In this document: piece by piece, positions 1 through 64,000 of the stretch
Position numbering within the stretch: the stretch's first letter is position 1
Layout: the number at the start of each line of letters is the position of its first letter
Notes under the pieces: generated by a model
Told to the model about the DNA's origin: nothing
Seen by the model: the letters and a program-made list of their open reading frames with translations, nothing else
Databases searched by the model: none
Made by a program: the position numbers and the translations under genes
IMG/VR virus record: IMGVR_UViG_3300020180_000014
Location: 27,396 to 91,395 of that record
Strand: one strand, 5' to 3'
Origin: a virus
DNA length: 64,000 nucleotides

Positions 1-240
1 CGGTCGCTTGTGGCCGCGTCGTTTGCCAGCGAGTGACTTCTTGTGGCGGCTCGGACGACGACGTTCGACTGCCGTGTAGAGGATCAGGAACAGCGACACG
101 AACGTCGAGCTGAGCAAGGCACCCGTGACCAGTCGCTTGTCACGGACGCCTGCGATCGCGAGGCCGGGCATCATCAGCGCCGAGCGCAGCATCCAGTGGC
201 CGATGACCTTCGGCACCGCCCCCGGTTCGCCGTTGAACAT
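1..240 (-). CDS. partial small membrane protein with basic C-terminal region (runs off window start)
   Basis: ATG at 240 on minus strand reads MFNGEPGAVPKVIGHWMLRSALMMPGLAIAG...LLSSTFVSLFLILYTAVERRRPSRHKK; palindrome motif upstream at 328. Confidence 0.55.
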   Translation of the reverse strand, partial: MFNGEPGAVPKVIGHWMLRSALMMPGLAIAGVRDKRLVTGALLSSTFVSLFLILYTAVERRRPSRHKKSLAGKRRGHKRP

Positions 241-349
241 GCCACAGACGGACGCCGAGGATGGGGCAGTAGGACAGCTGCGGATCGCCACGGAGTGAAC
301 GTACCACGCTGTCCTACTGCCCTACCAGATCGCGTGCGCGATCGCCCGA

Positions 350-2722
350 CTACTGTGCGTCGTCGGGCGCGTTCGGGTCGCCCGGCTCAACTTCATGGAT
401 CAGGATGCGCACGCACTCGGCCTTGAACTCGGAGTCAGCGGCCGGAAGCATCACGTCGATGAAGTCTGCCCACCGTTCGGTCTGGAACAGCACAAATGCC
501 GGGATGACCAGTTGGTTCGTCACCACGTGCTCGACGCCCTGCAGGATCGCGTCGATGGTCTTGTCGGCCGTGAGCTTGCCCTCGGCGACACCACGACGTA
601 GACGGTGCACGCTTTCGAGCGCGATGCCGAACACCTCTTCTTCGCTCGGGCCGGTGTGGTTCGGCGGTGCTGGCGGTGCCGGGTACGGATCGATCGGACC
701 CACAGTTGGGACCGGCGTCGCAGCGGTTACAGCTGCAGCGGCATCCGCGTACGGATCGATCGGACCGGTTGTCTTCTTCTTCGCTGCACCGTTGCCGTTG
801 GCAGCCGGTGTTGCACCGTTCAGACCGCCACCCGTGTTGGGCTGCTGCTGAGCGGGCCGTGCCTGCTGTGCCTGCGTGTTCGCGACCGGCGGGGGCGGTG
901 CCCAGCCAGCTGGCGCACGTCCCTGCGCTGCGGCGATGTTCTGCGCGCGGATCGCGACTTCGGCTTGGATGCGCGTCTGATCACGCATCGCCTCGGCGGT
1001 CTTCACCTTGCCCTCGCTGATCACCTGGTCGCGCTTGACTGCGAGGAACCGCTCGGCGACTTCGCTCGCGCGACCGATACCTTCCTGGATCAGGCGCGCA
1101 GCCGGGGGATCGCCGCCGCCACCCGACATGTTCATGATCGTCTCGGCAGCGTTCTTGTACAGGTTGCCGATCTCGCCGACCGACCGGACGAGACCCTGCA
1201 TCATGCCGTCTGCGCCGCCCGCGTTGTCCTTCATGAGCTGCGCCAACTGAACGGGCGAGACCATGAACTGCGACATCTTGCCGTTCGACTCGTTCTGCAT
1301 GCGCGCGATCTCGCGCTGCGTGTCAGCGTTGATACGCGCATTCTCCTTCATCATCTCGACGACTGGATCCTGGCGGTTCGAGAGCGACGCCTGCTGCAGC
1401 TGCTCGAAGCGGCGCTCCGAAGCCTCGCGCGTCTCCTTCATCTCGCGCTGCAGCATCTCGTCGCGACGGATCTGCTCGTAGCGCTCGCGCTCACGCTCAC
1501 GCTCGGACCGCTCCGCTTCGAGACGCCGCTCCTGCTCCTGGCGCTGGCGCTCGAACTCGGAGGCCTGACGCGTCTGCTCCTCGCGAATGCGACGGAACTC
1601 GTCGGTCTCACCTTTCGGCGTCTCGGCCATGCGCGCGAGGTCGGCGCGGAGTTGGAGCATCGACTGCTCGCTCTGCTGGCGAATCGCGAGCAGCTGCTGC
1701 TGCATCAGCTCGCGCTGGGAGTTCTCGTGCTGTGCGCGTGCACGCTCGCGCTCGACTTCACGCTCTTCGCGGAGACGCCGAACCTCATCGTCTTCGTTCT
1801 TGTTGCGACCCTCACCGAGACGCCGGATCTCTTCGCGCATCGCTGCCATCGCCTGCTCGTGCGCGGTCTGGTTCCGTTCGAGTGCCTGCTTGTACTCCAG
1901 CTCCTTGCGATCGAGATCGGCCTGCTGGAGCCGACGCTCCAGCTCCTTCTTCTCCTTGTCGTCGCTGTCGTCGAAGAAGCGTGCGCCACGGCGCGCGTTG
2001 CGATCGTCGTCGTCGTGACTGAAACGCGTGCGGCCACCGTACGGCGGCTGCTGCGGGTAGCCGTAGCCGGGCTGTGGACCGTAGCCGGGTGGCGGGTAGC
2101 CGTTGTACGGCTGCTGCTGCGGGTAGCCCTGCTGCTGCGGGTAGCCCCACGGCTGCGGCCCGGTCGCCCACATCGGCGGCGACTGCGGCTGCTGCATCTG
2201 CGGCGCAGGCTGCTGCGGGATCTGCCCCATCACGGGACCACTGTGCGGCGGGTTGCCGTAGCCGAGTTGCGCGCCACTCGGTGGCCAGCCGGTCTGCTGC
2301 ATGCCGAGCGGCTGAGCGTTCTGCGGGATGTTCATAGGACCGCCGACCTGTTGAACGTTCGTCGCGGCGCCTACGAGCGCGGCTTCCGCCGTGTTCGGCG
2401 GAACCTTCTCGGGGTACATGCGCGGATCCCACACGCCCTGCCAGCGCATCGTCTCGTTCTTCGCGTCGGTGACGGTGAACTCGTAGTAGCCACCGCCCGC
2501 CCACTTCGTGAGGATGAAGTTCTCCAGCTGCAGAACCTCATCACGCGTCCAGTTCGTACCCGGTGGGGAGAAGCCCTGCTGCTCGCTGCCTTTCGCAGGC
2601 AGTTCGATCGGTTGACGCACGTTGCCGCGCATCTTCTCGACGCGAACGGTCAACGGTTCGTGCATCGATTGCAGCTTCACCTGATCGAAGCGCTGCTCCT
2701 TTTCGGACTTGGGCGCGGCCAT
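350..2722 (-). CDS. large hypothetical protein with Pro/Gln-rich low-complexity and coiled-coil regions
   Basis: 790-aa ORF with GGAG RBS, upstream sigma70-type promoter, long E/R/Q heptad-rich central region. Confidence 0.8.
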   Translation of the reverse strand: MAAPKSEKEQRFDQVKLQSMHEPLTVRVEKMRGNVRQPIELPAKGSEQQGFSPPGTNWTRDEVLQLENFILTKWAGGGYYEFTVTDAKNETMRWQGVWDPRMYPEKVPPNTAEAALVGAATNVQQVGGPMNIPQNAQPLGMQQTGWPPSGAQLGYGNPPHSGPVMGQIPQQPAPQMQQPQSPPMWATGPQPWGYPQQQGYPQQQPYNGYPPPGYGPQPGYGYPQQPPYGGRTRFSHDDDDRNARRGARFFDDSDDKEKKELERRLQQADLDRKELEYKQALERNQTAHEQAMAAMREEIRRLGEGRNKNEDDEVRRLREEREVERERARAQHENSQRELMQQQLLAIRQQSEQSMLQLRADLARMAETPKGETDEFRRIREEQTRQASEFERQRQEQERRLEAERSERERERERYEQIRRDEMLQREMKETREASERRFEQLQQASLSNRQDPVVEMMKENARINADTQREIARMQNESNGKMSQFMVSPVQLAQLMKDNAGGADGMMQGLVRSVGEIGNLYKNAAETIMNMSGGGGDPPAARLIQEGIGRASEVAERFLAVKRDQVISEGKVKTAEAMRDQTRIQAEVAIRAQNIAAAQGRAPAGWAPPPPVANTQAQQARPAQQQPNTGGGLNGATPAANGNGAAKKKTTGPIDPYADAAAAVTAATPVPTVGPIDPYPAPPAPPNHTGPSEEEVFGIALESVHRLRRGVAEGKLTADKTIDAILQGVEHVVTNQLVIPAFVLFQTERWADFIDVMLPAADSEFKAECVRILIHEVEPGDPNAPDDAQ

Positions 2723-2802
2723 GTAGAATCTCCTCGGAAGTGGTCGATCGCTCGCGCGATCGAACTCCGATCGCTGACGCGACTCATTGAAAGGTCGAGG
2801 CC

Positions 2803-2831
2803 ACTCTAAGGGTGCGATACGTGGTTGTCAA
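2803..2831 (-). promoter_or_regulatory. sigma70-type promoter TTGACA-17-TAGAGT
   Basis: consensus -35, 17-nt spacer, -10-like hexamer upstream of 350..2722. Confidence 0.6.
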
Positions 2832-2878
2832 CGCGAGGTCACGCAGGGATACGAGGTTCGATCGCATGAGCGATTGAC

Positions 2879-3355
2879 GTGCCTCGCATCGCTGTGTACG
2901 ACAACGATATGGGACTTCCGATCGTTGCGCCCGAGCGTACGTTCACCCGCGCACGTCGCTGCGCCAACTGCACCTCGTTCGAGTGCGGAGCGATGTCGCA
3001 CCAGCAATGGAACGCGCATCGTAAGGCGCGCCAGGACGACTACCTGAAGACGATGCCGATCAGTCGGCTTGCCGACATGGAGAAGCCGGAATGGTCGCCG
3101 AACGAGCAGAAGGATGCACGGCTCCAGCAGCTGATGCAGATGGACCACATGATCGCCCACGGCATGGCCGGGCTGTGCATGAAGGGTGCGCGATCGGCGA
3201 AGGACGGTGGTCCCGAGGGCGACTTCGTTCACGCGGAGTTCCTGTGCGACCGGTGGACGGGTATCGAGGGTGTCGGCGAGATGACTCGCGGTCATGAGGA
3301 CAAGCTCGGCGGTGAACTGCACGAGATCGCGGACGACCGCGCTGAGAAGGTGTAG
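2879..3355 (+). CDS. hypothetical Cys-containing (metal-binding) protein
   Basis: CANC...GLC...LCDRW pattern; coding-like codon bias. Confidence 0.65.
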   Translation: MPRIAVYDNDMGLPIVAPERTFTRARRCANCTSFECGAMSHQQWNAHRKARQDDYLKTMPISRLADMEKPEWSPNEQKDARLQQLMQMDHMIAHGMAGLCMKGARSAKDGGPEGDFVHAEFLCDRWTGIEGVGEMTRGHEDKLGGELHEIADDRAEKV

Positions 3356-3363
3356 GTTCGCGC

Positions 3364-3729
3364 GTGACGTCGCTCGTCCTCTACATGCTCCTGTCGACCG
3401 CGCTGTACTATCTGTTCGCGCGGGCCATGATCACGAAATCGTTGTGGTCGCGCTATCCCGGGTGGCTCGACTACTACACGTCGTGCGCCGCCTGTTCGGG
3501 CTTCCTCTACGGTGGCGCAGTCGCTCTTGCGATCGGATGGACGCAAGATCTGCCGTTTCTAGGCCTGGACGGCCGTTTTTGGGTCACACCCATCGTTGTC
3601 GGGCTGGGATCCATGGTCTGGACCCCCATTTTGGCTGAGATTCACGTACGGGCCCTGTTGCAGCTAGGCGTAGCTGATCCGCAGGGTGATACGGCATCGG
3701 ATCCGGCTGTGGAGAGCACAAATGCCTAA
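3364..3729 (+). CDS. membrane protein with CxxC (DUF1360-like)
   Basis: three hydrophobic segments, TSCAACSGF motif. Confidence 0.65.
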   Translation: MTSLVLYMLLSTALYYLFARAMITKSLWSRYPGWLDYYTSCAACSGFLYGGAVALAIGWTQDLPFLGLDGRFWVTPIVVGLGSMVWTPILAEIHVRALLQLGVADPQGDTASDPAVESTNA

Positions 3730-4183
3730 GCGTCGAGATGAACAGGCCCCGTACTGGCAGCAACTCCGTGTGGCCGAGCGCGGCATCATCGAATATGCGC
3801 TCGAACACGGAATCACCATCCGTGGTACCGCGACCATCCTAGGGATCTCGCCGAATTACCTCGGAGAGCGTCTACGCCTGCTCGGGATCCCCGTCCCGGA
3901 TGTTCGCCCGGGTCCCAAGCCGGGCACCAAGCGGCCCACGACACCCAAGCTACGCGTCGTGGAAGAGACCGCCGTTCCGTCACCCGAGACCCTGGACGAG
4001 GACGAGGACGAGGACACGGCTGAAGCCACGAACGAAGGCGAAGACGACGACGTGCTGGAAGATGAGGCCGAAGAGGGCCAGGAGGACGACGATGAAGAAG
4101 GCGACCCCTGGGACACGGACGAGGCCGACGACGAAGACGACGGCGATGACAAGAACGAAGACGCCAGCGCGCAAGGGAACTAG
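3722..4183 (+). CDS. Fis-type HTH DNA-binding protein with long acidic tail
   Basis: ERGIIEYALEHGITIRGTATILGISPNYLGERLRLLGI resembles the Fis/NtrC C-terminal HTH; D/E-rich C-terminal ~60 aa. Confidence 0.7.
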   Translation: MPKRRDEQAPYWQQLRVAERGIIEYALEHGITIRGTATILGISPNYLGERLRLLGIPVPDVRPGPKPGTKRPTTPKLRVVEETAVPSPETLDEDEDEDTAEATNEGEDDDVLEDEAEEGQEDDDEEGDPWDTDEADDEDDGDDKNEDASAQGN

Positions 4184-4187
4184 CCAG

Positions 4188-4532
4188 GTGCCTCGGCGCC
4201 GGAAGGCGTCCGCGCGTACGTGGCGCCGCCCAGCGGGGGGCCTGCTCAAGCCCGGTGAGGCGATCGTTCTTGTGATCGAACCGCCAATGGGTCCGAACGA
4301 ACAGCCTGTGGCGATTACGCCGAACGCGGGCGACATCGTCCTGCTCGATGCCCAGCCCGATCGTGTGACCGTGCACAACCCGACCGATCGTGTAGTCGCC
4401 TACATGATGTCGGTCGTGCCGAGCGTGTTCGTGAAGGCGGCTACGGTGCCGTGGCGACGTATCGCGGGGGACCTCGGTCACGCGGTGCGCGAGAGCGGGT
4501 TGCTCGATCGATTCGCCCGTCTGCTGCGTTGA
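4188..4532 (+). CDS. hypothetical protein
   Basis: GTG start just after previous stop; in-frame part of ORF 3900..4532. Confidence 0.55.
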   Translation: MPRRRKASARTWRRPAGGLLKPGEAIVLVIEPPMGPNEQPVAITPNAGDIVLLDAQPDRVTVHNPTDRVVAYMMSVVPSVFVKAATVPWRRIAGDLGHAVRESGLLDRFARLLR

Positions 4533-4572
4533 TCGCGCACGCGATCCGATCGCTGCAGTGATCTGGTAGGCT
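4531..4572 (+). promoter_or_regulatory. GATCGC-N4-GCGATC palindrome plus degenerate second copy and TAGGCT -10-like element
   Basis: recurrent intergenic motif upstream of the lysis cassette. Confidence 0.6.
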
Positions 4573-4579
4573 GCAGGCC

Positions 4580-4846
4580 ATGGGTGCACTAACTGATTTT
4601 TGGAGAAGCGAACGCGGCTTTTACGCGCTCGTGCTCGTCATCGCATCGACCGTTCTGACCGCGCTCGGTCAGATGACGATCGACATGTGGAAGGAGTTCA
4701 ACCTCTACATCTTCGGCATCTACGTCACCGGCAAGTCGCTGACTGGTGCTGTCGCGCTGTTCAAGGGCGGTACGTCCGAGCCTGAATCGTCGGCTCCTGC
4801 GCCGGTTCCAGCTCCTGCGCCGACCCCTGAAGCACCGAAGGCGTAA
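4580..4846 (+). CDS. putative holin
   Basis: 88 aa with two TM segments, upstream of endolysin. Confidence 0.55.
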   Translation: MGALTDFWRSERGFYALVLVIASTVLTALGQMTIDMWKEFNLYIFGIYVTGKSLTGAVALFKGGTSEPESSAPAPVPAPAPTPEAPKA

Positions 4847-4849
4847 TCC

Positions 4850-5140
4850 GTGGCGGTGGACGCTCAAGCGCTCATTGACGCGATCCACACAGACGCTCAA
4901 GCCCTGATCGCGGCAATCGACACGATTCGGAAGTTCGCGCGGACGAACACGGATCGACCGCACGACGTGCTGCAGACCGTCGAGGTGATGCTCGCGAGCT
5001 TGCGTGATGCGCTCAACGGCAAGATGACACTCGACATGCTCACAGCGGAACTCGCTGCGCTCGTGGACGTCCACGGACGTGAAGTCTCGAAGCAACCCAC
5101 ACCGATCGACGACAAGTTCGATCCGGAGCGCGATCAATGA
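4850..5140 (+). CDS. hypothetical protein in lysis cassette
   Basis: 96-aa helical ORF overlapping the endolysin start (ATGA). Confidence 0.65.
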   Translation: MAVDAQALIDAIHTDAQALIAAIDTIRKFARTNTDRPHDVLQTVEVMLASLRDALNGKMTLDMLTAELAALVDVHGREVSKQPTPIDDKFDPERDQ

Positions 5141-6135
5141 TTCTTCGTCCAGGTGACAAGGGCCCCGACGTCGAGATGCTGCAGCTCAAGCTGAAGGCGT
5201 GCGGTTACGATCCCGGTGACGTCGACGGCGACTACGGCAAGCTGACGACTGCCGCAGTACTTGCGTTCCAGATCGATCGTCCTGACATCGACGACGACGG
5301 CATCGCCGGTCCACAGACGCTCGGTGCGCTCGACGCAGCCATCGCGAAGCACAAGCGCGACGAGGACACGACGCAGCCGCCGACGCTGTACACGCCGTGC
5401 AATGCACCCACGTGGGCGGCGTTCCAGTTGCTCGTCGAAGCAATCACGAAGAAACCCGTGCGCTACGGACCGGGGCGCGGGTTGTGGCGGAACGATCAGT
5501 TCCTCATCACGTATGGCGCTGGCCAGACGAACGGTACCGTGAAGCAGTGGCCGAACGTCCTCAACCGGACGTATCCGGCGTTCCACTGCACGAGCTTCAC
5601 GAACTTCTTCATGTCGTGGCTGGAGCGTCGCAATCAGGACTTCACGCACGCAGGCAATATCCCATCGCTGTTCGACCTGCTCGAAAGTTCGCCGGACCTG
5701 CACCAAAACCCTGGCGCGGGACCGTGGCGCGGCTTCGGCGACGTGTGCTTCCGCATTCTGCCCGACGGATCCAGCATCCGTCGCATGGGCATCCCGAACA
5801 TCATCGACATCAGGGAGCTGCTCGATCGTCGAGACACGCTCCCGACGTTCCTCGTGTGGGGCCAGTCGACGAAGCTCGCGAACGGCTCGTGGCGGTGGTG
5901 GCACCACACTGGTCTGTTCTGCGTACGCGACCACAAGCTCTTCCGGATCGCCGCCGACGGTACACGTGGACCGAGCGGCTACTCAGCGACGCCGATGCGC
6001 TACATCGAGATCACGACGGCGAACATGTCGCAGTTCTCGAACGTCGCGTACCGCGTGTACGGCGTACGTGCGGCAGCTGACGGCTCATACGGTGATCAGA
6101 GCCAACCGATCGCGCCCATCACGTTCGAGGCGTGA
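5137..6135 (+). CDS. endolysin: N-terminal peptidoglycan-binding domain plus putative Cys/His catalytic domain
   Basis: LRPGDKGPDVEMLQLKL...DGDYGKLTTAAVLAFQ...DGIAGPQT is PG_binding_1; FHCTSF and HHTGL in C-terminal part. Confidence 0.8.
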   Translation: MILRPGDKGPDVEMLQLKLKACGYDPGDVDGDYGKLTTAAVLAFQIDRPDIDDDGIAGPQTLGALDAAIAKHKRDEDTTQPPTLYTPCNAPTWAAFQLLVEAITKKPVRYGPGRGLWRNDQFLITYGAGQTNGTVKQWPNVLNRTYPAFHCTSFTNFFMSWLERRNQDFTHAGNIPSLFDLLESSPDLHQNPGAGPWRGFGDVCFRILPDGSSIRRMGIPNIIDIRELLDRRDTLPTFLVWGQSTKLANGSWRWWHHTGLFCVRDHKLFRIAADGTRGPSGYSATPMRYIEITTANMSQFSNVAYRVYGVRAAADGSYGDQSQPIAPITFEA

Positions 6136-6190
6136 TCGCGCACGCGATCAGCGTCGTGTGCTCGTCGGAGATCGCGTTGCGCGCAAATCG

Positions 6191-6223
6191 CTCTTGACTT
6201 GTCAGGGGCGTGAACGCTAGAAC
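6191..6223 (+). promoter_or_regulatory. sigma70-type promoter CTCTTGACT-18-TAGAAC
   Basis: same CTCTTGAC -35 context as at 11613 and 15397. Confidence 0.55.
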
Positions 6224-6306
6224 GACAGCTGCCCGTACGTGCTGCGTTGTGTCAGCTCGTTACGACTGAAGGCGCGGCGTACAGCCGTGTCCGGCGAGGA
6301 GCTGTC

Positions 6307-8253
6307 ATGGTCAACGTCAACAACCGCGAGAACCTGGGTCCGGCCGAGCGCATCATCGCGTCGGTCCTCACGTACACCGATCACCTCTATCACGGTCGCC
6401 CCGGCGTTGTGGTCGAGGACAAGCGTACCAACATCGGTGTCCGTTGGGAGCCGGTGACGCCGAAGACGGAAGAGATCAACGGCGCCAAGCGCGAGGTCAT
6501 CTACAAGCTGTCGAAGAGCGGCAAGAAGACGCTCAAGACGAAGATCGGCGTGGTCACGCAAGCTGTTGGTACGCATGGCGTGATCAAGCATGTGCGCACG
6601 GACGTGAGCCCAAACCATCCGATCGTCGGTGAGTACCGTGACGCGGGCATCTTCCCCGAAGTCGCAGCGTGGATGTATCGCCAGATCGTCGAGGTCTACA
6701 AGCTCGACAACGAGTTCGCCGCGAAGTGGGCATCGTTCGCGTACGCGCAGGATCACCGTGACCTCAAGGTCGTGCTCGCTGCGTTCATGCTCGTGCAGGC
6801 GCGCCGTGGTGACGCCGTGCTCGACGGCGGTAAGGTCGCGTTCCACGACGATGACTTCCGTGACGTCGGCGAGGCCATGATGCTGATCCGTCGCAAGGAC
6901 GGTAAGGATCTGAACCCGAAGCTGCTGCTCCGCATCCGCGAGGTGCTGATGCTGCCCGAGATTGCAGCGATCAACCTGGAGCTGGGCTTCGGCAAGTCGA
7001 CGCGTCATCCGTTCCTCGGTCGTTGGCCGGAGGTCACGGAGAAGTGGCTGCGCTATCGCGAGGAGAATCGTCCGCTGCTCATCGGTCTCGTCAAGGCCGG
7101 TTTCCGCAAGACGGTCATCCAGCTCGCGCGCCGCGTGCACTACAAGCCGAACACGCAGTGGTTCTTTGAGGAGCTGCGCTGGAAGCAGGTGCAGTCGGAT
7201 ACGGGTCACCGCACGATGGTCGACATCAACATCGTGCAGGCCGAGTCGTGGAACGAGCTGACCGAGGCACAGGTCTGCGAGAAGATCGTCGCCGAGAAGC
7301 CGGACTGGAAGCGCATCACGGGCATGCTGCCGAAGGGCCTCATGACGCGTGCTGTGGTCGCAGCGGCCATCGAGGCGAAGGCGCTCTCGGACCGTGACCT
7401 CGTCATCGCGACGCCGACGCTGGAAGAGCTGGGGCTGCTCGACGTACCGACGATCAAGGCACGTTGGGAGAAGGCGCTCAAGCACGCCGAAGATTCCCGC
7501 GCGGTCAACATCGCGAAGAACGTCCAGTCCAAGGAGGTGAAGGAGAAGCTCGTCGAGGCATCGGACAACGCCATCAAGAAGGCCGTCGAGGAGGTCTCGA
7601 AGAACATCCGCGTCTACTTCTTCGTCGACATCTCGGGCTCGATGAAGTCGTCGATCGAGGCTGCGAAGTTGCACGTCGCGAAGTTTCTCCAGGGCTTTCC
7701 ACCGGACCGCACGCACATCGCCGTGTTCAACACGGTGGGCCGCGAAATCAAGCTCAAGCACGCATCGGCGGTGGGCGTCGCCAACGCGTTCCAGGGTATT
7801 GCTGCGAGCGGTGGCACCGACTATGGCGCGGGCGTGCGCGAGCTGATGCAGTACAAGCCTCTGCCGGAAGAGGATGTGCTGTTCATCTTCGTCGGTGACG
7901 AGGAGGCACACGCGTTCGATCAGCAGGTTGTCGCATCGAGGCTCAACCCGATGGCGTTCGGCTTCGTGAAGACGATCCCGGACAACGGTGCAGCGGCGTA
8001 TCGCCATGGTCTGCACAACGGCGAGAACAACATCGCGGTTCGCGAAACGGCGAACCGTCTGAAGATTCCGTGCTTCATGATCGACGAGAAGACGTTCGAT
8101 GACGCGTACGCGATCCCGCGCACGATCAGGAACCTGATCGCGGCAACGCCCGTCAACATGGCGCGTGTGGCGGCAGTCGCTGCGGCACCGCGTCTGACGT
8201 TTGTCGATCAGATCCTCAAGACGGACCTGCTGAAGAAGCCTGTCTGGGCGTGA
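6307..8253 (+). CDS. vWA-domain protein with large helical N-terminal region (TROVE/Ro60-like architecture)
   Basis: C-terminal MIDAS FVDISGSM...SGGTDY...FVGDEE; ~430-aa basic helical N-terminus; GAGGAG RBS. The TROVE assignment is inferred from architecture only. Confidence 0.7.
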   Translation: MVNVNNRENLGPAERIIASVLTYTDHLYHGRPGVVVEDKRTNIGVRWEPVTPKTEEINGAKREVIYKLSKSGKKTLKTKIGVVTQAVGTHGVIKHVRTDVSPNHPIVGEYRDAGIFPEVAAWMYRQIVEVYKLDNEFAAKWASFAYAQDHRDLKVVLAAFMLVQARRGDAVLDGGKVAFHDDDFRDVGEAMMLIRRKDGKDLNPKLLLRIREVLMLPEIAAINLELGFGKSTRHPFLGRWPEVTEKWLRYREENRPLLIGLVKAGFRKTVIQLARRVHYKPNTQWFFEELRWKQVQSDTGHRTMVDINIVQAESWNELTEAQVCEKIVAEKPDWKRITGMLPKGLMTRAVVAAAIEAKALSDRDLVIATPTLEELGLLDVPTIKARWEKALKHAEDSRAVNIAKNVQSKEVKEKLVEASDNAIKKAVEEVSKNIRVYFFVDISGSMKSSIEAAKLHVAKFLQGFPPDRTHIAVFNTVGREIKLKHASAVGVANAFQGIAASGGTDYGAGVRELMQYKPLPEEDVLFIFVGDEEAHAFDQQVVASRLNPMAFGFVKTIPDNGAAAYRHGLHNGENNIAVRETANRLKIPCFMIDEKTFDDAYAIPRTIRNLIAATPVNMARVAAVAAAPRLTFVDQILKTDLLKKPVWA

Positions 8254-8261
8254 GGTGAACC

Positions 8262-9209
8262 GTGAGCTGGCGAGATCTACTGCACCAGGACGACGAGCGC
8301 ATCGTACTGCCGTGGATCGGTGGTCGCGAGGTGCGGTCGTTCTCGCGCACGTGGACGCTCGTCGGTGACGTACCGGCTGAGCACGGCTGGTACAGCTTCA
8401 CGCTGCTCAAAGGCCGAAGCGTAACACTGCACGCAGTTGCAGAACTGCACGCTGCGACGCTCGGTCAGGTGCACTTCGGTTACCTCGTCGGTGATCACTT
8501 CGCGACTGAGTCTTTCATCGAGCGCGTTGTAATCGATCCAAAGGACGTCGCCAAGCGTCTGCCGCGCGTGCACCTGATCAACGACGACGTCGATCGGTTT
8601 GCACGCGTCAGCATCGGTTCGGTGACGTCCGACGGTCCACTGTTCTTTCGTCAGGTCGAGATGCCGCTGGGTCCCGAGGACGACGTACTGCGTGCGTACG
8701 AGGACCAGGCTGCCGACGTCAACGCCATCAAGGGCGTCACGCCCGCACTCGATGCGGCGTTTCGGATGGCAGCGTGGCAGCGTACGGAGGCTGTTCGTCG
8801 TCGCGCGGAACTCGAACGGCTGCGCGTCGAGGAAGAGGCCAAGCGTGCAGCCGAGGAGCGTCGCCAGAACCTGGTCAAGCAGCTCGGTGACGGTGCCGGG
8901 CGTCGCGAGATGGCGAAGGTCGACTTCGAGGCTGCCGCACGTGCTGCACTTACGGTTGGCGGTGCTGAGCTGCTCGACTGGAACAAGGTACGCAACCGCA
9001 ACGAGTGGGTCGTGCGCTATCGCCTCGATCGTCGTCGGTTCGAGTGCGTCTGCGACGAGCGGCTGCACATCGTCGACGCCGGAATTTGCTTGGTCGATCA
9101 CCGTACCGGTATCAAGGGCGACACGCGCTTCACGTTGGAGTCGCTACCGGCGGTTGTTCGTCAAGCCATGCGCGAGGGCGTGCTGGTTGTTTTCAGGAAC
9201 GTCAACTAG
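8262..9209 (+). CDS. hypothetical protein with coiled-coil linker and putative E2-like C-terminal domain
   Basis: C-terminal LHIVDAGICL resembles the E2 HPNxxxxGxICL catalytic-Cys motif; directly follows the vWA gene. Confidence 0.55.
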   Translation: MSWRDLLHQDDERIVLPWIGGREVRSFSRTWTLVGDVPAEHGWYSFTLLKGRSVTLHAVAELHAATLGQVHFGYLVGDHFATESFIERVVIDPKDVAKRLPRVHLINDDVDRFARVSIGSVTSDGPLFFRQVEMPLGPEDDVLRAYEDQAADVNAIKGVTPALDAAFRMAAWQRTEAVRRRAELERLRVEEEAKRAAEERRQNLVKQLGDGAGRREMAKVDFEAAARAALTVGGAELLDWNKVRNRNEWVVRYRLDRRRFECVCDERLHIVDAGICLVDHRTGIKGDTRFTLESLPAVVRQAMREGVLVVFRNVN

Positions 9210-9216
9210 GAGTGTT

Positions 9217-9396
9217 ATGGCGAAGAAGATCGAAGGTACGTTTCACATCTGCACACGCGATCAGGCTGGGCGGTACTGCATCAAGGGCGAAGGGCGTGTC
9301 GACGAGCACAACAAAGTCGACGTCGAGATCATCGTGCACGATCACGAAGCGACGAAGCCGTACACGGGACGCAAGTTCACACTCATCATCGAATAG
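9217..9396 (+). CDS. small hypothetical protein
   Basis: AGGAG RBS then MAKKIEGTF... Confidence 0.6.
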   Translation: MAKKIEGTFHICTRDQAGRYCIKGEGRVDEHNKVDVEIIVHDHEATKPYTGRKFTLIIE

Positions 9397-9400
9397 CACT

Positions 9401-9754
9401 ATGGACGTCGAAAAACTGCAAGCTGACATGCGAGCCGCTGCTGAAGCAGGCCTCAAGCGCGATGCTGCAACGGTGCGCGCGAAGATCAACGAACGGAAGC
9501 CGCCGACGCCCCACCTGTTCGACGCGCTCGAATCGATCGGCGCAACGATGGATCCGATGTGGGAAGGCGAGTGGGAGGGCCCGGTCCTGTTCAACGATCC
9601 CAAAGGCGCCTCGCGGTTGATCCTCGTCACGCCTGCCGACCACGACGAGTTCCTGACGTGGGCGACAGCGCATCCGAACTTCACCGACGAAGAATTGCAG
9701 GAGCAAGGCCGTGCGTTCCTCGTGCGCATGTGCGCGAGGCCAGTCAACCCGTGA
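9401..9754 (+). CDS. hypothetical protein
   Basis: MDVEKLQADM...; tight operon spacing. Confidence 0.6.
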   Translation: MDVEKLQADMRAAAEAGLKRDAATVRAKINERKPPTPHLFDALESIGATMDPMWEGEWEGPVLFNDPKGASRLILVTPADHDEFLTWATAHPNFTDEELQEQGRAFLVRMCARPVNP

Positions 9755-10182
9755 GCGTTGAATGGTCGATGGAGAAGGTCGCCGAACAGTTCCGGCTCGA
9801 CGTTCGCGCACGCTTCGAGGCTGAGAACGCAGAGTGGCTCGCCGAAGAGCGTACAGGCATCGCGAAGATCAAAGCCGACTGCGATGCGGCAGGCGAGGCG
9901 TACCCGGACTGGCTTACGCCCGAGCGCAACAGCTTCTACTGGGAGATCTACAGCACCAGTGAGATCGCGATCGTCAACAACTCGGTCGACGTGCTGTTGC
10001 CGACGAACTTCGCGGTCTACCCCAACTTCATTGCGATGTTCGGCAAGACGTCAGTCGGTTGGTCGATCCCGTCGGTCGAGGCGAAAATCGTCGACGGTGA
10101 AGCGCGCCTGTTCGTGCACTTGATCCTGATCGACTACTGGGATGACGAACGCCACGCGAAGTGGCTGAAAGAGAACCCGTGA
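9751..10182 (+). CDS. hypothetical protein
   Basis: GTGA overlaps with neighbours. Confidence 0.6.
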   Translation: MSVEWSMEKVAEQFRLDVRARFEAENAEWLAEERTGIAKIKADCDAAGEAYPDWLTPERNSFYWEIYSTSEIAIVNNSVDVLLPTNFAVYPNFIAMFGKTSVGWSIPSVEAKIVDGEARLFVHLILIDYWDDERHAKWLKENP

Positions 10183-10919
10183 CAACACCACCCCGCTACT
10201 ACCTCGACACTGAGTTCATCGACGACGGCGTGACCGAGACGTTGCAGCTGATCTCGATCGGTATCATCTGCGACGACGGCCGCGAGCTGTACCTCGTCAA
10301 CAGTGAGTTCGACGAGAGCCGCTGCGACGACTGGCTCAAGGAGAACGTCCTCAAGCAGCTACCGCTGTGCACGTGTCCGGGCGGGGGCGCGTTGGATCAT
10401 CTCGGCCACAACGCGCCGGACTGCAAGTGGCGTACGCGCAATCAGATCCGGGATGCGATCATCGCGTTCGTTCCCGATCCCGGCAACGAAGTGAAGCCCG
10501 AGTTCTGGGCGTTCTTCGCGAGCTACGACTGGGTACTGTTCGCACAGCTGTTCGGCAAGATGATCAACTTGCCGAAGCACTTCCCGTGGCTCGTCAACGA
10601 CCTCAAGACGTGGGCCAAGCACCTGGGCTACACCGGCAAGTTCAAGGAGCTGTTGCCGAACACCGGTCATCATGATGCTCTCGCGGATGCGCGCTGGAAC
10701 CGCGACGTGCACAAGATCCTGATGGAGAAGCTCACGTCCACGCAGAAGCTGTTGGGGACGACACTCGTCGAAGCGATGGCGCTCTACGACGAGAAGTGCA
10801 CCGGTTGCAACCTGCAGACGTCCTGCGAATGTCCGAGCAGTGGACACGGCGCAGACTGCCGTCGCGATCGTGAAGCGGCCGTGCGCAAGGTCATAACCGA
10901 TCTGGGGCTGACGTCGTGA
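10179..10919 (+). CDS. DEDDh 3'-5' exoribonuclease (Rv2179c/RNase AS-like)
   Basis: YYLDTEFID...LISIGI...FASYDWV...HDALADARW motifs. Confidence 0.85.
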   Translation: MTTPPRYYLDTEFIDDGVTETLQLISIGIICDDGRELYLVNSEFDESRCDDWLKENVLKQLPLCTCPGGGALDHLGHNAPDCKWRTRNQIRDAIIAFVPDPGNEVKPEFWAFFASYDWVLFAQLFGKMINLPKHFPWLVNDLKTWAKHLGYTGKFKELLPNTGHHDALADARWNRDVHKILMEKLTSTQKLLGTTLVEAMALYDEKCTGCNLQTSCECPSSGHGADCRRDREAAVRKVITDLGLTS

Positions 10920-11194
10920 ATCCGGTCATCGAGAAGCTCATGCCAGATGCACGCGATACGTACTGCACGGGCGCATTGTTCAAGTACGTCCAGCACAAGT
11001 ACAACTGCGACTGGCTGCAGCCGATGTGGCACAAGGGTCCGTGCGACTGCGGACTCAAGGAGTTGATCCAGCAACTGCCTGAAGGTTTGCTGCGAATCCT
11101 CGTCGAAGCGAGCGAACACGTGCGCGCGACCGTCGAGGGTATCAAGCAGGACAAGGAACGCGACGAGCGAGAAGCCACGGAGAAAGCACCATGA
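10916..11194 (+). CDS. hypothetical protein
   Basis: QHKYNC...CDCGL small Cys/His motif; overlapping start/stop. Confidence 0.6.
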   Translation: MNPVIEKLMPDARDTYCTGALFKYVQHKYNCDWLQPMWHKGPCDCGLKELIQQLPEGLLRILVEASEHVRATVEGIKQDKERDEREATEKAP

Positions 11195-11595
11195 TGGAGA
11201 CCGGAGTCGTCGTCAGCATTCACCACGAGCCCATCTTCTGGCACGAACCCGGTGGACGTTCGAGCGGCGCGTTGCCGGATAGTCGCATGCTGTGGGACGT
11301 GTTGTGGCAGGCGAACCGCGACGGTTGGCTTTCGGGTTTCGCGCACACGCATCCAGGTGGCGGTCTGCCGGGTCCATCGCGCGAGGACATCTCGTCGTTC
11401 GTCGCGATCGAGAACGCGATCGGTCGGCCGCTCAACTGGTGGATCGTCAGCTCGGACATGACCGTGCTCGTGCGCAAGTCGACGATGGACAGCATACCGG
11501 GTCGCGAGATTTTCGGTACGACACGCATCGACGATCCTGTGTGGACGCCGGATCTGCGTCGTCGCTCGGGCATGGGCCGGACGCCGTATCGCTGA
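11191..11595 (+). CDS. JAB/MPN+ (JAMM) metallo-isopeptidase
   Basis: N-terminal E plus FAHTHPGGGLPGPSRED (HxH...SxxD) JAMM motif. Confidence 0.85.
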   Translation: MMETGVVVSIHHEPIFWHEPGGRSSGALPDSRMLWDVLWQANRDGWLSGFAHTHPGGGLPGPSREDISSFVAIENAIGRPLNWWIVSSDMTVLVRKSTMDSIPGREIFGTTRIDDPVWTPDLRRRSGMGRTPYR

Positions 11596-11612
11596 TCCCT
11601 GCTGCGACGTAG

Positions 11613-11644
11613 CTCTTGACTTGCCGAGCCTTCGTCGTTAGGGT
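11613..11644 (+). promoter_or_regulatory. sigma70-type promoter CTCTTGACT-17-TAGGGT
   Basis: 17-nt spacer; same -10 as the promoter of the RNA cluster. Confidence 0.65.
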
Positions 11645-11669
11645 CAGGGTTCATCGAGAGGACTGTGCC

Positions 11670-12113
11670 ATGGCTGATAACGAGCTGATGCGTGTGATCA
11701 AGGACGACGAGGCCCGCGTGAACGTCACGTGGAAGAACGCGAACGGCGACCTGCCGGATCCGGTGTTCCGTGACTCGTCCGAGGGTGACGTCCGTGGTTG
11801 GGTGACCGAGGCCGTCCGTAACGGTGGCGTGCCCGGTATCACTGCAGACCGCGATGCGAACTTCGCCGACTACATCGTGGATCGCTTCCCGCCGACGGAA
11901 GCGCGCCCGTACAACCTGATCCAGGTGCGCCCGAAGACGGCGTTCGGCGCTGACATCGAGGATGACGGTCCGAGCGACGCCGAGATCGAAGACCAAGAGA
12001 TCGAACGGCAGATCGAGGCTCAAGAAGAGGCTGCGATCGAGCAGCGTGCCGAGGATCAAGAGATCGAACGGCAGATCGAGGCTCAAGAAGAGGCCGCGAT
12101 CGAACAGGTCTAG
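11670..12113 (+). CDS. ubiquitin-like (beta-grasp) protein with acidic C-terminal extension
   Basis: ~93-aa domain ending LIQVRPKTAFG followed by a D/E-rich tail; adjacent to JAB; fold inferred from size, terminal strand-Gly and context. Confidence 0.6.
   Translation: MADNELMRVIKDDEARVNVTWKNANGDLPDPVFRDSSEGDVRGWVTEAVRNGGVPGITADRDANFADYIVDRFPPTEARPYNLIQVRPKTAFGADIEDDGPSDAEIEDQEIERQIEAQEEAAIEQRAEDQEIERQIEAQEEAAIEQV
11988..12110 (+). repeat. 63-nt tandem duplication encoding EDQEIERQIEAQEEAAIEQ x2
   Basis: 11988-12050 and 12051-12110 are near-identical. Confidence 0.9.
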
Positions 12114-12115
12114 TC

Positions 12116-12616
12116 GTGCTGCGCGTCGTCTCAGGTGCACTGATCCGCGACGGCTACGTGCTGATGGGTTTGCGTAAGAAGAGCGCATACCGACCTGACC
12201 TCTGGGAACTTCCCGGAGGAAAGATCGATCCGGGCGAGTCGCCGCACCAAGCGCTTGTCCGCGAGTGGAGTGAGGAGTGTGGTTGCCGCGTCGAGCCCGG
12301 CCAGTTTCTCTCGATGGCGATACTGCACGTCGACATCTCGTTCGTCATCGAGCTGTACACGATTCGGCTCGTCATGGGCACGCCGATGGCGCTCGACCAT
12401 CAGGAGCTGCGTTGGGTCAATCCGTTGTACGCCGTCCAGCGGCTGCCGTGCTCGCCTGCATTCTACCTGCACTACCCGCAGCTCGTGAAACACATCGAAG
12501 CCAGCTGGTCGATGTCGACGTGCGACGTCGTCGGAGACAGCGGTTGCACGAACGATGAGTGTTCGCGTTGCCACCCTCTCGCGAAACCTGTACGGGCTCT
12601 TCACGAGTCGTGGTGA
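12116..12616 (+). CDS. NUDIX hydrolase (MutT-like)
   Basis: WELPGGKIDPGESPHQALVREWSEECG Nudix box. Confidence 0.85.
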   Translation: MLRVVSGALIRDGYVLMGLRKKSAYRPDLWELPGGKIDPGESPHQALVREWSEECGCRVEPGQFLSMAILHVDISFVIELYTIRLVMGTPMALDHQELRWVNPLYAVQRLPCSPAFYLHYPQLVKHIEASWSMSTCDVVGDSGCTNDECSRCHPLAKPVRALHESW

Positions 12617-12954
12617 TGCCGACCGTCGGTTGGTCCGGTATTCGTCGTGCCGTCGTATGGGCGTTCGAAGCGAAGACGCTCTGGGGCAAGCTGCTGTATG
12701 CGGTCGACGAGCGCGGTTACGACGCTGTCGATGCAATTTCGGCGGCGCTGATCGTGAAGCATCCGGCAATCGCGCGAGAGATCCGACTCACCAGTACGCT
12801 GACCGCACGCACGACGAAGTCGATGGACTTCCACTCAACGTCGGTACATGGCATCGGCTCGACGGACAATTGGCCCTGGAAGGGTCAACTTGTTGAGGTG
12901 CACTTGAACGATGATCAACGACTCGTTGCCGTGTGGTACCAGGAGAAAGGATGA
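12616..12954 (+). CDS. hypothetical protein
   Basis: TGATG coupling. Confidence 0.5.
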   Translation: MPTVGWSGIRRAVVWAFEAKTLWGKLLYAVDERGYDAVDAISAALIVKHPAIAREIRLTSTLTARTTKSMDFHSTSVHGIGSTDNWPWKGQLVEVHLNDDQRLVAVWYQEKG

Positions 12955-13151
12955 CCGTGCAGCTCAGTCTCAGTGAAGTTCAGGTCGCCGTCGCTGACTA
13001 TCTTCGCAAGCGTGGCGTGGTCGTCGAGGACGCTGACCAGGTGCAGCTCGTCAACTTCAGCACGCATACCGGCTACGTCAACATTGCTCATGTCACGCCG
13101 ATGGTCGTGGTCCGTGATGCCAAACTGCCGGAGGGCGGGCCGTACCGATGA
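12951..13151 (+). CDS. small hypothetical protein
   Basis: AGGAG RBS, ATGA overlap. Confidence 0.55.
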   Translation: MTVQLSLSEVQVAVADYLRKRGVVVEDADQVQLVNFSTHTGYVNIAHVTPMVVVRDAKLPEGGPYR

Positions 13152-13456
13152 TCGAGACCGTGTTCCATACCGTGGTCTGGACCGAGACACCGACGAACAT
13201 CACGATGTCGCTCGGGCTCGAAGGTGCGCTCACGACCCGTGAAGCAGCCGAACGCGTGGCGACTGCGTACCGTGAGTTTCTGCAAGCCGACTCCGACGAC
13301 GGGCTCGTACAGGCGTACTTCGCGCGTGTGGGCATCCTGGAGATTTCGCGCGCACACCCACAGCTCAAGCACCCCGAACCGCGCGTGGACGTCGACGCGA
13401 TCGTCGCCGAGATCGAAGCGCGAACAGCACGCAAACGCGAAAAGAGGCTCTCGTGA
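13148..13456 (+). CDS. hypothetical protein
   Basis: ATGA overlap. Confidence 0.55.
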   Translation: MIETVFHTVVWTETPTNITMSLGLEGALTTREAAERVATAYREFLQADSDDGLVQAYFARVGILEISRAHPQLKHPEPRVDVDAIVAEIEARTARKREKRLS

Positions 13457-13950
13457 GACCGGACTGGGATACGTACTTCATGATCATCGCCGACGCGGTG
13501 TCGATGCGTGCGAGCTGCGACCGTGCGCGCGTTGGTGCGGTGATCGTCGTCGATAAGCGCATCATGTCGACCGGCTACAACGGCGCACCGAGCGGCGTGT
13601 CGTCGTGCGACGAGGTCGGCCATGACCTGGTCGACATCAACGGTCGTCAGAGCTGTGTGCGTGTCATCCACTCTGAGAAGAACGCCATCATCACGGCGGC
13701 GCGGCACGGGGTTCGTCTGGCAGGTGCGACGCTCTACACGACCGCGAGCACGTGCCGCGACTGCTACATGGCGGCGCTGCAGACCGGCATCGTTCGGATC
13801 GTCTACGGCTCCGAGTACATCGGCGGCAAGTCGTTCGATTTCGTTTCGGCGGCGCAAGCGAACGGCATAGAGCTGCGGCACTTACCGATCGCGGATGCGA
13901 TCAAGAACTGGACGCCGCCGCCACACGCGGTCTCTGTCAAGGCGCCATGA
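13453..13950 (+). CDS. dCMP deaminase (ComEB/DCTD family)
   Basis: RPDWDTYFM...STGYNGAPSG...HSEKNAI...CRDC zinc deaminase motifs. Confidence 0.9.
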   Translation: MRPDWDTYFMIIADAVSMRASCDRARVGAVIVVDKRIMSTGYNGAPSGVSSCDEVGHDLVDINGRQSCVRVIHSEKNAIITAARHGVRLAGATLYTTASTCRDCYMAALQTGIVRIVYGSEYIGGKSFDFVSAAQANGIELRHLPIADAIKNWTPPPHAVSVKAP

Positions 13951-14180
13951 AGTTCGGGGCGTACCACTGCGAGCGTGGTTGGGTCGTAGACACGGGCGTG
14001 GGCGGTACGTACGCATGGGACGTGGAGCAGGCTCAGTGGCATGACAGTGTTGAAGCGGGGATCGATGAATTGGTTGCGACTGACATCGTCGATGCAGTGG
14101 ATGCGTCAAGGTTCCCGGATGAACCAGCGACGGCAAAGTCTCTCGAACAGGGCGGCTGGCGATTCTTGCGATTGCTCTAG
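13947..14180 (+). CDS. small hypothetical protein
   Basis: ATGA overlap. Confidence 0.5.
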   Translation: MKFGAYHCERGWVVDTGVGGTYAWDVEQAQWHDSVEAGIDELVATDIVDAVDASRFPDEPATAKSLEQGGWRFLRLL

Positions 14181-14192
14181 GGGAAAACAACC

Positions 14193-14789
14193 ATGAAGAC
14201 CGTAACCATCGTTGGTGTCGGCGCGCTCGGCTCGCACGTCACGCAGTTTCTCCGCAACGAGGCGAACCTGCGCGTGATCGACTTCGATCGCGTCGAGGCT
14301 AAGAACATCCTGTCGCAGTTTCATGGCAAACCGGGCGGCGGCAAGCTCAAGGTCGAGGCACTCAAGGGTGCGATGCAGTTCCTGTGGGGAACGAAGCTCG
14401 ACGTGCGCAGTGCGAAGCTGGAGTCGAACAACGTGATCACGATGCTGGCGGGCAGCGACCTGATCATCGATTGTCTCGACAACGGTGCTGGCCGTCGTGT
14501 GCTTCAGGCGTACGCACGCGGTGACGTTGCACATGCACCGGGGCATCGCGAGCAGACGCCGTTGCTCCACGGCGCACTTGCTGCTGACGGTGCGTTCGGC
14601 CGTGTGATCTGGGATGAGAACTTCGTAATCGACGAGAACGACGGCGGTGCCGCGACATGCGAGGACGGCGAGCACCTGCCGTTCATCGTGATGGTGTCGA
14701 GCTTGATCGCACAGTCCGCGAAGGTCTACCTGAAGACGGGCAAGAAGCTCGGCTGGTCGATCGCACCTACGAACATCGTCGGGGTGTAG
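14193..14789 (+). CDS. ThiF/MoeB/E1-like adenylyltransferase
   Basis: IVGVGALGS, DFDRVEAKN..Q, KVEAL, IDCLDN...R, candidate thioester Cys in ATCEDGEH. Confidence 0.9.
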   Translation: MKTVTIVGVGALGSHVTQFLRNEANLRVIDFDRVEAKNILSQFHGKPGGGKLKVEALKGAMQFLWGTKLDVRSAKLESNNVITMLAGSDLIIDCLDNGAGRRVLQAYARGDVAHAPGHREQTPLLHGALAADGAFGRVIWDENFVIDENDGGAATCEDGEHLPFIVMVSSLIAQSAKVYLKTGKKLGWSIAPTNIVGV

Positions 14790-14801
14790 TAGGCTCGCTA
14801 C

Positions 14802-15011
14802 GTGAATGAGATCGTGATCAGATCGACGTGGATCGTCGGTAACGGTGACTGCATCGAAGCTGGTGCGCGCAAGCTGAGTGGCAAGAAGATGAAGCCCCGC
14901 AAGAAGCGTGGCAAGCCGATCTCGCCTGCAGCACGGTTGGAGATGCAGGCGAACATCGCTGCAGCTCGCGAACGCCGTCGTTGTGGGAGCGAGATCACGC
15001 GAAGGAGCTGA
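14802..15011 (+). CDS. small basic hypothetical protein
   Basis: 69-aa ORF coupled to next gene. Confidence 0.4.
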   Translation: MNEIVIRSTWIVGNGDCIEAGARKLSGKKMKPRKKRGKPISPAARLEMQANIAAARERRRCGSEITRRS

Positions 15012-15394
15012 TGCCGCTCCCCGCCGGTAAGCCTCGGACGTTGACAGGTCGTGTCGCCTATCGCATGGTCGACGCGCTCGAAGAAGCATTCAAGCGGGTT
15101 AACCAGGCCGACTTCGAGTACATCCTCATGCTCGGTGCAGCGCAGGCGACAAAGACAGCGCTCACGCCCGAGGACTTCGACAACGATCAGGGCATCGACG
15201 CGTTGACAGCGATCTTCGCGATGCTGACGAAGGAACACGATCGCGACGTGATCCACGTGACGCCGGAGTGGCGACGCGTCGTGGTCTCCGCGCGGCGGTT
15301 GATGCCGCAACGAACAGGTGAACGGTTCTGGCGTTGGAAGGCGAACGGCGAGGCAAACCTGGTGCACGTCGTCGTGATCCCGGGTTTGCCATGA
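15011..15394 (+). CDS. hypothetical protein
   Basis: AAGGAG RBS then MPLPAGKP... Confidence 0.6.
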   Translation: MPLPAGKPRTLTGRVAYRMVDALEEAFKRVNQADFEYILMLGAAQATKTALTPEDFDNDQGIDALTAIFAMLTKEHDRDVIHVTPEWRRVVVSARRLMPQRTGERFWRWKANGEANLVHVVVIPGLP

Positions 15395-15396
15395 AC

Positions 15397-15428
15397 CTCT
15401 TGACAAGGTCAGAACCCTTCGCTAGGGT
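15397..15428 (+). promoter_or_regulatory. sigma70-type promoter CTCTTGACA-17-TAGGGT driving the ncRNA cluster
   Basis: perfect -35 at 15400-15405, 17-nt spacer; predicted start ~15435, at the 5' end of RNA1. Confidence 0.75.
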
Positions 15429-15436
15429 GCTTTTCA

Positions 15437-15530
15437 GCTGGTCACCACCAGCGTCGAGCTTACAAGCGCCCGCATGGGCATCATTCCTACCATCTGGAAA
15501 GAAACCAGCTCGACGCACTCGGTGACCGGT
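15437..15530 (+). ncRNA. structured RNA1 (Y-RNA-like long terminal stem with ACCA/ACUC internal loop)
   Basis: 15437-46 pairs with 15521-30 and 15451-60 with 15507-16, separated by 4x4 loop ACCA/ACTC. Confidence 0.65.
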
Positions 15531-15536
15531 CATCAC

Positions 15537-15664
15537 GAAGGATAAGGAGACTGGGTCTCCGCTTCCCTTACCCGGAAAGTTACCCTCACAGTAACAACTC
15601 GCTGCTTCGGCAGCACCCGCGACTGTGCACACGCTGGTTGGTTCGATTCCAACATCCTTCACGA
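15537..15664 (+). ncRNA. tRNA-like RNA2 with 6-bp D stem and very large variable arm
   Basis: acceptor GAAGGAT/ATCCTTC, D GGAGAC-TGG-GTCTCC, loop CTTACCC, T arm GTTGG-TTCGATT-CCAAC; ~58-nt extra arm with ACTC/ACCC loop and UUCG cap. Confidence 0.7.
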
Positions 15665-15697
15665 CGCTCTGTTTGCGACACTGACAACTGAAGACTC

Positions 15698-15830
15698 GGG
15701 GATTTACCGCCGGTCGGTTCCGGCACTTGAATACGGATCAAGCTATCCAACAGCGGCACTCGGCGCCTTCAAAACACGCCACCAGTCGATTGTTTACAAG
15801 CCCGAGGTTCGACTCCTCAAATCCCCACCG
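15698..15830 (+). ncRNA. tRNA-like RNA3 (8/4 acceptor/T geometry) with very large variable arm
   Basis: acceptor GGGGATTT/AAATCCCC, D GCCGG/CCGGC, stem CTTGA-ATACGGA-TCAAG, T arm GAGG-TTCGACT-CCTC; extra arm with ACTC/ACCA loop. Confidence 0.7.
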
Positions 15831-15951
15831 AGACCGTCACCGCATACGCGCTCACACGCAAGCTCAATTGGTAGAGCAACGGCCTTATAAGCCGTAGGAT
15901 TCGGTTCAAATCCGAAGCTACACAACACAGCGCGTATCACTCGACGGTTTC
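15830..15951 (+). ncRNA. RNA4: tRNA core (D, anticodon loop CUUAUAA, T arms) closed by a Y-like stem instead of an acceptor stem
   Basis: GCTC-AATTGGTA-GAGC, ACGGC-CTTATAA-GCCGT, TTCGG-TTCAAAT-CCGAA, enclosed by ATACGCGCT/AGCGCGTAT and GAGACCGTC/GACGGTTTC with ACCG/ACTC loop. Confidence 0.7.
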
Positions 15952-15955
15952 ACTA

Positions 15956-16019
15956 TGACCCCGAAGTCCAAGCGACACTGCATTGCAGTCTAGCCCACAC
16001 GGAGGGGTCAACCCTTTTT
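15956..16019 (+). terminator. stem-loop followed by short U tract ending the RNA cluster (possible terminator or fifth RNA)
   Basis: TGACCCC...GGGGTCA stem then CCCTTTTT. Confidence 0.35.
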
Positions 16020-16031
16020 CGGAGAAGTGTC

Positions 16032-16478
16032 ATGCGTACCAGCGATCCCAAGCCGTACACGGCACCGCACGAACGCATCGCAGCGCACAAGCAGTGGAAC
16101 ATCGAGTACAACGCACACGTCGCGGCGCTCGAAGCGGAGTACGGTGTTCCGTACGAGAAGCTGCCGATGGCGTTGAAGCACGGGGCGCCGAAGCATCCAC
16201 GCCGGACGAAGGCTCGCCGTTTCGACTACCGCGTGTATGACCGCACGTGGCGCATCCGCTCGCTCATCGAGCAGCGTCGTCGCGGTGTCGAGCGCAATGG
16301 CTGGCGCACTGAGCGTCGTACGTTCCTCGCCGACGTCGAGCGGTTCCGCCGCGCCGAGGTCGAGGTCCGCAAGCAGCGCGCTGTGAAGAAGGGCCGTGGC
16401 AAGCCGCTACCGAAGAACCACTTCGCGTCGCGGCGTAATGCCGTCGAGAAGCGTGAGTTCCGCGAGAAGAGCTGGTGA
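16032..16478 (+). CDS. very basic hypothetical protein
   Basis: GGAG RBS, Arg/Lys-rich 148 aa. Confidence 0.6.
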   Translation: MRTSDPKPYTAPHERIAAHKQWNIEYNAHVAALEAEYGVPYEKLPMALKHGAPKHPRRTKARRFDYRVYDRTWRIRSLIEQRRRGVERNGWRTERRTFLADVERFRRAEVEVRKQRAVKKGRGKPLPKNHFASRRNAVEKREFREKSW

Positions 16479-16696
16479 AGCGCGGAACCCGGCGGTGGCG
16501 ACGCTTTCTGCGTCGCGAACCACACAACGCGAGCTGGTGCGACTCGATGTGCGATGCGCACAGCGGCCGTGGTGATCGTCGACACGCACGCGCACGCGGT
16601 GATCGTATAACGGATCACGAAATCGCATCTGGCATCGAAGTCCACGCGATCGAGCACGTCGACACCGTCATCGCGTGTATCGTACCGGCGTGTTGA
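16475..16696 (+). CDS. small hypothetical protein
   Basis: GTGA overlap. Confidence 0.4.
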   Translation: MKRGTRRWRRFLRREPHNASWCDSMCDAHSGRGDRRHARARGDRITDHEIASGIEVHAIEHVDTVIACIVPAC

Positions 16697-17031
16697 TTCA
16701 AGGTGGAATCGTCCTCTGCAAGTGCGGCGAGAACGCTGCACGCTACATCAACGAGCGTGGCGAGCTGTGCTGCGGGATCTGCCCGATCAAGCAGGGTCTT
16801 GATGCGATCAAGCTCGACGACGTGCCGCAGCTGCTCGGTTGGGCGCGTATCACGCTGGAGTACCTGCACGGGCAGCACGTACCGGCGGGCGATTCGATCC
16901 GGAAGATGCTCGGTGAACGTGCTGCTGTCGTGTGCACGGATCTCGAATGCAACAAGAAGTGCAACTGTCACAACCGAGGCTGGGGCGGTCACAGTGAATC
17001 GATGTGCGTGCACTTGACGGCTGCGTTGTAG
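16690..17031 (+). CDS. Cys-rich hypothetical protein
   Basis: CKCG...CCGICP and C-terminal Cys/His cluster. Confidence 0.55.
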   Translation: MLIQGGIVLCKCGENAARYINERGELCCGICPIKQGLDAIKLDDVPQLLGWARITLEYLHGQHVPAGDSIRKMLGERAAVVCTDLECNKKCNCHNRGWGGHSESMCVHLTAAL

Positions 17032-17058
17032 CTCTTGACTCGTGGTAGCGTCGCGCGC

Positions 17059-17571
17059 ATGGACGAGCCCACCGTCAGCATCAAGTACTCCGACTACAAC
17101 AAGCTCCGTGAAGATCTGCGAACCGTGCAGAACCAGAACTACGAGCTGGAAAAGAAGCTCGCAGCGGCGGCACTCGGTGACGACACCGTCGCGAAGCTGC
17201 TCCACAGCGCGTTCCACTCCGCGATCAAGGTCGTGCAGTTCGCCGTCGGCAACCTGGAACCCTCGACGGTGGCAGGCTGGCCGCACGCCGCACTCGTCGA
17301 GATCGCTGACGCGATCGAGAAGATCCCGGGCATCGATCAGCACGTCGCGGAGATGCCGCCCGAGCTGAAGCACTTCGCGGCGCTCGCGGCGAGCCTCGAA
17401 GAGATGCGCAAGGAGCGCGACAAGAACAAGGTCGTCACGATGGCGACGGCGGCTGACTTCGGTCCGAAGACACCCGAGGCACAGGCAGTTCACGACGCGT
17501 ACGATGCGAAGCGCAACGCACAGAACGAAGAGTCGAAGCTGTCCGACGCCGAGTCAACCACGTTGACGTAG
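17059..17571 (+). CDS. hypothetical coiled-coil protein
   Basis: MDEPTVSIKY..., strong codon bias. Confidence 0.7.
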   Translation: MDEPTVSIKYSDYNKLREDLRTVQNQNYELEKKLAAAALGDDTVAKLLHSAFHSAIKVVQFAVGNLEPSTVAGWPHAALVEIADAIEKIPGIDQHVAEMPPELKHFAALAASLEEMRKERDKNKVVTMATAADFGPKTPEAQAVHDAYDAKRNAQNEESKLSDAESTTLT

Positions 17572-17580
17572 ACGTAGGCG

Positions 17581-17705
17581 TTGACAGCGAAAACGCAGTT
17601 CGGTACACGTAGAGGGTCGGCGGGCGTTGTAGCTCCAGCGTCCGTAGCTCTCTGCTCGACAAAGTCCCCATCAGGAAGACGGTCCCCTAGCCGCCCTGAT
17701 GGGGC
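17581..17705 (+). ncRNA. candidate small structured RNA behind a TTGACA-17-TACACG promoter
   Basis: hairpins CGGGCGTTG/CAGCGTCCG and CCCCATCAGG/CCTGATGGGG; no downstream + strand gene. Confidence 0.4.
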
Positions 17706-17717
17706 CACACAGCTTTC

Positions 17718-18059
17718 CTAGAGCTTCTGGGTGATGCCGGTCGCGAGCAACGTGAGCTTGCACAACGGACACACCGAGCCCCAGCTCGACATGATGCCGA
17801 GGTCGGACAGCGCCGTGCGTGGTGCAGCATCGTAGCGAACGCCGTTGGTGGGATGGTCAATGAACTGTCGCGCACACCGAACGCAGACATCGAGCGCGTA
17901 CTGCACGCTGAGCTGGTGCGCGAGCAGATAATTGCCGATGATGCCTGCAGCTGCGATCGCGTCGACGACGTCACCGAGCACGACACCGTCGGGGAACATG
18001 TGATCCCGGCGGTGACCGTGCACGCGCTGATCAGCAAATGCGACACTCATCGCGCTCAC
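17718..18059 (-). CDS. hypothetical zinc-finger-like protein
   Basis: CVRC and CPLC motifs. Confidence 0.5.
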   Translation of the reverse strand: MSAMSVAFADQRVHGHRRDHMFPDGVVLGDVVDAIAAAGIIGNYLLAHQLSVQYALDVCVRCARQFIDHPTNGVRYDAAPRTALSDLGIMSSWGSVCPLCKLTLLATGITQKL

Positions 18060-18700
18060 GAGAGCGTCCCGTCATCGTCGGGGTCCGGATCCAGGCGCAT
18101 CGGCGTAGGTGTTGACTCGCGCCGGTAGAGCGTTTTCGACGGCCGATCGATCAGCGGCGTCGATGCGTCGATCGATGGGCCTTCGGGACGCACGCTCAGC
18201 GGTGCGTCGAGCACCGTCGCGGCGGGCTGTTGCTGCTGCCACTGCTTCCACTCGATGTCGTTGAGCTGGCGCCCGCTCGCGAACTGTTCGATGAACGGCG
18301 CGTTGGTCTGCGCAGCGGTGTCGCCCGGACCGGGAAAGTTCACGGCTGCGTTCGGATCGCCGGTCTGCGCGATCAGGTACGCATCGTACGCGCGTGCAGC
18401 GGCCTCGGCGGTGTCGTAGACGCCCAAGCGCTGACGTCGGCCACCGACGTACGCGACAGCTTCCCAGCGCTTGCCGTACGCGTAGACGCCCTTGTAACCG
18501 CTGCGCGAGGCGCGCGGACCCTGCGTGACCGTGGGTCCGGCGGCGACGGTCTGTGGCCCGCGTTTACTTGCGATCAGGTACTGCCGTAGATACTCAGCTA
18601 CGCCCGTATATAGATGGCTTGCATCGTCGCCGTACTCGGCGAGAATGTCATCTGGTAGTGAAATCACTACCTTGGACTCTTTCCACGGACGCTTCGCCAC
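18056..18700 (-). CDS. AP2-domain DNA-binding protein
   Basis: SGYKGVYAYGKRWEA...LGVYDTAEAAARAYD...NFP AP2 signature; start uncertain (up to 18787). Confidence 0.8.
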   Translation of the reverse strand: MAKRPWKESKVVISLPDDILAEYGDDASHLYTGVAEYLRQYLIASKRGPQTVAAGPTVTQGPRASRSGYKGVYAYGKRWEAVAYVGGRRQRLGVYDTAEAAARAYDAYLIAQTGDPNAAVNFPGPGDTAAQTNAPFIEQFASGRQLNDIEWKQWQQQQPAATVLDAPLSVRPEGPSIDASTPLIDRPSKTLYRRESTPTPMRLDPDPDDDGTLS

Positions 18701-18789
18701 ATCTACGTCGTAGCGTGATCCGTTCGATCTCGTCAATGATCGAGCGCGATCGTGCGTAATTGGTTTGCGATCCCACCCCGTTTGCACGG

Positions 18790-19095
18790 TTTTAGAAAGG
18801 GGTCTAGGTGCCGATCCCGGGTCATTCGAATTGGTATAGCCACTGAACCACGAATGATCTTCCGAAGATAACGTAGGGGGATTCTCCTCCTAGTTCCAAG
18901 AGAGTCTTTGTAAATTTGCTATAGATATAGATAGCAAATCTACGGGCACTAAGCAGGAACTGGGCAGGAGGAACCAACTGATTTAGTAGTGTCAACTACT
19001 AAATGTATCAGTAACTCTGCGTAGTCTCGTCGCACTCCAGAACGTAGGCTTGCCTACATTCGAGCGGCTTGACGAGAAATCAACTATTTACGTCG
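18790..19095. other. AT-rich non-coding region with nested inverted repeats (candidate origin or control region)
   Basis: marked drop in GC; TTTGCTA/TAGCAAA and ATTTAGTAGT-GTCA-ACTACTAAAT hairpins. Confidence 0.5.
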
Positions 19096-19098
19096 CGT

Positions 19099-19833
19099 CT
19101 ACGCGTAGCCGTCGCGTGCGAGGGCGTTCGCGAACTCATTCGCGCCCGCGATCAGGGCCGCTTCGAACGCCGCCAGGAGGTCATCGTCGATTCCCTTCAC
19201 CGGCATGCGCCCAGCGGCCACCACGAAGCGCCAGACGCGTTCCACGCCCCCCGCCTGCTCGCGCGTCACAGCGGCCTCGTCGACCTCGGCCAGTGTACCC
19301 AGCACCGCATCGTGGGCGTAACTGCCGCTGTACCGGCCCGTGCCAGCGTCGATCTCCTTCTCGGTGCCGCCAGCGAACTTCTCCGCGAGGTTCGCGGCGT
19401 ACCAGGCAGCGCGTGCGGCGCGCATGGACCGTGAAACCGCCTCACCCTGGTAGCGCTCGGCGTCGTAGTAGCTGTCGCCACTCCCGTCGCAGCGCTCCTT
19501 CCACGCACGCCCCCACCAGTCTTGACGCTGCAGGAACACGCCGTCGTCGACGATCCGCGTGAGCTTCTGCTTCGCCTCCTTCGCCTTCCAGTACGCGTCG
19601 GAGATCACCGCGCCGAGTTCAAGGCCCTCGGGTCCGAACCGCGCGATACGCGGGATACCGGCGAGCCCAGCTGCTGCTTCGGTCGCGAGCGCGATCGCCG
19701 CGTCTTGACCTTCGGGCGGCGTGCGCCGTGGACGCTTCTCGTTCAAGAAGTTCGCGAGACCTGCGATCGTACCGATTGCCGGTCGCGGATCGTCCCAGAC
19801 GTCACCCGTCAGCGGCGAACGATACTTCGACAT
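19099..19833 (-). CDS. hypothetical protein
   Basis: 244-aa ORF with GGAG RBS. Confidence 0.65.
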   Translation of the reverse strand: MSKYRSPLTGDVWDDPRPAIGTIAGLANFLNEKRPRRTPPEGQDAAIALATEAAAGLAGIPRIARFGPEGLELGAVISDAYWKAKEAKQKLTRIVDDGVFLQRQDWWGRAWKERCDGSGDSYYDAERYQGEAVSRSMRAARAAWYAANLAEKFAGGTEKEIDAGTGRYSGSYAHDAVLGTLAEVDEAAVTREQAGGVERVWRFVVAAGRMPVKGIDDDLLAAFEAALIAGANEFANALARDGYA

Positions 19834-19886
19834 GTCCGTATCATGCGCTCCGCGCATGGCCCTGTCGAGCCTCCGTAGGCGAACCT

Positions 19887-19913
19887 GATCGCTCGCGCGA
19901 TCGATGATAGATT
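19887..19913 (+). promoter_or_regulatory. GATCGC-N4-GCGATC palindrome plus TAGATT
   Basis: recurrent motif directly before 19920 gene. Confidence 0.65.
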
Positions 19914-19919
19914 CTCAGG

Positions 19920-21566
19920 ATGCTGATCGCGAACTTCGGCGCCATCAACCCGGCGATGATGGCGACCGTCAACACGGCGATGTTCAGGCCAGGTGGTGCG
20001 CAGCCGCTGGTCTCGACCGGTGCAGCACCGGGCTACAGCATCAAGCAGCACACGCTCTACCAAGTCTGGCGCGAGCAGCTGCCGCCCGACTTCGGTTGGT
20101 TCAGCGAGATGGGTGTCACTCCGGTCACGATGACTGGCGGCACGACCGATCAAGCTGTCATCTCTGCACGCGCCGACGCGTGGCGCGACAAAGTCCGCGC
20201 TGCCGCCGCGTCGCTGCCTGAGTGTCCTCCAGGCTCCGTCACCGATGGCGGTTCGAGCTGCTACTACGGCCGCGCGGGCATGGGCGCATATCAAGAGATG
20301 GCTGACGGCGCGATTCAGCTGATGGCGCCGGGCACGTTCCACGTCTACGGCGTGACGTTCACGGTCAACGATCTGCAGAACGGTCGGTTCACGAAGGCGT
20401 TCAAGCCGGACGCGACGCAGCGCAAGCGCATCGAGTGGGCTGTCATCAAGCGTTCGATCGGACGGTTCTTCGGCGATCGCGCAGGTCGCTACAGCGGCGC
20501 ACCGCCGGTCATCGGCGACGGCATGATCAAAGATGCGATCATGAAAGAGGTCCAGGCGGGCCGAAAGAAGTCCGGTTGGGATCCGTCTGTCGACGAGATC
20601 CTCGCGATCGTCCCGGACATGGCGCTCTACTGGGTCAACTTCGATCGCAATCCGATCCAGCCGACGCCGACCGAGCGCACGCAGCCTGGCGGCTGGGTCT
20701 CGTGGATCCGCAAGGGCGGCTATCCGCTCTCGCGCGCGATTCTCCAGAGCAAGGTCTCGGTCAGCGACGGCGCACTCGGCATCGAGTTCTGCTCGTCGAT
20801 CCTCTGTCGTTGTCCGACGTCGATGGGCAAGGAGCCCGGCACCGGCCGCGCGATGAAGATCGGCGGTTTCCCGTCGTGTGTGCCGATGGGCTTCACGAAG
20901 AACGGCGTCGGGCAAGAAGAAGGATCCGGATCGTTCTTCCCGTTCGTATCTGTCCATCAGGGCATCAATGATCCCGTCTTCGAGGTGACCCTCATCCACG
21001 ACGACCCGTCGTGGATCGAGAAGATCGGGATGGCGGGCCGCGACTGGATGATGAAGATCGTCGACACGGCGTGCTCGAACGAGAGCATCAACACGAACGC
21101 ACAAGCGAAGATCATGTGCGCCGCATGGGGCGTCGGAAAGGTTCTGCAGGCGAAAGAGAACCTGCCGAGCGCGAACCTGATGCCAGCGCCCGAAGCGCCG
21201 ATCGTCCCACCGACGATGGATCAGTCACTTCCTGCGTCGCCGAACACACAAACGCGCCGCTACGCGGGTTGTGTCGCGCGCTTCAATACGTCGCGCAAGA
21301 GGTTCGTGATCTACTGCCCGACGGTATTCGCTGGCTGGGGAGGCAATTTCGGCTCGGCCGATGCCGTCACGCCGCCACCGCCGATCGGCTTCATGCGTAC
21401 GACGGAACTCGACGTTCTGCCGAATGAAGGCGAACAGGTCGTCGGCCAGGAGCGCGACAACTTTTTCCGGCTCGACAACCCATGGATGTGGGCCGCGATC
21501 GCCGGAGCAACAGCTGTTGCGGGGGGCGGCGGGTACGCGTTGTACCGTCGCAAGCGCGCTGCGTAG
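19920..21566 (+). CDS. putative virion protein with C-terminal membrane anchor
   Basis: 548 aa, Cys pairs, C-terminal WMWAAIAGATAVAGGGGYALY-RRKRAA. Confidence 0.7.
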   Translation: MLIANFGAINPAMMATVNTAMFRPGGAQPLVSTGAAPGYSIKQHTLYQVWREQLPPDFGWFSEMGVTPVTMTGGTTDQAVISARADAWRDKVRAAAASLPECPPGSVTDGGSSCYYGRAGMGAYQEMADGAIQLMAPGTFHVYGVTFTVNDLQNGRFTKAFKPDATQRKRIEWAVIKRSIGRFFGDRAGRYSGAPPVIGDGMIKDAIMKEVQAGRKKSGWDPSVDEILAIVPDMALYWVNFDRNPIQPTPTERTQPGGWVSWIRKGGYPLSRAILQSKVSVSDGALGIEFCSSILCRCPTSMGKEPGTGRAMKIGGFPSCVPMGFTKNGVGQEEGSGSFFPFVSVHQGINDPVFEVTLIHDDPSWIEKIGMAGRDWMMKIVDTACSNESINTNAQAKIMCAAWGVGKVLQAKENLPSANLMPAPEAPIVPPTMDQSLPASPNTQTRRYAGCVARFNTSRKRFVIYCPTVFAGWGGNFGSADAVTPPPPIGFMRTTELDVLPNEGEQVVGQERDNFFRLDNPWMWAAIAGATAVAGGGGYALYRRKRAA

Positions 21567-21878
21567 CTACTGCACGTCGCGCTTGAACAAGCCCTGCGTG
21601 TACATCTTCACGTCGCTGAAGCTCACGTTGCGCTCGGCGAGCTGGTGAAAGCACGTGATGCAGACGCGCCGAATGATATTGTCGCGATCGTAGTGTGCCG
21701 TCGTCGCGCTCTTGATCGCACAGCACAGGCAGAGCCCGGTCAGCCCGTGGCGGTCGGCGATCTCTTCGGCGATACCGAACTCGTCCGCGATCGCAGCCGC
21801 CTGAATCGCCGCGACGATGTCATCTACCAGAATGCCGTCACGGATCGCACGACCGTTCGCGTCGTAGAGCAGCGCCAC
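21567..21878 (-). CDS. hypothetical zinc-finger-like protein
   Basis: CLCC...CITC. Confidence 0.5.
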   Translation of the reverse strand: MALLYDANGRAIRDGILVDDIVAAIQAAAIADEFGIAEEIADRHGLTGLCLCCAIKSATTAHYDRDNIIRRVCITCFHQLAERNVSFSDVKMYTQGLFKRDVQ

Positions 21879-21890
21879 ACCCGAACAGTA

Positions 21891-22313
21891 CTACGTCTCG
21901 GGCTTAGGAATCGGCACCTCGACGGGTGTCTTCTCGTCGTCGGTTTCCGGCGTCCGAATCACGTCGCGCGTCGTCGTCCGGCCGACTGGTAGTTCATCGA
22001 GTGGAATCCGAACGAGCGGTGCTGACCAGTCTTCGTTCGTGTTGAGCGGCACACGTACGGGCGTCACGTCGTCGTCGTTGATGAACGGCGGAATGATCAG
22101 GTGCAGTTTGCGCTCCGGGTGTTCCGCAACATCGACGAGGATCAACAGGTCACGTCCAGCCTTCGGACGTAGACCCGGCAGCTCGCCGATCTGGCGCAAC
22201 TGGACAATCTCGGCCCAAATGTCGATGAGCGTCTCGCGATTGATCGTCGTGCTCGCGTATGCCAGAAACCGCCCTGTCGGACGAAAGTACGCGAGATGCA
22301 CCAGGTACGACAT
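21891..22313 (-). CDS. hypothetical protein
   Basis: 140-aa ORF. Confidence 0.6.
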   Translation of the reverse strand: MSYLVHLAYFRPTGRFLAYASTTINRETLIDIWAEIVQLRQIGELPGLRPKAGRDLLILVDVAEHPERKLHLIIPPFINDDDVTPVRVPLNTNEDWSAPLVRIPLDELPVGRTTTRDVIRTPETDDEKTPVEVPIPKPET

Positions 22314-22345
22314 TCGCTCAACCGTAGCGAGCGGATGCCCGCCGG

Positions 22346-22882
22346 TCAGCTCTTCTTCTTGCGCTTCTTCTTCGACTTCGCGGCCGGACCATCTGGCATT
22401 GTCGTCGCTGCTGACGCAGCCTCGGCACCTTCAGGGATCGGTGTCGCCTCGACTTCATCGAACGAGATTTCGACCTCATCATCGTCATCGATTGCCTTCG
22501 CGTAGCCGACCACGACGGCTGGCCCCAAAGCCGCGCTGAGGATCGGCTCGGACACGGGCTCGGACTGCGTGGCCGGTGGGATCGTGACCGTCGCGAACGA
22601 CGTGGGCACAGGTGCTGGCGGTGGCGACGGCAACGGCAACGGCGACGGAACTGGTCGCGGAATCGGCCGTGGCGGTGCCATGGCCTCGACCGCAGCGGTC
22701 AGGTCGTCGACGGTCATCTTGCAGTAGCGCGCGACCTCTTCGAGCACTGCACCGTCGATCGTCGCGCTCACGCCGTCGTGCGACAGCTGCCACATCTTCA
22801 AGATCTTCCCGAGCGTCACGGGCGCGCCCGCAAACCTCAGGTTGCGGCTCTGGACGTACGCGGCTAGCGCGGCTGTCTGCAT
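22346..22882 (-). CDS. hypothetical Pro-rich protein with Lys-rich tail
   Basis: MQTAALAAY...KSKKKRKKKS. Confidence 0.6.
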   Translation of the reverse strand: MQTAALAAYVQSRNLRFAGAPVTLGKILKMWQLSHDGVSATIDGAVLEEVARYCKMTVDDLTAAVEAMAPPRPIPRPVPSPLPLPSPPPAPVPTSFATVTIPPATQSEPVSEPILSAALGPAVVVGYAKAIDDDDEVEISFDEVEATPIPEGAEAASAATTMPDGPAAKSKKKRKKKS

Positions 22883-22906
22883 GCCGCAACCGTAACACGA
22901 TCCCTG

Positions 22907-22922
22907 GATCGCTCGCGCGATC
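22907..22922. promoter_or_regulatory. GATCGC-N4-GCGATC palindrome between divergent genes
   Basis: GATCGCTCGCGCGATC. Confidence 0.6.
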
Positions 22923-22940
22923 GATGGTTTACTAGGCTCC

Positions 22941-23915
22941 ATGTTCATCGCGACGTCGTCCGGCGCGTTCGGTCGTGCCCAGTTCGGCCAGGTCACGGCT
23001 ACGTCTGCTGAAGAGGCGCAAGTTCCACGTCTCACCAACGCAGTGAGTACACTCACGCAAGCCGAGACCCAGCTCCGCACGACGTTCGCGAAGCTGATCC
23101 CCGATCTGACGACGCTGCAGGTCGCGGGCAAGGATATTCCCGCGCCGCTGCTCGACCTGCTGCAGCGCTACAACGCGGCCGTCGGCAGCCTCATGGAGGC
23201 ATCGCAGATCTGGCTACAGGCACGCGCGCAGACGCCTGCCAGTGACCTGCCCGATCCGAACTCGCAGGCGATCGCCGTCCCGACATTCGATCTGCCAGCA
23301 CCGAGCGGGTTCGGATGGTTCGGCGGCGTCGCAGCCAGCGCGGTCAAGGTCCGGCACGGCATCGTCGGCAAGGAGATCACGACGTCGCTCTCAGGCTACA
23401 TGAACAGCCCATTCGCCGGTTACTTCACGGGCGGTCAGCTCGGGCTCGGTCCACTCGGCATCGTGGTCGCCATCCTGCTCGGACTCGCGATCGTTGGCGC
23501 GACGATCATCCTGACCGCGAAGCTCACACAGACCAGTGACACAGCTGCCGCGAATCAAGCGATCACCGAGCAGGCACGCACGCGTGTCGAAGAGGTCAAG
23601 AGCGATCGCGATCTGTTCGTGTCGACGCGCGACTCGTGCATGGGCAACTCGACGGATCAGACCGTGCGTCTGCAGTGCATCGCTGCTGCCAAGGACGTGC
23701 TCAAGGCCGCGAAGGAGGGTCGACCGCAAATCCAACGGCCGATCTCGCCGATCGTGATCAGTACGGTTGCGGTGCTCAGTGTACTCGCTGTCGCGGGTGG
23801 CGTCGGCTATGTGATTTACCGCAAGCACCGGAACGGTTCGTTGCTGCCACCGGCACATGCCCGTTCACGTGCACGTAGCGGCTACGACGTGGACGTTGAC
23901 GACACGGAGTCCTGA
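22941..23915 (+). CDS. putative virion membrane protein (two TM segments)
   Basis: IVVAILLGLAIVGATIIL and VISTVAVLSVLAVAGGVGYVIY-RKHR; several FG/LG motifs. Confidence 0.7.
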   Translation: MFIATSSGAFGRAQFGQVTATSAEEAQVPRLTNAVSTLTQAETQLRTTFAKLIPDLTTLQVAGKDIPAPLLDLLQRYNAAVGSLMEASQIWLQARAQTPASDLPDPNSQAIAVPTFDLPAPSGFGWFGGVAASAVKVRHGIVGKEITTSLSGYMNSPFAGYFTGGQLGLGPLGIVVAILLGLAIVGATIILTAKLTQTSDTAAANQAITEQARTRVEEVKSDRDLFVSTRDSCMGNSTDQTVRLQCIAAAKDVLKAAKEGRPQIQRPISPIVISTVAVLSVLAVAGGVGYVIYRKHRNGSLLPPAHARSRARSGYDVDVDDTES

Positions 23916-24727
23916 TGCTCGTCGTCTCTGGTGCCAACGCGCTGGGCGGTTTCGGCGCAGCGATGCCCGAGCTGACGACGCTCAAGAAGCGCGTCGATCA
24001 GTGCGTCAAGTCGTTCCCGATCGTGAGCGCGACTGACAGCGGCGCGAGTCAGGCGCTCACGTGCGCGATGTTCGTCGGTGGCCAGAACGGTGAAGAAGGT
24101 ATTCGCGCCTTCGAGAAGGTCACGCTGCTCGAAGCCGTCGACAACGCGCTGCTGTTCAACATCGCACAGACCCTCATCACGAACTGGCGCAACACCGATC
24201 TCGGTCCGGCGGTCAGCTCGACCGAAGTCAACGTTCGGCGTATCGCAGCGCAGAAGCTCGGTGAAGCGAGTGTCTTCGACGTTGTGTCACCGACACTCGC
24301 GGTGCAGGCATTGTCGTCTGCTGGCCGTGTCGAATCGAACGACAAGGTCAAGCTCGCCATCGTGCAGAGCCTGCACGTGCTGCTCAAGAACCGCGACATT
24401 CCACCGAGCGTCCGCACCGAAGCGATCACGACGCTCAAGATCTTTGCCGATCCGTTCACCCAAAACGACGTCTTCGTGCTCAACGCCGCGAACGGTGCCT
24501 TGAAAGATCTCGCCCCGAAGATCAACATCGGCCCAGTCACGACCACGCCGGTTCCGTCTGCAGTCTCGAAGTACAAGATCCCGCTGATCGCCGCCGGGAT
24601 CACGGCTGCTGTGGCGACGACTGGGCTCGTGCTGTTCTTTCGACACCAGCACGCGACCGGGCTCAGCGCTGCAGGGCCTTTGCGGCGCCGAGCAGAAGCA
24701 GCACTGCGACGACGAAGAGCCCGATGA
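23915..24727 (+). CDS. putative virion protein with C-terminal TM and Arg-rich tail
   Basis: IPLIAAGITAAVATTGLVLFF then RRRAEAALRRRRAR. Confidence 0.7.
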   Translation: MLVVSGANALGGFGAAMPELTTLKKRVDQCVKSFPIVSATDSGASQALTCAMFVGGQNGEEGIRAFEKVTLLEAVDNALLFNIAQTLITNWRNTDLGPAVSSTEVNVRRIAAQKLGEASVFDVVSPTLAVQALSSAGRVESNDKVKLAIVQSLHVLLKNRDIPPSVRTEAITTLKIFADPFTQNDVFVLNAANGALKDLAPKINIGPVTTTPVPSAVSKYKIPLIAAGITAAVATTGLVLFFRHQHATGLSAAGPLRRRAEAALRRRRAR

Positions 24728-24949
24728 TCACTGGCACAGTCGCGCGCGTTTCCGCAACCAGCGGACCTGCGCCGCTGCCGTACCGCGCGCAGCTTGCTTG
24801 TCAGACTCGAACGCGCCGCCGTCTTTGCCGCCCTGAACCTTGCCGCCGATGACGGTCTTGACGACGTACTCGCCCCACTCGTAGTTGCGGTAGATGCGCA
24901 CGGCGCAGCTCGCACCGACGCGTGTTTCGTGGATCTTCTTGAGCGCCAT
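24728..24949 (-). CDS. small basic protein
   Basis: 73 aa; degenerate palindrome motif upstream at 24967. Confidence 0.6.
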   Translation of the reverse strand: MALKKIHETRVGASCAVRIYRNYEWGEYVVKTVIGGKVQGGKDGGAFESDKQAARGTAAAQVRWLRKRARLCQ

Positions 24950-24997
24950 GAGGTCGAAACTACCACGATCCCTTGCGCGATCGGGTCAGGTTCGGGA

Positions 24998-25345
24998 CTA
25001 GCGACGGCGCCGTTTCGTGCGTCGCGCCGTCAGATCTTTGCCTGGATACGGATCATCGGTCCACGGCGAGAGCTTGACGCTCGTGCAGCTGACGCGATTG
25101 CCCTTGTCGGTGAGTCGCAGCGTCTTGCCGTAGCGCTGACCGCCGACTTCCAGTTTGCCCTCGCGGACCAGCGCACGCTCAGCCGCGTTGATCTGCTTGG
25201 GCGTGAAGCCCTGTTTCCGTACGACATGACGCACACCGCTCGAAAGTGTGGGCGTCGCGTTGTTACGCTCGCGCCAGCCTGTCGACCAGAAGCGCGTAGC
25301 GCACAGAAGGGTCGTCTTTGCGCTGGCCTTGCGACGGGGTGGCAT
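24998..25345 (-). CDS. small basic protein (possible winged-helix)
   Basis: MPPRRKAS...RRTKRRRR; palindrome plus TAAACT upstream. Confidence 0.6.
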   Translation of the reverse strand: MPPRRKASAKTTLLCATRFWSTGWRERNNATPTLSSGVRHVVRKQGFTPKQINAAERALVREGKLEVGGQRYGKTLRLTDKGNRVSCTSVKLSPWTDDPYPGKDLTARRTKRRRR

Positions 25346-25351
25346 AGGCCA

Positions 25352-25386
25352 AGTTTACCAGATCGCGCGAGCGATCGTGTTAGCTT
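25352..25386. promoter_or_regulatory. bidirectional element: palindrome flanked by -10-like hexamers on both strands
   Basis: AGTTTA-CCA-GATCGCGCGAGCGATC-GTGT-TAGCTT between divergent genes. Confidence 0.65.
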
Positions 25387-25392
25387 GAGGTC

Positions 25393-25779
25393 ATGAAGCT
25401 CATCGTCGCACTCGCGCTCGTCTTCGGTCTCAGCGTCACGCAGCCCAGTTGCCCCGGACCGGGTCCGGGACCTGTCGTCATCGGCGCCGTCGTCGACTGC
25501 ACCGTCCAGAACCGTGACCAGATCACGTCGCTGATTGCCGAGTTTCAGACGCTGCTCCACGGGCAGATGCCGGACTGGGCTGCGATCTACCAGCGCGCGA
25601 AGAACGCGGGCAAGGCGATCGGCGGTTGCGCGCTCGCCGAGATCGTCCAGAGCTACCTCGGCAACCGCACGGCACCGCCGCCCCAGGCCGACAGCTGGAA
25701 CGCGTACAACGCTCTGGAGAGGTTCAGGCGCGAGGAAGCGGGCAACGCGACGTTCAAGACCTCGGCAGGCGACATCTAG
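25393..25779 (+). CDS. exported or lipoprotein-like protein
   Basis: signal peptide MKLIVALALVFGLSVTQPSC. Confidence 0.65.
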   Translation: MKLIVALALVFGLSVTQPSCPGPGPGPVVIGAVVDCTVQNRDQITSLIAEFQTLLHGQMPDWAAIYQRAKNAGKAIGGCALAEIVQSYLGNRTAPPPQADSWNAYNALERFRREEAGNATFKTSAGDI

Positions 25780-25781
25780 TC

Positions 25782-26561
25782 ATGCAAATCGGCAAGCTCG
25801 GACGCTCGCAGCTCTCGCCGCGTGAGTTGCGCACGCCGTGGTTCGCGCGCTACGCCGCGACCGAATCGACGCCGGGCTACACGGCGCCGCCGCCGATCGA
25901 CGACTGGACCGGCCCGACGTCCGACTACACGTTCCTCGGCAATGATCGCGTCGGCAACTGCACGCGGGCATCCTACGGTCACGTCGTGCAGCAGCGTTGT
26001 GCACTGCTCGGCGTGAAGTGCGAGCTGCAAGCCGACGACGTCAACAAGTCGTACAAGGACGGCACGGGCTGGGATGGTGTCCCCGGGTCGTCGAGCGATC
26101 GCGGCGACATGATCGTCAACGCGCTCACGCAGCTGCGCAAGGTCGGGTTCCGCGACGGTCAGTACAAGCTCCGTGGCTTTGGCCGCGTCAATCACAACGA
26201 CACACTGGAGATGCGCGCGGCACTGCGCTTGTTCGGCTCGGTGATCGTCGGCGCGAGCTTGCCAGCGTCGATCAGTCGACAAAACACGATCTGGGATGTC
26301 AGTCCCGTCGGACAGCGCAAGCCTGATGAAGCGCCGGGCTCGGCCGGTGGCCATGCGTTCATCCTAACGAAGCATCAGCGCGGGCGCTGGGCAGGTATGC
26401 CGTGGATCCACAAGACGGATATCACGTACGCGTGGGATGACCTCTACATCGAGGAGGCCTGGTTCGTCGTCGATGACCTGTGGATTACGCACATGCGCAA
26501 CGCTCCGAACGGGTTCGACCTCGAACGGTTCGAGCACGATGTCGCGCTGATCGCTGCCTGA
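25782..26561 (+). CDS. papain-like (C1-type) cysteine peptidase
   Basis: LGNDRVGNCT catalytic Cys region and GGHAFIL catalytic His. Confidence 0.7.
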   Translation: MQIGKLGRSQLSPRELRTPWFARYAATESTPGYTAPPPIDDWTGPTSDYTFLGNDRVGNCTRASYGHVVQQRCALLGVKCELQADDVNKSYKDGTGWDGVPGSSSDRGDMIVNALTQLRKVGFRDGQYKLRGFGRVNHNDTLEMRAALRLFGSVIVGASLPASISRQNTIWDVSPVGQRKPDEAPGSAGGHAFILTKHQRGRWAGMPWIHKTDITYAWDDLYIEEAWFVVDDLWITHMRNAPNGFDLERFEHDVALIAA

Positions 26562-26563
26562 AC

Positions 26564-27061
26564 ATGTTCGAGCTAGAAGGATGGCGCGACATCACACCCG
26601 CCATGCGGAAGCGGGTAGGGCGCGTGCTACGCGATTGGCGGCAACACCACCGGCCGTTTGAGGACACCGAATACTGGGCTGCGCGATTTTTGCCGTTCGA
26701 CGACGTGTTTGCACACACGCGAGGAACACAACCCGTTCGACTGTGGCGTAGCGAGCGCACCGACATCGACAACCGCTACACGACGCGGTTCACGTCATGG
26801 GCACGCAGTGCAGCCGCGATTCACAGCTTCGGTTGGGGCACGCGCCGCATGGTCACGGCAGTCTTCGAGCCTGACGACATCTTGGTCGACTTCGTGAACC
26901 TGGATCTCGACCCCGAGCAGATGCAAGAGGTCATCGTCCGACCGGGCGACTACCAGATCTGGCCGTGGCGGGAGATCTGGGACCGCAACGGCCACTTCAA
27001 TCTGTATGAGCAGCCTGAGCGTGCTCGCGCTGCGGGCTATACGCTTGGTCGACAGCGCTAG
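26564..27061 (+). CDS. putative ADP-ribosyltransferase-fold protein
   Basis: R-S-E pattern: VRLWRS...FTSWARS...QEVIV. Confidence 0.5.
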   Translation: MFELEGWRDITPAMRKRVGRVLRDWRQHHRPFEDTEYWAARFLPFDDVFAHTRGTQPVRLWRSERTDIDNRYTTRFTSWARSAAAIHSFGWGTRRMVTAVFEPDDILVDFVNLDLDPEQMQEVIVRPGDYQIWPWREIWDRNGHFNLYEQPERARAAGYTLGRQR

Positions 27062-27324
27062 GTAACACGCTCGAAGCGCTGGACGAGCGTCTCGCCGACC
27101 AGTGCCTTGCCCGTGAACGCGGCCAGTGCGCGCGTCCACACCGTCGCGTACTCGTCTTCGGCGTCACGGTAGTGCACGAGCGGTTCAAGGTCAGGCTCGT
27201 TCAAGCCGACCGCGACGACGAGGTACACACCGCCGTCCATCTTGTAGTGCTTGTACGTCTGCCCCGGCAGCACGCCGCAGTCACGGAGCTTCGCGAGCGC
27301 TTCGACGACATCCTTGAAACTCAT
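27058..27324 (-). CDS. DUF1653-family protein
   Basis: YKHYK..GVYLV...EPLVHYR...WTR...F...RFE. Confidence 0.75.
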   Translation of the reverse strand: MSFKDVVEALAKLRDCGVLPGQTYKHYKMDGGVYLVVAVGLNEPDLEPLVHYRDAEDEYATVWTRALAAFTGKALVGETLVQRFERVT

Positions 27325-27620
27325 GACGGTCCTTCCCCGAGCTTCACCATCTCGGCGATCAGCCATGCGCCACAGGCCTCTTCGCTCGGTGGCTCGACGT
27401 TCTGCCGGAACCGCGACAGCGGCTGGTCGTGCGCTGCGAGCCACATCTCGTCGGGCCCAAGGCCACCACGCGACACGAGCACTTCGAGCGTTTGACTGTG
27501 GTTGCTCTCGGCACGCTCGCGGAACGTCTCCGCGAAGCTCCACGGGACATCGCGCGGCCATCGCGCAGTGACCTCGCGCGGGCACCGACTCTGGCCTCGG
27601 ATGACGGGGAAACGCTTCAC
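27321..27620 (-). CDS. hypothetical phage protein
   Basis: AESNHSQTLEVLVSRGGLGPDE motif; coupled overlaps. Confidence 0.6.
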   Translation of the reverse strand: MKRFPVIRGQSRCPREVTARWPRDVPWSFAETFRERAESNHSQTLEVLVSRGGLGPDEMWLAAHDQPLSRFRQNVEPPSEEACGAWLIAEMVKLGEGPS

Positions 27621-28336
27621 GGCCCGGCGATCGTATCAAGATCGTCGAGCAGACGGTATGCGAACTCGTATTCCCCGGCCGACCACGCTGCCTCGAACGC
27701 CGCGCGCAAGTTCGCGTTCAGGTCCGTGGGCAGCGCCTTGCCTTTGAGCGCGTCTTTCACGCGCCAATAGAACATGTGCCCGATAATCTCGTCGGTCGGT
27801 TTTCCCGCGTACGCGAGCAGACCGCCGATGCGATTGAGTGTCCCACTCGCAGAGCCGTCAGCGGCACCGATCACCGGGTTGCTCGTCGCGAACTTGCGAA
27901 TGAACTCGGTCGCGCACTTCGCCGCTTCGCCGAGCCCGCTCCAGCTGAGCTGCGTACTTGCACCTTTGGGTGTACTCGCCGCACGATTGCACGCTTCGAC
28001 GGTCCTGGAGCCCAAATATCCCGCGTACCAGTAGAGCCGCGTCAGCGGATGTTCGTCGGGTTGCCCGAAGTCTTCCGGTGGATCGGGCACGCGTCCTTCG
28101 ACGAACGCGGTGATGTAATCACACACGAACGACACATGGTCACGCGCGTTGGTGATCTCGGGCGAGTCCGCATTCAGTACAGGCATCGCCCAGTGCAGCA
28201 GCTCACACGCCAGCGCAGCGGCGTTCATCGCGTCGTGCCAGGCCCACCGGAGCGCCATGTGCTCGATGGACAGCTCGACACGACGTTCCTGGATACGCAC
28301 GACACCGTGCGGGTTGCGAATGCCGTGCAGTGCCAT
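27617..28336 (-). CDS. hypothetical protein
   Basis: 239-aa ORF; C-terminal LRAAFEAA echoes LLAAFEAA at the end of 19099 gene. Confidence 0.6.
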   Translation of the reverse strand: MALHGIRNPHGVVRIQERRVELSIEHMALRWAWHDAMNAAALACELLHWAMPVLNADSPEITNARDHVSFVCDYITAFVEGRVPDPPEDFGQPDEHPLTRLYWYAGYLGSRTVEACNRAASTPKGASTQLSWSGLGEAAKCATEFIRKFATSNPVIGAADGSASGTLNRIGGLLAYAGKPTDEIIGHMFYWRVKDALKGKALPTDLNANLRAAFEAAWSAGEYEFAYRLLDDLDTIAGP

Positions 28337-28693
28337 CTACTTCGCGGTCTCGCGGTTCTTGATCGCGTACAAGACAACCGGTTGGATGTCCATGCCCGGC
28401 TGCACGACGCAGATGAAGTCCTCGTATGCTTCGACGTCCTCGACCTGACCGAACTCGTCGACCACCATCGGACGAATCGCGCGTGCCGGGATCTGTGCGA
28501 CCTCGGGGTTCTGCGGAACGAACTCGACGAGCGCGAAGCATGCAAGCCCGAGCACGCGCTGCGGATCCTTGCCGTCCTGGAACACGGCGCGCCAGCCCTC
28601 AGCAGGGATGATCTGCGCGATCACGTACTCCGCGCCCTCGTCGTCACCTTCGCCCATTCCGAATAGATCCTGCTTCGCGTCTTGCTTGGCCAT
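28337..28693 (-). CDS. hypothetical protein
   Basis: QIIPAEGWRAVF...LACFALV; resembles 39007..39273. Confidence 0.65.
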   Translation of the reverse strand: MAKQDAKQDLFGMGEGDDEGAEYVIAQIIPAEGWRAVFQDGKDPQRVLGLACFALVEFVPQNPEVAQIPARAIRPMVVDEFGQVEDVEAYEDFICVVQPGMDIQPVVLYAIKNRETAK

Positions 28694-28735
28694 ATAGTCT
28701 CGCTTTGTAGCTCGGGGTGGACCCGAACTCAAGCC

Positions 28736-29128
28736 TTAGCGCTTCGCGACTGTGATGTAGCTCTGCTTGATCTCTACGGCAACGGTCTTGACGCCGGGCC
28801 CACGCGTGGTCTGTACGACGCGTTGCTTGGGACCTTCCATGTAGACCTCGCCGCTGCTGTTCATGTCGTTCATGAACTGTCGATCGGCCGCTAGAATCGT
28901 CGCGCACGCCGGACAGACGTGGAACGTGCCCTCGCTCGTGTTCACACGCCACAGTTCTTCTTCCATCGCCGAGCACCGCATGCAGCAGAACTCGCCGTTG
29001 GGGTCGATGTAGCGCCGGATCAACTCGCGCGCGAGCTTGTGGTCACAGGCAAGCCACGCTGCCTGTGCTGCAGCCAGCACGTCCATGAACCCGGTGCCGT
29101 CGGGCAGCGCGTCAGGCTCACGATGCAC
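28736..29128 (-). CDS. hypothetical zinc-finger protein
   Basis: CMRC...CPAC. Confidence 0.55.
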   Translation of the reverse strand: MHREPDALPDGTGFMDVLAAAQAAWLACDHKLARELIRRYIDPNGEFCCMRCSAMEEELWRVNTSEGTFHVCPACATILAADRQFMNDMNSSGEVYMEGPKQRVVQTTRGPGVKTVAVEIKQSYITVAKR

Positions 29129-29471
29129 GGTAGCGCTCCCAGTTCACGGGCAGTATGCAGTTCTGCGGTGCACGCGCGAACATCGGACCGATCTGAGCAT
29201 CCTGGTAGCCAGCAAGCCCGCAGCCTACGCGGGTCACCTCGTATGTCAGCTCGGGCGTGTCGCGCGCGAAGTCGAGGAACACCTCGACGCTGGCCTTGAT
29301 GTCATCGAGCGTTCTGGGACGCAGCTCGCGATCTTTCGTCGCGATGCCGTACGCGTTGCCCATCAGGCCCTCGGCAACGCCGTAGACGGCGCCGTGCTTG
29401 CGCCGTGCTTCGAGCGCAGCACCCGCACCGTGGCGTCCCGCGAGGTTGGATCCGAAGACGAAGATTTTCAA
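29118..29471 (-). CDS. A1S_2505-like phage protein (macro-like fold)
   Basis: IFVFGSNLAGRHGAGAA...YGIATK...VTRVGCGLAG. Confidence 0.75.
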   Translation of the reverse strand: MKIFVFGSNLAGRHGAGAALEARRKHGAVYGVAEGLMGNAYGIATKDRELRPRTLDDIKASVEVFLDFARDTPELTYEVTRVGCGLAGYQDAQIGPMFARAPQNCILPVNWERYRAS

Positions 29472-29917
29472 TCAACACCTCCGGCTATCTTGATAGCGCA
29501 TGCACGTTGGACAGCGAGCGCGTTTCGCTTGTTCTTGTACAACACTGTCTGTGCAAGATAGCGTTTGCGGCCCCGCAAACTTTGCAAGTTGTCCCCGGTC
29601 CACTCGATGCCGTCGGCAGCTAACGCTAAGGTTGCAACCTGCGCACTATAGTGCGGACCTTCACGACGAATGTTGCACACAGTTTCAATGATCTGTGCGG
29701 ACATCTTGAACCACTCGCCATGCAACCGTTCAGCTGCGAACAGCTCATGGAAATGTTTTTCTACGTACGTGTACCCTGCGACGTCGGCGATCAACATCAA
29801 GTGATGCGCATTCTGATTTTGTAGTTCGTAGACGCGCTGTTCCAGGTTACGTGTCTTGCCGATTTTGACACGCTGTAGATCACCGGTTGCGACGAAATAC
29901 ACACGGTCCGCGTTCAC
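29468..29917 (-). CDS. GIY-YIG-like T5orf172/MUG113 domain protein
   Basis: VYFV...VKIGKT...R..ELQ...EKHFH..F...RLHGEWF; lower GC than flanks. Confidence 0.8.
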   Translation of the reverse strand: MNADRVYFVATGDLQRVKIGKTRNLEQRVYELQNQNAHHLMLIADVAGYTYVEKHFHELFAAERLHGEWFKMSAQIIETVCNIRREGPHYSAQVATLALAADGIEWTGDNLQSLRGRKRYLAQTVLYKNKRNALAVQRACAIKIAGGVD

Positions 29918-30447
29918 GGCGTCGCGCTCTTCATGAGTTCGTCGTACTTGAACTTGTCGCCGAGCGCGTCCTTGATCGTCGTCATCTCTTCGGACAATCG
30001 CAGCAGCAGTTGGTTGTACAGGTACACGTAGCGCGGCACCGCCACACGACCCTCGACGAACTGCTTGCCCAGATCTGTGATCTTGTAGCGGCCGACGCGG
30101 TCACTACCATCGTCGCGATCACCGGCCGCACGTTCGAGCAAGCCCCAGTAGCGGAGCTTGACGACGTCGCCGCCTGCGATCGAGCTGTCGCGCTTGACCT
30201 TCACCAAGAACGCCGCGACGTGCAGCCAGTCGGCGCGCGGGTGCGTCTTGAAGTACTGGTAGATCAGCACGAGCGCGAGCGCCATCGTCGAGTTCAGCTT
30301 GCGCTTGTAGACTTTCGCAAACTGTCCGCAACACGGACACGTGACGCCGTCGCGCAGGTTCGTTTGCACGAACGCCTTGGCGCTTTCGAGTTCTGTGCCC
30401 TGAAAGCTCGTCGGGATCGGTCCGTCTTCGTCGTCGTCGGTGTCCAT
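29914..30447 (-). CDS. hypothetical Zn-ribbon plus winged-helix protein
   Basis: CPCCGQ...KLRYWGLLE...YKITDLGKQF. Confidence 0.7.
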   Translation of the reverse strand: MDTDDDEDGPIPTSFQGTELESAKAFVQTNLRDGVTCPCCGQFAKVYKRKLNSTMALALVLIYQYFKTHPRADWLHVAAFLVKVKRDSSIAGGDVVKLRYWGLLERAAGDRDDGSDRVGRYKITDLGKQFVEGRVAVPRYVYLYNQLLLRLSEEMTTIKDALGDKFKYDELMKSATP

Positions 30448-30449
30448 GG

Positions 30450-31148
30450 TTACCTCGTCGTGTAGCGCCAACCCTCGATCGCGATCAGCACGGTCGACGG
30501 CGATTCGTCTTCTAGCTGTTGCCGCGTCATCAGGACTTCGAGCAGTGTGTACCCAGGGAACCACCAGAAGCATGGCATCGCATCAACGGTGAGTGCCCAC
30601 AGCTTGCCGTCGTGCAGGATGCGATTCTCGCCGATGTTGGTGAATCGAATGCGTGTCGCCTTGAGCATCTTCGGAATCACGCGTGCCCACACTGTTGTGA
30701 CGAGCCACGTCTCGCCGCCGTGCGGCTTCACTTCCCAGCGATTCTCTTCGCCGATCAGTCCTCGGGTGTCGATAGCCTCGGCGAGGCTGAGCGAGTGCAG
30801 GTTCCGTGGATCGAACTGCCCACCCGGTGCGAGCGCGCGTAGCAGCGCGAACGGCACGGAGAACGGCGATACGCGACCGGGTCGCGCGCGATCGACGAGC
30901 CTGCGATCGGCTGGTCGTTCGCCGTAGAGTGCCTGCACCGCGAAGTCGCGGAGCGCATCGACGGACTTCCACGGCCCGACGGCCGACTGCAGTACAGCTT
31001 CAGCGGCTTCGAGAAACTTCTGATCGTCGAGCGTCCGCGTGACCAACGTCGTCGTGTCGAGCCCGAAGAAGTCACGGATGAAGTGAAACAGCTCGGTGAC
31101 GACCTCTTGACGCTGTTCGATCGTCTCGTTCGTGCGCGCGACCCTCAC
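30450..31148 (-). CDS. hypothetical protein
   Basis: GTGA overlap with upstream gene. Confidence 0.55.
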   Translation of the reverse strand: MRVARTNETIEQRQEVVTELFHFIRDFFGLDTTTLVTRTLDDQKFLEAAEAVLQSAVGPWKSVDALRDFAVQALYGERPADRRLVDRARPGRVSPFSVPFALLRALAPGGQFDPRNLHSLSLAEAIDTRGLIGEENRWEVKPHGGETWLVTTVWARVIPKMLKATRIRFTNIGENRILHDGKLWALTVDAMPCFWWFPGYTLLEVLMTRQQLEDESPSTVLIAIEGWRYTTR

Positions 31149-31513
31149 GGTTCGCTCACTGCGATCTTCGCACCTGTCACGAGTGCCTGCATGACCATGT
31201 TGCGCAGGTCGGGCCGACAGTTCTCGCACGTCAAACCGTGGCGCCAGTCCAGTTTCTCGTCGGTGATCGTCGCATCGAGCAGGTCGTGCGCCGTCTTCGT
31301 GCGTAGGAACAGATCAACACGATCGGGCGCATCGAAGCTGTCACGAGCCTGAAAGTGCACACCGAAGCACAGCTCGACGCAGAACACGCGCGAGCAGACC
31401 GGGCACTCGATCGCCTCGTTCGCCTCGCCACAGAGCGCGCAGAGTGGTTCGAGGATGACACCTTGGCCGTTCGCCAGCTCGCCGATGACACGATGGGGCT
31501 GGTGCGGGTTCAC
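31145..31513 (-). CDS. Cys-rich hypothetical protein
   Basis: CALC..CPVC..C..C..H, CENC. Confidence 0.55.
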   Translation of the reverse strand: MNPHQPHRVIGELANGQGVILEPLCALCGEANEAIECPVCSRVFCVELCFGVHFQARDSFDAPDRVDLFLRTKTAHDLLDATITDEKLDWRHGLTCENCRPDLRNMVMQALVTGAKIAVSEP

Positions 31514-32028
31514 GATGCAACTCCAGGCGCCAGCAGACGTCGCAGCTCGTTCGGGTTGATCCTGTGAATCGGGCGCCGCAGCTTGTCCGCGTAGTTCACC
31601 GTGCCTGCCGTTCCGCCCTGTGAACCGTCGAAGCACGCGATCAGATCGCTGCAGTGATCGACCATCCACTCGTTGCGGGCCTGCATCTTCCACCGCTCGT
31701 ACGAACCCGGCGTCACCATCACGACCTCGTACGCGAGCTTGAGCAGCTTCTGGTAGTACGCCCGCGCCTCCGGGGGCCACTGGCTATCCTGGCCTTCGCA
31801 CGGCACCGCTGCGATGAACGGGATGCCCATGTCGACGCAGACATCGGCCAGATCCTGGTCGAATCCGAGCGCCATGCCGCTGATCACGTGGATCGGCTGC
31901 AGTGCGAGCAGCTTGGTGCGCGTCTGTGCCTTCACCCAAGCGCGCAACGGGTTCAGCTTGTGATGCCCCGAATAGTCGCCGATCCAGAGCTTGTCGGGTC
32001 GATGTCCTGTACCTGCGACGATGCTCAT
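31510..32028 (-). CDS. SLOG-superfamily protein (YspA/DUF1273-like)
   Basis: GTGHRPDKL...ISGMALGFDQ...RNEWMVD...GGTAGTV. Confidence 0.85.
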   Translation of the reverse strand: MSIVAGTGHRPDKLWIGDYSGHHKLNPLRAWVKAQTRTKLLALQPIHVISGMALGFDQDLADVCVDMGIPFIAAVPCEGQDSQWPPEARAYYQKLLKLAYEVVMVTPGSYERWKMQARNEWMVDHCSDLIACFDGSQGGTAGTVNYADKLRRPIHRINPNELRRLLAPGVAS

Positions 32029-32390
32029 GCTTCTCCCCTAGGTGCGTACAGCGCATCGGCCATGTCATCACGGTCGATGATGCGCAAGAACAGCTCAGCG
32101 GCGAACCGCGACTCACGAGCATCACAAGCAGCTTCGAGTGCGAGCCGCTCGTCTTCGTTGACGACGGTCGAGAACTTGAGCGACACCCACTCGGGCGGGT
32201 GATTGAACTGGATCTGCGCTTCACGTGCGCGCAGGTCAACCGCGAGCGCAAACTTGCCCCACTCGTTGTGGACGAACCGGTTCAGGTCACGGATGACATC
32301 GCTCGACCACCAGTCGACTTGGTTGCCGTTCGCACAGCGCCAGCTGAACCATCGCTCGCCGCCGCTCATGCTGCAGCTCGCTGTCGCCAT
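32025..32390 (-). CDS. hypothetical protein
   Basis: ORF in the minus-strand operon. Confidence 0.5.
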   Translation of the reverse strand: MATASCSMSGGERWFSWRCANGNQVDWWSSDVIRDLNRFVHNEWGKFALAVDLRAREAQIQFNHPPEWVSLKFSTVVNEDERLALEAACDARESRFAAELFLRIIDRDDMADALYAPRGEA

Positions 32391-32740
32391 GCGGTTAGCA
32401 CAGCTTCGAGCGCCGAGAGTACGTTGTCGGCCGTTGCGTCACCGCGAACGCCGACATCGATCAGCTCGTAGAGCTTGTCGATCGTCCGCTCGTCGAATGC
32501 GCCATCCGGTGGCGCCTGCCCGGTCTGCGATGGGTAGCCCATGACCGCTGAGTGCTTGTTGCACGCATAGCTGCAGAACACACTGACGTTGCCGTGTCCG
32601 CGTGACTCGTAGAGCAGCCAGCCCTCGGGCAACTTCCACGTGAAGCTCGTCTTGTTCCATGCCTCGCCGATGTACGCCGATGCGTTCACGGACCTTTTGC
32701 AACCGTTGCAAACGAGGTAGCCACGGACGTACGCGGGCAT
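32366..32740 (-). CDS. hypothetical protein with CxxC / FCSxxC
   Basis: CNGC...FCSYAC. Confidence 0.55.
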   Translation of the reverse strand: MPAYVRGYLVCNGCKRSVNASAYIGEAWNKTSFTWKLPEGWLLYESRGHGNVSVFCSYACNKHSAVMGYPSQTGQAPPDGAFDERTIDKLYELIDVGVRGDATADNVLSALEAVLTAWRQRAAA

Positions 32741-33069
32741 CAGCGCTTCCTCTTCTTGAGCTTGCGTACGCGGTCGAGCTTGAGTGTCGACGCCCGACGA
32801 CGAATGACCGTCGCCGCGCTGTAACGGTTCGCAGCGAACGCGAGCGCCTTCGCGACTGGACAATCGAGGTAGACCTTGCATGCGCAGTTCGCGACCCAGA
32901 TGATCGCGCCGCCGTCACTCTCCGGTGCTGGTCCAACGAACGCGAGCCCGGAGTCACCGTTGTCACGAACCCAACGACCGTCGTGCTCACGAAGACGTAG
33001 GATCGATCCGTGAACCGACGGTGGCCGACACTTTGGATGCGTCTTGCGTGGTACGCAGCGAGCCTTCAC
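32740..33069 (-). CDS. basic hypothetical protein
   Basis: coupled overlaps on both sides. Confidence 0.45.
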   Translation of the reverse strand: MKARCVPRKTHPKCRPPSVHGSILRLREHDGRWVRDNGDSGLAFVGPAPESDGGAIIWVANCACKVYLDCPVAKALAFAANRYSAATVIRRRASTLKLDRVRKLKKRKR

Positions 33070-33695
33070 GCGAAGTAGTCCTTGTGCGCGAGCTTGTGCA
33101 CCTCGTTGATGACCTCGCGATCCTCGGGCAGGTGCGTCGTTGCACGCTCGCAGGCAGTGTGAATCCCCCGCTGCAGCTCCTTGATCGCCTCGTACAGCGT
33201 CTTCACACCGCCGATCACACCGCTGACGGTGCGCTTCGTCGCGCGTGGCATGAACGGTCCGATGCCCGCGAGCACATCGTCGAGGAATTGCCGATCCGTG
33301 AGCGCTTGCTGGAACAGTGGTTCGTGCTCGGCGATCGCAGCCTTCAGTGTCCCGACCTCGGCGAGTAGTACACCGCGCTGGTTCAACGCCTCGCCGACCT
33401 CGGAGTCGAGCGGAACGCTCTGCGAGAGCTTGGCGACCATCTCCAGCAGCTCGTCGCGGCGTTTGCGACAAGGCATGTGCAGGTCGACGCCGACCGTACC
33501 GACCGTATACGGCTGCCAGATGTGCCCGCAGTTGTGGCAGAGGTGTTTGCGGTGCGAGATCGTGGTTGCCCACTCGTCCTGGTCGACGTGCTGTGCCTTG
33601 CACTCCGGGCAGTGGATCTCGACGGGCACGAATGCGTCGCGAGCCTGTTGAACGGCTTCACGCAGTCGGGTCAGTTCATAATCGACGTCACTCAT
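33066..33695 (-). CDS. hypothetical zinc-ribbon protein
   Basis: CPECKAQHVD...HRKHLCHNCGHIW. Confidence 0.65.
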   Translation of the reverse strand: MSDVDYELTRLREAVQQARDAFVPVEIHCPECKAQHVDQDEWATTISHRKHLCHNCGHIWQPYTVGTVGVDLHMPCRKRRDELLEMVAKLSQSVPLDSEVGEALNQRGVLLAEVGTLKAAIAEHEPLFQQALTDRQFLDDVLAGIGPFMPRATKRTVSGVIGGVKTLYEAIKELQRGIHTACERATTHLPEDREVINEVHKLAHKDYFA

Positions 33696-34075
33696 GCTGC
33701 AGACTCCTGTACGGCAGGTTCTTCGTCGTCGGGTGGGAAGATGTTGTCGCCAGCGGATTCGATCGCTCCGTCGCATTCTTGTAGTAGGTCGACTTGCCCC
33801 GCGACGGACTCTTCGATCACGGTCATCGCGCGGCGCAACAGCGTGCACAGCTCCGTGACCTGTTCGTACGATTCCTTCTGTAACTCTTTCAGGCGTTGTT
33901 CCGGCGTCGGCAACGGCGCCGACACCACGACCGTGAAGTTCTTCTCGACGATCACGCTCGCGAACCGTGCTTCACGCGGTCCGTACAAGTTCAACTTGAT
34001 CATCTCCTGCGCCGGGCGCGCGTACAGCTGAAGCACCTCGCGAGCTTCGCGAAGCAGTGATGCGTCGATCGTCAT
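33692..34075 (-). CDS. hypothetical protein
   Basis: ATGA overlaps. Confidence 0.55.
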   Translation of the reverse strand: MTIDASLLREAREVLQLYARPAQEMIKLNLYGPREARFASVIVEKNFTVVVSAPLPTPEQRLKELQKESYEQVTELCTLLRRAMTVIEESVAGQVDLLQECDGAIESAGDNIFPPDDEEPAVQESAA

Positions 34076-34449
34076 GTGAGAATTGCTCGGAGCTTCTCGG
34101 GAACGAGCAAAGGTGGCTCGTTGCCGATCCACGTCAAGTCGAAGATGCGGAGCTGTGCAGCGATCGCGACAACAGACTCGTCCTGCATACCGTTCGACAC
34201 ACGACCACCGCACATCCAGAACTCCTTACAGCACGGGATGATCGCCTTGTTCATTTCCATGCCGTGCTTGCGGTGTTCGGGGTTGAAGTCGTCGAGGACT
34301 TCCACGGTGATCAGCCAGTCGGCGACGACGGCAACGTCCGGGAAGTTGTCGTAGATCCACCGGACCCAACGTTTTGCACGCGCAATGTTGGCGGTAACAC
34401 CTTCAGGTGTCGGTGCTCCAAGTGGATGCGCGAAGTAGATAACTCTCAT
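34072..34449 (-). CDS. DUF4406 / nucleoside deoxyribosyltransferase-like protein
   Basis: IYFAHPL...NIARA...C.EFWMCG..SNGMQDE. Confidence 0.65.
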   Translation of the reverse strand: MRVIYFAHPLGAPTPEGVTANIARAKRWVRWIYDNFPDVAVVADWLITVEVLDDFNPEHRKHGMEMNKAIIPCCKEFWMCGGRVSNGMQDESVVAIAAQLRIFDLTWIGNEPPLLVPEKLRAILT

Positions 34450-35561
34450 GCGACGTTTCCTTCTGTGTTGCGCTTGCTGCGCTTGGGGGTGTTTTCCAAG
34501 CCAGCGGTCGGTGTGGGGTTCGATTCTTCGGTGACTTCCCAGAGCGTCTCGACGCCGCCGAACTCGCGATAGCACTCGTCATAGATCGCCTGCACGGCAC
34601 GACCTGCAGGTGACAGGTCTGGCGCCGGGATACGAAAACGCCACGGGTAGCTCTCATCCGATACGGCGTATTCGGCGCTCTCGATCTTGTGCATCAGCTC
34701 CTCGTGCGACCACGACGGGATGCACAGCGGGTTGTAGACGCTCCAGAGCAAATCGAAGGCCTCGTCGCTGTAGAGGCAGTAGCCGCGAATCAGCAAGATC
34801 GTCGTCTTCAGGCACGCGCCGTGGCCGTTCTGTCCCGAGATCGCGGGCTTCGCCTCGCGGATCATCGTGTCGCGCGCGACGAGTACGCGACGCCAGCGTG
34901 GCCAGCCGTCAGCTTCGAGCGCTGTCTCTGTCGGACGGCCCGCATTCGGATCGATCGCGATCTGGCGCGTCTTCTGCGACGTCGCGAGCTTGATCAACCA
35001 CGATGGCATCGAGGCGACGGGGGTGCTCGGGTTGCGCCACGCGTACTGCGCACCCGTCGGGTGAATGCTTGGCGCCGCGACGATCAGACCGCCCTCGGCG
35101 CGGATGTCGATCCCCGGCGCCATCTTGGTGCGGTTGCGGATCTTGTCCATCTCGAAGTCGTCGTCGACGATGAACAGGAAGTGCTCGCCGCCGCCTTCGC
35201 GGCCCGTAGTCTGGCGTAGCGTCTCGGGCAACGGCTCGTACATCTGTTCGAGCGCAGCGAGGCTCTCACGGCCGATCTCACCGTCGATGTCGATCGCGAC
35301 CAAGCGCACGAGCCCCCCAGTTACGAGCCCGACATTGGCGCGGGGCCAGACCCGCCACCACTGTGCGACGAGCACGACGTCGTTCGACGCTGTCTCGCGC
35401 CAGTTCTTGATCATCGGATGCTTGCCGGGCGTGCCGCAGTCCGCACGCTTCCAGCAACCACACACAGGCTGCTCGCCGGTCTCGCGCACGTTGTACAGCG
35501 GGATCACGCGCCAGTTCCGGCGCGCGTACTCCACTGCAACCATGCCGAACGGCGAGAGCAT
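34446..35561 (-). CDS. bifunctional DNA primase/polymerase (Prim-Pol)
   Basis: WRVIPL...CGC...C..PGKHP...ANVGLVTG...IDID...TGR..GGEHF...IDIRAEGGLIVAAPSIH. Confidence 0.9.
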   Translation of the reverse strand: MLSPFGMVAVEYARRNWRVIPLYNVRETGEQPVCGCWKRADCGTPGKHPMIKNWRETASNDVVLVAQWWRVWPRANVGLVTGGLVRLVAIDIDGEIGRESLAALEQMYEPLPETLRQTTGREGGGEHFLFIVDDDFEMDKIRNRTKMAPGIDIRAEGGLIVAAPSIHPTGAQYAWRNPSTPVASMPSWLIKLATSQKTRQIAIDPNAGRPTETALEADGWPRWRRVLVARDTMIREAKPAISGQNGHGACLKTTILLIRGYCLYSDEAFDLLWSVYNPLCIPSWSHEELMHKIESAEYAVSDESYPWRFRIPAPDLSPAGRAVQAIYDECYREFGGVETLWEVTEESNPTPTAGLENTPKRSKRNTEGNVA

Positions 35562-35564
35562 GAG

Positions 35565-36953
35565 CTAGGCCGTTTTCTCCGTGATCGTCTGCTCGCCGCG
35601 ACGGACACTCCAGTCGTCCGGATCCATGTCGACATGGAGTGCGACCGTGGGGTACTCGTGCTGGAACTTCTTGACCATCGCGTGGATGACCTTGCGCAGG
35701 CTCGGATGCACCGTCTTGCCTGAGCGCAGCTCCAACACGTAGAGCAGTGCTGGTAGCGCGTACGTCACCGAGCACGGCACGCGGAACCCGAGTGCGATGT
35801 AGTACTGGCGCATCACCTCGCGGCTCGGTTCACCGGCACCGAGCTTGATGATCGCGAAGCGCTGTTCGTCGATCAACGTCTCAGCCTCCGCACGCAGGTC
35901 ACCAAGCTGTTCGAGGTACCACGGCTCGAAGCCCCAACTCTCGTCGAGCAGTGGCATGCGGCACACGCCGTTGCGGTGACGCTGGATGTCTCTGAACGAA
36001 CCGAAGTCGAGCAGGAAGTCCCACGTGAACGAGCACAGGTCGCTCATGAAGTGCGGCAGCACGGCGCCCTTGGGGCGCGTCTTGAGCAGCTCGTTGTAGC
36101 GCGTACCGTCCTGCATGATCTCCGAGAGCGGCATCCCCGGGCGGTTCCACGCCGGGTACATCTTCACGCCACCCTCGTCGTGGAAGTGGTGATAACGACG
36201 ATCAACGGAATACGTGAACTGCTTCGCGACGCGATGTTCCCAGTCCTGACGTACGTCGCGCGCGACCTCGTCCTTGTTGCTGACGCCACTGACCGATGCG
36301 AGGTTGAGCCCGAGCCCACTCGACGGATAGCGCTCCTTGAGCTGTCCGCGCAGTGCAACTGCAAGCTGCGAGATCTCGGGCGACGGGTGCGCGTAGAGCC
36401 CTGTCAGGTGATCGCCAGCCTGACGCAGGTTGGTGTGCCACGACAGCTGCGTCGTGATGCCTGCAGGCAGGAACCCGCGCAGGATGTCGAACGTACGGGC
36501 CTTGATGGCACCGTCGTACGCCGTCTGCTTCTCGGTCTCGCGCTTCGGGTACTTCGCGCGCAGGATCTCACCGACGATGTTCTGCTTGCCCGTGTAGAAC
36601 GCCATCCAACGTTCGAGGATCAGACCCGATGCAGCCGTACCGAACGGATCGACGATGTCACGCTTGCTCATGTCGATGTAGCGCGTGCTGGTTTCCTGGC
36701 CGCTGTAGAGCGGCCAGTCCTGGACGGCCTTCGCGGCGAGCAGTGACACGTCCTCGATGAACATGGTCGTCGAGCCGCAGTCGGCGATGCTCTTGTGTGA
36801 GTACCCGACGTAGTACTTCTCCATGAACTTGCTCGAACCGGTGCTCCTGACCTTTTCGAGGTGAACGTCCACGGATTCAGCGCTGCGCGAATACAGCGCT
36901 TGAAGCATCGCCACGTCTTCAGGGTTGAGATCGTCGATAACACGAAGTTTCAT
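35565..36953 (-). CDS. thyX: FAD-dependent thymidylate synthase (long two-domain form)
   Basis: YSHKSIAD...QETSTRY...FDILRGFLP...DFGSFRDIQRHR. Confidence 0.85.
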   Translation of the reverse strand: MKLRVIDDLNPEDVAMLQALYSRSAESVDVHLEKVRSTGSSKFMEKYYVGYSHKSIADCGSTTMFIEDVSLLAAKAVQDWPLYSGQETSTRYIDMSKRDIVDPFGTAASGLILERWMAFYTGKQNIVGEILRAKYPKRETEKQTAYDGAIKARTFDILRGFLPAGITTQLSWHTNLRQAGDHLTGLYAHPSPEISQLAVALRGQLKERYPSSGLGLNLASVSGVSNKDEVARDVRQDWEHRVAKQFTYSVDRRYHHFHDEGGVKMYPAWNRPGMPLSEIMQDGTRYNELLKTRPKGAVLPHFMSDLCSFTWDFLLDFGSFRDIQRHRNGVCRMPLLDESWGFEPWYLEQLGDLRAEAETLIDEQRFAIIKLGAGEPSREVMRQYYIALGFRVPCSVTYALPALLYVLELRSGKTVHPSLRKVIHAMVKKFQHEYPTVALHVDMDPDDWSVRRGEQTITEKTA

Positions 36954-36955
36954 GA

Positions 36956-38215
36956 TTAGTCCTTCACGCACTGCCACGTGGCGCCATGGCTGATGAAACG
37001 GATGGTTGATTCAGACACCGCGAAGCGACGCGCCAGTGCGGCCTTCGAAGTGCCGTCGACGAGAGCAGCGCGAATCTGTTGAACGGCTTCTTCGGTCAGC
37101 TTGGCGCGACCGTTCAGCGTCCCACGACGCGGCGCTTTGTGAACACCGTTGGCGGCGCCGCGTGCCGCACGTTCAGGGTGTTTGCGTAGACCGTGAGCGT
37201 TCCCACGCGCGAGACGTTCCGGTGATTGCCGCGCCCAGTGGCCGTCTCCGCGAGGACGCGCTTCTGGACACGTCCGAGAGCCGCTACGGTCGCCTGTTGG
37301 CCCGCGGACATGATGTTTCAGAACGCGCTTGATGCCTACTGCTGAACCGGCAACGGTAGCTGCTACCGCGTCCTTAGCCGCGTCACGAAACGCGCGCTGC
37401 ACGACGAGATCACGTGGCGGCAACATGTTCATGATGCGCGGTCGCCGTTGCACATCCGGTGATGCAGGCGTGACTGATCCAGGTTGTGCCTCGTTCAGGT
37501 ACGCAAGCGTATTCGCGAGGAACCGCATGCTGAGCAAGTTGATACCGACATGGAACGGATCCAGGTGCGTCGGGATGTTCTCTTGCATCTTGCGCAGGTT
37601 GGCTTCCTCAAAATCGAGAACGTCCTCGACGACCTGTGCGAGTTCCGTCTGTGAAAGTCGCCCAAACAGTGCGTCACCTTTCATGCGCGCAGCCAACTCG
37701 GGGCGCATACCGTCACGGTCCATCTTCGCGGTACGAAGATCCGCTGCAGCCTGTTTGGGTGTCACCCGTTCGAAGTAACTGGCCGTCCCTGGCTTATCAG
37801 CGTTCGACATCCACGAATAGGCGGTCGTGTCATAGTCCGCAACGATGAGGATCTGACCTTTCGTGACGAAGAGGTATGACGATTCCGGTTCGATGGTCCC
37901 CGGTAGCGGAAGATACGCGCGCGGCACTTGAACGATGAACGCTGCGTGAGGAAGGTGCTCCCAGTCGATCTCGGGTGCGCCGGTCAACGCAAACAACGCT
38001 GCCAGGCTGTGCGACAAGTTGTAGACGATCTCACCGGCTTGGACCCATCGATCCGCGAAGACGTTTTCCAACTGCGCCATGCGATGCGACTCCATAGACC
38101 AGTTGACTCGTTGAGCCATCGCGGCGTGAAGCTGCGCCACCTTCAGCGCGTCGTGCTTGATGTGACCGAAGACCGTGCCGATCTTCCGCAGGTTGTCGAA
38201 CATTTTTGTGCTCAT
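36956..38215 (-). CDS. chimeric ORF: hypothetical N-terminus fused to an HNH-endonuclease-type C-terminal DNA-binding tail
   Basis: HHVRG then RGDGHWARQSPERLARG...HPERAARG...NGRAKLTEEAVQQIR...LARRFAVS; no HNH catalytic motif seen. Confidence 0.55.
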   Translation of the reverse strand: MSTKMFDNLRKIGTVFGHIKHDALKVAQLHAAMAQRVNWSMESHRMAQLENVFADRWVQAGEIVYNLSHSLAALFALTGAPEIDWEHLPHAAFIVQVPRAYLPLPGTIEPESSYLFVTKGQILIVADYDTTAYSWMSNADKPGTASYFERVTPKQAAADLRTAKMDRDGMRPELAARMKGDALFGRLSQTELAQVVEDVLDFEEANLRKMQENIPTHLDPFHVGINLLSMRFLANTLAYLNEAQPGSVTPASPDVQRRPRIMNMLPPRDLVVQRAFRDAAKDAVAATVAGSAVGIKRVLKHHVRGPTGDRSGSRTCPEARPRGDGHWARQSPERLARGNAHGLRKHPERAARGAANGVHKAPRRGTLNGRAKLTEEAVQQIRAALVDGTSKAALARRFAVSESTIRFISHGATWQCVKD

Positions 38216-38361
38216 GGCGTCCTCGTCGACATGAACTTGCCAGAGCCAGACTGCTTCACCTTCTCCAGGTGGGCGTCGACGCTCTCAGCGGAACGCGAGT
38301 AGAGCGCCTGCAGCATGGCGACGTCTTCGGGGTTCAGATCATCAACGATGCGTAGCTTCAC
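38212..38361 (-). pseudogene. duplicated 5' fragment of thyX
   Basis: KLRIVDDLNPEDVAMLQALYSRSAESVDAHLEKVKQSGSGKFM vs ThyX KLRVIDDLNPEDVAMLQALYSRSAESVDVHLEKVRSTGSSKFM. Confidence 0.85.
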
Positions 38362-38506
38362 GATATGTCCTCGCGTTGGATGTTGCTGATCGGTTCGCTC
38401 CAACAGCTTCGCCGTTTGTGCGTCTCGTCTTTTCTGTTGCTGTCGTCACCCTGCACTCCTTGGCCTGCACGCTCGCGCGTCCCTACGCAGGCCGGTCATC
38501 ATGTTG

Positions 38507-38710
38507 CTAGCCGAGTAGCTCAGCTCCGGTCAACTTCAACGGGCCACCGTTGAGCTGAATGATCTGATCAGCGACTCGCTTCTGTTGCTTGCGGATGCCC
38601 GCAGCTAGATCGAGGCTGCCGTGGTTGCGCGCGATGTTGAACGCACGCGCCAGCGCAGCCGAGGCCTGGTTCAGCTCCTTGGTCAGGAGCGCTCGATGTG
38701 CCGGTGTCAC
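38507..38710 (-). CDS. small hypothetical protein
   Basis: GTGA overlap. Confidence 0.5.
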   Translation of the reverse strand: MTPAHRALLTKELNQASAALARAFNIARNHGSLDLAAGIRKQQKRVADQIIQLNGGPLKLTGAELLG

Positions 38711-39003
38711 GTGGACTGTCCTTGCGTCTCGACGTACTCGGCGATGATCATGCCGTGGCACGGCTGTGGCGCGCACCAACAACCAAGGCGCTTGCCCCGC
38801 AGCTGCATCACACGTCGACGGAACTCGGGATCCTTCTCGCAGCGTGCGTAGAAGTACTCCCTGTACTTCTGCAGCACGACCTGCCGATCCCCATCCTTGC
38901 CGAGGTGGTACGGATTGCCGAACGGCGACGAGCGATCGATCGCGACGTCGTAGTTGCTGGTCGTGCGCATGTTAACGACGACCGTGTCGACGATGGTCAC
39001 CAC
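38707..39003 (-). CDS. DUF4326-family protein
   Basis: IDRSSPFGNPY...LRGKRLGCWCAPQPCHG. Confidence 0.85.
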   Translation of the reverse strand: MVTIVDTVVVNMRTTSNYDVAIDRSSPFGNPYHLGKDGDRQVVLQKYREYFYARCEKDPEFRRRVMQLRGKRLGCWCAPQPCHGMIIAEYVETQGQST

Positions 39004-39006
39004 GAG

Positions 39007-39273
39007 CTACGCCGCCGATTCGGTCTTGCGCGACTTGTGATACGCCTCGACGAGCTTCTTGGGATCGCCGCCGGGTCCGAGTACGCCGAGGTAGTTGGCG
39101 GCGATCGTCGCGTCACAGACGTCGCCACCCAACGCGCACACTGGATGCACTTCCTCGATCGTGTTGACGATGGTCGCCATCCAACATGCGATCGGCTCGG
39201 TTGTGTACCCGTCACCGTCGACCTGATGAAACACCGCTACCCAGCCGGGCTGACACGCGATCAGATTGCTCAT
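39007..39273 (-). CDS. hypothetical protein
   Basis: LIACQPGWVAVF...PIACW. Confidence 0.6.
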   Translation of the reverse strand: MSNLIACQPGWVAVFHQVDGDGYTTEPIACWMATIVNTIEEVHPVCALGGDVCDATIAANYLGVLGPGGDPKKLVEAYHKSRKTESAA

Positions 39274-39309
39274 TGTCTGCTGCTTCCCCTAGTGCTCGTG
39301 CTCGTTGAA

Positions 39310-41010
39310 CTACGTCCGGCGGAACGTGTACAGCATGACGTCGCCCGCCCCGGTTTGCCGAGTGACGTCGAAGTGTCGTCCGAGGGCACCGCCCGCTTCA
39401 CGCAGTCGTGCAGCGAGCCCCTTGGGCGACTTGAAGAACGTCTGGTTGCCCGTCACCTTCGCGATCATCGCTAGCTCACGATGAAGGTCAGCGACACGCA
39501 CCTCGCGTCCCTGATTCGAGACATGGTCGAGCCACTTGTCGAGCAGCTCGATCAACTGATCACCTTCGCCGATGACGAGTGCATCACGCTCGGCTTGCAT
39601 CGCGGCCAGCATCTCGTCGATAGCCTCGGGCGACCAGTCACCGGGCGGTCCTGCAGGCTGGTCGAGCACGCGGCCGATCACGTGCGCGACGCGTGCGAAG
39701 TCGGCCATGCGATACGGCGACATCGACATCGGCTGAGGCTTCCGTAGCTCGCGGACGATCTCGTTGAGCCAGTAGAGCCACTCACCCTGCAGTTGTGGAC
39801 GCCAGCTTTGTGCGCGTTCGAGGAGCTGATCAGCCGAACCGAAGTTGTCGGTGCGCCGTTCGAGGCGAATGATCAAACAGCGATCTGCGAGCTGCCCTTG
39901 ACGGAACGTCGTAGGGTTGTTGCTCGTGATCTGCAAGAAACTGTGCGGCCGGATCACGTGTTCGGCGTCGTCGGTGAACAGTTTGCGCTTGGACCACGTA
40001 CCGCCGGTCGCGTACGAGCACAGCGTATCCTGGAGCCATTCGATCGTCGTGTTGACGTCGTCGATGATCGCGAGCGGTGAGCGCAAGATCTTGACACCGA
40101 AGTCCGGATCCTCTTTCTTGGGAATCGTCAGCGGCGCACTCTTACCGTGCAGTGTCATCGCAATGCGTTGCAGCGCGAACGTCTTGCCGGAGCCGGGCTC
40201 GCCCTCGACGAGCATCAGCGGCTTGGTCGGCATCAGGTCCGGGAACGCCATCGCGAACAACCAAATGCCGAGGCATGTCTTCTGGATTGCCGGTGACATG
40301 CTGCCCGATGTCGTTGGCACGTAGTTGAGGTCGTCGATCAACTGCTTCATCAGCTCGTGGTGATTGCCAACGATGGGACCGTCATCTGGCGGCGTATCGC
40401 AGTTGAACCCGCCATCGTCGTCGAGGAACACCGCTGAGCCATACCCGTTGTTGCGGATCTTCACCTCGTCGCCGTCGATCTCGTAGCAGGTACCGTCGTA
40501 GCGCGAGATGTAGAGTGTCTGGCGGCTACGATCCCAGTACGAGAACCGCCGCACGTCGCGCAGCAGACCTGTTGCGATCGTCGCGTTCTGAAGCGCGGAC
40601 ATCACGTGCCGCGTGAGCTGCTCGCTGGAGTTGAGCCCGTACGCGAGCTGCATGTAGCCCCGGAACTCGGGGTCCTTCTCGTCGATGCGGTAGAGCTTGC
40701 ACTGGCGTCCGTCGAACAGGTACCCGCGCTTGTCGGGTGTCTTCAGGAACGCGCCGTGGGGTGTCTTCCGGTTCTCGTGGAACGTGATGAAGTTGAACAG
40801 GATCCGGCGCTTCTGATCCTCGTTGTACTTCTTGTGGTAGCGGATGGCCCAGACCTGCGCACGCGTCCATGAATGCGGATCGCTGTTGGGACTGCTACCG
40901 CCACCGCCGCCACCACCCGGTGCTGGTGCGACGCTCGTACCGGTGCTCGCGTTAGCTGCAGCGTTCGCGGACGTTCCCGGAAACGGGATGATGTTGTTGC
41001 CGCCAGCCAT
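39310..41010 (-). CDS. primase-associated P-loop helicase/ATPase
   Basis: Walker A GEPGSGKT, Walker B IIDDV, ATGG...RKLFTD, ADR; GGAG RBS before MAGGNNII. Confidence 0.75.
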   Translation of the reverse strand: MAGGNNIIPFPGTSANAAANASTGTSVAPAPGGGGGGGSSPNSDPHSWTRAQVWAIRYHKKYNEDQKRRILFNFITFHENRKTPHGAFLKTPDKRGYLFDGRQCKLYRIDEKDPEFRGYMQLAYGLNSSEQLTRHVMSALQNATIATGLLRDVRRFSYWDRSRQTLYISRYDGTCYEIDGDEVKIRNNGYGSAVFLDDDGGFNCDTPPDDGPIVGNHHELMKQLIDDLNYVPTTSGSMSPAIQKTCLGIWLFAMAFPDLMPTKPLMLVEGEPGSGKTFALQRIAMTLHGKSAPLTIPKKEDPDFGVKILRSPLAIIDDVNTTIEWLQDTLCSYATGGTWSKRKLFTDDAEHVIRPHSFLQITSNNPTTFRQGQLADRCLIIRLERRTDNFGSADQLLERAQSWRPQLQGEWLYWLNEIVRELRKPQPMSMSPYRMADFARVAHVIGRVLDQPAGPPGDWSPEAIDEMLAAMQAERDALVIGEGDQLIELLDKWLDHVSNQGREVRVADLHRELAMIAKVTGNQTFFKSPKGLAARLREAGGALGRHFDVTRQTGAGDVMLYTFRRT

Positions 41011-41018
41011 CTCCGGTC

Positions 41019-41225
41019 TCAGCCCGCCGCCATCTGTCGACGCTTGCGCGCTACAGTTTCGACCTCCGTCCGAAGGAACACGGTGCGCCCGAGGACGCGC
41101 TTCGCTGTTAGTGTTCCCAGGTTTCGCCATCGCCACAACGTGGCGAGCGAAATGTCAAGGGCTGCCGCCGTCTGGGCGGGAGTCATGATGTCGCTGAGGC
41201 GCTTCGTGAGACTCACGGTGGTCAT
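41019..41225 (-). CDS. excisionase/MerR-like HTH protein
   Basis: MTPAQTAAALDISLATLWRWRNLG. Confidence 0.75.
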   Translation of the reverse strand: MTTVSLTKRLSDIMTPAQTAAALDISLATLWRWRNLGTLTAKRVLGRTVFLRTEVETVARKRRQMAAG

Positions 41226-41237
41226 GACGGTCCGCTC

Positions 41238-41266
41238 GAATTACATGAGCCAAACGCATACGTCAA
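41238..41266 (-). promoter_or_regulatory. sigma70-type promoter TTGACG-17-TAATTC
   Basis: CTCTTGACG on the minus strand, 17-nt spacer. Confidence 0.6.
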
Positions 41267-41404
41267 GAGCCCGAAAGTTATGCACAGGGATCTCTCGTCG
41301 AGAAGTTCAAATCGATCACGAAGATCCGCGTGATCAATTCACAGCTGTGCACAGCCTGTGAAGATCTCCATCCGGATCTGCGCGGTGTTGGCGCCCGATC
41401 CGGC

Positions 41405-41433
41405 TTGACAGATCTGCGCGACACTCTTAGCGT
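41405..41433 (+). promoter_or_regulatory. sigma70-type promoter TTGACA-17-TAGCGT
   Basis: upstream of the replication operon, divergent from 41266. Confidence 0.65.
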
Positions 41434-41478
41434 GCGGCTTCGAGTTTCGAGCACGGTCTGAGCACTAGGGGCTGAAAA

Positions 41479-43266
41479 ATGAGAGCTGCTACGGCGGGCC
41501 AGGGAAGAGCAACCCTGGTCGCGCACCCGACACGACGCGACTGGTTTGCGATCCCACCGGCATGGACGCCGGAGGTGTCGCCTGCGCCGTCTGTGCAGCT
41601 CGACGGACGCTGGGGTCCGCTGGTGCACCGTTCGCATCTGCCGATGCTTGCGAAGCAGCATCCCGACGTCTCACTTTTTTTGTCCGAGTACGGATCGCTC
41701 CAGCGACTAGATTCTGATCGCGACAGCGATCGAACCGTCTTCGACGCAACTACCGACGCCAACGGTTGGAAACTACGCGGCTATCAGCACGACGGCCGCG
41801 ACTTCATCCGCAACCGACGTGGCACGTTGCTCGCTGATCAGATGCGACTCGGCAAGACAGCACAGCTCGTCGCCGCGCATGAGCCCGACGACGGACCGTT
41901 GATTGTCGTCGCACCGCTCGCGACACGCGAGGTCTGGCTAGGCTGGTTCCGCCGTCGCTGGCCGGACATTCGCCCGACGGTGCTGCAAGGCAAGCGCGTC
42001 GCGTACCTCGATCCGAAGACGAAGAAGCCGTCGACGCGTCGAAAAGATCGCGGCTACGATCTACTCGAAGGCGAGTTCTTCGACGAGGAACAGCTCAAGA
42101 ACGCGCAGCTCGTGTTCATGAACTACGACATCCTTGCGGGCTGGAAGAACTTCGGCAACCGCCGCATCGGCACGCTGATCTTCGACGAGATCCACTTGCT
42201 CTCGAACAAGTCGAGTCATCGCAGCAAAGCCGCGCTGTACATGTCGACGGTCGCATCGCGCGTGATCGGCGCGACGGGCACACCTGTATGGAACAAGCCC
42301 GCCGGGCTCTACACGACGCTTGCTGCCATCTGTCCCGGTGCGTGGGGCAAGTACTTCGAGTACGCAACGCGCTACGCCGGAGGCCGCACGGGCGCGCACG
42401 GCTTCATTGCTGATGGCGCGTCGCACGAAGAAGAGTTCCGCCTGCGCATGCAGGAGGTGATGATCCGGCGCACGTGGCAGAGTGTCATTGGTCAGGTTCC
42501 GCCGATCACGCGCACCGTCGAAGTCGTTGAGATCACCGAGCGTCAGGCGTTCGCTGTCGAAAAAGAAGCCGAGCGCGTTCGCGTTCACGCCCACAAATCG
42601 ACGGTGATTGGCGCAACCGCGCGGTTCCGTCGCCTGCTCGCCAATCTCAAGCTCGACAGCTCCGTCGACGTCGCCAAGCGCGTGCTCGATGGCGGCGAGC
42701 GTGTGATCGTTTGGACGTGGCACCGCGACGTCGCGCTTCGAATCGAAGAGTCGCTCGCGAAGCAGGGTTACCCCGGCTTCGTCGTCTCAGGCGGCACGCA
42801 TCAGGACATCCGCGAGACGATCTACAACCGGTGGCGCGCCCACCCGTGTTCGCCGCTGTGCATCACACTCTCCGTCGGTCAAGTCGGCATCGACCTCAGC
42901 GCTGCACGTCAGGAAGTCTTCGCCGAGCTGGACTACACGCCCGCGATTGTTGCGCAGGCTGAGATGCGTCCGTTCAATGGCATTCAGCCCATCGCGGCGA
43001 CGTACGTGATCATCGATCACGACATCGAACGGAAGATCCTCGAAGCGCTACAGACCAAGTGCGAGCTTGCTTTCCGCCTGGGTGTACCGGCAGCCGAAAG
43101 CGCGATCGATGTCATCGCTAGCGGCTTCACCGGCATCGGTGGCGGCGATCTCACACCCGACGATCTCACGGCACTCGCATCAGCCGTCCTCGCGGATCAC
43201 CCCGAGGATGAAGACGACAACGACTACCACGGCACGCTGTGGAACTTCGACTGGGAGAAGGAATGA
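41479..43266 (+). CDS. SNF2-family helicase
   Basis: LRGYQ, LADQMRLGKT, DEIH, ATGTP, VGIDLS, QAEMR. Confidence 0.9.
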   Translation: MRAATAGQGRATLVAHPTRRDWFAIPPAWTPEVSPAPSVQLDGRWGPLVHRSHLPMLAKQHPDVSLFLSEYGSLQRLDSDRDSDRTVFDATTDANGWKLRGYQHDGRDFIRNRRGTLLADQMRLGKTAQLVAAHEPDDGPLIVVAPLATREVWLGWFRRRWPDIRPTVLQGKRVAYLDPKTKKPSTRRKDRGYDLLEGEFFDEEQLKNAQLVFMNYDILAGWKNFGNRRIGTLIFDEIHLLSNKSSHRSKAALYMSTVASRVIGATGTPVWNKPAGLYTTLAAICPGAWGKYFEYATRYAGGRTGAHGFIADGASHEEEFRLRMQEVMIRRTWQSVIGQVPPITRTVEVVEITERQAFAVEKEAERVRVHAHKSTVIGATARFRRLLANLKLDSSVDVAKRVLDGGERVIVWTWHRDVALRIEESLAKQGYPGFVVSGGTHQDIRETIYNRWRAHPCSPLCITLSVGQVGIDLSAARQEVFAELDYTPAIVAQAEMRPFNGIQPIAATYVIIDHDIERKILEALQTKCELAFRLGVPAAESAIDVIASGFTGIGGGDLTPDDLTALASAVLADHPEDEDDNDYHGTLWNFDWEKE

Positions 43267-44378
43267 CCAAAGCAGGAGAGCTAGAAGACTTCGAGGTCGA
43301 GGGTGGTACGCGCGAGCCCAACATGATCGTCCCGCCACCGATCGCGCAGCCAGACTACTTCACGATGAACGGCGATCCCAACCGCGTCCGCTTCGAGGAT
43401 GCGATGAACGAGATCTTCGGCCACCACAACATCGAGAAGATGGGTGGTGCATCTGGTCGTGGGTGGTCGAGTCACGCAACGTTCCAACGTTGTCCATACC
43501 TGTTCAACCTGACGTACCTTGAAGGTCAACGCGGGCCTGCATCACCGGCACTCGAAACCGGTTCGGCGTTCCATACGTTCCTCGCGCTCCACTACACGTG
43601 GATGCTCAACGGTGATCTGACGCTGACGCCATTCGTCGCGAAAGATTCGCTGCTTGCAATGAACGTCGACGCGAAGGCCGTGATCGAAGCGTTCCGTCTC
43701 TACGAGGCATACGCCGATCGCTACGACGGTGACTACCTCACGCCGATCGAGATGGAAGCGTGGGCACAAGATCCCGACGGCAACACGTGCCGCTTCGATA
43801 TGATCGCTGAGATCAAAGAAGCGCAGCCCGGTCTCATGCCGGGTGTCTACATCGTCGAGCACAAGACCGCTGCACGCTTCACCGCTGACGCACTCGAAGG
43901 CTGGCGCAACGACGGCGAAATCTTGGGCCAGATCATGGTCTGGAAGCGCGCGAAGCTCGACAAGAAGTACGGCAAGCTGCGCGGCACGATTGTCAACATC
44001 GTTGGCAAGCAGAAGGTCATCCAGTTCCATCGCACGATCGTGCCTGCACAGAAGTGGCACGTGCAGCAGCACATGGAAGACCTCAAGATGTGGTCCGCAC
44101 TACAGCAGATGTACGCGGCGGCGGGAGTTTGGCCGAAGGCACGCGCGAACTGCGTGACCAAGTTCGGTATGTGCAGTTTTTTCGATCACTGTGCTGAGAA
44201 TCAGAAACTCGTGCCGATTCGCAAGCGTGAGTGGGCTCCGCAGGCGCGTCCAGCGATCGCTGATCCGACTACGTCGCAAGTGGGACTTGCGATTACGAAC
44301 CCGATCGGGCAAACGTCGTCAGCTCCGGCTGGCGGCGTGAGTGACAACGCAGCAAAGAGCGAAGGGAGCATCGCATGA
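43263..44378 (+). CDS. PD-(D/E)xK nuclease (RecB/Cas4-like)
   Basis: FQRCPY...GSAFH...RFDMI...IVEHKT...C-terminal Cys cluster. Confidence 0.8.
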   Translation: MTKAGELEDFEVEGGTREPNMIVPPPIAQPDYFTMNGDPNRVRFEDAMNEIFGHHNIEKMGGASGRGWSSHATFQRCPYLFNLTYLEGQRGPASPALETGSAFHTFLALHYTWMLNGDLTLTPFVAKDSLLAMNVDAKAVIEAFRLYEAYADRYDGDYLTPIEMEAWAQDPDGNTCRFDMIAEIKEAQPGLMPGVYIVEHKTAARFTADALEGWRNDGEILGQIMVWKRAKLDKKYGKLRGTIVNIVGKQKVIQFHRTIVPAQKWHVQQHMEDLKMWSALQQMYAAAGVWPKARANCVTKFGMCSFFDHCAENQKLVPIRKREWAPQARPAIADPTTSQVGLAITNPIGQTSSAPAGGVSDNAAKSEGSIA

Positions 44379-45265
44379 AGGTCATCGACGTCAGCAAGCC
44401 CGGTAAGATCCAGCGCGTCACCGCGCTCTCGTACGGGCAATCTCGCGCGGGTAAGACGCGCTTCGCCGGTTCGTGGCCGCGTCCGCTGTTTCTGAGCGAT
44501 GCGACGGAATCTGGTTGGACCACCCTCTCGAACATGGATCGCAACGCGTTGTTCGAGGTCGAGCGCTCGCCGATCGTGTGGTCGATCGAGAAAGCCTCCG
44601 ACATGATGCAAGGTGTCCACGACGCTGAAGCACTCGTCAAGCGCGGCGAAGTTCACACCGTCGTCGTCGACTCGCTCACGTTCTACGCGGATCTGTTCTT
44701 CAACACGCTCGATGCTGCAGGTGGCAACCGCGCCGACGGTCGTCAGCTCTACCAGAAGCTCGGTCAGCACCTGAAGAACCTCCGCGAACAGATCCATCTA
44801 CTCGGCTGCAACGTCGTCTGGCTTGCGCTGGAGAAGCCGCCGGGCGAAGACACGCCGATCGGCGGGCCGATGTTGTCGGGTCAGAACGCCGCGAAGTTCG
44901 CCGCTGGCTGCGACTACGTGTTCTACCACCGCAGCTTCCAAGCACAGCCGAACCAGCCGCTGCAGTTCGAGATCCGTACGCGCAAGTACCAGCACTACCA
45001 AGCGGGCGGTCGCGACGAAGGTCGTCTGCCCGATCCGCTCGGCTACGTGCAAGCCGTCGAAGGTGGCAACGACATCTTCGTCGCCGACTGCACGTACCGC
45101 ACGCTCGCCGAAGCGTTGGGCATCTTGCCCATCGCTGACGGTGTATCGATCGCTGCTGCGACTGATGATCCAGTCGCTGTTGCGACCAACGGCAAAGGCA
45201 AGGCTCCACAAGCCCGCCCGACGCCGCCTCCCACGTCTCAACCTGGTCGGAGCACGACCAGGTAA
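44375..45265 (+). CDS. AAA_24 ATPase (Sak4-like recombinase)
   Basis: YGQSRAGKT, VVVDSLT; sits between nuclease and SSB. Confidence 0.8.
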   Translation: MKVIDVSKPGKIQRVTALSYGQSRAGKTRFAGSWPRPLFLSDATESGWTTLSNMDRNALFEVERSPIVWSIEKASDMMQGVHDAEALVKRGEVHTVVVDSLTFYADLFFNTLDAAGGNRADGRQLYQKLGQHLKNLREQIHLLGCNVVWLALEKPPGEDTPIGGPMLSGQNAAKFAAGCDYVFYHRSFQAQPNQPLQFEIRTRKYQHYQAGGRDEGRLPDPLGYVQAVEGGNDIFVADCTYRTLAEALGILPIADGVSIAAATDDPVAVATNGKGKAPQARPTPPPTSQPGRSTTR

Positions 45266-45304
45266 GTGTTCGAGTCACTGCAACCCTAGAAAGAGAGCAA
45301 TCCG

Positions 45305-45865
45305 ATGGCCGAATTTGTCGATTACATCAGCAACATGGGTCTCAACGACCCGAACCTCACCCCACACGACGGTCGCAACCAGCGCGTCGAGCCCGGCACC
45401 TACGACTGGGAGGTCACCAAGGCGATCTTCGATCAGTCGAAGAAGGGCAACCGCACGCTGCGTCTGACCGCGCAGGTGGCCACCGAGGACAGCCCGATGA
45501 AGGGTCGTTCGCTCGTGGGTACGTACGTGATCTCCGAGGATGACTTCGCGCGTCGTCGCATGAAGGCGATCGTCGAGGCAACCGGCGTGGAGATCGACGC
45601 AGCGGGCGGTCTCTCGAAGGACGCGTTCGTGGGCACGCGCTTCACGGCCGATGTCGTCGTCGACACGTTCGACGACATCGACTCGAAGACGGGCCAGCCG
45701 GTCACCAAGGACTTCACGAAGTGGATCGGCGAGCGTACCTACGAGGGTGCGGCACCGGTTGCTTCGACGAAGCCTGCGGCGGCTCCGGCGGCGGCTGGAA
45801 CGGCTCCGCGCCGTCCAGCTGCTCCGGCGCCCACCGGCAACGGTCGTCCGACCGCGCCCCGCTAG
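45305..45865 (+). CDS. DUF669-type single-stranded DNA-binding protein
   Basis: EPGTYDWEV...SKKGN..L; Ala/Pro-rich tail; operon context. Confidence 0.7.
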   Translation: MAEFVDYISNMGLNDPNLTPHDGRNQRVEPGTYDWEVTKAIFDQSKKGNRTLRLTAQVATEDSPMKGRSLVGTYVISEDDFARRRMKAIVEATGVEIDAAGGLSKDAFVGTRFTADVVVDTFDDIDSKTGQPVTKDFTKWIGERTYEGAAPVASTKPAAAPAAAGTAPRRPAAPAPTGNGRPTAPR

Positions 45866-46008
45866 TCGTGCAACGCCAGCAACGTGCTGGCGACTGCGGT
45901 TGTTTGCTAACAGTTGTCGCGCGCGACGCGACAACGCGGGCTAGCTGCTCGCACCGTGGTCCAACAGCGTCGACAGCAACAGTCCAACCAGACGGAGTTA
46001 CCGCACCC

Positions 46009-48428
<2,420 letters not shown>

Positions 48429-48435
<7 letters not shown>

Positions 48436-48866
48436 GCACACCGTGTACGGTTTGGCCGGGCGGCAAGGACCGTGACGGGTACGGAATCACGTCCCGTCGT
48501 GGGCAGTGGATGCGTGCACATCGCGCAGCCTGGTTCGACGTGCACGGCAAAATTCCGGAAGGTCTTCTGGTGCTGCACGAGTGTGACAATCCATCTTACA
48601 TCAACGTCGAACACCTCAAGCTCGGCACGCATCTCGACAACACACACGACGCGATCTCACGAGGACGTCGCGCCCGGTTTTCGGGTCGTCGTTTCGATTG
48701 CACAGGTGTTCGAGGCGAACGGCACCCACACTCGAAGGTCACGGACAAACAGCGCGGAGAGATTTTCACGCTGTACTACAGCAAGCGACTTTCACAGACC
48801 GAGATCGCCAAGCGGTACAACATCGGGCAGACCGGGATCTCGAAGATTCTTCGCACGTGGCACTAG
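48429..48866 (+). CDS. HNH homing endonuclease (possibly degenerate)
   Basis: AHRAAW...VLHECDNPSYINVEHLKLGTHLDN plus C-terminal HTH; Tyr where Cys is usual. Confidence 0.8.
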
Positions 48867-48930
48867 TTGACACGCCGCTGAGCTAGGCGGCGTGCCGGTT
48901 CCACAACTCGTCAGTAGGGAGACGAGCAAC

Positions 48931-50634
48931 ATGACAAAACGCCACCCACTTCTAGGGGCAGACTGCCCGATCGACGTCGACAAGCTCATCGAGTCGAAGC
49001 TGCTGATCCAAGCGAACAGCGGCGCTGGCAAGAGCTGGTCGATCCGTCGTATCGCCGAGCAGACCTACGGGAAGGCTCAGCAGATCATCATCGATCACGA
49101 CGGCGAGTACCACACACTGCGTGAACAGTACGACTACGTGCTCGCGGGCAAGAACGGCGACTGTCCCGCTGACATCAAGAGCGCTGCGCTACTAGCGCGG
49201 CGGCTCCTGGAATTGCGCGTCAGCGTGATCATCGACATCTACGAGCTGGGTACGCAGCGCGCCGAGTTCGTCAAGCGCTTCCTCGAAGCGCTCGTCAACG
49301 CGCCTCGCGACCTCTGGCACTCGGTGATCGTCATCCTCGACGAGGCGCACCTGTACTGCCCGGAGAAGGGCAGTGCAGTCAGCTCCGACGCAGTCAAGAA
49401 CCTCATGGCGCTCGGCCGCAAGCGCGGGTTCTGCGGCGTGCTGGCAACCCAGCGCATCGCCAAGCTCGACAAGGATGCCGCTGCCGAGTGCAACAACAAG
49501 TTGATCGGCCGGTCTGCGCTCGACGTCGACATGAAGCGCGCCGCTGACGAGCTTGGCTTCACGACGAAGGAGGATGTTCGCTCCCTGCGCACGCTCAAGG
49601 CTGGCGAGTTCTATGTGTTCGGTCCGGCCTTCACCGACACCGTTACGCAGATCCAAGTCGGCGCTGTGAAGACGACGCACCTTCGCGCTGGGCAACGCGC
49701 AGCCCCACCTGTTCCACCCAGTGCCGAGGTGAAGAAGATGCTCAGCAAGCTCGCTGATCTCCCGCACGAGGCTGCAGAAGAGGCTAGGACGATCGTCGAG
49801 CTGCAGCTGCAGGTGAAGCAACTGCGTGGCGCGCTCAAGAAAGCTGAGAGCGCGCAGCCTGCATCTGTCGAGAAAATCGTCGAGAAGCCTGCACTCAAGG
49901 ACAGCGATATCAAGCGTATCGACGCAATCGCCAGCAAAGCACTCGCGCTCAGCGAAAAGCTGGCACCGCACATTGAGTCGTTTGTGGCACATGCGGGAAG
50001 TCTCAAGGCACACGTACTGAGCCTGCAGACGTTCACGTTGAGTCAGAATCGTGCACCCAACGGCATGCGCCCGATCGATCCGCTGATCAAGGGCACGGCG
50101 CAGCAGCTGCGAGATCGTAATCGCGTGCGGCTCAAGCCTGCACCGCTGCGTGCACCGGTCGACAATGACAGCGAGCTACCCAAGGGTGAGGTCGCGACGT
50201 TGCGTGCGCTGATCCAGTTCCCCAAGGGTTTGCAACGCTCGCAGTTGACCGTCTTGACCGGCTACAAGCGGAGCACGCGGGACGCGTACATCGCACGCTT
50301 GCGCGAGAAGGGGCTTGTCGAGACCAACCTCGTGTACGTCGTCGCGACCGACGCCGGTCGCGCAGCGTTGCCGAACGCCGAGCCGTTGCCGACGGGCGAG
50401 GCGCTACAGGAGTTCTGGTACCGCGAGCTGCCCGAGGGCGAGTGTGCGATCTTGAAGTACCTCGTCGGTCAGTACCCGGACAACGTCGAGCGTGGGACGA
50501 TCGAAGAGGCCACGGGCTACAAGCGCTCGACACGTGACGCGTACATCTCGCGCTTGACCGCGAAGGAACTCGTGAGTGACACCGGGCGCGGGACGGTCAA
50601 GGCAAGCGAGACGCTGTTCGAGGTCGATGCGTGA
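48931..50634 (+). CDS. HerA/DUF87-like ATPase with coiled coil and tandem C-terminal winged helices
   Basis: QANSGAGKS, ILDEAH, GRKRG, ATQR; TGYKRSTRDAYI repeated twice. Confidence 0.8.
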   Translation: MTKRHPLLGADCPIDVDKLIESKLLIQANSGAGKSWSIRRIAEQTYGKAQQIIIDHDGEYHTLREQYDYVLAGKNGDCPADIKSAALLARRLLELRVSVIIDIYELGTQRAEFVKRFLEALVNAPRDLWHSVIVILDEAHLYCPEKGSAVSSDAVKNLMALGRKRGFCGVLATQRIAKLDKDAAAECNNKLIGRSALDVDMKRAADELGFTTKEDVRSLRTLKAGEFYVFGPAFTDTVTQIQVGAVKTTHLRAGQRAAPPVPPSAEVKKMLSKLADLPHEAAEEARTIVELQLQVKQLRGALKKAESAQPASVEKIVEKPALKDSDIKRIDAIASKALALSEKLAPHIESFVAHAGSLKAHVLSLQTFTLSQNRAPNGMRPIDPLIKGTAQQLRDRNRVRLKPAPLRAPVDNDSELPKGEVATLRALIQFPKGLQRSQLTVLTGYKRSTRDAYIARLREKGLVETNLVYVVATDAGRAALPNAEPLPTGEALQEFWYRELPEGECAILKYLVGQYPDNVERGTIEEATGYKRSTRDAYISRLTAKELVSDTGRGTVKASETLFEVDA

Positions 50635-53249
50635 CAGCTGTCGCTGAAGTCGCGCCCGCTGCGCCCGTCGAGGAAGTGTGGGAGCCGCCGCTGATCATCC
50701 GTGGCAAGACGGACGGTGCACAGTGCGCGATGTGTCCGTTCGCATCGAACGGCAAGCCACGCAATCCTGTCGTCGCTGAGGGTCCCGAGCGTCCGATCTG
50801 GATCGTCGTTGGTGAGGGTCCAGGCCACAACGAGGCGATCCAAGGTCGTCCGTTCGTCGGACAGACCGGACGCATGGTCAACGATGCGCTCGTGCGCATC
50901 AAGACGCGGCGTGAATCGGTCTGGATCACCAACGCGACCTTGTGCCAGCCACCGAGCGGTGCCACTGATACCCAGAAGAAGGACGCGCGCCGTTGCTGTG
51001 CGCCGCGTCTGCAGAAAGAGCTGTCCGAGTTCCCGGGCCGTCCGATCGCGGCGCTCGGTGCGATCGCAGCACAGGGCTTCTGCGGTGAGAAGTTCTCGAT
51101 CACGCAGATGGCAGGCGCGCTGCACAGCGTCGACTTCGACGGTACGGGTCCGCGCGACGTCATCCCGACCACACATCCCGCAGCGATTCTTCGCGGTGGT
51201 ACGGGTGGCGGTGGCGGTGCGCACACGAGCGACCTCGGCTTCTGGTCGCTGATGTACGACCTGCAGAAGGTCAACCTGCTCGCGCGCAACGTCGACATCC
51301 GATTCACCGACGACATCGAGTACGAGACGGCTGATCCCGTCCGTGCCGAGAAGCTCGTCGAGGAGATGGTCCGCGACATTCGGCGCAAGCGCGAGTTCGC
51401 GTGCGACACCGAAACGTACGTCGACGATCCGAAGCAGCACTCTGCCCTGCAGGCAGCGCACGCCAAGCTCAACGCGATCGGGCTCGCGACGGTCGACCGT
51501 GCCATCAGCGTCGCGTGGCAGATCCTGACGTCACGCGCGAAGCGTTTGATCGGCGCAGTGCTCTCCGACAGTGGTATCACGAAGTGGTTCCACAACGGCA
51601 TCTACGACGTCCCGGTGCTCAACCGACACGGGTTCGTCGTCGAGGGTCCACGCGAAGACACGCTGCTGATGCACCACAGCGCGTTCCCAGGCTTGCCGCA
51701 CGACCTGCAGCGCGTGACGACGCAGTTCCACGCGATCACACCGTGGAAGGCCGAGTACCGTCACGGGCAAGGCACGCTCGAAGATCTCCTGCCGTACAAC
51801 GCGCGCGACACCCTCGCGACGATGCGCGACGCAGCACCGCTGACCATCGCAATCAAGAGATCGAACTCGGAGAAGACGTACGAGGTCGACAAGGCGATGG
51901 CACGTGCCGCCGCGATCATGCACGTCAAAGGTGTGCCGATCGACCGCGAGGTTAACGAGCAGTTGCGCGTCGGCTTCAAGGCACACATCGACCGCACGCG
52001 TAGCGAGCTGAACGGCAAAGTCTTCGAGCCCGGCATCAACAACCGATTCCGCGAGCGGCTCGCACTTGAACAGGCACGTCGTCCACGCAAGCACGACTCT
52101 CTCGATCTCGACGAGCGCATCACCAAGCGCATGGCCGAGATGGACAACCCGAAGAAGCCGTTCAAGTTCATGTTGGACTCCGGCGATCACGTCGTCTCGT
52201 TCCTAAAGGCTTGCGGTGTCCCACTGTCGATCCAGACGGCCACCGGCAAGATCTCGACGAAGAAGGACATCCTAGAGAGCTTCGTGCACTACCCCGAGGT
52301 ACGCGCACTCCTGACCTATCGCGAGAACGCCAAGCTGCTGTCGACGTTCGTCGAGCGCATGTTCACGCGCCACTACGGCGAGAAAACAGTTTACGGCTTC
52401 GCAGACGACGACGACCGTGTGCACCCCCGCTGGAGTGTTCACAAGATCACCGGTCGCTGGGGTTCCGAAGCGCCGGGCTCGCAGAACTGGCCCAAGGCCG
52501 ACAAGAAGAAGGGTCGTCCGAACCTGCGCAGCCAGGTCATTGCGCGCCACGGTCGTGCACTTGTTGCATTCGACGCCAAGCAGCTCGAAGCGCGCATCAT
52601 CGCGCTGCTCTCGGCCGATCCGTTCCTCCTCGACATCTTCAACAGCGACAAGGACATTCACAGCGAGTTCGCCCGCATCGTGTGGCCAGACTTCGATACG
52701 CGCGCTGTCGACGAACGCAAAGTTCTTCGCGACATGATCAAGCGGCCCGAGTACGGCGCGTTCTACGGCGGTACTGTTGACACGCTGTGGAAGGCCGTCG
52801 TCCGCGACTACCCGAACGTCACGATCGGAATGATCGGCAAGATGGTCGCGACGATGAAAGTGAAGATGCCCGCCGTCACGGCATGGCACCAGCGCATGAT
52901 GCGTACCGCCGACGAAGTCGGCGAAGTTCGCAGCGCGATTCTTGGTCGTCGTCGCTGCTTCCCGCTCAAGCAGTTCGAGCTGTCCGAGGTCGTCAACTTC
53001 CCGGTCCAGTCGACCGGTGCCGACATCATCAACCTGGGCCTGATGGACGTCATGCCGCGCCTGCCCGCTGACGCGTTCCCGATCCTGCAGATCCACGACG
53101 CTGTCGTGTTCGAGTGCGACGAGGACGATCAGGAGCTGGTGAAGGAAATCGTCGTGAAGAGCTTCACGCGCGAGGTCACACACGAAGGCATCACGGTGAA
53201 TTTCCCCGTCGATGCGCGCAGCGGCAAATCTTGGGCAGAGGTGAACTGA
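50631..53249 (+). CDS. polA: family A DNA polymerase with N-terminal uracil-DNA-glycosylase-like domain
   Basis: UDG4 GEGPG..E...GRPFVG..G, HPAA; exonuclease DTET, HNGIYD, YNARD; pol motifs DAKQLEAR, KRPEYGAFYG, IHDAV. Confidence 0.92.
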   Translation: MTAVAEVAPAAPVEEVWEPPLIIRGKTDGAQCAMCPFASNGKPRNPVVAEGPERPIWIVVGEGPGHNEAIQGRPFVGQTGRMVNDALVRIKTRRESVWITNATLCQPPSGATDTQKKDARRCCAPRLQKELSEFPGRPIAALGAIAAQGFCGEKFSITQMAGALHSVDFDGTGPRDVIPTTHPAAILRGGTGGGGGAHTSDLGFWSLMYDLQKVNLLARNVDIRFTDDIEYETADPVRAEKLVEEMVRDIRRKREFACDTETYVDDPKQHSALQAAHAKLNAIGLATVDRAISVAWQILTSRAKRLIGAVLSDSGITKWFHNGIYDVPVLNRHGFVVEGPREDTLLMHHSAFPGLPHDLQRVTTQFHAITPWKAEYRHGQGTLEDLLPYNARDTLATMRDAAPLTIAIKRSNSEKTYEVDKAMARAAAIMHVKGVPIDREVNEQLRVGFKAHIDRTRSELNGKVFEPGINNRFRERLALEQARRPRKHDSLDLDERITKRMAEMDNPKKPFKFMLDSGDHVVSFLKACGVPLSIQTATGKISTKKDILESFVHYPEVRALLTYRENAKLLSTFVERMFTRHYGEKTVYGFADDDDRVHPRWSVHKITGRWGSEAPGSQNWPKADKKKGRPNLRSQVIARHGRALVAFDAKQLEARIIALLSADPFLLDIFNSDKDIHSEFARIVWPDFDTRAVDERKVLRDMIKRPEYGAFYGGTVDTLWKAVVRDYPNVTIGMIGKMVATMKVKMPAVTAWHQRMMRTADEVGEVRSAILGRRRCFPLKQFELSEVVNFPVQSTGADIINLGLMDVMPRLPADAFPILQIHDAVVFECDEDDQELVKEIVVKSFTREVTHEGITVNFPVDARSGKSWAEVN

Positions 53250-53812
53250 TGAAGACTGACGAAGAGGCACGCGCAGCGATCGAGAAGGCGCACCGTGACG
53301 AGGCTACGTTCGCTATCTACCTGCGCAGCTACAGCCTCAACGTCAAGGAAAAATCACACGGCTTCCGTAAATCAATCGATGACATCGATGCGTACATACA
53401 CGACATCGACTACGAAATCGAAGGATGTACGTGTCAGTACAAGCACCGAACCAAGTGGCTTTGCGCGTTCACGCACGGCAACAACCCGATCGTCGACGAG
53501 AAAGTGAAAGCAGACCGAACGCCGGTCGATTTCTACATCCTTCGGTTCGCTGACGGCATCATCGTTGCGCCGTACGAACCTGCGACGTGGGGAATCGAAA
53601 CGATCCGTGATCGCAAGGATCGCGCGACGAAAGACTTCTACACCGTAAATCCAGCGGACTGTTTTCCGTTGCAAATCTGGATCGAGTCGTTCCTGTCAGA
53701 ACCAACAGGTCTTTTTCTAGGGGAGCATCATGAGCAAGAGCAACATCGAAGAGCTATTCGAGGACCAGACAGGGGCGCTCGCGCGAGCGATCCCCGGCTA
53801 CGAACGGCGTGA
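53249..53812 (+). CDS. hypothetical protein, possible PD-(D/E)xK-type nuclease
   Basis: lower GC insert; IDDIDAY...YEIEG acidic motif; 3' end overlaps DinG. Confidence 0.45.
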   Translation: MKTDEEARAAIEKAHRDEATFAIYLRSYSLNVKEKSHGFRKSIDDIDAYIHDIDYEIEGCTCQYKHRTKWLCAFTHGNNPIVDEKVKADRTPVDFYILRFADGIIVAPYEPATWGIETIRDRKDRATKDFYTVNPADCFPLQIWIESFLSEPTGLFLGEHHEQEQHRRAIRGPDRGARASDPRLRTA

Positions 53813-55700
53813 AGGCCAGGTGCAGCTCGCGCGCGACATCTGGAACACCGCCAACAAGGGCGGCATCCTGCTTGCCGAGGGTCCGACAGGCATCGGCAAG
53901 TCGTTCGCGTACGCGATCCCGGCCATCATTCGCGCCGTCGCGACCGGAACACCGTCGCTGATCGTGACCGCGAACAAGGCGCTGCAGGATCAGCTCGCCG
54001 AGAAAGACCTGCCGTTGCTCGCCGAGATTCTCCAGGACACCGAAGCGAAGGGCTTCAAGTTCAAGCTGCTCAAGGGCCGTTCGAACTACATCTGCCAGCG
54101 TGAGCTGATGCTCCGCGACGCACGCAGCGTCAACTGGCCCTCCGGCAGCGAGAACGAAGGCGACGCACTTTCCGCGTGGGTGGCTGCGCCACCATGTTCT
54201 GGCGATCGCAACGACGCACCTGTGGTGAGCGACCAGACCTGGCGTGCGGTGTCGATCACAGGTGACGACTGTGACCACAGCGCGTGCGTGCACTACCAGA
54301 CGTGTTTCGCTGAGAACGCTGCTGAGGAGGCCGAGCAGGCGCACGTCGTGATCATCAACTACGACCTGTTCTACTCGAAGCTGCAGCACAGCAACGATCC
54401 GTTCTGGAGCAAGTTCGGCTTCGTCGTGTTCGACGAGGCGCACGAGGCCGCTGCGATCGCACGGCGGTGCTTCGGTACCGAGATCAGTGAGTGGGGCATT
54501 CGCCGTCTCGCAACGGCCGTGAGTGACAAGGTCGGCGACCGTGATCTCGCGAAGGCACTGCGCAACGTCGCCGCGCCCGTGTTCGAAAAGATCGCCGACT
54601 ACGCGCTGCAGTACCGCACCAACGGTCGCTTGAAAGACCCGGGCTTCGTCAATGTCGACGACCTCTGCGACACGCTCCGCGAAGTTGTCGCTGCGGCGGC
54701 GGGCGGCTGTGGCTCTTGTGTCGTCGACGAGATCTGCGCTGCGTGCAACAGCCGCAAGAAGATCCAGGAGCGGGCAACGGAGATGTCCGAGAACATCCGC
54801 GCGTTCGTCGATCAGGTCGATGACATGACCGCGTACTGGCTTGACAAGCCGATGGACACAGCGCGCGTCACAGGTGCGACGATCAAGCTGTGTGCGGCGC
54901 CGTACCACGTCGGTGACGTGCTCAAGAAGCTCGTATTCGAGCGGTATCCGTCGATCGTGTGTGTGTCGGCGACACTCGCAGCCGGTGGCAGCTTCGACTT
55001 CATTCGTGGCGAGCTGGGCCTGACCGATCCCGTGATGTCGGCGAAGACACAGGTCACGCGTGTCGCGAGCCCGTTCGACTTCGCCAAGCAGGCCAGGTTC
55101 GTCATCCCGCTCGGTATTCCGTTCCCGACCGGTGAGAACGAGGCCATCTTCGATGTGGCCGCGTCCAAGGCACTGATCCAGATCATCCAGGAGTGCAAGG
55201 GCCGCACGCTCGCGCTGTTCACGTCGTGGCGTCGGCTCAAGCACATTGCCGAGCAGATCCGCGATCACATCGACTACCCACTGCTCGTGCAGGGTGATGC
55301 GCCGAACAAGATGCTAGCGCAAATGTTCCGTGAGCAGACCGACAGCGTGCTGCTCGCGACGCGCAGCTTCTGGATGGGCCTCGATGTCTCGGGCGAGTCG
55401 CTGTCGTGCCTCGTGATCGACAAGCTGCCGTTCGAGAGCTTCGATGACCCGTTCATCGACATGATGAAGGAGAAGCACCCGGACACGTTCTACGAGGACT
55501 TCTACGTGCCGCGCGCGACGATCACGCTCGCGCAAGGTGCCGGGCGTCTCATCCGCAGTGTCACCGACCACGGCGTGTTCGTGCTACTTGACCAGCGCAT
55601 CAAGACCAAGCGCTACGGTCGGCAGTTTCTCGCGAGCTTGCCGTTCAAGGGCTACTCCCAAGATCTTGCCGACGCCGGTAAGTTTCTCGCAGATCGTTAA
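53730..55700 (+). CDS. dinG: DinG/YoaA-family helicase
   Basis: REGQ, EGPTGIGKSFAY, KGRSNYIC, DEAH, SATL, LFTS, KLPF, QGAGRLIRS. Confidence 0.9.
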   Translation: MSKSNIEELFEDQTGALARAIPGYERREGQVQLARDIWNTANKGGILLAEGPTGIGKSFAYAIPAIIRAVATGTPSLIVTANKALQDQLAEKDLPLLAEILQDTEAKGFKFKLLKGRSNYICQRELMLRDARSVNWPSGSENEGDALSAWVAAPPCSGDRNDAPVVSDQTWRAVSITGDDCDHSACVHYQTCFAENAAEEAEQAHVVIINYDLFYSKLQHSNDPFWSKFGFVVFDEAHEAAAIARRCFGTEISEWGIRRLATAVSDKVGDRDLAKALRNVAAPVFEKIADYALQYRTNGRLKDPGFVNVDDLCDTLREVVAAAAGGCGSCVVDEICAACNSRKKIQERATEMSENIRAFVDQVDDMTAYWLDKPMDTARVTGATIKLCAAPYHVGDVLKKLVFERYPSIVCVSATLAAGGSFDFIRGELGLTDPVMSAKTQVTRVASPFDFAKQARFVIPLGIPFPTGENEAIFDVAASKALIQIIQECKGRTLALFTSWRRLKHIAEQIRDHIDYPLLVQGDAPNKMLAQMFREQTDSVLLATRSFWMGLDVSGESLSCLVIDKLPFESFDDPFIDMMKEKHPDTFYEDFYVPRATITLAQGAGRLIRSVTDHGVFVLLDQRIKTKRYGRQFLASLPFKGYSQDLADAGKFLADR

Positions 55701-55708
55701 CCAGGAGA

Positions 55709-55933
55709 ATGCACATGGCGATGACCCCGACCAAGTATGAGTACACCCCGCCCGTCCAGATTGCCGGTGTGGCAAAGGACTTCACCACCAAGATCGAGGT
55801 CGCGCAGACCGCGGGAGGCTGGACCGCGACGCTGCACATCACGTCGAGTCCGCTCAGCACCGCAGGTGAGGTGCAGAGCAAGCTCGCGCAGCACCTGATC
55901 CGTCTCGCCGAGTCGCTGGGCAGTACCAAGTGA
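55709..55933 (+). CDS. small hypothetical protein
   Basis: AGGAG RBS. Confidence 0.6.
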   Translation: MHMAMTPTKYEYTPPVQIAGVAKDFTTKIEVAQTAGGWTATLHITSSPLSTAGEVQSKLAQHLIRLAESLGSTK

Positions 55934-56553
55934 GAGGCAAGTACGTCGTCTTCGAAGGCCCGGACGGTAGCGGCAAGACGACGCTCGCGAAGAAGTTCGC
56001 CGAGCTGCTTCGGTGCATCGAAGCAGACCATCGCGAGATGGCGTTCCCGAGCCGCGAGTCTGCTGTCGGATCGTTGATCCGCGATGTGTTCGAGGGCAAA
56101 GCCAACGTCAGCCCCACCGCCATGATGTGGCTGTTCGTTGCCGAGGGCAAAGACATGGAGCCGCAGATCTCACGTGCTGTCGGGGCTGGCAAATGGATCA
56201 TCTGCGATCGGCACACGATGGTCTCGGGCTACATCTACCAAGGTGAAGTCCATGGCCTCGAACGCGTAAGTCAGGTGACGGCGCCCGCGCACTTCACGGT
56301 GCCCGATCGCATCTATCTCGTCGACGTGCCCGCAGAGGTCGCGATGGAGCGTCGCAAGGCGCGCGGTGAAGCGCGCAACCTGCTCTACGAGCCGGAACAG
56401 CTCGATCGTCTCGATCGGATGTGCAAGGCCTACCGCGAGCTTCGTTCGCGTTTCGCAACCAGCGTGATCATCGACGGTACCAAGCCGTTCGAGCAGAACT
56501 TGCGCTGGATGTGGCAGGATCTCGGGCTTCCCGGCCAACCGCCTCTGCCATGA
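55930..56553 (+). CDS. tmk: thymidylate kinase
   Basis: FEGPDGSGKTT, ICDRH..S..IYQG, PD. Confidence 0.85.
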   Translation: MRGKYVVFEGPDGSGKTTLAKKFAELLRCIEADHREMAFPSRESAVGSLIRDVFEGKANVSPTAMMWLFVAEGKDMEPQISRAVGAGKWIICDRHTMVSGYIYQGEVHGLERVSQVTAPAHFTVPDRIYLVDVPAEVAMERRKARGEARNLLYEPEQLDRLDRMCKAYRELRSRFATSVIIDGTKPFEQNLRWMWQDLGLPGQPPLP

Positions 56554-56852
56554 CCACCAACTCCGACAACGTCAAACGCGCACACGAAGAACAACTCATG
56601 GCGGCATTTGCAGTGGTGCTCACACACCCTGCAGGCTTCGGCATCGAGTTATTCGCTGACCTTTGGATCGATCGTCTCGAAGATGGTCGATTCCGTGTGT
56701 CGCGCGAGAACGCTGCGGAGCACCCATACGCGCCGACGCCGCCCGAAGAGCTATTCGACGACGTTCGACAAGCTATCAACTACTACCTCGATCTGCGTGA
56801 TGAGCTGCAGCTCGGGACCGACTACGAAACGACCACGGATGCTAAAGCGTGA
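56550..56852 (+). CDS. hypothetical protein
   Basis: ATGA overlap. Confidence 0.55.
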   Translation: MTTNSDNVKRAHEEQLMAAFAVVLTHPAGFGIELFADLWIDRLEDGRFRVSRENAAEHPYAPTPPEELFDDVRQAINYYLDLRDELQLGTDYETTTDAKA

Positions 56853-56985
56853 GACCCAGAAACAGCTGTGGCGCGATCTGCTCGCGCGCAGTGCAGCACC
56901 CGATGAACGTCGGGCGTCGTTGCTTGCCGTACCGGCAGCACTGCTTCTGATCAGCCTCGCGCTCTACCTGCTCGCGCAGATCTAG
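56839..56985 (+). CDS. small membrane protein
   Basis: C-terminal hydrophobic LLAVPAALLLISLALYLLAQI. Confidence 0.4.
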   Translation: MLKRETQKQLWRDLLARSAAPDERRASLLAVPAALLLISLALYLLAQI

Positions 56986-56994
56986 GGGAGCTAC

Positions 56995-57909
56995 ATGCCA
57001 TCGACTGACATCGATACTGAGACCGCCAACAACCATGCACCGCAGACCGAGCTACCGGAGACTGAACCGTTGCTACCACCGCGCGCACACTGCACGCCAC
57101 CGATCAAGTGGGTCGGCGGCAAGCGCTGGCTGATTCCGACGATCGCACCATCGATCTACGAACGTCTTGGTGCAACACAGGGCCGCTACATCGAACCGTT
57201 CATGGGCTCAGCCGCTGTTGCGCTCGACCTTGGATTGCCCGGCATGGTTCTCAGCGACGTCTGCAAGCCACTCGTTGCGATGTACACGACGATCCGCAAA
57301 AGCGCGGAAGCCGTCGCGTGGGCGCTCAAGACACTCGTCGAGAAAGGCACCGACAAGGACCGCTACCTTGCGGTGCGTGCATCGGAGCCGACGAGCGTCG
57401 TGTTCGCAGCAGCGCGCTTCATCTACCTCAACAAGTTCGGCTTCAACGGACTCTACCGCGAGAACAGTAAGGGCAAGTTCAACGTCCCGCACGGCGGTGA
57501 TCGTTCGAGCGCGGGTATCCCCGGGCTCGACGCACTTCACGCAGTCGCGAAAGCGCTCAAGGACACTGAGATCCGCGTCGCGGACTTCCGACAGACGATC
57601 CTGCGCGCTACGGCAGGCGACGTGCTCTACGTCGACTCGCCGTACTACGAGACGTTCAGCGACTACACGGCCGGTGGTTTCACCGACGAAGATCACCTCG
57701 CGCTGTCGTTGGCACTCAAAGAAGCGCACGAGCGCGGTGCGGTGTTCATCGCATCGAACAGTGACCATGAGCGGGTTCGCGAGCTGTACACGTGGGCCAC
57801 CATCGTGCCGGTGTCCGAGCGTCATGCGGTCGGCGCGACCGCAGAGCGGCGTGGTATGAAGGCAGCCGTGCTGATTCTGTCCGACGACACGATCCTGCGA
57901 GGAGCTTGA
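56995..57909 (+). CDS. dam: Dam-family (D12 class) N6-adenine DNA methyltransferase
   Basis: KWVGGK, YIEPFMGSAAV, FIYLNKFGFNGLYREN..GKFNVP, YVDSPY. Confidence 0.85.
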   Translation: MPSTDIDTETANNHAPQTELPETEPLLPPRAHCTPPIKWVGGKRWLIPTIAPSIYERLGATQGRYIEPFMGSAAVALDLGLPGMVLSDVCKPLVAMYTTIRKSAEAVAWALKTLVEKGTDKDRYLAVRASEPTSVVFAAARFIYLNKFGFNGLYRENSKGKFNVPHGGDRSSAGIPGLDALHAVAKALKDTEIRVADFRQTILRATAGDVLYVDSPYYETFSDYTAGGFTDEDHLALSLALKEAHERGAVFIASNSDHERVRELYTWATIVPVSERHAVGATAERRGMKAAVLILSDDTILRGA

Positions 57910-57911
57910 GC

Positions 57912-58187
57912 ATGAGCCGCAACAAGAAGTTGTTCACGTACACCCCCGATCACGTGTTCGACGACGGTGTCGCACTCAAGACGGTGCGTGACGCGATCAT
58001 TGCTGCGGGCGCAACCGGCATGTGGCACATCGGGTGGGACATGGCGAAGCGTTACAACCTGCAGGAGGCAATCTGCATGAAGTGCGCGAACCCGATCCAC
58101 GCAGCGCAGGGCACGTACCTGATGCGCAGCGGGATCGCGATGCGGTTCTGCAAGCGTTGCCCTTCCGAAATCCCGCGCAATCACTGA
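57912..58187 (+). CDS. hypothetical zinc-finger protein
   Basis: CMKC...CKRC. Confidence 0.55.
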   Translation: MSRNKKLFTYTPDHVFDDGVALKTVRDAIIAAGATGMWHIGWDMAKRYNLQEAICMKCANPIHAAQGTYLMRSGIAMRFCKRCPSEIPRNH

Positions 58188-58891
58188 CGACGGCGATCCT
58201 GGCGCAGCCACCAGAAGCTAGTGACGCTGTCGAGCGACGCCGGATTGAACTGTCCGCGCGACGCCGCTTGGCGCGTCCCGTCCTCAGACAGGTTGAACAG
58301 GTCAGCCAGTTCGCGGTAGCCGTACGACCAACGGCTGCGACGAGCGCTGCGCACGTGAACGTCTGCAGGCACCGCGAGATTGTCGGGATGATTGTTCCAC
58401 GGGTTCTGATCGATGTGCTCGACCGCACCACCGCCAATCACACCGAAGATGACGCGACAGATCGGTGTGTACTCGCGGCCTGTCCAGAACATGAAGTGGT
58501 CATCAACGATCTTCGCGAACGGCTGCAGTGGTCCACCGTGCTGATCACACAGCCCCGGCTGCAGCATCGTTGCTGCGCAGCTCGGGAACCCGCACCGATA
58601 GAGATCGAAACGCGGCCATCGGGCCCGCCATTGCGCGGGCGTCACATGCGGCAACAGCTGTGCGGCTTGCACGTCCGAGAGCCGGACCGAGCGCCCCGCC
58701 AGCGCATCTATAATGTAGCGCGCAGCTGCACGGGCATCCGTGGTCGTCCGCAGCTTCGAGCGCGTCGTGGCCGGTGCTTCGTCGGCCGCTGCAGCGAGAT
58801 CATCGAACGTGAACAACCGGCTCGGACCCCGCTCGCGGTGCTTTTGCCGGAACACCTTCCGTGGATTCTCGCCCTGTTTGAGGATAGGCAT
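58181..58891 (-). CDS. HNH-like domain protein
   Basis: CGFPSC...GLCDQH and EHIDQNPWNNHPDNL. Confidence 0.6.
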   Translation of the reverse strand: MPILKQGENPRKVFRQKHRERGPSRLFTFDDLAAAADEAPATTRSKLRTTTDARAAARYIIDALAGRSVRLSDVQAAQLLPHVTPAQWRARWPRFDLYRCGFPSCAATMLQPGLCDQHGGPLQPFAKIVDDHFMFWTGREYTPICRVIFGVIGGGAVEHIDQNPWNNHPDNLAVPADVHVRSARRSRWSYGYRELADLFNLSEDGTRQAASRGQFNPASLDSVTSFWWLRQDRRRQ

Positions 58892-59060
58892 CGCGCGTTG
58901 ACCGCGAGTGTACTTCAAACATGGTCGAAACGCGTCTACGGTCATGACGACGATCGCGGACGCGATCGTCTTGACGTTCGGGATCGCTCATGGGATCGTC
59001 TTGCTCACAACCCCGAGAGAAGGCATGCCGCCAACTTCAGGGTCAACTTCCACGAAGGAC

Positions 59061-59258
59061 ATGAAGATGAGCAACGAGAACCTCTCGGGTGACGGTCTCG
59101 GCAAGCGCCGCCGCCGCAAGCGTCGGCTCGGTTCGAGCGGCGTGACCCTGGTCGGTCGCAAGCGTCGGGGCAAGCGGAAGGGTCGCAAGATCTGCATCCG
59201 CACCGCTGCGGGCAACAAGGCCTGTGGCGTGCGCTGGCGCCGCCGCAAGCGCAAGTAG
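59061..59258 (+). CDS. protamine-like Arg/Lys-rich small protein
   Basis: GLGKRRRRKRRLG...RKRRGKRKGRK...RWRRRKRK. Confidence 0.65.
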   Translation: MKMSNENLSGDGLGKRRRRKRRLGSSGVTLVGRKRRGKRKGRKICIRTAAGNKACGVRWRRRKRK

Positions 59259-59300
59259 GCCCGCGCTCCGGCGCTAGCCTGAGAGAGGGCCGCGTGCGAT

Positions 59301-59639
59301 ATGTCGTACGCGGCCCTTTTCGTCGACACCTCCTACTTCGAGGCCCCGATGCCAGCCCAAAAAGTCTCTTCAGCCGATCGCCGCCACGCGGACTTCATGA
59401 TCAAGACGCTCGCGCCGGATCTGCGCGCGTCGGGTCGGAAGTACACCGCCAAGGATGTCGCGCGCTGCGGGCGCTTGATGAAGACGGGTGGACGTGACCG
59501 TGGGTACGCGAACTGGCTCAAGAGCACGTTGATCCCGGATCTGCGCGCGTCGGGTCAGAAGTACACAGCCAACGACCTCGCGCGGTGTGCACGCACGATC
59601 GCACCGCAGCGCAAGCGACGAAAGCGGAGGGCGCGCTGA
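59301..59639 (+). CDS. basic protein with internal duplication
   Basis: TLAPDLRASGRKYTAKDVARC / TLIPDLRASGQKYTANDLARC. Confidence 0.7.
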   Translation: MSYAALFVDTSYFEAPMPAQKVSSADRRHADFMIKTLAPDLRASGRKYTAKDVARCGRLMKTGGRDRGYANWLKSTLIPDLRASGQKYTANDLARCARTIAPQRKRRKRRAR

Positions 59640-59824
59640 TGGCGAAGCAGCGCTGCCAGGACATGCTCGAAGATCTGCTCTACGAAGCCGTGGATGCTGG
59701 TGCTGCCAACCGCAACGTCAGTCCACGGAAGATCGGGCATTTCATCGACGTCTGCGTTCGGTCGAACGCAGCCGGACTCGGTCGCCGTAAGCGTCCCAAC
59801 GCGCGGCGCAGGAGTCGTCGGTGA
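59639..59824 (+). CDS. small basic protein
   Basis: ends GLGRRKRPNARRRSRR. Confidence 0.6.
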   Translation: MAKQRCQDMLEDLLYEAVDAGAANRNVSPRKIGHFIDVCVRSNAAGLGRRKRPNARRRSRR

Positions 59825-60051
59825 GCAAAAAGATCGAGTTTGCTGACCTGCCCATCGGTGCGTGCTTCGCGTACGACGCGAACAGCTCCAAGGCCACGCG
59901 TCGCAAGGTCGACACACGGCACACCGTCGTCATCCCTGGTAGCAAGAAGCCGTTTCGCGTCGACGACGTCGAGACGCGCGTGTTCACGAAGGCTTGCCCT
60001 GTCAACTTCGGTCGTCGTCGCAAGCGGCGGCGCACCAAGAGGAGCCGCTAA
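59821..60051 (+). CDS. small basic protein
   Basis: ends NFGRRRKRRRTKRSR. Confidence 0.6.
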   Translation: MSKKIEFADLPIGACFAYDANSSKATRRKVDTRHTVVIPGSKKPFRVDDVETRVFTKACPVNFGRRRKRRRTKRSR

Positions 60052-60734
60052 TGGCGAAAAGCAAGAAAAGGCGCAGGTCTCTGCGCGGCAGCGCTGATCG
60101 ATACGTCGTCACCGGGCCCGCCACGTGGCGGCGCAGCCTCCACACGACGAAGAACGCTGCCGTCGATCGTGCGAAGGAGTGCTCGAAGAAGCATCCCAAC
60201 GCGATCTGCAAGGTCACGTATGGGCTACCCGGCTTGCAGACCACCGTCGCCGAATGCAACCGCAGCGAGTGCTACGGAGGTAGATCATGGCGAAGCTCAA
60301 AGGTCGTGCGCCTTCCGACGGCGACGCTTGCCGACGCCGCCACCGACCGTAAGACGTGTTCGACGATGGCTAACGATGTTCATCGTCTTGCCAGTTCAGC
60401 GGCTGAATTAGCTGACGGCGCACGCATCAGCGGTTCTGTGTTCGGTCAAGGATCGTCCCAGATCTTCTACAACTACCGTTGTGCGCAGAAGGGCAAGTTC
60501 GGTCCCGGTCTGTGCTCGGTGTGGGAAATCGAACGCAGCGGCCCAGGCGTCGCGAAATTCGGGCTCAGGTCGAAAGACACTGTCGGCAATCTGCATGGAC
60601 TCACGCGGCAGATTTCGCGCGATCTCGCGCGTATGTGGTGTGGTGCACCGGAACCCACCCCCGGCTTTGAGGGTGGTCGCCGCAAGAAGCGAAAGAAGAA
60701 TGTCGCAGGCCGTCGGCGGAAGGCGCGGAGGTAA
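60051..60734 (+). CDS. basic Cys-containing protein
   Basis: basic N- and C-termini, FEGGRRKKRKK. Confidence 0.6.
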   Translation: MAKSKKRRRSLRGSADRYVVTGPATWRRSLHTTKNAAVDRAKECSKKHPNAICKVTYGLPGLQTTVAECNRSECYGGRSWRSSKVVRLPTATLADAATDRKTCSTMANDVHRLASSAAELADGARISGSVFGQGSSQIFYNYRCAQKGKFGPGLCSVWEIERSGPGVAKFGLRSKDTVGNLHGLTRQISRDLARMWCGAPEPTPGFEGGRRKKRKKNVAGRRRKARR

Positions 60735-60736
60735 TT

Positions 60737-61000
60737 ATGAGTCAACTACCTGGATCACCTCTCTACCGCCTACGTATTCACACCGGTCCGGTGCAAGACG
60801 CACGGCGTGGATTCGCGCGTGCGCTCAAGCGCGCCAAGCTGAAGGTCATCGACACGGGCACCGAGCACGTGACCGTCGACATCAAGGCCAACAGCTGCGA
60901 GGACGCCCAGATGCGTATCGCGAAGGCGCTACAGAAGAAAGGCCTTCGCCGCATGTCAACGATGGTATGGGGCGCCAGCTGTCAACGTAGGAAGCGGTAA
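60737..61000 (+). CDS. small basic protein
   Basis: GGAGG RBS, ends CQRRKR. Confidence 0.6.
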   Translation: MSQLPGSPLYRLRIHTGPVQDARRGFARALKRAKLKVIDTGTEHVTVDIKANSCEDAQMRIAKALQKKGLRRMSTMVWGASCQRRKR

Positions 61001-61010
61001 GGTCCCGACC

Positions 61011-62315
61011 ATGGCCGCGATCATTCCACATCTCGAAGTTCCATCCGACGTGACACCTATCGAGCGCGCCTACGACATGTGCGTCGGTTCGCTCGCGGGC
61101 GACAGCCTCGGCGAAGATCACCCTGCGTGCCCTGCACCGCAGAGCGTCCTCGCGGACGCGCACGCTGGCCTACTCGGTATGGTGTTCGTGCGCGACGCTG
61201 TATTCGACAGCCTGCAAGGTCTGCAGTTCACCGTGCAGCCCGGCAATGCACAGAGCCTGGACGCCAAGAAAGTCTACCTCGTGCTCGATCGGCCGATCGG
61301 TGCGGGTCCTGCGTGGAACCCGGCGACGAATCCCGGCGTGCGTCAGTACAAGGCGCTGTCGTGGACATCGAAGATGAATGCACCGAGCTGGAGCATTCCG
61401 GCCGGTGCACCGCAGATCGGCGGCGCGTGTCCCGGTGCGACGGCGGGTCAGAGCATCGTCCCCGAGGGTGCACTTCGTGCGGGTGCGCGTCTCGTCAACA
61501 TCGGCCTCGGTCGCCCGTCCGATGCGCCCGTCAACCTCGCGCAGTCGATTTGCGAGCACTGCTACGCGACCGGCGGGCAGTACTCGACGGGTCAGGTGCA
61601 GTTCGCACAGATTCTCCGTTTTCTGTGGGCGCGTCAGGCAATCAACTTTCGCGTGAACACGCCGCATGGAATGTCCACTGCGTTCATCGAAGCGATGGTC
61701 TACGCGATCGACAACGCCGACTACAAGCTCGACGGCGGAACGATCAAGGCCGATCCGGAAACGGGTGAAGCTGCACAGGCGTTGCCGCCCGAGCCCACCG
61801 GTCGTCGGTTCTTTCGCATCCACGACAGTGGTGACTTCTTCGAAGAGGAGTACCTCGCGCAGTGGAAGGCAATCGCGGATCGCCTGCCCGACATCACGTT
61901 CTGGGCGCCGTCGCGGATCTGGGCGACGAGTTGGGGCATTGCTGCGGTCAATCGCATCAACCACGACCCGCGCAATTTCATCATCCGACCGAGCGCGTAC
62001 GAAGTGAACGAGGCAGGTCCACCGGATCTCGGCCCAGGTTGGGGCGGTGCAACGACGGTTCTGTCGGTGCAGCAGAACCTCGGCATGACACCCGAGCGCG
62101 AGCAATACGTCTACGATCGCGCGAAGCGGTTCCCGCCGAAGATGACCGGGCCCGATCCGCGCTACACCTGGAACTGCCAAGCGTACGCCACCGACGATCA
62201 AGGTCACACGTGCCGCAAGGCGGTCGCGCCGCCAGGCTACGGTGGTCCCGACGGCAAGGGTTGCCGTGCGTGCTGGATCGCTCCAGACGAGATCGTCAAC
62301 TACTCGTTGCACTGA
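61011..62315 (+). CDS. Gp88-like (radical-SAM-related Fe-S) protein
   Basis: SKM...WSIPAG...CPGA...ICEHCYA..G.Y...FFRIHDSGDFF...IRPSA...CRACW. Confidence 0.7.
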   Translation: MAAIIPHLEVPSDVTPIERAYDMCVGSLAGDSLGEDHPACPAPQSVLADAHAGLLGMVFVRDAVFDSLQGLQFTVQPGNAQSLDAKKVYLVLDRPIGAGPAWNPATNPGVRQYKALSWTSKMNAPSWSIPAGAPQIGGACPGATAGQSIVPEGALRAGARLVNIGLGRPSDAPVNLAQSICEHCYATGGQYSTGQVQFAQILRFLWARQAINFRVNTPHGMSTAFIEAMVYAIDNADYKLDGGTIKADPETGEAAQALPPEPTGRRFFRIHDSGDFFEEEYLAQWKAIADRLPDITFWAPSRIWATSWGIAAVNRINHDPRNFIIRPSAYEVNEAGPPDLGPGWGGATTVLSVQQNLGMTPEREQYVYDRAKRFPPKMTGPDPRYTWNCQAYATDDQGHTCRKAVAPPGYGGPDGKGCRACWIAPDEIVNYSLH

Positions 62316-62326
62316 AGGAGCCTGCT

Positions 62327-62527
62327 GTGCCGAAAAAGAAAAAGTCCTCTACCTGCACTGTCGACTTCACGACGTCGGCACACGGCCCGTCCGCAGTGCT
62401 CTACGACAAGCGCGGGCGGTCTATCAATGTGATGAACTTCCCGAAGGGTCATCGGCTTACCGCGAAAGATCGAACGCGCGCTCGCAAACGTCTCCTCGCC
62501 GGTTGCGCTGAACTTTCTCGTCGCTAA
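62327..62527 (+). CDS. small basic protein
   Basis: AAGGAG RBS, MPKKKKSS... Confidence 0.6.
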   Translation: MPKKKKSSTCTVDFTTSAHGPSAVLYDKRGRSINVMNFPKGHRLTAKDRTRARKRLLAGCAELSRR

Positions 62528-62537
62528 GGAGCCTGCC

Positions 62538-62996
62538 GTGCCGAAGAAGAAAGCATCGACCGCGAAGAACGTCGTCAAGCAAGCCGACGTTCCATGCTTG
62601 CGTGTCGTCGTCGGCGCCAAGCCCGGCAAGACGGGGCAGAGCGATGCGAAGTCGTGTGCGATCGTCGGCGAGAGCCGTGGCGCAGCGACGAAGTTCGATC
62701 TTGGCCGCAAGTACAAGTCGACCAGCAGGACTGTCGCGACGCCCGGCAAGAACAAGCCGTGCCTCAGCGCGCTCAAGCGTTCTGGGTGTCCCGTGCAACT
62801 CGCGTTCGACGAGGGTCAACCGTTCCTACGGTTCTGTACGGCCAACAAACAGCCCGGCTACCGCGTCGACGTGAACAATCCCGCCGAAGCCGTCAAGCAG
62901 GCCGACGCTGCATGTGCGACGTGGAAAGCGACCGGCAAGTTCGAGTTCCCGCCCGGTACGCCACTGCGCGGTACCGGCAAGCGCAAGCGCAAGTAA
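62538..62996 (+). CDS. basic Cys-containing protein
   Basis: AAGGAG RBS, ends LRGTGKRKRK. Confidence 0.65.
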   Translation: MPKKKASTAKNVVKQADVPCLRVVVGAKPGKTGQSDAKSCAIVGESRGAATKFDLGRKYKSTSRTVATPGKNKPCLSALKRSGCPVQLAFDEGQPFLRFCTANKQPGYRVDVNNPAEAVKQADAACATWKATGKFEFPPGTPLRGTGKRKRK

Positions 62997-62999
62997 CCC

Positions 63000-63025
63000 G
63001 ATCGCGCACGCGATCATGGTAGGCT
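63000..63025 (+). promoter_or_regulatory. GATCGC-N4-GCGATC palindrome plus TAGGCT
   Basis: recurrent motif. Confidence 0.65.
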
Positions 63026-63047
63026 GATTGCACCAAGGAGCTGCCCT

Positions 63048-63491
63048 GTGCCACATGTATTCACGCTTGAAGGCAACACCCCCGCGCAGCTCGCAGGCCT
63101 GAGCGCGAACGTCGTGAACTACCCGCCAGGTGGCTCCGCGATCTCGCCGAGCACCGTCGTCATCGGTCCCACGCGTGTTGCGACACAGGTGTTCGGACCG
63201 GGTGGCACGCCTGTCCAGTTCCGCCGTCGCTACCCCGCACGTGGCCCGGTCTGCGACTACTGCGACCCGAACTACTTCACCGTGATGGGTGGTGGTCTGC
63301 AAGTCATCCCGCCCCAGCAGCAGCAGCTCGGCGACGTCGTCGACTTCCTCCGCGAGCGCAATCCAGTCGTTGCCGGTCTCATGGTGCTCGGTGGCTCACT
63401 CGCGACGGGTGCAATCCTCGGCGGGCTCGCGATTTTCCTGATACGCAAAGCCGGTTACAGGACGCCGCACGCCTACGACCGCGACTGGTAG
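63048..63491 (+). CDS. membrane-anchored protein
   Basis: C-terminal hydrophobic VVAGLMVLGGSLATGAILGGLAIFLI-RK. Confidence 0.65.
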   Translation: MPHVFTLEGNTPAQLAGLSANVVNYPPGGSAISPSTVVIGPTRVATQVFGPGGTPVQFRRRYPARGPVCDYCDPNYFTVMGGGLQVIPPQQQQLGDVVDFLRERNPVVAGLMVLGGSLATGAILGGLAIFLIRKAGYRTPHAYDRDW

Positions 63492-63499
63492 CCAGCGTT

Positions 63500-63526
63500 G
63501 ATCGCGCGAGCGATCGATAGTAGCTT
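63500..63526 (+). promoter_or_regulatory. GATCGC-N4-GCGATC palindrome plus TAGCTT
   Basis: recurrent motif. Confidence 0.65.
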
Positions 63527-63575
63527 TGGGGGACCTCGTCGCGTCACGCGGCCCGGTCACGGCTAGGAGGCCATC

Positions 63576-63965
63576 ATGGGTACGAAGGCAGGAGCACTTC
63601 TCTGGAATCGGCAACACCTCACGCTGCCCCCCGGTTTGACACCAGTCGACACTGGCCTCGCGCAGGTCGACAAGGCGTTCGGCAACATGTCGCTGAACGA
63701 GCCGCCACTGGGCGTCACCATCGCGCCTCCTGGCCCGCCTGATGGGACACTGCCCGCGTCCCGCATCATGGTGATCCCGCAAGCACCGACAGCGGCATGG
63801 ACCAACATCACGCACGGCGAGCCGTACCTGAATCCCGCGACCGGTACGATCTTCGTGACGTTCAGCAACAGCGACAAGACGCCAGCCACCGTCAACGTAC
63901 TGTTCTGGAATCCGCACTCGTTGGTGGGTCCCGGTGACGCTGATACGTACACGGAAGAGGACTGA
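63576..63965 (+). CDS. hypothetical beta-rich protein (putative structural)
   Basis: AGGAGG RBS, 129 aa. Confidence 0.7.
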   Translation: MGTKAGALLWNRQHLTLPPGLTPVDTGLAQVDKAFGNMSLNEPPLGVTIAPPGPPDGTLPASRIMVIPQAPTAAWTNITHGEPYLNPATGTIFVTFSNSDKTPATVNVLFWNPHSLVGPGDADTYTEED

Positions 63966-63967
63966 TC

Positions 63968-64000
63968 ATGGGACTCAAGGCAGGCGCACTACTCTGGAAC
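63968..64000 (+). CDS. partial paralog of 63576..63965
   Basis: MGLKAGALLWN vs MGTKAGALLWN. Confidence 0.65.
   Translation, partial: MGLKAGALLWN

What the first reader, a model, noticed from the sequence alone, without database searches (positions are those of the whole stretch)
6191..16019. Candidate new system: virus-encoded ubiquitin-like conjugation machinery linked to a Ro/TROVE-like vWA protein and a cluster of tRNA/Y-like RNAs
Seen: one co-oriented early block contains a vWA protein (6307), a protein with an E2-like GICL motif (8262), a JAB peptidase (11191), a Ubl-like protein (11670), a ThiF/E1 (14193) and four structured RNAs (15437-15951). The vWA gene, the Ubl gene and the RNA cluster each have their own promoter with the same CTCTTGAC -35 context, and two share the -10 TAGGGT. 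Known: E1-E2-JAB-Ubl sets form bacterial ubiquitination-like pathways, several of them anti-phage, and Ro60 (TROVE+vWA) binds Y RNAs, some of which mimic tRNA. Inference: the virus builds an RNP in which the Ro-like protein and RNAs select substrates for Ubl tagging, perhaps to counter host defence or tRNA/RNA damage. The DEDDh exoribonuclease at 10179 may be a partner, analogous to the Ro-Y RNA-PNPase complex.
Basis: partly seen in the sequence, partly recalled or inferred. Interest (0 to 1): 0.92.

Follow-up and report, generated by a model that had tools for sequence, protein, structure and literature searches.

The report
Phage Ro-like RNP with ubiquitin-like cascade
This large phage carries a fixed gene set, shared by dozens of huge phages and some myxobacteria, that joins a Ro60-shaped RNA-binding-type protein and a new family of stalked tRNA-like RNAs to a small ubiquitin-like protein with its activating enzyme, trimming protease and a cysteine-bearing partner; I found this link between RNA particles and protein tagging in no paper I could search.

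Summary
Observation confirmed.

- **Linkage.** The five genes (vWA protein, 315-aa partner, JAB peptidase, about 88-aa Ubl, ThiF-type E1) recur in this order and orientation. They do so in about 50 of 52 untruncated IMG/VR loci, mostly jumbo phages. They also occur in 30 Myxococcota-dominated genome loci, one in the chromosome of a cultured isolate.
- **Sixth part.** A new structured RNA family has a covarying two-helix stalk with invariant ACAnGC and CUCG motifs and a tRNA-like head. I found 114 copies, all co-oriented and mostly beside the cassette. All four window RNAs carry the stalk.
- **Ubl, JAB, E1.** The Ubl family ends in invariant RPKTPFG. All 8 loci without JAB encode a Ubl that stops at that Gly. 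The E1 keeps the MoeB Cys187-equivalent cysteine.
- **Partner.** Only the Cys of the GICL motif is invariant across 77 homologues, in a weakly UBC/RWD-like domain. This is E2-like but unproven.
- **vWA protein.** It is Ro60-shaped by fold search but gives no TROVE match by sequence.
- **RNase.** The RNase AS-like gene is lineage-specific, not core.

How the parts work together, and on what target, is inferred only. This scan had already met the same cassette on other DNA (e1-4035511, e1-5710535, e1-5710555, e1-5676672).

The parts
6191..6222 (+). Promoter-like site before the vWA gene: CTCTTGACT, 17 nt, TAGAAC
   Evidence: The motif is enriched in the window (7 against 2.2 expected).
6307..8253 (+). 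Ro60-shaped protein (648 aa): N-terminal beta region, helical repeat region (about 117-430), C-terminal vWA domain with an invariant MIDAS motif (DxSxS...T...D)
   Evidence: AF2 model pLDDT 78. The top 12 Foldseek PDB hits are all Ro60/TROVE, with E 4e-7 and 530-620 aligned columns. BFVD hits include Ro-like and TROVE phage proteins. vWA domain Z 14.7. Invariant D441 S443 S445 T504 D531. No Pfam TROVE match.
8262..9209 (+). Partner protein (315 aa): two OB/cold-shock-like barrels, a long coiled-coil helix (161-208), and a C-terminal alpha/beta domain with the invariant Cys276 of (D/E)(A/S)G(I/V)CL; candidate E2-like thioester carrier
   Evidence: About 1200 homologues and no Pfam family. AF2 pLDDT 84. 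Weak fold matches to the Mpa OB inter-domain (Z 4.7) and to FANCL DRWD, Ctf19-Mcm21 RWD and Ubc9 (Z 4.4-3.7). Cys276 is the only Cys kept in all 77 homologues. The gene starts 8 nt after the vWA stop.
10161..10919 (+). RNase AS / Rv2179c-like 3'-5' exoribonuclease; a lineage-specific insert, not a core part
   Evidence: NCBIfam 8.3e-39 and PHROG 3.6e-43. Found only in L003, L004 and L044 of 58 loci.
11191..11595 (+). JAB/JAMM metallopeptidase (134 aa); predicted to trim the Ubl precursor after Gly and probably to deconjugate
   Evidence: E3 and HTHPGGGLPGPSRED are conserved across 48 homologues. Present in 53 of 58 loci. All 8 loci that lack it encode a Ubl ending at Gly (Fisher p 0.0027).
11613..11644 (+). 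Promoter-like site before the Ubl gene: CTCTTGACT, 17 nt, TAGGGT
11670..11948 (+). Ubiquitin-like protein, mature part (93 aa) ending RPKTAFG
   Evidence: Family of 85-90 aa with invariant ...RPK(T)PFG followed by 0-4 residues or long tails. Structure neighbours are PB1 (TM 0.55) and DUF348, both beta-grasp-type. No Pfam or PDB sequence match.
11949..12113 (+). C-terminal acidic tail of the Ubl precursor (a duplicated EIERQIEAQEEAAIEQ unit), predicted to be removed
   Evidence: Translation. Tails differ or are absent in relatives.
14193..14789 (+). Minimal E1 (ThiF/MoeB-type adenylation domain, 198 aa) with invariant Cys156
   Evidence: Pfam ThiF 7.5e-15. Best PDB match is MoeB 1jw9 at 2.4e-16, with Cys156 aligned to MoeB Cys187. 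Invariant GxGxxG, D30, K53 and D93. PADLOC Cap2 models match only their E1 part.
15397..15428 (+). Promoter-like site before the RNA array: CTCTTGACA, 17 nt, TAGGGT; conserved in L003 and L004
15431..15537 (+). RNA1: stalk (P1, CACC/ACUC loop, P2, UUACAAGC...AACCAGC junction) with a minimal two-hairpin head
   Evidence: Models R1 and R2 (E 8e-13). Compensatory changes in L003 and L004.
15538..15659 (+). RNA2: tRNA-like RNA (acceptor and T arm) carrying the same stalk, closed by a UUCG loop, in the variable-arm position
   Evidence: Sequence reading and fold. Present in L003, absent in L004. The stalk motifs are read by eye, not by a model.
15698..15829 (+). RNA3: tRNA-Arg(ACG)-like cloverleaf with the stalk as a closed variable arm of about 58 nt
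   Evidence: Consensus fold of three sequences. Motif search gives 4 hits on the + strand and 0 on the reverse-complement control.
15833..15948 (+). RNA4: D, anticodon (UAU) and T arms without an acceptor stem, enclosed by the open stalk
   Evidence: Rfam tRNA positions 9-63, 49 bits. R2 hit at E 4e-9.

Best explanation
The stretch encodes one conserved six-part module. The parts are:
1. A Ro60-shaped helical + vWA(MIDAS) protein.
2. Its translationally coupled partner, built of OB barrels, a coiled coil and a C-terminal domain with a single invariant Cys.
3. A JAMM peptidase.
4. A beta-grasp-type Ubl made as a precursor.
5. A minimal MoeB/ThiF-type E1.
6. An array of stalked tRNA-like RNAs transcribed from their own promoter.

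Proposed mechanism:
- JAB cuts the precursor after ...PKTAFG to free the C-terminal Gly (inferred from the JAB/extension correlation).
- The E1 adenylates that Gly and holds it on Cys156 (inferred from homology to MoeB/ThiF/Uba4).
- The Ubl passes to Cys276 of the partner, which acts as an E2-like carrier (inferred; the fold evidence is weak).
- The Ro-like protein binds the invariant loops of the RNA stalk, as Ro60 binds Y RNA stems.
- The tRNA-like heads, and the partner's OB folds, bring the cascade to an RNA-associated target. Both the binding and the targeting are inferred from gene linkage only.

Shown here: the parts exist, are intact, and are linked across more than 80 loci, and the RNA stalk is a real structure. 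Not shown: any binding, any thioester, any conjugate, or the target.
For: - Fixed order and orientation of the five genes in about 50 of 52 untruncated viral loci and in the genome loci. The other window genes are not conserved with them.
- Stalked RNA family: on 13 sequences, 90.7% of cells pair against 25-39% in slid controls, and 18 of 20 pairs show compensatory change. On 114 sequences, 90% pair against 31-38%, and the covariation score is 0.92 against 0.10-0.14.
- All 122 viral-locus hits and all 30 genome-locus hits of the RNA model are on the cassette's strand.
- Of the 99 hits with E<1e-3, 65 lie within 1.5 kb downstream of ThiF and 18 within 3 kb upstream of the vWA gene.
- A stalked RNA lies 39 nt after ThiF in the Paraliomyxa chromosome, where there is no tRNA array.
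- Ubl C-terminus and its link to JAB.
- E1 residues and the conserved Cys.
- The single invariant Cys of the partner, with UBC/RWD-like matches.
- Ro60/TROVE top fold hits in both PDB and BFVD, and an invariant MIDAS motif.
Against: - No TROVE sequence signal at all. TM-scores to Ro60 are only 0.35-0.46.
- The UBC-like fold matches of the partner have Z below 5, which is within background for this tool. There is no HPN motif and no Prok-E2 or UQ_con match.
- The Ubl fold rests on a low-confidence Atlas model (pLDDT 0.58) and TM 0.55 neighbours.
- The Ubl ends in Phe-Gly, not Gly-Gly.
- No expression, binding or conjugation data; no RNA sequencing run holds the stretch.
- The 114-sequence covariation count was made on an alignment fitted to the model.
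Confidence: 0.55

Rival explanations
1. Sulfur-carrier pathway. The Ubl is thiocarboxylated by the E1, as for ThiS, MoaD, TtuB, Urm1 and SAMP2, and donates sulfur for thiolation of the tRNAs or tRNA-like RNAs encoded around the cassette. JAB only exposes the C-terminal Gly, as Mec+ does for CysO and QbsD for QbsE.
For: - The E1 is closest to MoeB, Uba4 and ThiF and keeps the MoeB Cys187-equivalent cysteine.
- The cassette lies inside tRNA arrays in most jumbo-phage loci, and the RNAs are tRNA-like.
- JAB tracks C-terminal extensions.
- Dual sulfur-carrier and conjugation Ubls are established for Urm1, TtuB and the SAMPs (PMC5349211, PMC2948915).
Against: - No rhodanese domain, cysteine desulfurase or PP-loop thiolase (TtuA/Ncs6/MnmA type) is conserved in the cassette.
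- The C-terminus is PFG, not GG.
- JAB is retained in many loci whose Ubl already ends at Gly, which suggests deconjugation as well.
- The invariant-Cys partner and the MIDAS vWA protein have no role in known sulfur relays.
Confidence: 0.15
2. The RNA stalk is a processing element rather than a protein-binding Y-RNA-type stem. On this reading it is a leader-trailer helix or intron-like module, cut out (and, for the closed or permuted forms, re-ligated) to yield ordinary tRNAs, by analogy with bulge-helix-bulge processing of intron-containing and permuted tRNA genes. The protein cassette would then serve tRNA maturation or quality control.
For: - The same stalk occurs in three topologies that would each leave a normal cloverleaf after excision: around normal-order tRNAs, around permuted T-acceptor-D-anticodon units, and as a closed variable arm.
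- Many heads are called as tRNAs by ARAGORN.
- The conserved motifs flank helix P2 on both sides.
Against: - Headless or minimal versions (window RNA1, L005) are conserved and sit directly behind a promoter.
- Window RNA4 has no acceptor stem.
- Several heads carry A34 anticodons unusual for decoding tRNAs, such as aac, atc, att and aaa.
- No endonuclease or RtcB-type ligase is conserved in the cassette.
Confidence: 0.15
3. Two unrelated units, a Ro-like/Y-like RNP and a Ubl/E1/JAB set, merely share a permissive insertion spot in phage tRNA regions and do not work together.
For: - tRNA regions of large phages collect many small unrelated genes.
- In several loci, unrelated ORFs separate the five genes, as in the window itself, where 315, JAB, Ubl and ThiF are spread over 6.5 kb.
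Against: - The order vWA-315-JAB-Ubl-ThiF is kept in over 70 loci with 40-60% protein identity.
- In many loci the five genes form a back-to-back operon of about 4 kb (L024, L028, L034, L035, L068, L071, L077, L080).
- The cassette is also kept in a myxobacterial chromosome without a tRNA array.
Confidence: 0.05

Closest known systems
Bacterial and phage Ro60 (Rsr) with YrlA-type Y RNAs, including Thermus phage phiLo phiRo60 with Yrl1/Yrl2 (PMC4201824; PMC12135203; PDB 1YVP, 2NVO, 9KOP, 9L5Y)
   Same: - Helical-repeat domain plus C-terminal vWA domain with a MIDAS motif.
- Best full-length fold matches are these proteins.
- The gene lies next to several small RNAs that combine a long terminal stem with a tRNA-like module.
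- In relatives, the module has the YrlA order T arm, closed acceptor hairpin, D arm.
   Different: - No TROVE sequence match.
- An extra N-terminal beta region of about 100 aa.
- The RNA stalk has its own conserved motifs (C-A..., ACAnGC, CUCG) rather than GNCGAAN0-1G.
- The window's own RNAs are not of the permuted type.
- No Rfam Y RNA match.
- Always linked to a Ubl/E1/JAB set, which no described Ro60 system has in the papers I could search.
Bil (BilABCD) and type II CBASS Cap2/Cap3 bacterial ubiquitin-like conjugation systems (PMC10097602; 10.1101/2023.09.26.559546)
   Same: - E1-type adenylating enzyme, JAB peptidase, a Ubl or target with a C-terminal Gly, and a Cys-bearing E2-type component.
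- Cap2 models match the window's E1.
   Different: - The E1 is a stand-alone 198-aa domain, not an E1-E2 fusion.
- The candidate E2 has no sequence match to any Prok-E2, UQ_con or PADLOC model, and is fused to OB folds and a coiled coil.
- A vWA protein and dedicated RNAs are obligate neighbours.
- Encoded by phages as well as by cells.
Archaeal SAMP/UbaA/HvJAMM1 and Thermus TtuB/TtuC/JAMM systems; eukaryotic Urm1/Uba4 (PMC2948915; PMC4443979; PMC5349211)
   Same: - A small beta-grasp protein, a MoeB-like E1 and a JAMM peptidase.
- A functional tie to tRNA (thiolation).
- Conjugation is possible without a canonical E2.
   Different: - Those Ubls end in Gly-Gly and work with PP-loop thiolases and sulfur donors, none of which is conserved here.
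- They have no vWA or Ro-like protein and no dedicated RNAs.
CysO/MoeZ/Mec+ and QbsE/QbsC/QbsD (JAB peptidase acting on the C-terminus of a sulfur-carrier Ubl; from my own knowledge of these pathways)
   Same: - The Ubl is made with extra C-terminal residues, and an adjacent JAB is predicted to remove them.
- JAB is absent where the Ubl already ends at Gly.
   Different: - Those are small-molecule biosynthesis pathways with biosynthetic enzyme neighbours.
- Here the neighbours are an RNA-particle-type protein and RNAs.

Membership tests
Ro60 / TROVE (Pfam PF05731 + vWA) | Sequence match to the TROVE domain model | tested here: not met
   - No hit at E<=0.01 for the protein.
- None at E<=10 in the whole 91-kb contig.
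- None in 31 family members at E<=5.
- None in 10 distant relatives of 508-574 aa.
Ro60 / TROVE (Pfam PF05731 + vWA) | Ring of helical repeats followed by a vWA domain (fold) | tested here: inconclusive
   - The top 12 Foldseek PDB hits are all Ro60/TROVE, with E 4e-7 to 2e-5, 530-620 aligned columns and TM 0.29-0.44.
- BFVD hits include Ro-like and TROVE phage proteins.
- The VIA second look was filled by vWA-only matches.
- The N-terminal part was not folded on its own.
Ro60 / TROVE (Pfam PF05731 + vWA) | vWA domain with MIDAS metal site | tested here: met
   D441, S443, S445, T504 and D531 are invariant in 31 sequences. vWA fold Z 14.7.
Ro60 / TROVE (Pfam PF05731 + vWA) | Binds adjacent Y RNAs | not testable with these tools
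   Only adjacency is shown: stalked RNAs flank the cassette in 41 viral loci and in most genome loci.
YrlA-type Y RNA | Long stem formed by the 5' and 3' ends, closing a tRNA-like module | tested here: met
   Window RNA1 and RNA4, and 114 relatives; covariation.
YrlA-type Y RNA | Permuted order: T arm, closed acceptor-like hairpin, D arm | tested here: not met
   None of the window's four RNAs has this order. It is present in relatives L010 14657-14809, L032 16327-16481, L019 16952-17106 and L011 16378-16510.
YrlA-type Y RNA | GNCGAAN0-1G Ro-binding motif near the 5' end (PMC4201824), or an Rfam match | tested here: not met
   The conserved stalk motifs are C-A, ACAnGC and CUCG. Rfam gives only tRNA matches.
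E1 / ThiF-MoeB adenylation domain | ThiF model above cut-off, with nucleotide-binding residues | tested here: met
   Pfam ThiF 55.2 bits against a cut-off of 28.1. Invariant G8, G10, G13, D30, K53 and D93.
E1 / ThiF-MoeB adenylation domain | Conserved Cys in the crossover loop | tested here: met
   Invariant C156 aligns with Cys187 of MoeB in 1jw9.
JAB / JAMM (MPN+) metallopeptidase | E...HxH...SxxD metal and catalytic motif | tested here: met
   E3 and HTHPGGGLPGPSRED in the window, conserved in 48 homologues. The Pfam Prok-JAB score is below its cut-off (19.4 against 25).
Ubiquitin-like beta-grasp modifier | Beta-grasp fold | tested here: inconclusive
   Atlas structure neighbours are PB1 (TM 0.55) and DUF348, but the Atlas model has pLDDT 0.58. 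No Pfam or PDB sequence match.
Ubiquitin-like beta-grasp modifier | C-terminal Gly, free or exposed by a peptidase | tested here: met
   Invariant ...PFG followed by stop, 1-4 residues or long tails. It is Phe-Gly, not Gly-Gly.
UBC / E2 (including prokaryotic E2-like) | UBC/RWD alpha-beta4-alpha fold | tested here: inconclusive
   Model residues 216-307 match FANCL DRWD (Z 4.4, 76 aligned), Ctf19-Mcm21 RWD (Z 4.1) and Ubc9 (Z 3.7, 80 aligned). All are within the tool's background range. Foldseek gave no E2.
UBC / E2 (including prokaryotic E2-like) | Single conserved catalytic Cys in the loop after strand 4 | tested here: met
   The Cys of (D/E)(A/S)G(I/V)CL is kept in all 77 homologues, while C262, C264 and H280 are not.
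UBC / E2 (including prokaryotic E2-like) | Sequence match to UQ_con or Prok-E2 models; HPN motif | tested here: not met
   No Pfam hit for 31 members at E<=5. No PADLOC hit. No conserved HPN before the Cys.

The most novel reading that the evidence does not exclude
The stalked tRNA-like RNAs are the specificity subunits of an RNA-guided ubiquitin-like ligase. The Ro-like protein holds the stalk. The tRNA-mimic head baits tRNA-binding proteins, for example host anticodon nucleases or other tRNA-targeting defence enzymes. The E1/E2-like pair then tags the captured protein with the Ubl. In the most extreme version, the Ubl is attached to the RNA itself.
Probability: 0.2. Interest if true: 0.95.

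Novelty: categorically new. Interest (0 to 1): 0.85.

Why it matters
**What it would mean if the parts work together**
- It would be the first system to couple an RNA particle of the Ro60/Y RNA type to a ubiquitin-like cascade.
- Ro60 biology has lacked an enzymatic output in bacteria beyond nuclease tethering. Prokaryotic Ubl systems have lacked known targeting principles. This module offers a tractable link between the two.

**What is new in it**
- A large structured RNA family: at least 114 copies in the loci held here, in four topologies around one stalk.
- Two protein families without any Pfam model.

**Why it is testable**
- The module sits in the tRNA regions of many huge phages, and also in the chromosome of a cultured myxobacterium, Paraliomyxa miuraensis SMH-27-4. 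Genetics and small-RNA work are therefore possible.

**Caveat**
- The novelty claim rests on full-text searches of the held library only.

Tried and rejected
- **tRNA and Rfam scans.** ARAGORN finds no tRNA in the window. Rfam finds one acceptor-less tRNA core and no Y RNA family, also in relatives.
- **TROVE by sequence.** Nothing from Pfam on the protein, the contig, 31 relatives or 10 distant relatives, nor from PDB sequence and profile searches.
- **VIA second look at the vWA model.** It was filled by vWA-only matches, so it said nothing about the helical part.
- **ESM Atlas on the 315-aa protein.** No usable hit.
- **Zinc-finger (SWIM-like CxC...C...H) reading of the partner's C-terminus.** This was suggested by 31 close homologues. 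I rejected it because C262, C264 and H280 are lost in many of 77 homologues, while the GICL Cys never is.
- **RNase AS-like exonuclease as a core partner.** Rejected: it occurs in only 3 of 58 loci.
- **PADLOC.** No defence-system model matches any part except the E1.
- **Conserved AACCA as the tRNA CCA end.** Rejected by reading the sequences: it lies 6-10 nt beyond the acceptor strand.
- **Expression.** No RNA holder is listed for the stretch. The only full holder is a microbial mat metagenome that may be the source.
- **Literature.** No paper in the held library joins TROVE/Ro60 with JAB, E1 and Ubl. The jumbo-phage survey PMC7824862 mentions ROT/TROVE proteins in a few phages, without a Ubl link.

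Full report
**1. What is there**

The window is part of a 91-kb IMG/VR virus contig, estimated 68% complete. It carries a replication block: ThyX, an SNF2 helicase, ribonucleotide reductase, PolA fused to UDG, and a DinG-like helicase.

- **vWA protein (648 aa).** It is identical to a database protein.
- **315-aa protein.** It starts 8 nt after the vWA stop.
- **Exoribonuclease.** It is RNase AS/Rv2179c-like.
- **JAB peptidase.** It has an intact E...HxH...SxxD motif.
- **Ubl precursor (147 aa).**
- **ThiF-type protein (198 aa).**
- **RNA-rich stretch (about 520 nt).**
- **Promoter motif.** CTCTTGAC is enriched (7 against 2.2 expected). It precedes the vWA gene, the Ubl gene and the RNAs. TAGGGT follows 17 nt downstream at two of the three sites.

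**2. The five genes are one unit**

A profile of the vWA family found 57 viral loci, mostly contigs of 100-620 kb.

I ran tblastn with all 19 proteins of the stretch against these 57 loci plus Rctr197k, 58 in all.

| Protein | Loci with a match (of 58) |
|---|---|
| vWA | 58 |
| 315-aa partner | 53 |
| JAB | 53 |
| Ubl | 53 |
| ThiF | 50 |
| Every other gene | 0-3 |

The five always occur in the order vWA, 315, JAB, Ubl, ThiF on one strand. The loci that lack members are cut by contig ends. In many loci they form a tight operon of about 4 kb.

The only relative in the phage record collection, Virus Rctr197k, has the same set between two tRNA blocks.

A scan of one genome per prokaryotic species gave 30 more loci. 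Nearly all are from Myxococcota, mostly MAGs. One is the cultured isolate Paraliomyxa miuraensis SMH-27-4, where the cassette lies on a 799-kb scaffold. Its neighbours there are a Ser/Thr kinase-TPR gene, YcaO, halogenase and nitroreductase genes. That is chromosomal context, not phage.

**3. A sixth part: stalked tRNA-like RNAs**

The RNA stretch is conserved in the two closest contigs, with compensatory changes.

A covariance model of RNA1 found distant copies downstream of ThiF in other loci, and also hit window RNA4. Thirteen copies align on a common stalk:
- helix P1
- an internal loop (5' C-A..., 3' A-C-U-C-G)
- helix P2
- junction motifs yACAmGCA and AACCAGC around a variable head

On these 13 sequences, 90.7% of cells pair against 25-39% in slid controls, and 18 of 20 pairs show compensatory change.

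The second model gave the following.
- 122 hits in the viral loci, all on the + strand.
- Of the 99 hits with E<1e-3, 65 lie within 1.5 kb downstream of ThiF, 18 lie within 3 kb upstream of the vWA gene, and none is inside the cassette.
- 30 more hits, again all on the + strand, beside the cassette in the genome loci. One is a tRNA-Arg(ACG)-like unit 39 nt after ThiF in Paraliomyxa.

On 114 aligned copies, 90% of cells pair against 31-38% slid, and the covariation score is 0.92 against 0.10-0.14. This alignment was fitted to the model. ACA-G of the junction is invariant in all 114 copies, and C-U-C of the loop in 113-114 of them.

The head comes in four forms.

| Form | Head | Examples |
|---|---|---|
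| Permuted | T arm, closed acceptor hairpin, D arm, anticodon arm (the YrlA order) | L010, L011, L019, L032 |
| Normal order | tRNA or tRNA-like core inside the open stalk | window RNA4, L010, L040 |
| Closed stalk | normal tRNA carrying the stalk as a closed long variable arm | window RNA2, RNA3 |
| Minimal | two small hairpins | window RNA1, L005 |

These forms are read. Rfam has no family for these RNAs.

**4. The proteins**

*E1.* The profile's best solved relative is MoeB (2.4e-16). The nucleotide-binding residues are invariant. Invariant Cys156 aligns with MoeB Cys187, the position of the ThiF and E1 reactive cysteine.

*Ubl.* The family is 85-90 aa long and ends in invariant RPK(T)PFG, followed by a stop, 1-4 residues, or long unrelated tails.
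- In the genome loci, all 8 cassettes without JAB encode a Ubl that stops at that Gly.
- Ten of the 15 JAB-bearing cassettes there have extensions (Fisher p 0.0027).
- This supports precursor trimming by JAB.
- JAB is also kept where no extension exists, which suggests deconjugation as well.
- The beta-grasp fold is only weakly supported, by PB1 and DUF348 neighbours at TM 0.48-0.55.

*Partner (315 aa).* It has about 1200 homologues and no Pfam family.
- The model (pLDDT 84) shows two OB-like barrels, a 48-residue helix and a C-terminal alpha-beta4-loop-alpha domain.
- Fold matches are weak. The C-terminal domain matches FANCL DRWD, Ctf19-Mcm21 RWD and Ubc9 at Z 3.7-4.4. The OB pair matches Mpa at Z 4.7.
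- Close homologues suggested a CxC...C...H zinc site.
- Over 77 homologues, only the Cys of (D/E)(A/S)G(I/V)CL is invariant. That fits a catalytic or thioester Cys placed as in E2 enzymes.

*vWA protein.* The vWA domain is clear (Z 14.7), and its MIDAS motif is invariant.
- Over its whole length, the best matches in PDB are Ro60 proteins from frog, human, Deinococcus and Thermus phage phiLo (E 4e-7, 530-620 columns, TM 0.29-0.44).
- In BFVD, the best matches include Ro-like and TROVE phage proteins.
- No TROVE sequence signal exists, even in distant relatives found by an exhaustive profile search.
- I call it Ro60-shaped, not a TROVE family member.

**5. Reading**

The best-supported account is a single module. 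In it, a Ubl is trimmed (JAB), activated (E1), probably carried by the partner's Cys, and used in the context of an RNP made of the Ro-like protein and the stalked RNAs.

Linkage, intactness and RNA structure are shown. Every biochemical step is inferred.

The rivals are:
- a sulfur-carrier pathway for RNA thiolation
- the stalk as a tRNA processing element
- chance co-location

I could not reach expression data.

**6. Comparison and novelty**

The closest known systems are:
- Ro60 with YrlA Y RNAs, including the phage phiLo particle (PMC4201824, PMC12135203)
- Bil and CBASS Cap2/Cap3 Ubl conjugation
- the SAMP, TtuB and Urm1 systems, which tie a Ubl to tRNA

None of these combines an RNA particle with a Ubl cascade. 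The jumbo-phage survey PMC7824862 notes ROT/TROVE proteins in a few phages only. Full-text searches found no paper that describes the link.

Earlier agents of this scan found the same cassette and RNA family on other DNA. I re-derived the cassette, the myxobacterial occurrence and the RNA family independently here.

This report adds three things:
- the link between JAB absence and a mature-ended Ubl
- the rejection of the zinc-site reading of the partner
- the counts of RNA linkage and topology

Noticed in passing
window 5137-6135 (+): The ORF just upstream of the cassette has an N-terminal PG_binding_1 domain and matches endolysin PHROGs only over its first ~115 residues. The remaining ~220 residues of its 332 aa match nothing.
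   Followed up: no
window 12116-12616 and 13453-13950 (+): A NUDIX hydrolase and a dCMP-deaminase/ComEB-like protein sit between the Ubl and ThiF genes. The deaminase also gives weaker matches to an anti-phage dCTP deaminase model and to TadA. Both genes occur only in the closest relatives (L003, L004; the deaminase also in L006).
   Followed up: partly
window 11949-12113 (+): The Ubl precursor tail is a tandem duplication of an acidic unit of about 21 residues (EIERQIEAQEEAAIEQ...). Relatives carry unrelated tails instead, some with Cys-rich ends (L003, L004, L043).
   Followed up: no
window 17032, 31104 (+); 23595, 41262 (-): Four further copies of the CTCTTGAC promoter-like motif lie outside the finding. 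They suggest a phage-specific promoter class.
   Followed up: no
loci L029, L031, L038, L042, L047, L054: Related jumbo-phage loci encode their own tmRNA within a few kb of the cassette, inside the tRNA arrays.
   Followed up: no
e.g. L010 15221-15292, L040 14817-14889, L023 17009-17081, L025 17403-17478, L047 4937-5012: tRNAs that ARAGORN calls with unusual A34 anticodons (aac, atc, att, aaa, aat) are the heads of stalked RNAs. tRNA-Arg(ACG/TCG)-like heads recur right after ThiF (L006, L031, L032, L037, L053, L081, and window RNA3).
   Followed up: partly
window 50631-53249 (+): A family A DNA polymerase is fused to an N-terminal uracil-DNA glycosylase-superfamily domain. The neighbouring ribonucleotide reductase has a TSCPD domain.
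   Followed up: no
window 8068-8123: A 56-nt stretch inside the vWA gene is 96% identical at the DNA level to Virus Rctr197k, although the two proteins are only 54% identical overall.
   Followed up: no
L003 11883-11957: The closest relative has a regular tRNA-Met right after its RNA4 homologue. The window lacks this tRNA.
   Followed up: no

What the first reader, a model, noticed from the sequence alone, without database searches (positions are those of the whole stretch)
15537..15830. Two tRNA-like RNAs with ~60-nt variable arms and non-standard D arms (7/5 and 8/4 geometry)
Seen: both have clean acceptor and T arms (TTCGATT, TTCGACT), 5-6 bp D stems with short loops reminiscent of tRNA-Sec, and 7-nt anticodon-like loops (CUUACCC; AUACGGA). 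Their extra arms are far longer than in Ser/Leu/Sec tRNAs, and neither encodes CCA (ends are ACGA and ACCG). Inference: they could be processed by RNase P and CCA-adding enzyme but act as decoys for anticodon nucleases or as adaptors rather than decoders.
Basis: partly seen in the sequence, partly recalled or inferred. Interest (0 to 1): 0.7.

Follow-up and report, generated by a model that had tools for sequence, protein, structure and literature searches.

The report
tRNA-shaped Y-like RNAs of huge phages
The two odd "tRNAs" are real, conserved small RNA genes of a large and apparently undescribed huge-phage family: a tRNA-shaped body carrying a conserved extra arm, encoded with a divergent relative of the RNA-binding ring protein Ro60, so they are more likely that protein's partner RNAs (a new form of Y RNA) than working tRNAs.

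Summary
Observation confirmed. Window 15537-15664 and 15698-15830 each fold into acceptor stem, compact D hairpin, anticodon arm and canonical T arm, with 58-60 nt where the variable loop should be. ARAGORN and Rfam's tRNA model miss both.

They are not decayed tRNAs. A covariance model finds about 130 relatives in more than 60 huge-phage contigs, and 89.7% of pair cells are paired against 53% in shuffles.

The extra arm is a conserved module: A/C linker, stem, NCUC loop, 6-bp G-C-closed hairpin, A-rich loop, stem, YACA(A/C)GC. The same module forms the 5'/3' end-stem of the neighbouring RNAs (15437-15530, 15834-15951) and of exact circular permutations in relatives. Rfam's YrlA model hits those permuted relatives weakly.

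All travel with a conserved cassette led by gene 6307-8253. Its helical part matches only Ro60 structures (Z 9.0, 8.8, 7.2) and it ends in a vWA domain.

U33 is kept in 51% of members against 94% of neighbouring canonical tRNAs. Their anticodons duplicate ordinary tRNAs nearby.

Best reading: tRNA-topology Y-RNA-like partners of a Ro60-like protein, acting as mimics or adaptors rather than decoders. RNA-protein binding and function are inferred, not shown.

Earlier notes of this scan describe the same family in at least nine other genomes. I found no published description.

The parts
15537..15664 (+). R2: tRNA-shaped RNA, closed-module type. Acceptor 15537-43/15654-60; D hairpin 15546-60; anticodon arm 15562-78 (loop CUUACCC); T arm 15637-53; tail ACGA.
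   Evidence: Sequence; fold; model R1 48.9 bits, E 3e-9. The L002 orthologue has compensatory changes in the acceptor and D stems. ARAGORN calls it tRNA-Val(tac) only after the variable region is trimmed in silico.
15587..15636 (+). Extra-arm module of R2: outer stem CACAGU/ACUGUG, 5' loop AACAACUC, distal hairpin GCUGC-UUCG-GCAGC, 3' loop ACCCGCG, linker CACACGCUG.
   Evidence: Fold. Family-wide module statistics: 5' loop ending CUC, G-C first pair in 74 of 88, 6-bp distal stem in 53 of 88, tetraloop in 62 of 88, YACA(A/C)G linker.
15698..15830 (+). R3: tRNA-shaped RNA, closed-module type. Acceptor 15698-705/15819-26; D hairpin 15709-24; anticodon arm 15726-42 (loop AUACGGA); T arm 15804-18; tail ACCG.
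   Evidence: Sequence; fold; model R1 81.6 bits, E 2.5e-17; orthologues in L002 and L003.
15749..15803 (+). Extra-arm module of R3: outer stem AACAGCGGC/GUCGAUUGUU, 5' loop ACUC, distal stem GGCG/CGCC with an 11-nt loop, 3' loop ACCA, linker UACAAGCCC.
   Evidence: Fold; outer stem covaries (helix 5, 8 pairs, all with double changes); invariant CUCG and ACA(A/C)G columns.
15437..15530 (+). R1: neighbouring RNA with the same module in open form. The 5'/3' ends form terminal stem GCUGGUCACC/GGUGACC, with loops ACCA/ACUC, an inner stem, then UACAAGC and two small hairpins.
   Evidence: Fold z -6.9; TACAAGC follows the inner stem directly; an open-type descriptor finds 62 plus-strand hits in relatives against 5 on the minus strand and 7 in shuffles.
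15834..15951 (+). R4: tRNA core (D, anticodon loop CUUAUAA, T arms) whose acceptor stem is replaced by the open module (CCGUC-ACCGC-AUACGCGCU ... AGCGCGUAU-CACUC-GACGG).
   Evidence: Rfam tRNA model positions 9-63 only, 49.4 bits; fold z -4.7; similar elements in relatives.
15400..15428 (+). Promoter-like TTGACA, 17 nt, TAGGGT just upstream of the four-RNA array.
   Evidence: Read from the sequence. It is below the threshold of the consensus scan, which reported none. Weak evidence.
6307..8253 (+). Gene for a divergent Ro60-like protein: beta insert about residues 33-111, helical domain 117-431, vWA 434-612 with invariant MIDAS D441-x-S443-x-S445.
   Evidence: Structure searches give Ro60 as the top three of 48,161 chains (Z 9.0, 8.8, 7.2). 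Full-length Foldseek top hits are Ro60/TROVE at E 3e-6. A family profile hits Ro60 chains best (E 7.7e-7). There is no Pfam TROVE hit.
8262..14789 (+). Rest of the conserved cassette: unknown 315-aa protein (8262-9209), JAB peptidase (11191-11595), Ubl-like (11616-12113), ThiF/E1-like (14193-14789). Lineage-specific inserts: RNase AS-like exoribonuclease 10161-10919, NUDIX 12116-12616, dCMP deaminase 13453-13950.
   Evidence: Pfam, PHROGs, NCBIfam and PADLOC scans. Same gene order in 54-57 of 62 related loci.

Best explanation
R2 and R3 are two members of a large huge-phage family of tRNA-derived non-coding RNAs. I read them as a tRNA-topology form of Y RNA.

Proposed mechanism:
- The four RNAs at 15437-15951 are transcribed as one array and cut out by the tRNA-processing machinery.
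- Each closed-type RNA folds into an L-shaped tRNA body: acceptor, D hairpin with a GG loop, anticodon arm, canonical T arm.
- A roughly 50-nt rod projects from the variable-region position. This rod is a conserved module: stem, NCUC/A-rich internal loop, then a 6-bp G-C-closed hairpin, flanked by an A/C-rich linker and YACA(A/C)GC.
- The module is the docking handle for the co-conserved Ro60-like ring protein (gene 6307-8253), in the way the end-stem of a Y RNA docks Ro60.
- The tRNA body, with orthologue-specific anticodon loops that often lack U33, is the variable 'business end'. It mimics particular tRNAs so that the particle engages tRNA-binding factors (processing, modifying or cleaving enzymes) rather than decoding on the ribosome.

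Shown: the RNAs, their structure, the module, its permutations, the gene linkage, and the Ro60-like fold of the protein.
Inferred: end processing, RNA-protein binding, non-decoding, and what the particle does.
For: 1. A real, selected structure. The model finds about 130 members. 89.7% of cells are paired against 53% in shuffles, and 27 of 28 pairs have compensatory changes.

2. The extra arm is a conserved unit. CUCG and ACA(A/C)G columns are invariant. The module parses automatically in 88 of 110 members.

3. The same unit with the same flanking linkers occurs with open ends. This is so in R1 and R4 of the window and in 62 plus-strand elements interleaved with the closed type in relatives. 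These include exact circular permutations in the order T arm, closed acceptor hairpin, D arm, anticodon arm, which is the YrlA gene order described in PMC4201824. Rfam's YrlA model hits exactly those elements and no others: 30.1 bits, E 2.7e-4, full model length; and 26.5 bits, E 0.005.

4. Linkage to the protein gene. The RNAs lie on the same strand, 4-7 kb downstream of or directly upstream of the Ro60-like gene in nearly all 62 viral loci and in 17 of 26 genome-bin loci. A protein-independent DNA-pattern scan found 15 further contigs with members. Five of these have a strong Ro-like match and most of the rest are small fragments. None of 19 model-negative control contigs has a strong match.

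5. The protein is Ro60-like. The non-vWA part matches only Ro60 chains at the top of 48,161 (Z 9.0/257 aa, 8.8/255 aa, 7.2/287 aa; next Z 6.5). The full-length Foldseek top hits are Ro60. The family profile's best PDB hits are Ro60 (E 7.7e-7), and the phiLo Ro60 hit extends into the helical part. The MIDAS motif is invariant.

6. Against decoding. U33 is kept in 40 of 78 members against 881 of 933 canonical tRNAs of the same loci. G33 is conserved in the CGGUAAA group across 6 phages with different stems. The same anticodon is also present as an ordinary tRNA in the same locus in 36 of 58 cases, with 29.7 expected. R4-type paralogues keep a perfect anticodon loop but have no acceptor end.

7. 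tRNA-like end processing is plausible. The tails have the same C74-[C/U]-[A/G] grammar as canonical tRNAs. 71 of 110 bodies are called tRNA once the arm is trimmed in silico.

8. Precedent. Phage Ro60 binds phage-encoded Y-like RNAs next to its gene (PMC12135203). Y RNAs with tRNA-like domains lie next to Ro60 in more than 250 bacteria and phages (PMC4201824).
Against: - No experiment: neither expression, nor processing, nor binding is shown.
- The protein has no Pfam TROVE match, even in its distant relatives. The structural Z of about 9 with rmsd 6-7 A is moderate for a helical repeat.
- The YrlA/Ro60 motif GNCGAAN0-1G is not conserved in the module. R3 has GUCGAUUG; its L003 orthologue has GUCGAAUG; most members have nothing similar.
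- The handle could bind another cassette protein, for example the unknown 8262-9209 product, rather than the Ro60-like one.
- R2 and R3 themselves keep U33 and free acceptor ends, and about a third of members encode CCA. Orthologue groups keep anticodon and discriminator together (UCC with U73 in 8 of 8; GUA with A73 in 8 of 9; GUU with G73 in 6 of 7). That is what aminoacylated tRNAs would do, so charging is not excluded.
- In this window the RNAs lie 7.2 kb from the Ro60-like gene, not adjacent to it.
Confidence: 0.6

Rival explanations
1. They are working, aminoacylated decoder tRNAs. They derive from class II tRNAs, and the giant extra arm is an added feature, for example an identity element for a synthetase or a shield or handle that protects phage tRNAs from host tRNA-targeting defences.
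For: - Free 7-8 bp acceptor ends with tRNA-like discriminator and C-[C/U]-[A/G] tails; CCA is encoded in 31 of 110.
- Canonical T loop and a GG-containing D loop.
- 7-nt anticodon loops in 78 of 110, with R37 in 72 of 78.
- Anticodon loops are conserved among orthologues while the stems covary, and the discriminator co-varies with the anticodon group.
- Some members have canonical class II D arms.
- 71 of 110 are called tRNA after the arm is trimmed.
- R2 and R3 both have U33.
Against: - U33 is kept in 51% of members against 94% in neighbouring canonical tRNAs, and non-U33 is conserved in whole orthologue groups.
- 32 of 110 anticodon loops are not 7 nt long.
- Their anticodons duplicate ordinary tRNAs in the same loci.
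- Their bodies do not resemble cognate tRNAs: 4 of 78 best matches share the anticodon.
- The same arm is carried by paralogues that cannot be charged (R4 type, permuted type).
- This phage record keeps the four module RNAs but has no ordinary tRNA at all.
Confidence: 0.2
2. They are bait or decoy RNAs for host anticodon nucleases or other tRNA-directed defence enzymes. They would work on their own or as the sensing part of the Ro60-like/Ubl cassette.
For: - The family displays a panel of specific anticodon loops (GUA, UCC, GUU, UUG, CAU, ACG, UAC and others) that are conserved across phages, often with an altered position 33 next to the usual cleavage region.
- The anticodons are redundant with ordinary tRNAs.
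- There are multiple copies per phage.
- The linked E1/JAB/Ubl cassette is of a type used in phage-host conflict; PADLOC E1-E2 models hit the ThiF gene.
Against: There is no direct evidence. No nuclease, inhibitor or target was identified. The anticodon set is broad rather than focused on known nuclease targets. This reading overlaps with the best explanation and differs only in naming the factor that is engaged.
Confidence: 0.12
3. They are ordinary tRNA genes interrupted by an insertion (an intron-like or mobile element) in the variable region that is removed to give normal tRNAs.
For: Trimming the variable region in silico makes ARAGORN of 110 members tRNA, including R2 as Val(tac). The insert is a discrete conserved unit.
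Against: - No known bacterial or phage mechanism splices the variable arm.
- There is no bulge-helix-bulge arrangement, and 50 nt is too short for a group I or II intron.
- The linkers left behind (15-25 nt) would still not give a class I tRNA.
- D arms are non-canonical and U33 is often lost.
- Bodies are unlike cognate tRNAs.
- The same unit forms the terminal stem of RNAs whose ends lie inside it, which an intron would not do.
- R3 is not called tRNA even after trimming.
Confidence: 0.05
4. They are decaying tRNA pseudogenes or chance folds.
For: Single-sequence fold z-scores are only -2.4 to -2.6. tRNA finders reject both elements.
Against: More than 130 relatives show compensatory changes in every helix and have invariant motifs outside the tRNA-like parts.
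Confidence: 0.02

Closest known systems
YrlA-type Y RNAs with Ro60/Rsr (Rfam RF02553; Chen et al. 2014, PMC4201824; phage example phiLo Yrl1/Yrl2 with phage Ro60, PMC12135203)
   Same: - Small RNAs that join a protein-docking stem to a tRNA-like domain with canonical T and D arms.
- Encoded on the same strand near a Ro60-type (helical ring plus vWA) gene, often in several copies, in phages as well as bacteria.
- Permuted paralogues in related phages have the YrlA order (stem, T arm, closed acceptor hairpin, D arm, stem) and give the only sub-threshold Rfam hits: RF02553 at 30.1 and 26.5 bits.
   Different: - In R2 and R3 the 5'/3' ends are in a normal acceptor stem, and the docking stem is capped by a hairpin sitting in the variable-arm position.
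- A full anticodon arm is retained.
- No RF02553 hit for R2 or R3, even at E<=10.
- The conserved motifs are NCUC and YACA(A/C)GC rather than GNCGAA.
- The protein is so divergent that Pfam TROVE misses it, and it carries an N-terminal beta insert.
- The locus also includes a conserved JAB/Ubl/E1 cassette.
Class II tRNAs, tRNA-Sec and allo-tRNAs (long variable arm; 8/5, 9/4, 8/4 or 9/3 geometry; from my knowledge of Mukai et al. 2017, not read here)
   Same: A tRNA cloverleaf with an extra arm between the anticodon and T arms. Compact 5-6 bp D stems with 3-6 nt loops. R3 can be drawn 8/4. Some family members keep canonical class II D arms.
   Different: - The extra region is 58-60 nt, against at most about 24 nt, and it has its own two-helix architecture and conserved sequence.
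- No UCA anticodon.
- U33 is frequently lost in the family.
- The anticodons are redundant with ordinary tRNAs.
- The elements are not detected by ARAGORN or RF00005.
Circularly permuted and split tRNA genes of algae and archaea (review PMC3978253, seen in the search list only)
   Same: The same RNA parts are encoded in both normal and rotated order.
   Different: In those cases the permuted precursor is processed to a normal tRNA. Here the break point lies in an added module and both forms appear to be end products.

Membership tests
Canonical decoder tRNA | Recognised as tRNA by ARAGORN, or by Rfam RF00005 at the gathering score | tested here: not met
   ARAGORN reports 0 genes in the window. 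There is no RF00005 match at R2 or R3 even at E<=10.
Canonical decoder tRNA | 7-bp acceptor stem stacked on a 5-bp T stem with a GTTCRANYC-type T loop | tested here: met
   R2 has 7/5 geometry with loop UUCGAUU. R3 has 8/4 (or 7/5 with one mismatch) with loop UUCGACU. Both helices covary in the family.
Canonical decoder tRNA | 7-nt anticodon loop with U33 and a purine at position 37 | tested here: inconclusive
   R3 (AUACGGA) has U33 and G37. R2 (CUUACCC) has U33 but C37. In the family, U33 is found in 40 of 78 members against 881 of 933 canonical tRNAs of the same loci, and R37 in 72 of 78.
Canonical decoder tRNA | Variable region of 4-5 nt (class I) or up to about 24 nt (class II) | tested here: not met
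   58 nt in R2 and 60 nt in R3 between the anticodon and T stems. Members are 115-153 nt long in total.
Canonical decoder tRNA | Aminoacylation and ribosomal decoding | not testable with these tools
   Needs acid-gel, periodate or translation assays.
tRNA-Sec / allo-tRNA | 13-bp (8/5 or 9/4) or 12-bp (8/4 or 9/3) acceptor-T domain together with a UCA or reassigned anticodon and a Ser-type variable arm | tested here: not met
   R3 can be drawn 8/4, but the anticodon-like triplets are UAC and ACG. The arm is a 50-nt two-helix module, not a simple hairpin.
YrlA Y RNA (RF02553) | Match to the RF02553 covariance model at the gathering score (69 bits) | tested here: not met
   No hit at R2 or R3 at E<=10. 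Permuted paralogues in relatives score 30.1 bits (E 2.7e-4) and 26.5 bits (E 0.005).
YrlA Y RNA (RF02553) | 5' and 3' ends pair to form the protein-binding stem | tested here: not met
   In R2 and R3 the ends form the acceptor stem and the module is capped by a hairpin. The feature is met by neighbours R1 and R4 and by 62 open-type relatives.
YrlA Y RNA (RF02553) | tRNA-like domain with conserved T and D arms | tested here: met
   The T loop UUCGAnU is invariant, the D loop contains GG, and both arms covary.
YrlA Y RNA (RF02553) | GNCGAAN0-1G motif on the strand leaving the terminal stem (PMC4201824) | tested here: not met
   R3 has GUCGAUUG (one mismatch) and R2 has GCGACUG. The L003 and L036 orthologues match (GUCGAAUG, GGCGAAUG), but most members have no such motif.
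YrlA Y RNA (RF02553) | Encoded next to a Ro60 gene | tested here: met
   Same strand, 7.2 kb downstream in the window. The synteny is conserved in nearly all 62 viral and 17 of 26 genome-bin loci, and the RNAs lie directly upstream of the gene in L012, L047, L049 and L063. The gene is Ro60-like by fold, not by Pfam.
YrlA Y RNA (RF02553) | Bound by Ro60/Rsr | not testable with these tools
   Needs co-immunoprecipitation or gel shift.
Ro60/TROVE protein (for gene 6307-8253) | Pfam TROVE (PF05731) match | tested here: not met
   No match in the protein, in 11 close relatives, in 13 distant relatives, or in six-frame search of the record.
Ro60/TROVE protein (for gene 6307-8253) | Helical-repeat ring followed by a vWA domain with a MIDAS motif | tested here: met
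   The N-terminal model (pLDDT 86) has Ro60 chains as the top 3 of 48,161 (Z 9.0, 8.8, 7.2). The vWA domain scores Z 14. DxSxS is invariant. The family profile's best PDB hits are Ro60. Whether the helices close into a ring is not established by the model.
Intron-containing tRNA | Intron at 37/38, a bulge-helix-bulge motif, or a group I/II intron core | tested here: not met
   The insert lies between the anticodon and T arms. It has a symmetric 4-8 nt internal loop rather than offset 3-nt bulges, is about 50 nt long, and gives no Rfam intron hit.

The most novel reading that the evidence does not exclude
Huge phages, probably of Myxococcota, carry a modular RNP toolkit. One conserved RNA 'handle' is grafted onto tRNA scaffolds at three different points: in the variable arm, in place of the acceptor stem, and as a circular permutation. 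This yields a panel of anticodon-specific tRNA mimics that load onto a cryptic Ro60-like ring. The ring works with a dedicated E1/JAB/Ubl cassette to capture, mark or neutralise host tRNA-directed enzymes such as anticodon nucleases. If so, this would be a new counter-defence principle and the first link between Ro60/Y RNA particles and ubiquitin-like conjugation.
Probability: 0.12. Interest if true: 0.93.

Novelty: new variant of a known kind. Interest (0 to 1): 0.74.

Why it matters
Y RNAs and Ro60 are conserved from bacteria to humans, yet the job of the tRNA-like domain in bacterial Y RNAs is still unknown.

This family is a natural experiment on that question. The same docking handle is attached to full tRNA shapes in normal order, in rotated order, and in acceptor-less form. 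There are up to about ten copies per phage, and the anticodon loops are specific to each orthologue group.

That makes several things directly testable:
- whether the tRNA part targets the particle to particular tRNA-binding enzymes
- what the handle binds
- why huge phages with large tRNA arrays keep such RNAs

It also matters for annotation. These 115-153-nt genes are invisible to ARAGORN and Rfam, and the partner protein is invisible to Pfam TROVE, so both are missed in huge-phage genomes.

The conserved neighbourhood with a JAB/Ubl/E1 cassette suggests a connection between RNA surveillance particles and ubiquitin-like conjugation. I found no description of such a link.

Tried and rejected
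- tRNA finders and Rfam on the window: nothing at R2 or R3.
- blastn against GenBank phages: only the tRNA core of R4 matches ordinary phage tRNAs, so no close cultured relative is available.
- The consensus promoter/terminator scan found no promoter, and only two minus-strand terminator-like hairpins that are simply R2's own stems.
- Pfam, PHROGs, NCBIfam and PADLOC on the 6307 protein gave only vWA.
- The first profile search of PDB sequences gave only vWA proteins.
- A second look with the full-length model (VIA-align on Foldseek's top chains) was swamped by the vWA domain.
- Foldseek with the N-terminal model alone gave no match at E<=0.001; Ro60 chains appeared only at ranks 23 and 34.
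- I looked for a sequence bridge to TROVE through distant relatives from three other phage contigs and from the 1.84-billion-protein search. None carries Pfam TROVE.
- 'Gap-filling decoder' rejected: the anticodons are no rarer among canonical tRNAs of the same loci than expected (36 observed, 29.7 expected).
- 'Recent insertion into cognate tRNAs' rejected: bodies do not resemble cognate tRNAs (4 of 78).
- tmRNA, group I intron and retron readings were considered from the sequence and dropped, because acceptor plus T arm, a full anticodon arm and the size do not fit, and neither Rfam nor ARAGORN supports them.
- The genome-contig scan with the broad alignment A6 failed for lack of a conserved stretch and was repeated with A1.
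- One literature search was rejected for a term that was too short.
- Literature searches found no description of tRNAs with 50-60-nt variable arms in phages, or of a Ro60-like gene with a Ubl cassette.
Full report
**1. What is there**

The window is the last 64 kb of a 91-kb IMG/VR virus record (62% G+C, about 68% complete). Four structured RNAs lie head to tail on the + strand between 15437 and 15951. The finding covers the middle two.

R2 (15537-15664) has these parts:
- a 7-bp acceptor stem
- a 6-bp D hairpin with a 3-nt loop
- an imperfect 5-bp anticodon stem with loop CUUACCC
- 58 nt before the T arm
- a perfect T arm (GUUGG-UUCGAUU-CCAAC)
- the tail ACGA

R3 (15698-15830) has these parts:
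- an 8-bp acceptor stem and a 4-bp T stem
- a 5-bp D hairpin with loop UCGGUU
- anticodon arm CUUGA-AUACGGA-UCAAG
- 60 nt before the T arm
- the tail ACCG

ARAGORN finds no tRNA anywhere in the window. Rfam gives no match at either element even at E<=10. In the whole 91-kb record, the only RF00005 match is the D-anticodon-T core of the fourth RNA.

**2. Are they real?**

Single-sequence folding is only mildly better than shuffles (z about -2.5), so I looked for relatives.

The upstream vWA protein (6307-8253) has 62 relatives in IMG/VR. Almost all lie on contigs of 100-620 kb. Many of these loci are packed with ordinary tRNAs, up to 46 in 22 kb.

I ran a simple descriptor over the loci: a T arm, a 7-bp acceptor stem 112-156 nt apart, and ACA[AC]G before the T stem. 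It found about 112 distinct elements, nearly all on the strand of the protein gene.

MAFFT plus RNAalifold on 43 of them gave a five-helix consensus in which 27 of 28 pairs have compensatory changes. The covariance model built from that alignment scores R3 at 81.6 bits and R2 at 48.9 bits, and finds about 130 members above 37 bits.

On 141 distinct rows, 89.7% of pair cells are standard pairs. Shuffles give 53.3% (0 of 500 reach the observed value), and slid partners give at most 51%. The window/L002 pair of R2 orthologues alone shows compensatory changes in the acceptor and D stems. The pseudogene and chance readings are therefore excluded.

**3. Anatomy of the extra arm**

Across the family the region between the anticodon and T arms reads as follows:
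- an optional small GNRA hairpin
- an A/C-rich linker ending in CC
- an outer stem
- a 4-5-nt loop ending in CUC
- a distal stem, usually 6 bp, whose first pair is G-C (74 of 88), capped mostly by a tetraloop (62 of 88; GCAA, GAAA, UUCG)
- a 4-5-nt loop that usually starts with A
- the other strand of the outer stem
- the linker YACA(A/C)GC

CUCG and ACA(A/C)G are invariant alignment columns.

The same unit with the same two linkers is present in the window's other two RNAs, but opened.
- In R1 (15437-15530) the 5' and 3' ends form the 'distal' stem, the loops are ACCA/ACUC, and UACAAGC follows the inner stem.
- In R4 (15834-15951) the opened unit replaces the acceptor stem of a tRNA core with loop CUUAUAA.

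A descriptor for this open form finds 62 plus-strand elements in the relatives, against 5 on the minus strand and 7 in shuffled sequence. These are interleaved with the closed form.

Some are exact circular permutations of the R2/R3 type: handle strand, YACAAGC, T arm, acceptor stem closed by a loop, D arm, anticodon arm, handle strand. Examples are L025 15842-15979 and L019 14666-14799. That is the gene order of YrlA Y RNAs (PMC4201824). Rfam's YrlA model hits exactly these elements below threshold: 30.1 bits, E 2.7e-4, over the whole model; and 26.5 bits, E 0.005. It hits nothing else.

**4. The linked genes**

Five genes keep the same order in 54-57 of 62 loci:
- the vWA protein
- an unknown 315-aa protein
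- a JAB peptidase
- a Ubl-like protein
- a ThiF/E1-like enzyme

The RNA array follows this cassette, or directly precedes the first gene (L012, L047, L049, L063). The RNase AS-like exoribonuclease, the NUDIX gene and the dCMP deaminase of the window are found only in the closest relatives.

The vWA protein has no Pfam TROVE match. The evidence that it is nonetheless Ro60-like is this:
- Its full-length model is matched best by Ro60/TROVE structures over 560-590 columns (E 3e-6).
- A better model of residues 1-436 (pLDDT 86) was compared with 48,161 representative chains. The top three are the three Ro60 representatives: phage phiLo (Z 9.0, 257 aligned), Deinococcus Rsr (Z 8.8, 255) and Xenopus (Z 7.2, 287). 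The next hit has Z 6.5 and a shorter alignment.
- A profile that includes distant family members hits Xenopus and human Ro60 best among all PDB sequences (E 7.7e-7 and 3.6e-6). It also hits phiLo Ro60 over a stretch that runs about 100 residues into the helical part.
- The MIDAS DxSxS motif is invariant.

The family is small: 206 representatives among 1.84 billion.

I read the protein as a very divergent Ro60 homologue with an inserted beta domain, at roughly 80% confidence. The Z scores are moderate for a helical repeat.

To test the linkage independently of the protein, I scanned IMG/VR with a DNA pattern from the RNA (CTCG..ACAAGC..GGTTCGANTCC). The scan plus the covariance model gave 15 further contigs with members. 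Five have a strong Ro-like match, and most of the others are fragments under 30% complete. None of 19 model-negative control contigs has a strong match.

**5. Decoder or mimic?**

For tRNA-like handling:
- The 3' tails follow N73-C-[C/U]-[A/G], with C74 at 95% and CCA at 28%. The 933 canonical tRNAs of the same loci do the same (C74 93%, CCA 39%).
- After the variable region is trimmed to 5 nt in silico, ARAGORN of 110 bodies tRNA. R2 becomes Val(tac); R3 is not called.
- Orthologue groups keep their anticodon loops while the stems covary. They also keep a matching discriminator: UCC with U73 in 8 of 8, GUA with A73 in 8 of 9, GUU with G73 in 6 of 7.

Against decoding:
- U33 is present in only 40 of 78 seven-nt loops, against 94% of canonical tRNAs. 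Non-U33 is itself conserved: CGGUAAA occurs in six phages with different stems.
- 32 of 110 loops are not 7 nt long.
- The same anticodon is present as an ordinary tRNA in the same locus in 36 of 58 cases, with 29.7 expected.
- The bodies do not resemble cognate tRNAs.
- The same handle sits on paralogues that have no chargeable end.
- This record keeps the four handle RNAs without a single ordinary tRNA.

I conclude that the anticodon arm is under selection, but probably as something to be recognised rather than to decode. Aminoacylation of some members is not excluded.

**6. Explanation and comparison with what is known**

The best-supported reading is that R2 and R3 are tRNA-topology members of a modular Y-RNA-like family. 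A conserved handle docks a Ro60-like protein. A tRNA-shaped body mimics particular tRNAs.

Precedents:
- Y RNAs with tRNA-like domains lie next to Ro60 in more than 250 bacteria and phages (PMC4201824).
- Phage phiLo Ro60 binds two phage Y-like RNAs encoded beside its gene, and with them recruits host PNPase (PMC12135203).
- TROVE proteins with a tRNA-like partner have been noted in some jumbo phages (PMC7824862).

Differences from YrlA:
- normal tRNA ends and a retained anticodon arm
- the handle in the variable-arm position
- different conserved motifs
- no RF02553 match
- a protein beyond the reach of Pfam TROVE
- the JAB/Ubl/E1 cassette

So R2 and R3 work like Y RNAs but are not members of RF02553.

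Binding, processing and function are all inferred.

**7. Novelty and earlier notes of this scan**

I found no paper describing such RNAs, and Rfam 15 has no family for them.

Earlier AI notes of this scan describe the same family in at least nine other genomes with the same reading. Notes on this genome pointed to the vWA gene and the shared loop. I treated these as leads and reproduced the key tests on my own data.

The family also occurs on contigs binned into Myxococcota MAGs and on a contig of the isolate Paraliomyxa miuraensis. That hints at the host range.

Noticed in passing
window 6307-14789: A conserved five-gene cassette (Ro60-like vWA protein, unknown 315-aa protein, JAB peptidase, Ubl-like protein, ThiF/E1-like) keeps the same order in 54-57 of 62 related loci. 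Only PADLOC's 'E1-E2' models hit the ThiF gene. I did not find this combination of a Ro60-like gene with a ubiquitin-like conjugation set described anywhere.
   Followed up: partly
window 10161-10919: A 3'-5' exoribonuclease (Pfam Rv2179c-like; NCBIfam RNase AS, 133 bits, below its cut-off of 200) is inserted in the cassette only in the window and its two closest relatives (L002, L003). It is notable because bacterial Ro60/Y RNA particles work with 3'-5' exoribonucleases.
   Followed up: partly
whole record G000 (91 kb), window 1-64000: There is no canonical tRNA gene at all, whereas related huge phages carry up to 46 tRNAs within 22 kb around the same cassette. The handle RNAs are retained regardless.
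   Followed up: yes
L003 21541-21839: The 75%-identical relative has R1 and R3 but no R2 between them (64-nt gap). Copy number in the array therefore changes quickly.
   Followed up: no
related loci L002-L063: 49 of 933 distinct ARAGORN-called canonical tRNAs in these phage loci have C33 instead of U33. This is an unusually high share for ordinary tRNAs.
   Followed up: no
L182-L207 (genome contigs): Relatives of the Ro60-like gene, with the RNAs beside it in 17 of 26 loci, lie on contigs binned almost only into Myxococcota MAGs (Kofleriaceae, Polyangia, Sandaracinaceae, Sorangium). One lies on a 799-kb contig of the isolate Paraliomyxa miuraensis SMH-27-4. This is a probable host clue, or mis-binned phage contigs.
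   Followed up: partly
L176 1229-2692, L177 1216-2916, L178 853-2514: Three other phage contigs that matched the RNA pattern encode shorter (487-566 aa), much more distant relatives of the Ro60-like protein, without the beta insert and without a Pfam TROVE match. The long-RNA covariance model hits one of these contigs weakly (L103, 41 bits) and the other two not at all, so they may have a different RNA partner.
   Followed up: no
L010 290-688: ARAGORN calls a tmRNA gene (tag ANYNGFAQAA) inside the tRNA array of a related 323-kb phage contig.
   Followed up: no
window 15400-15428: TTGACA, 17 nt, TAGGGT lies just upstream of the RNA array. It is a possible own promoter for the four RNAs, below the threshold of the consensus scan.
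   Followed up: no
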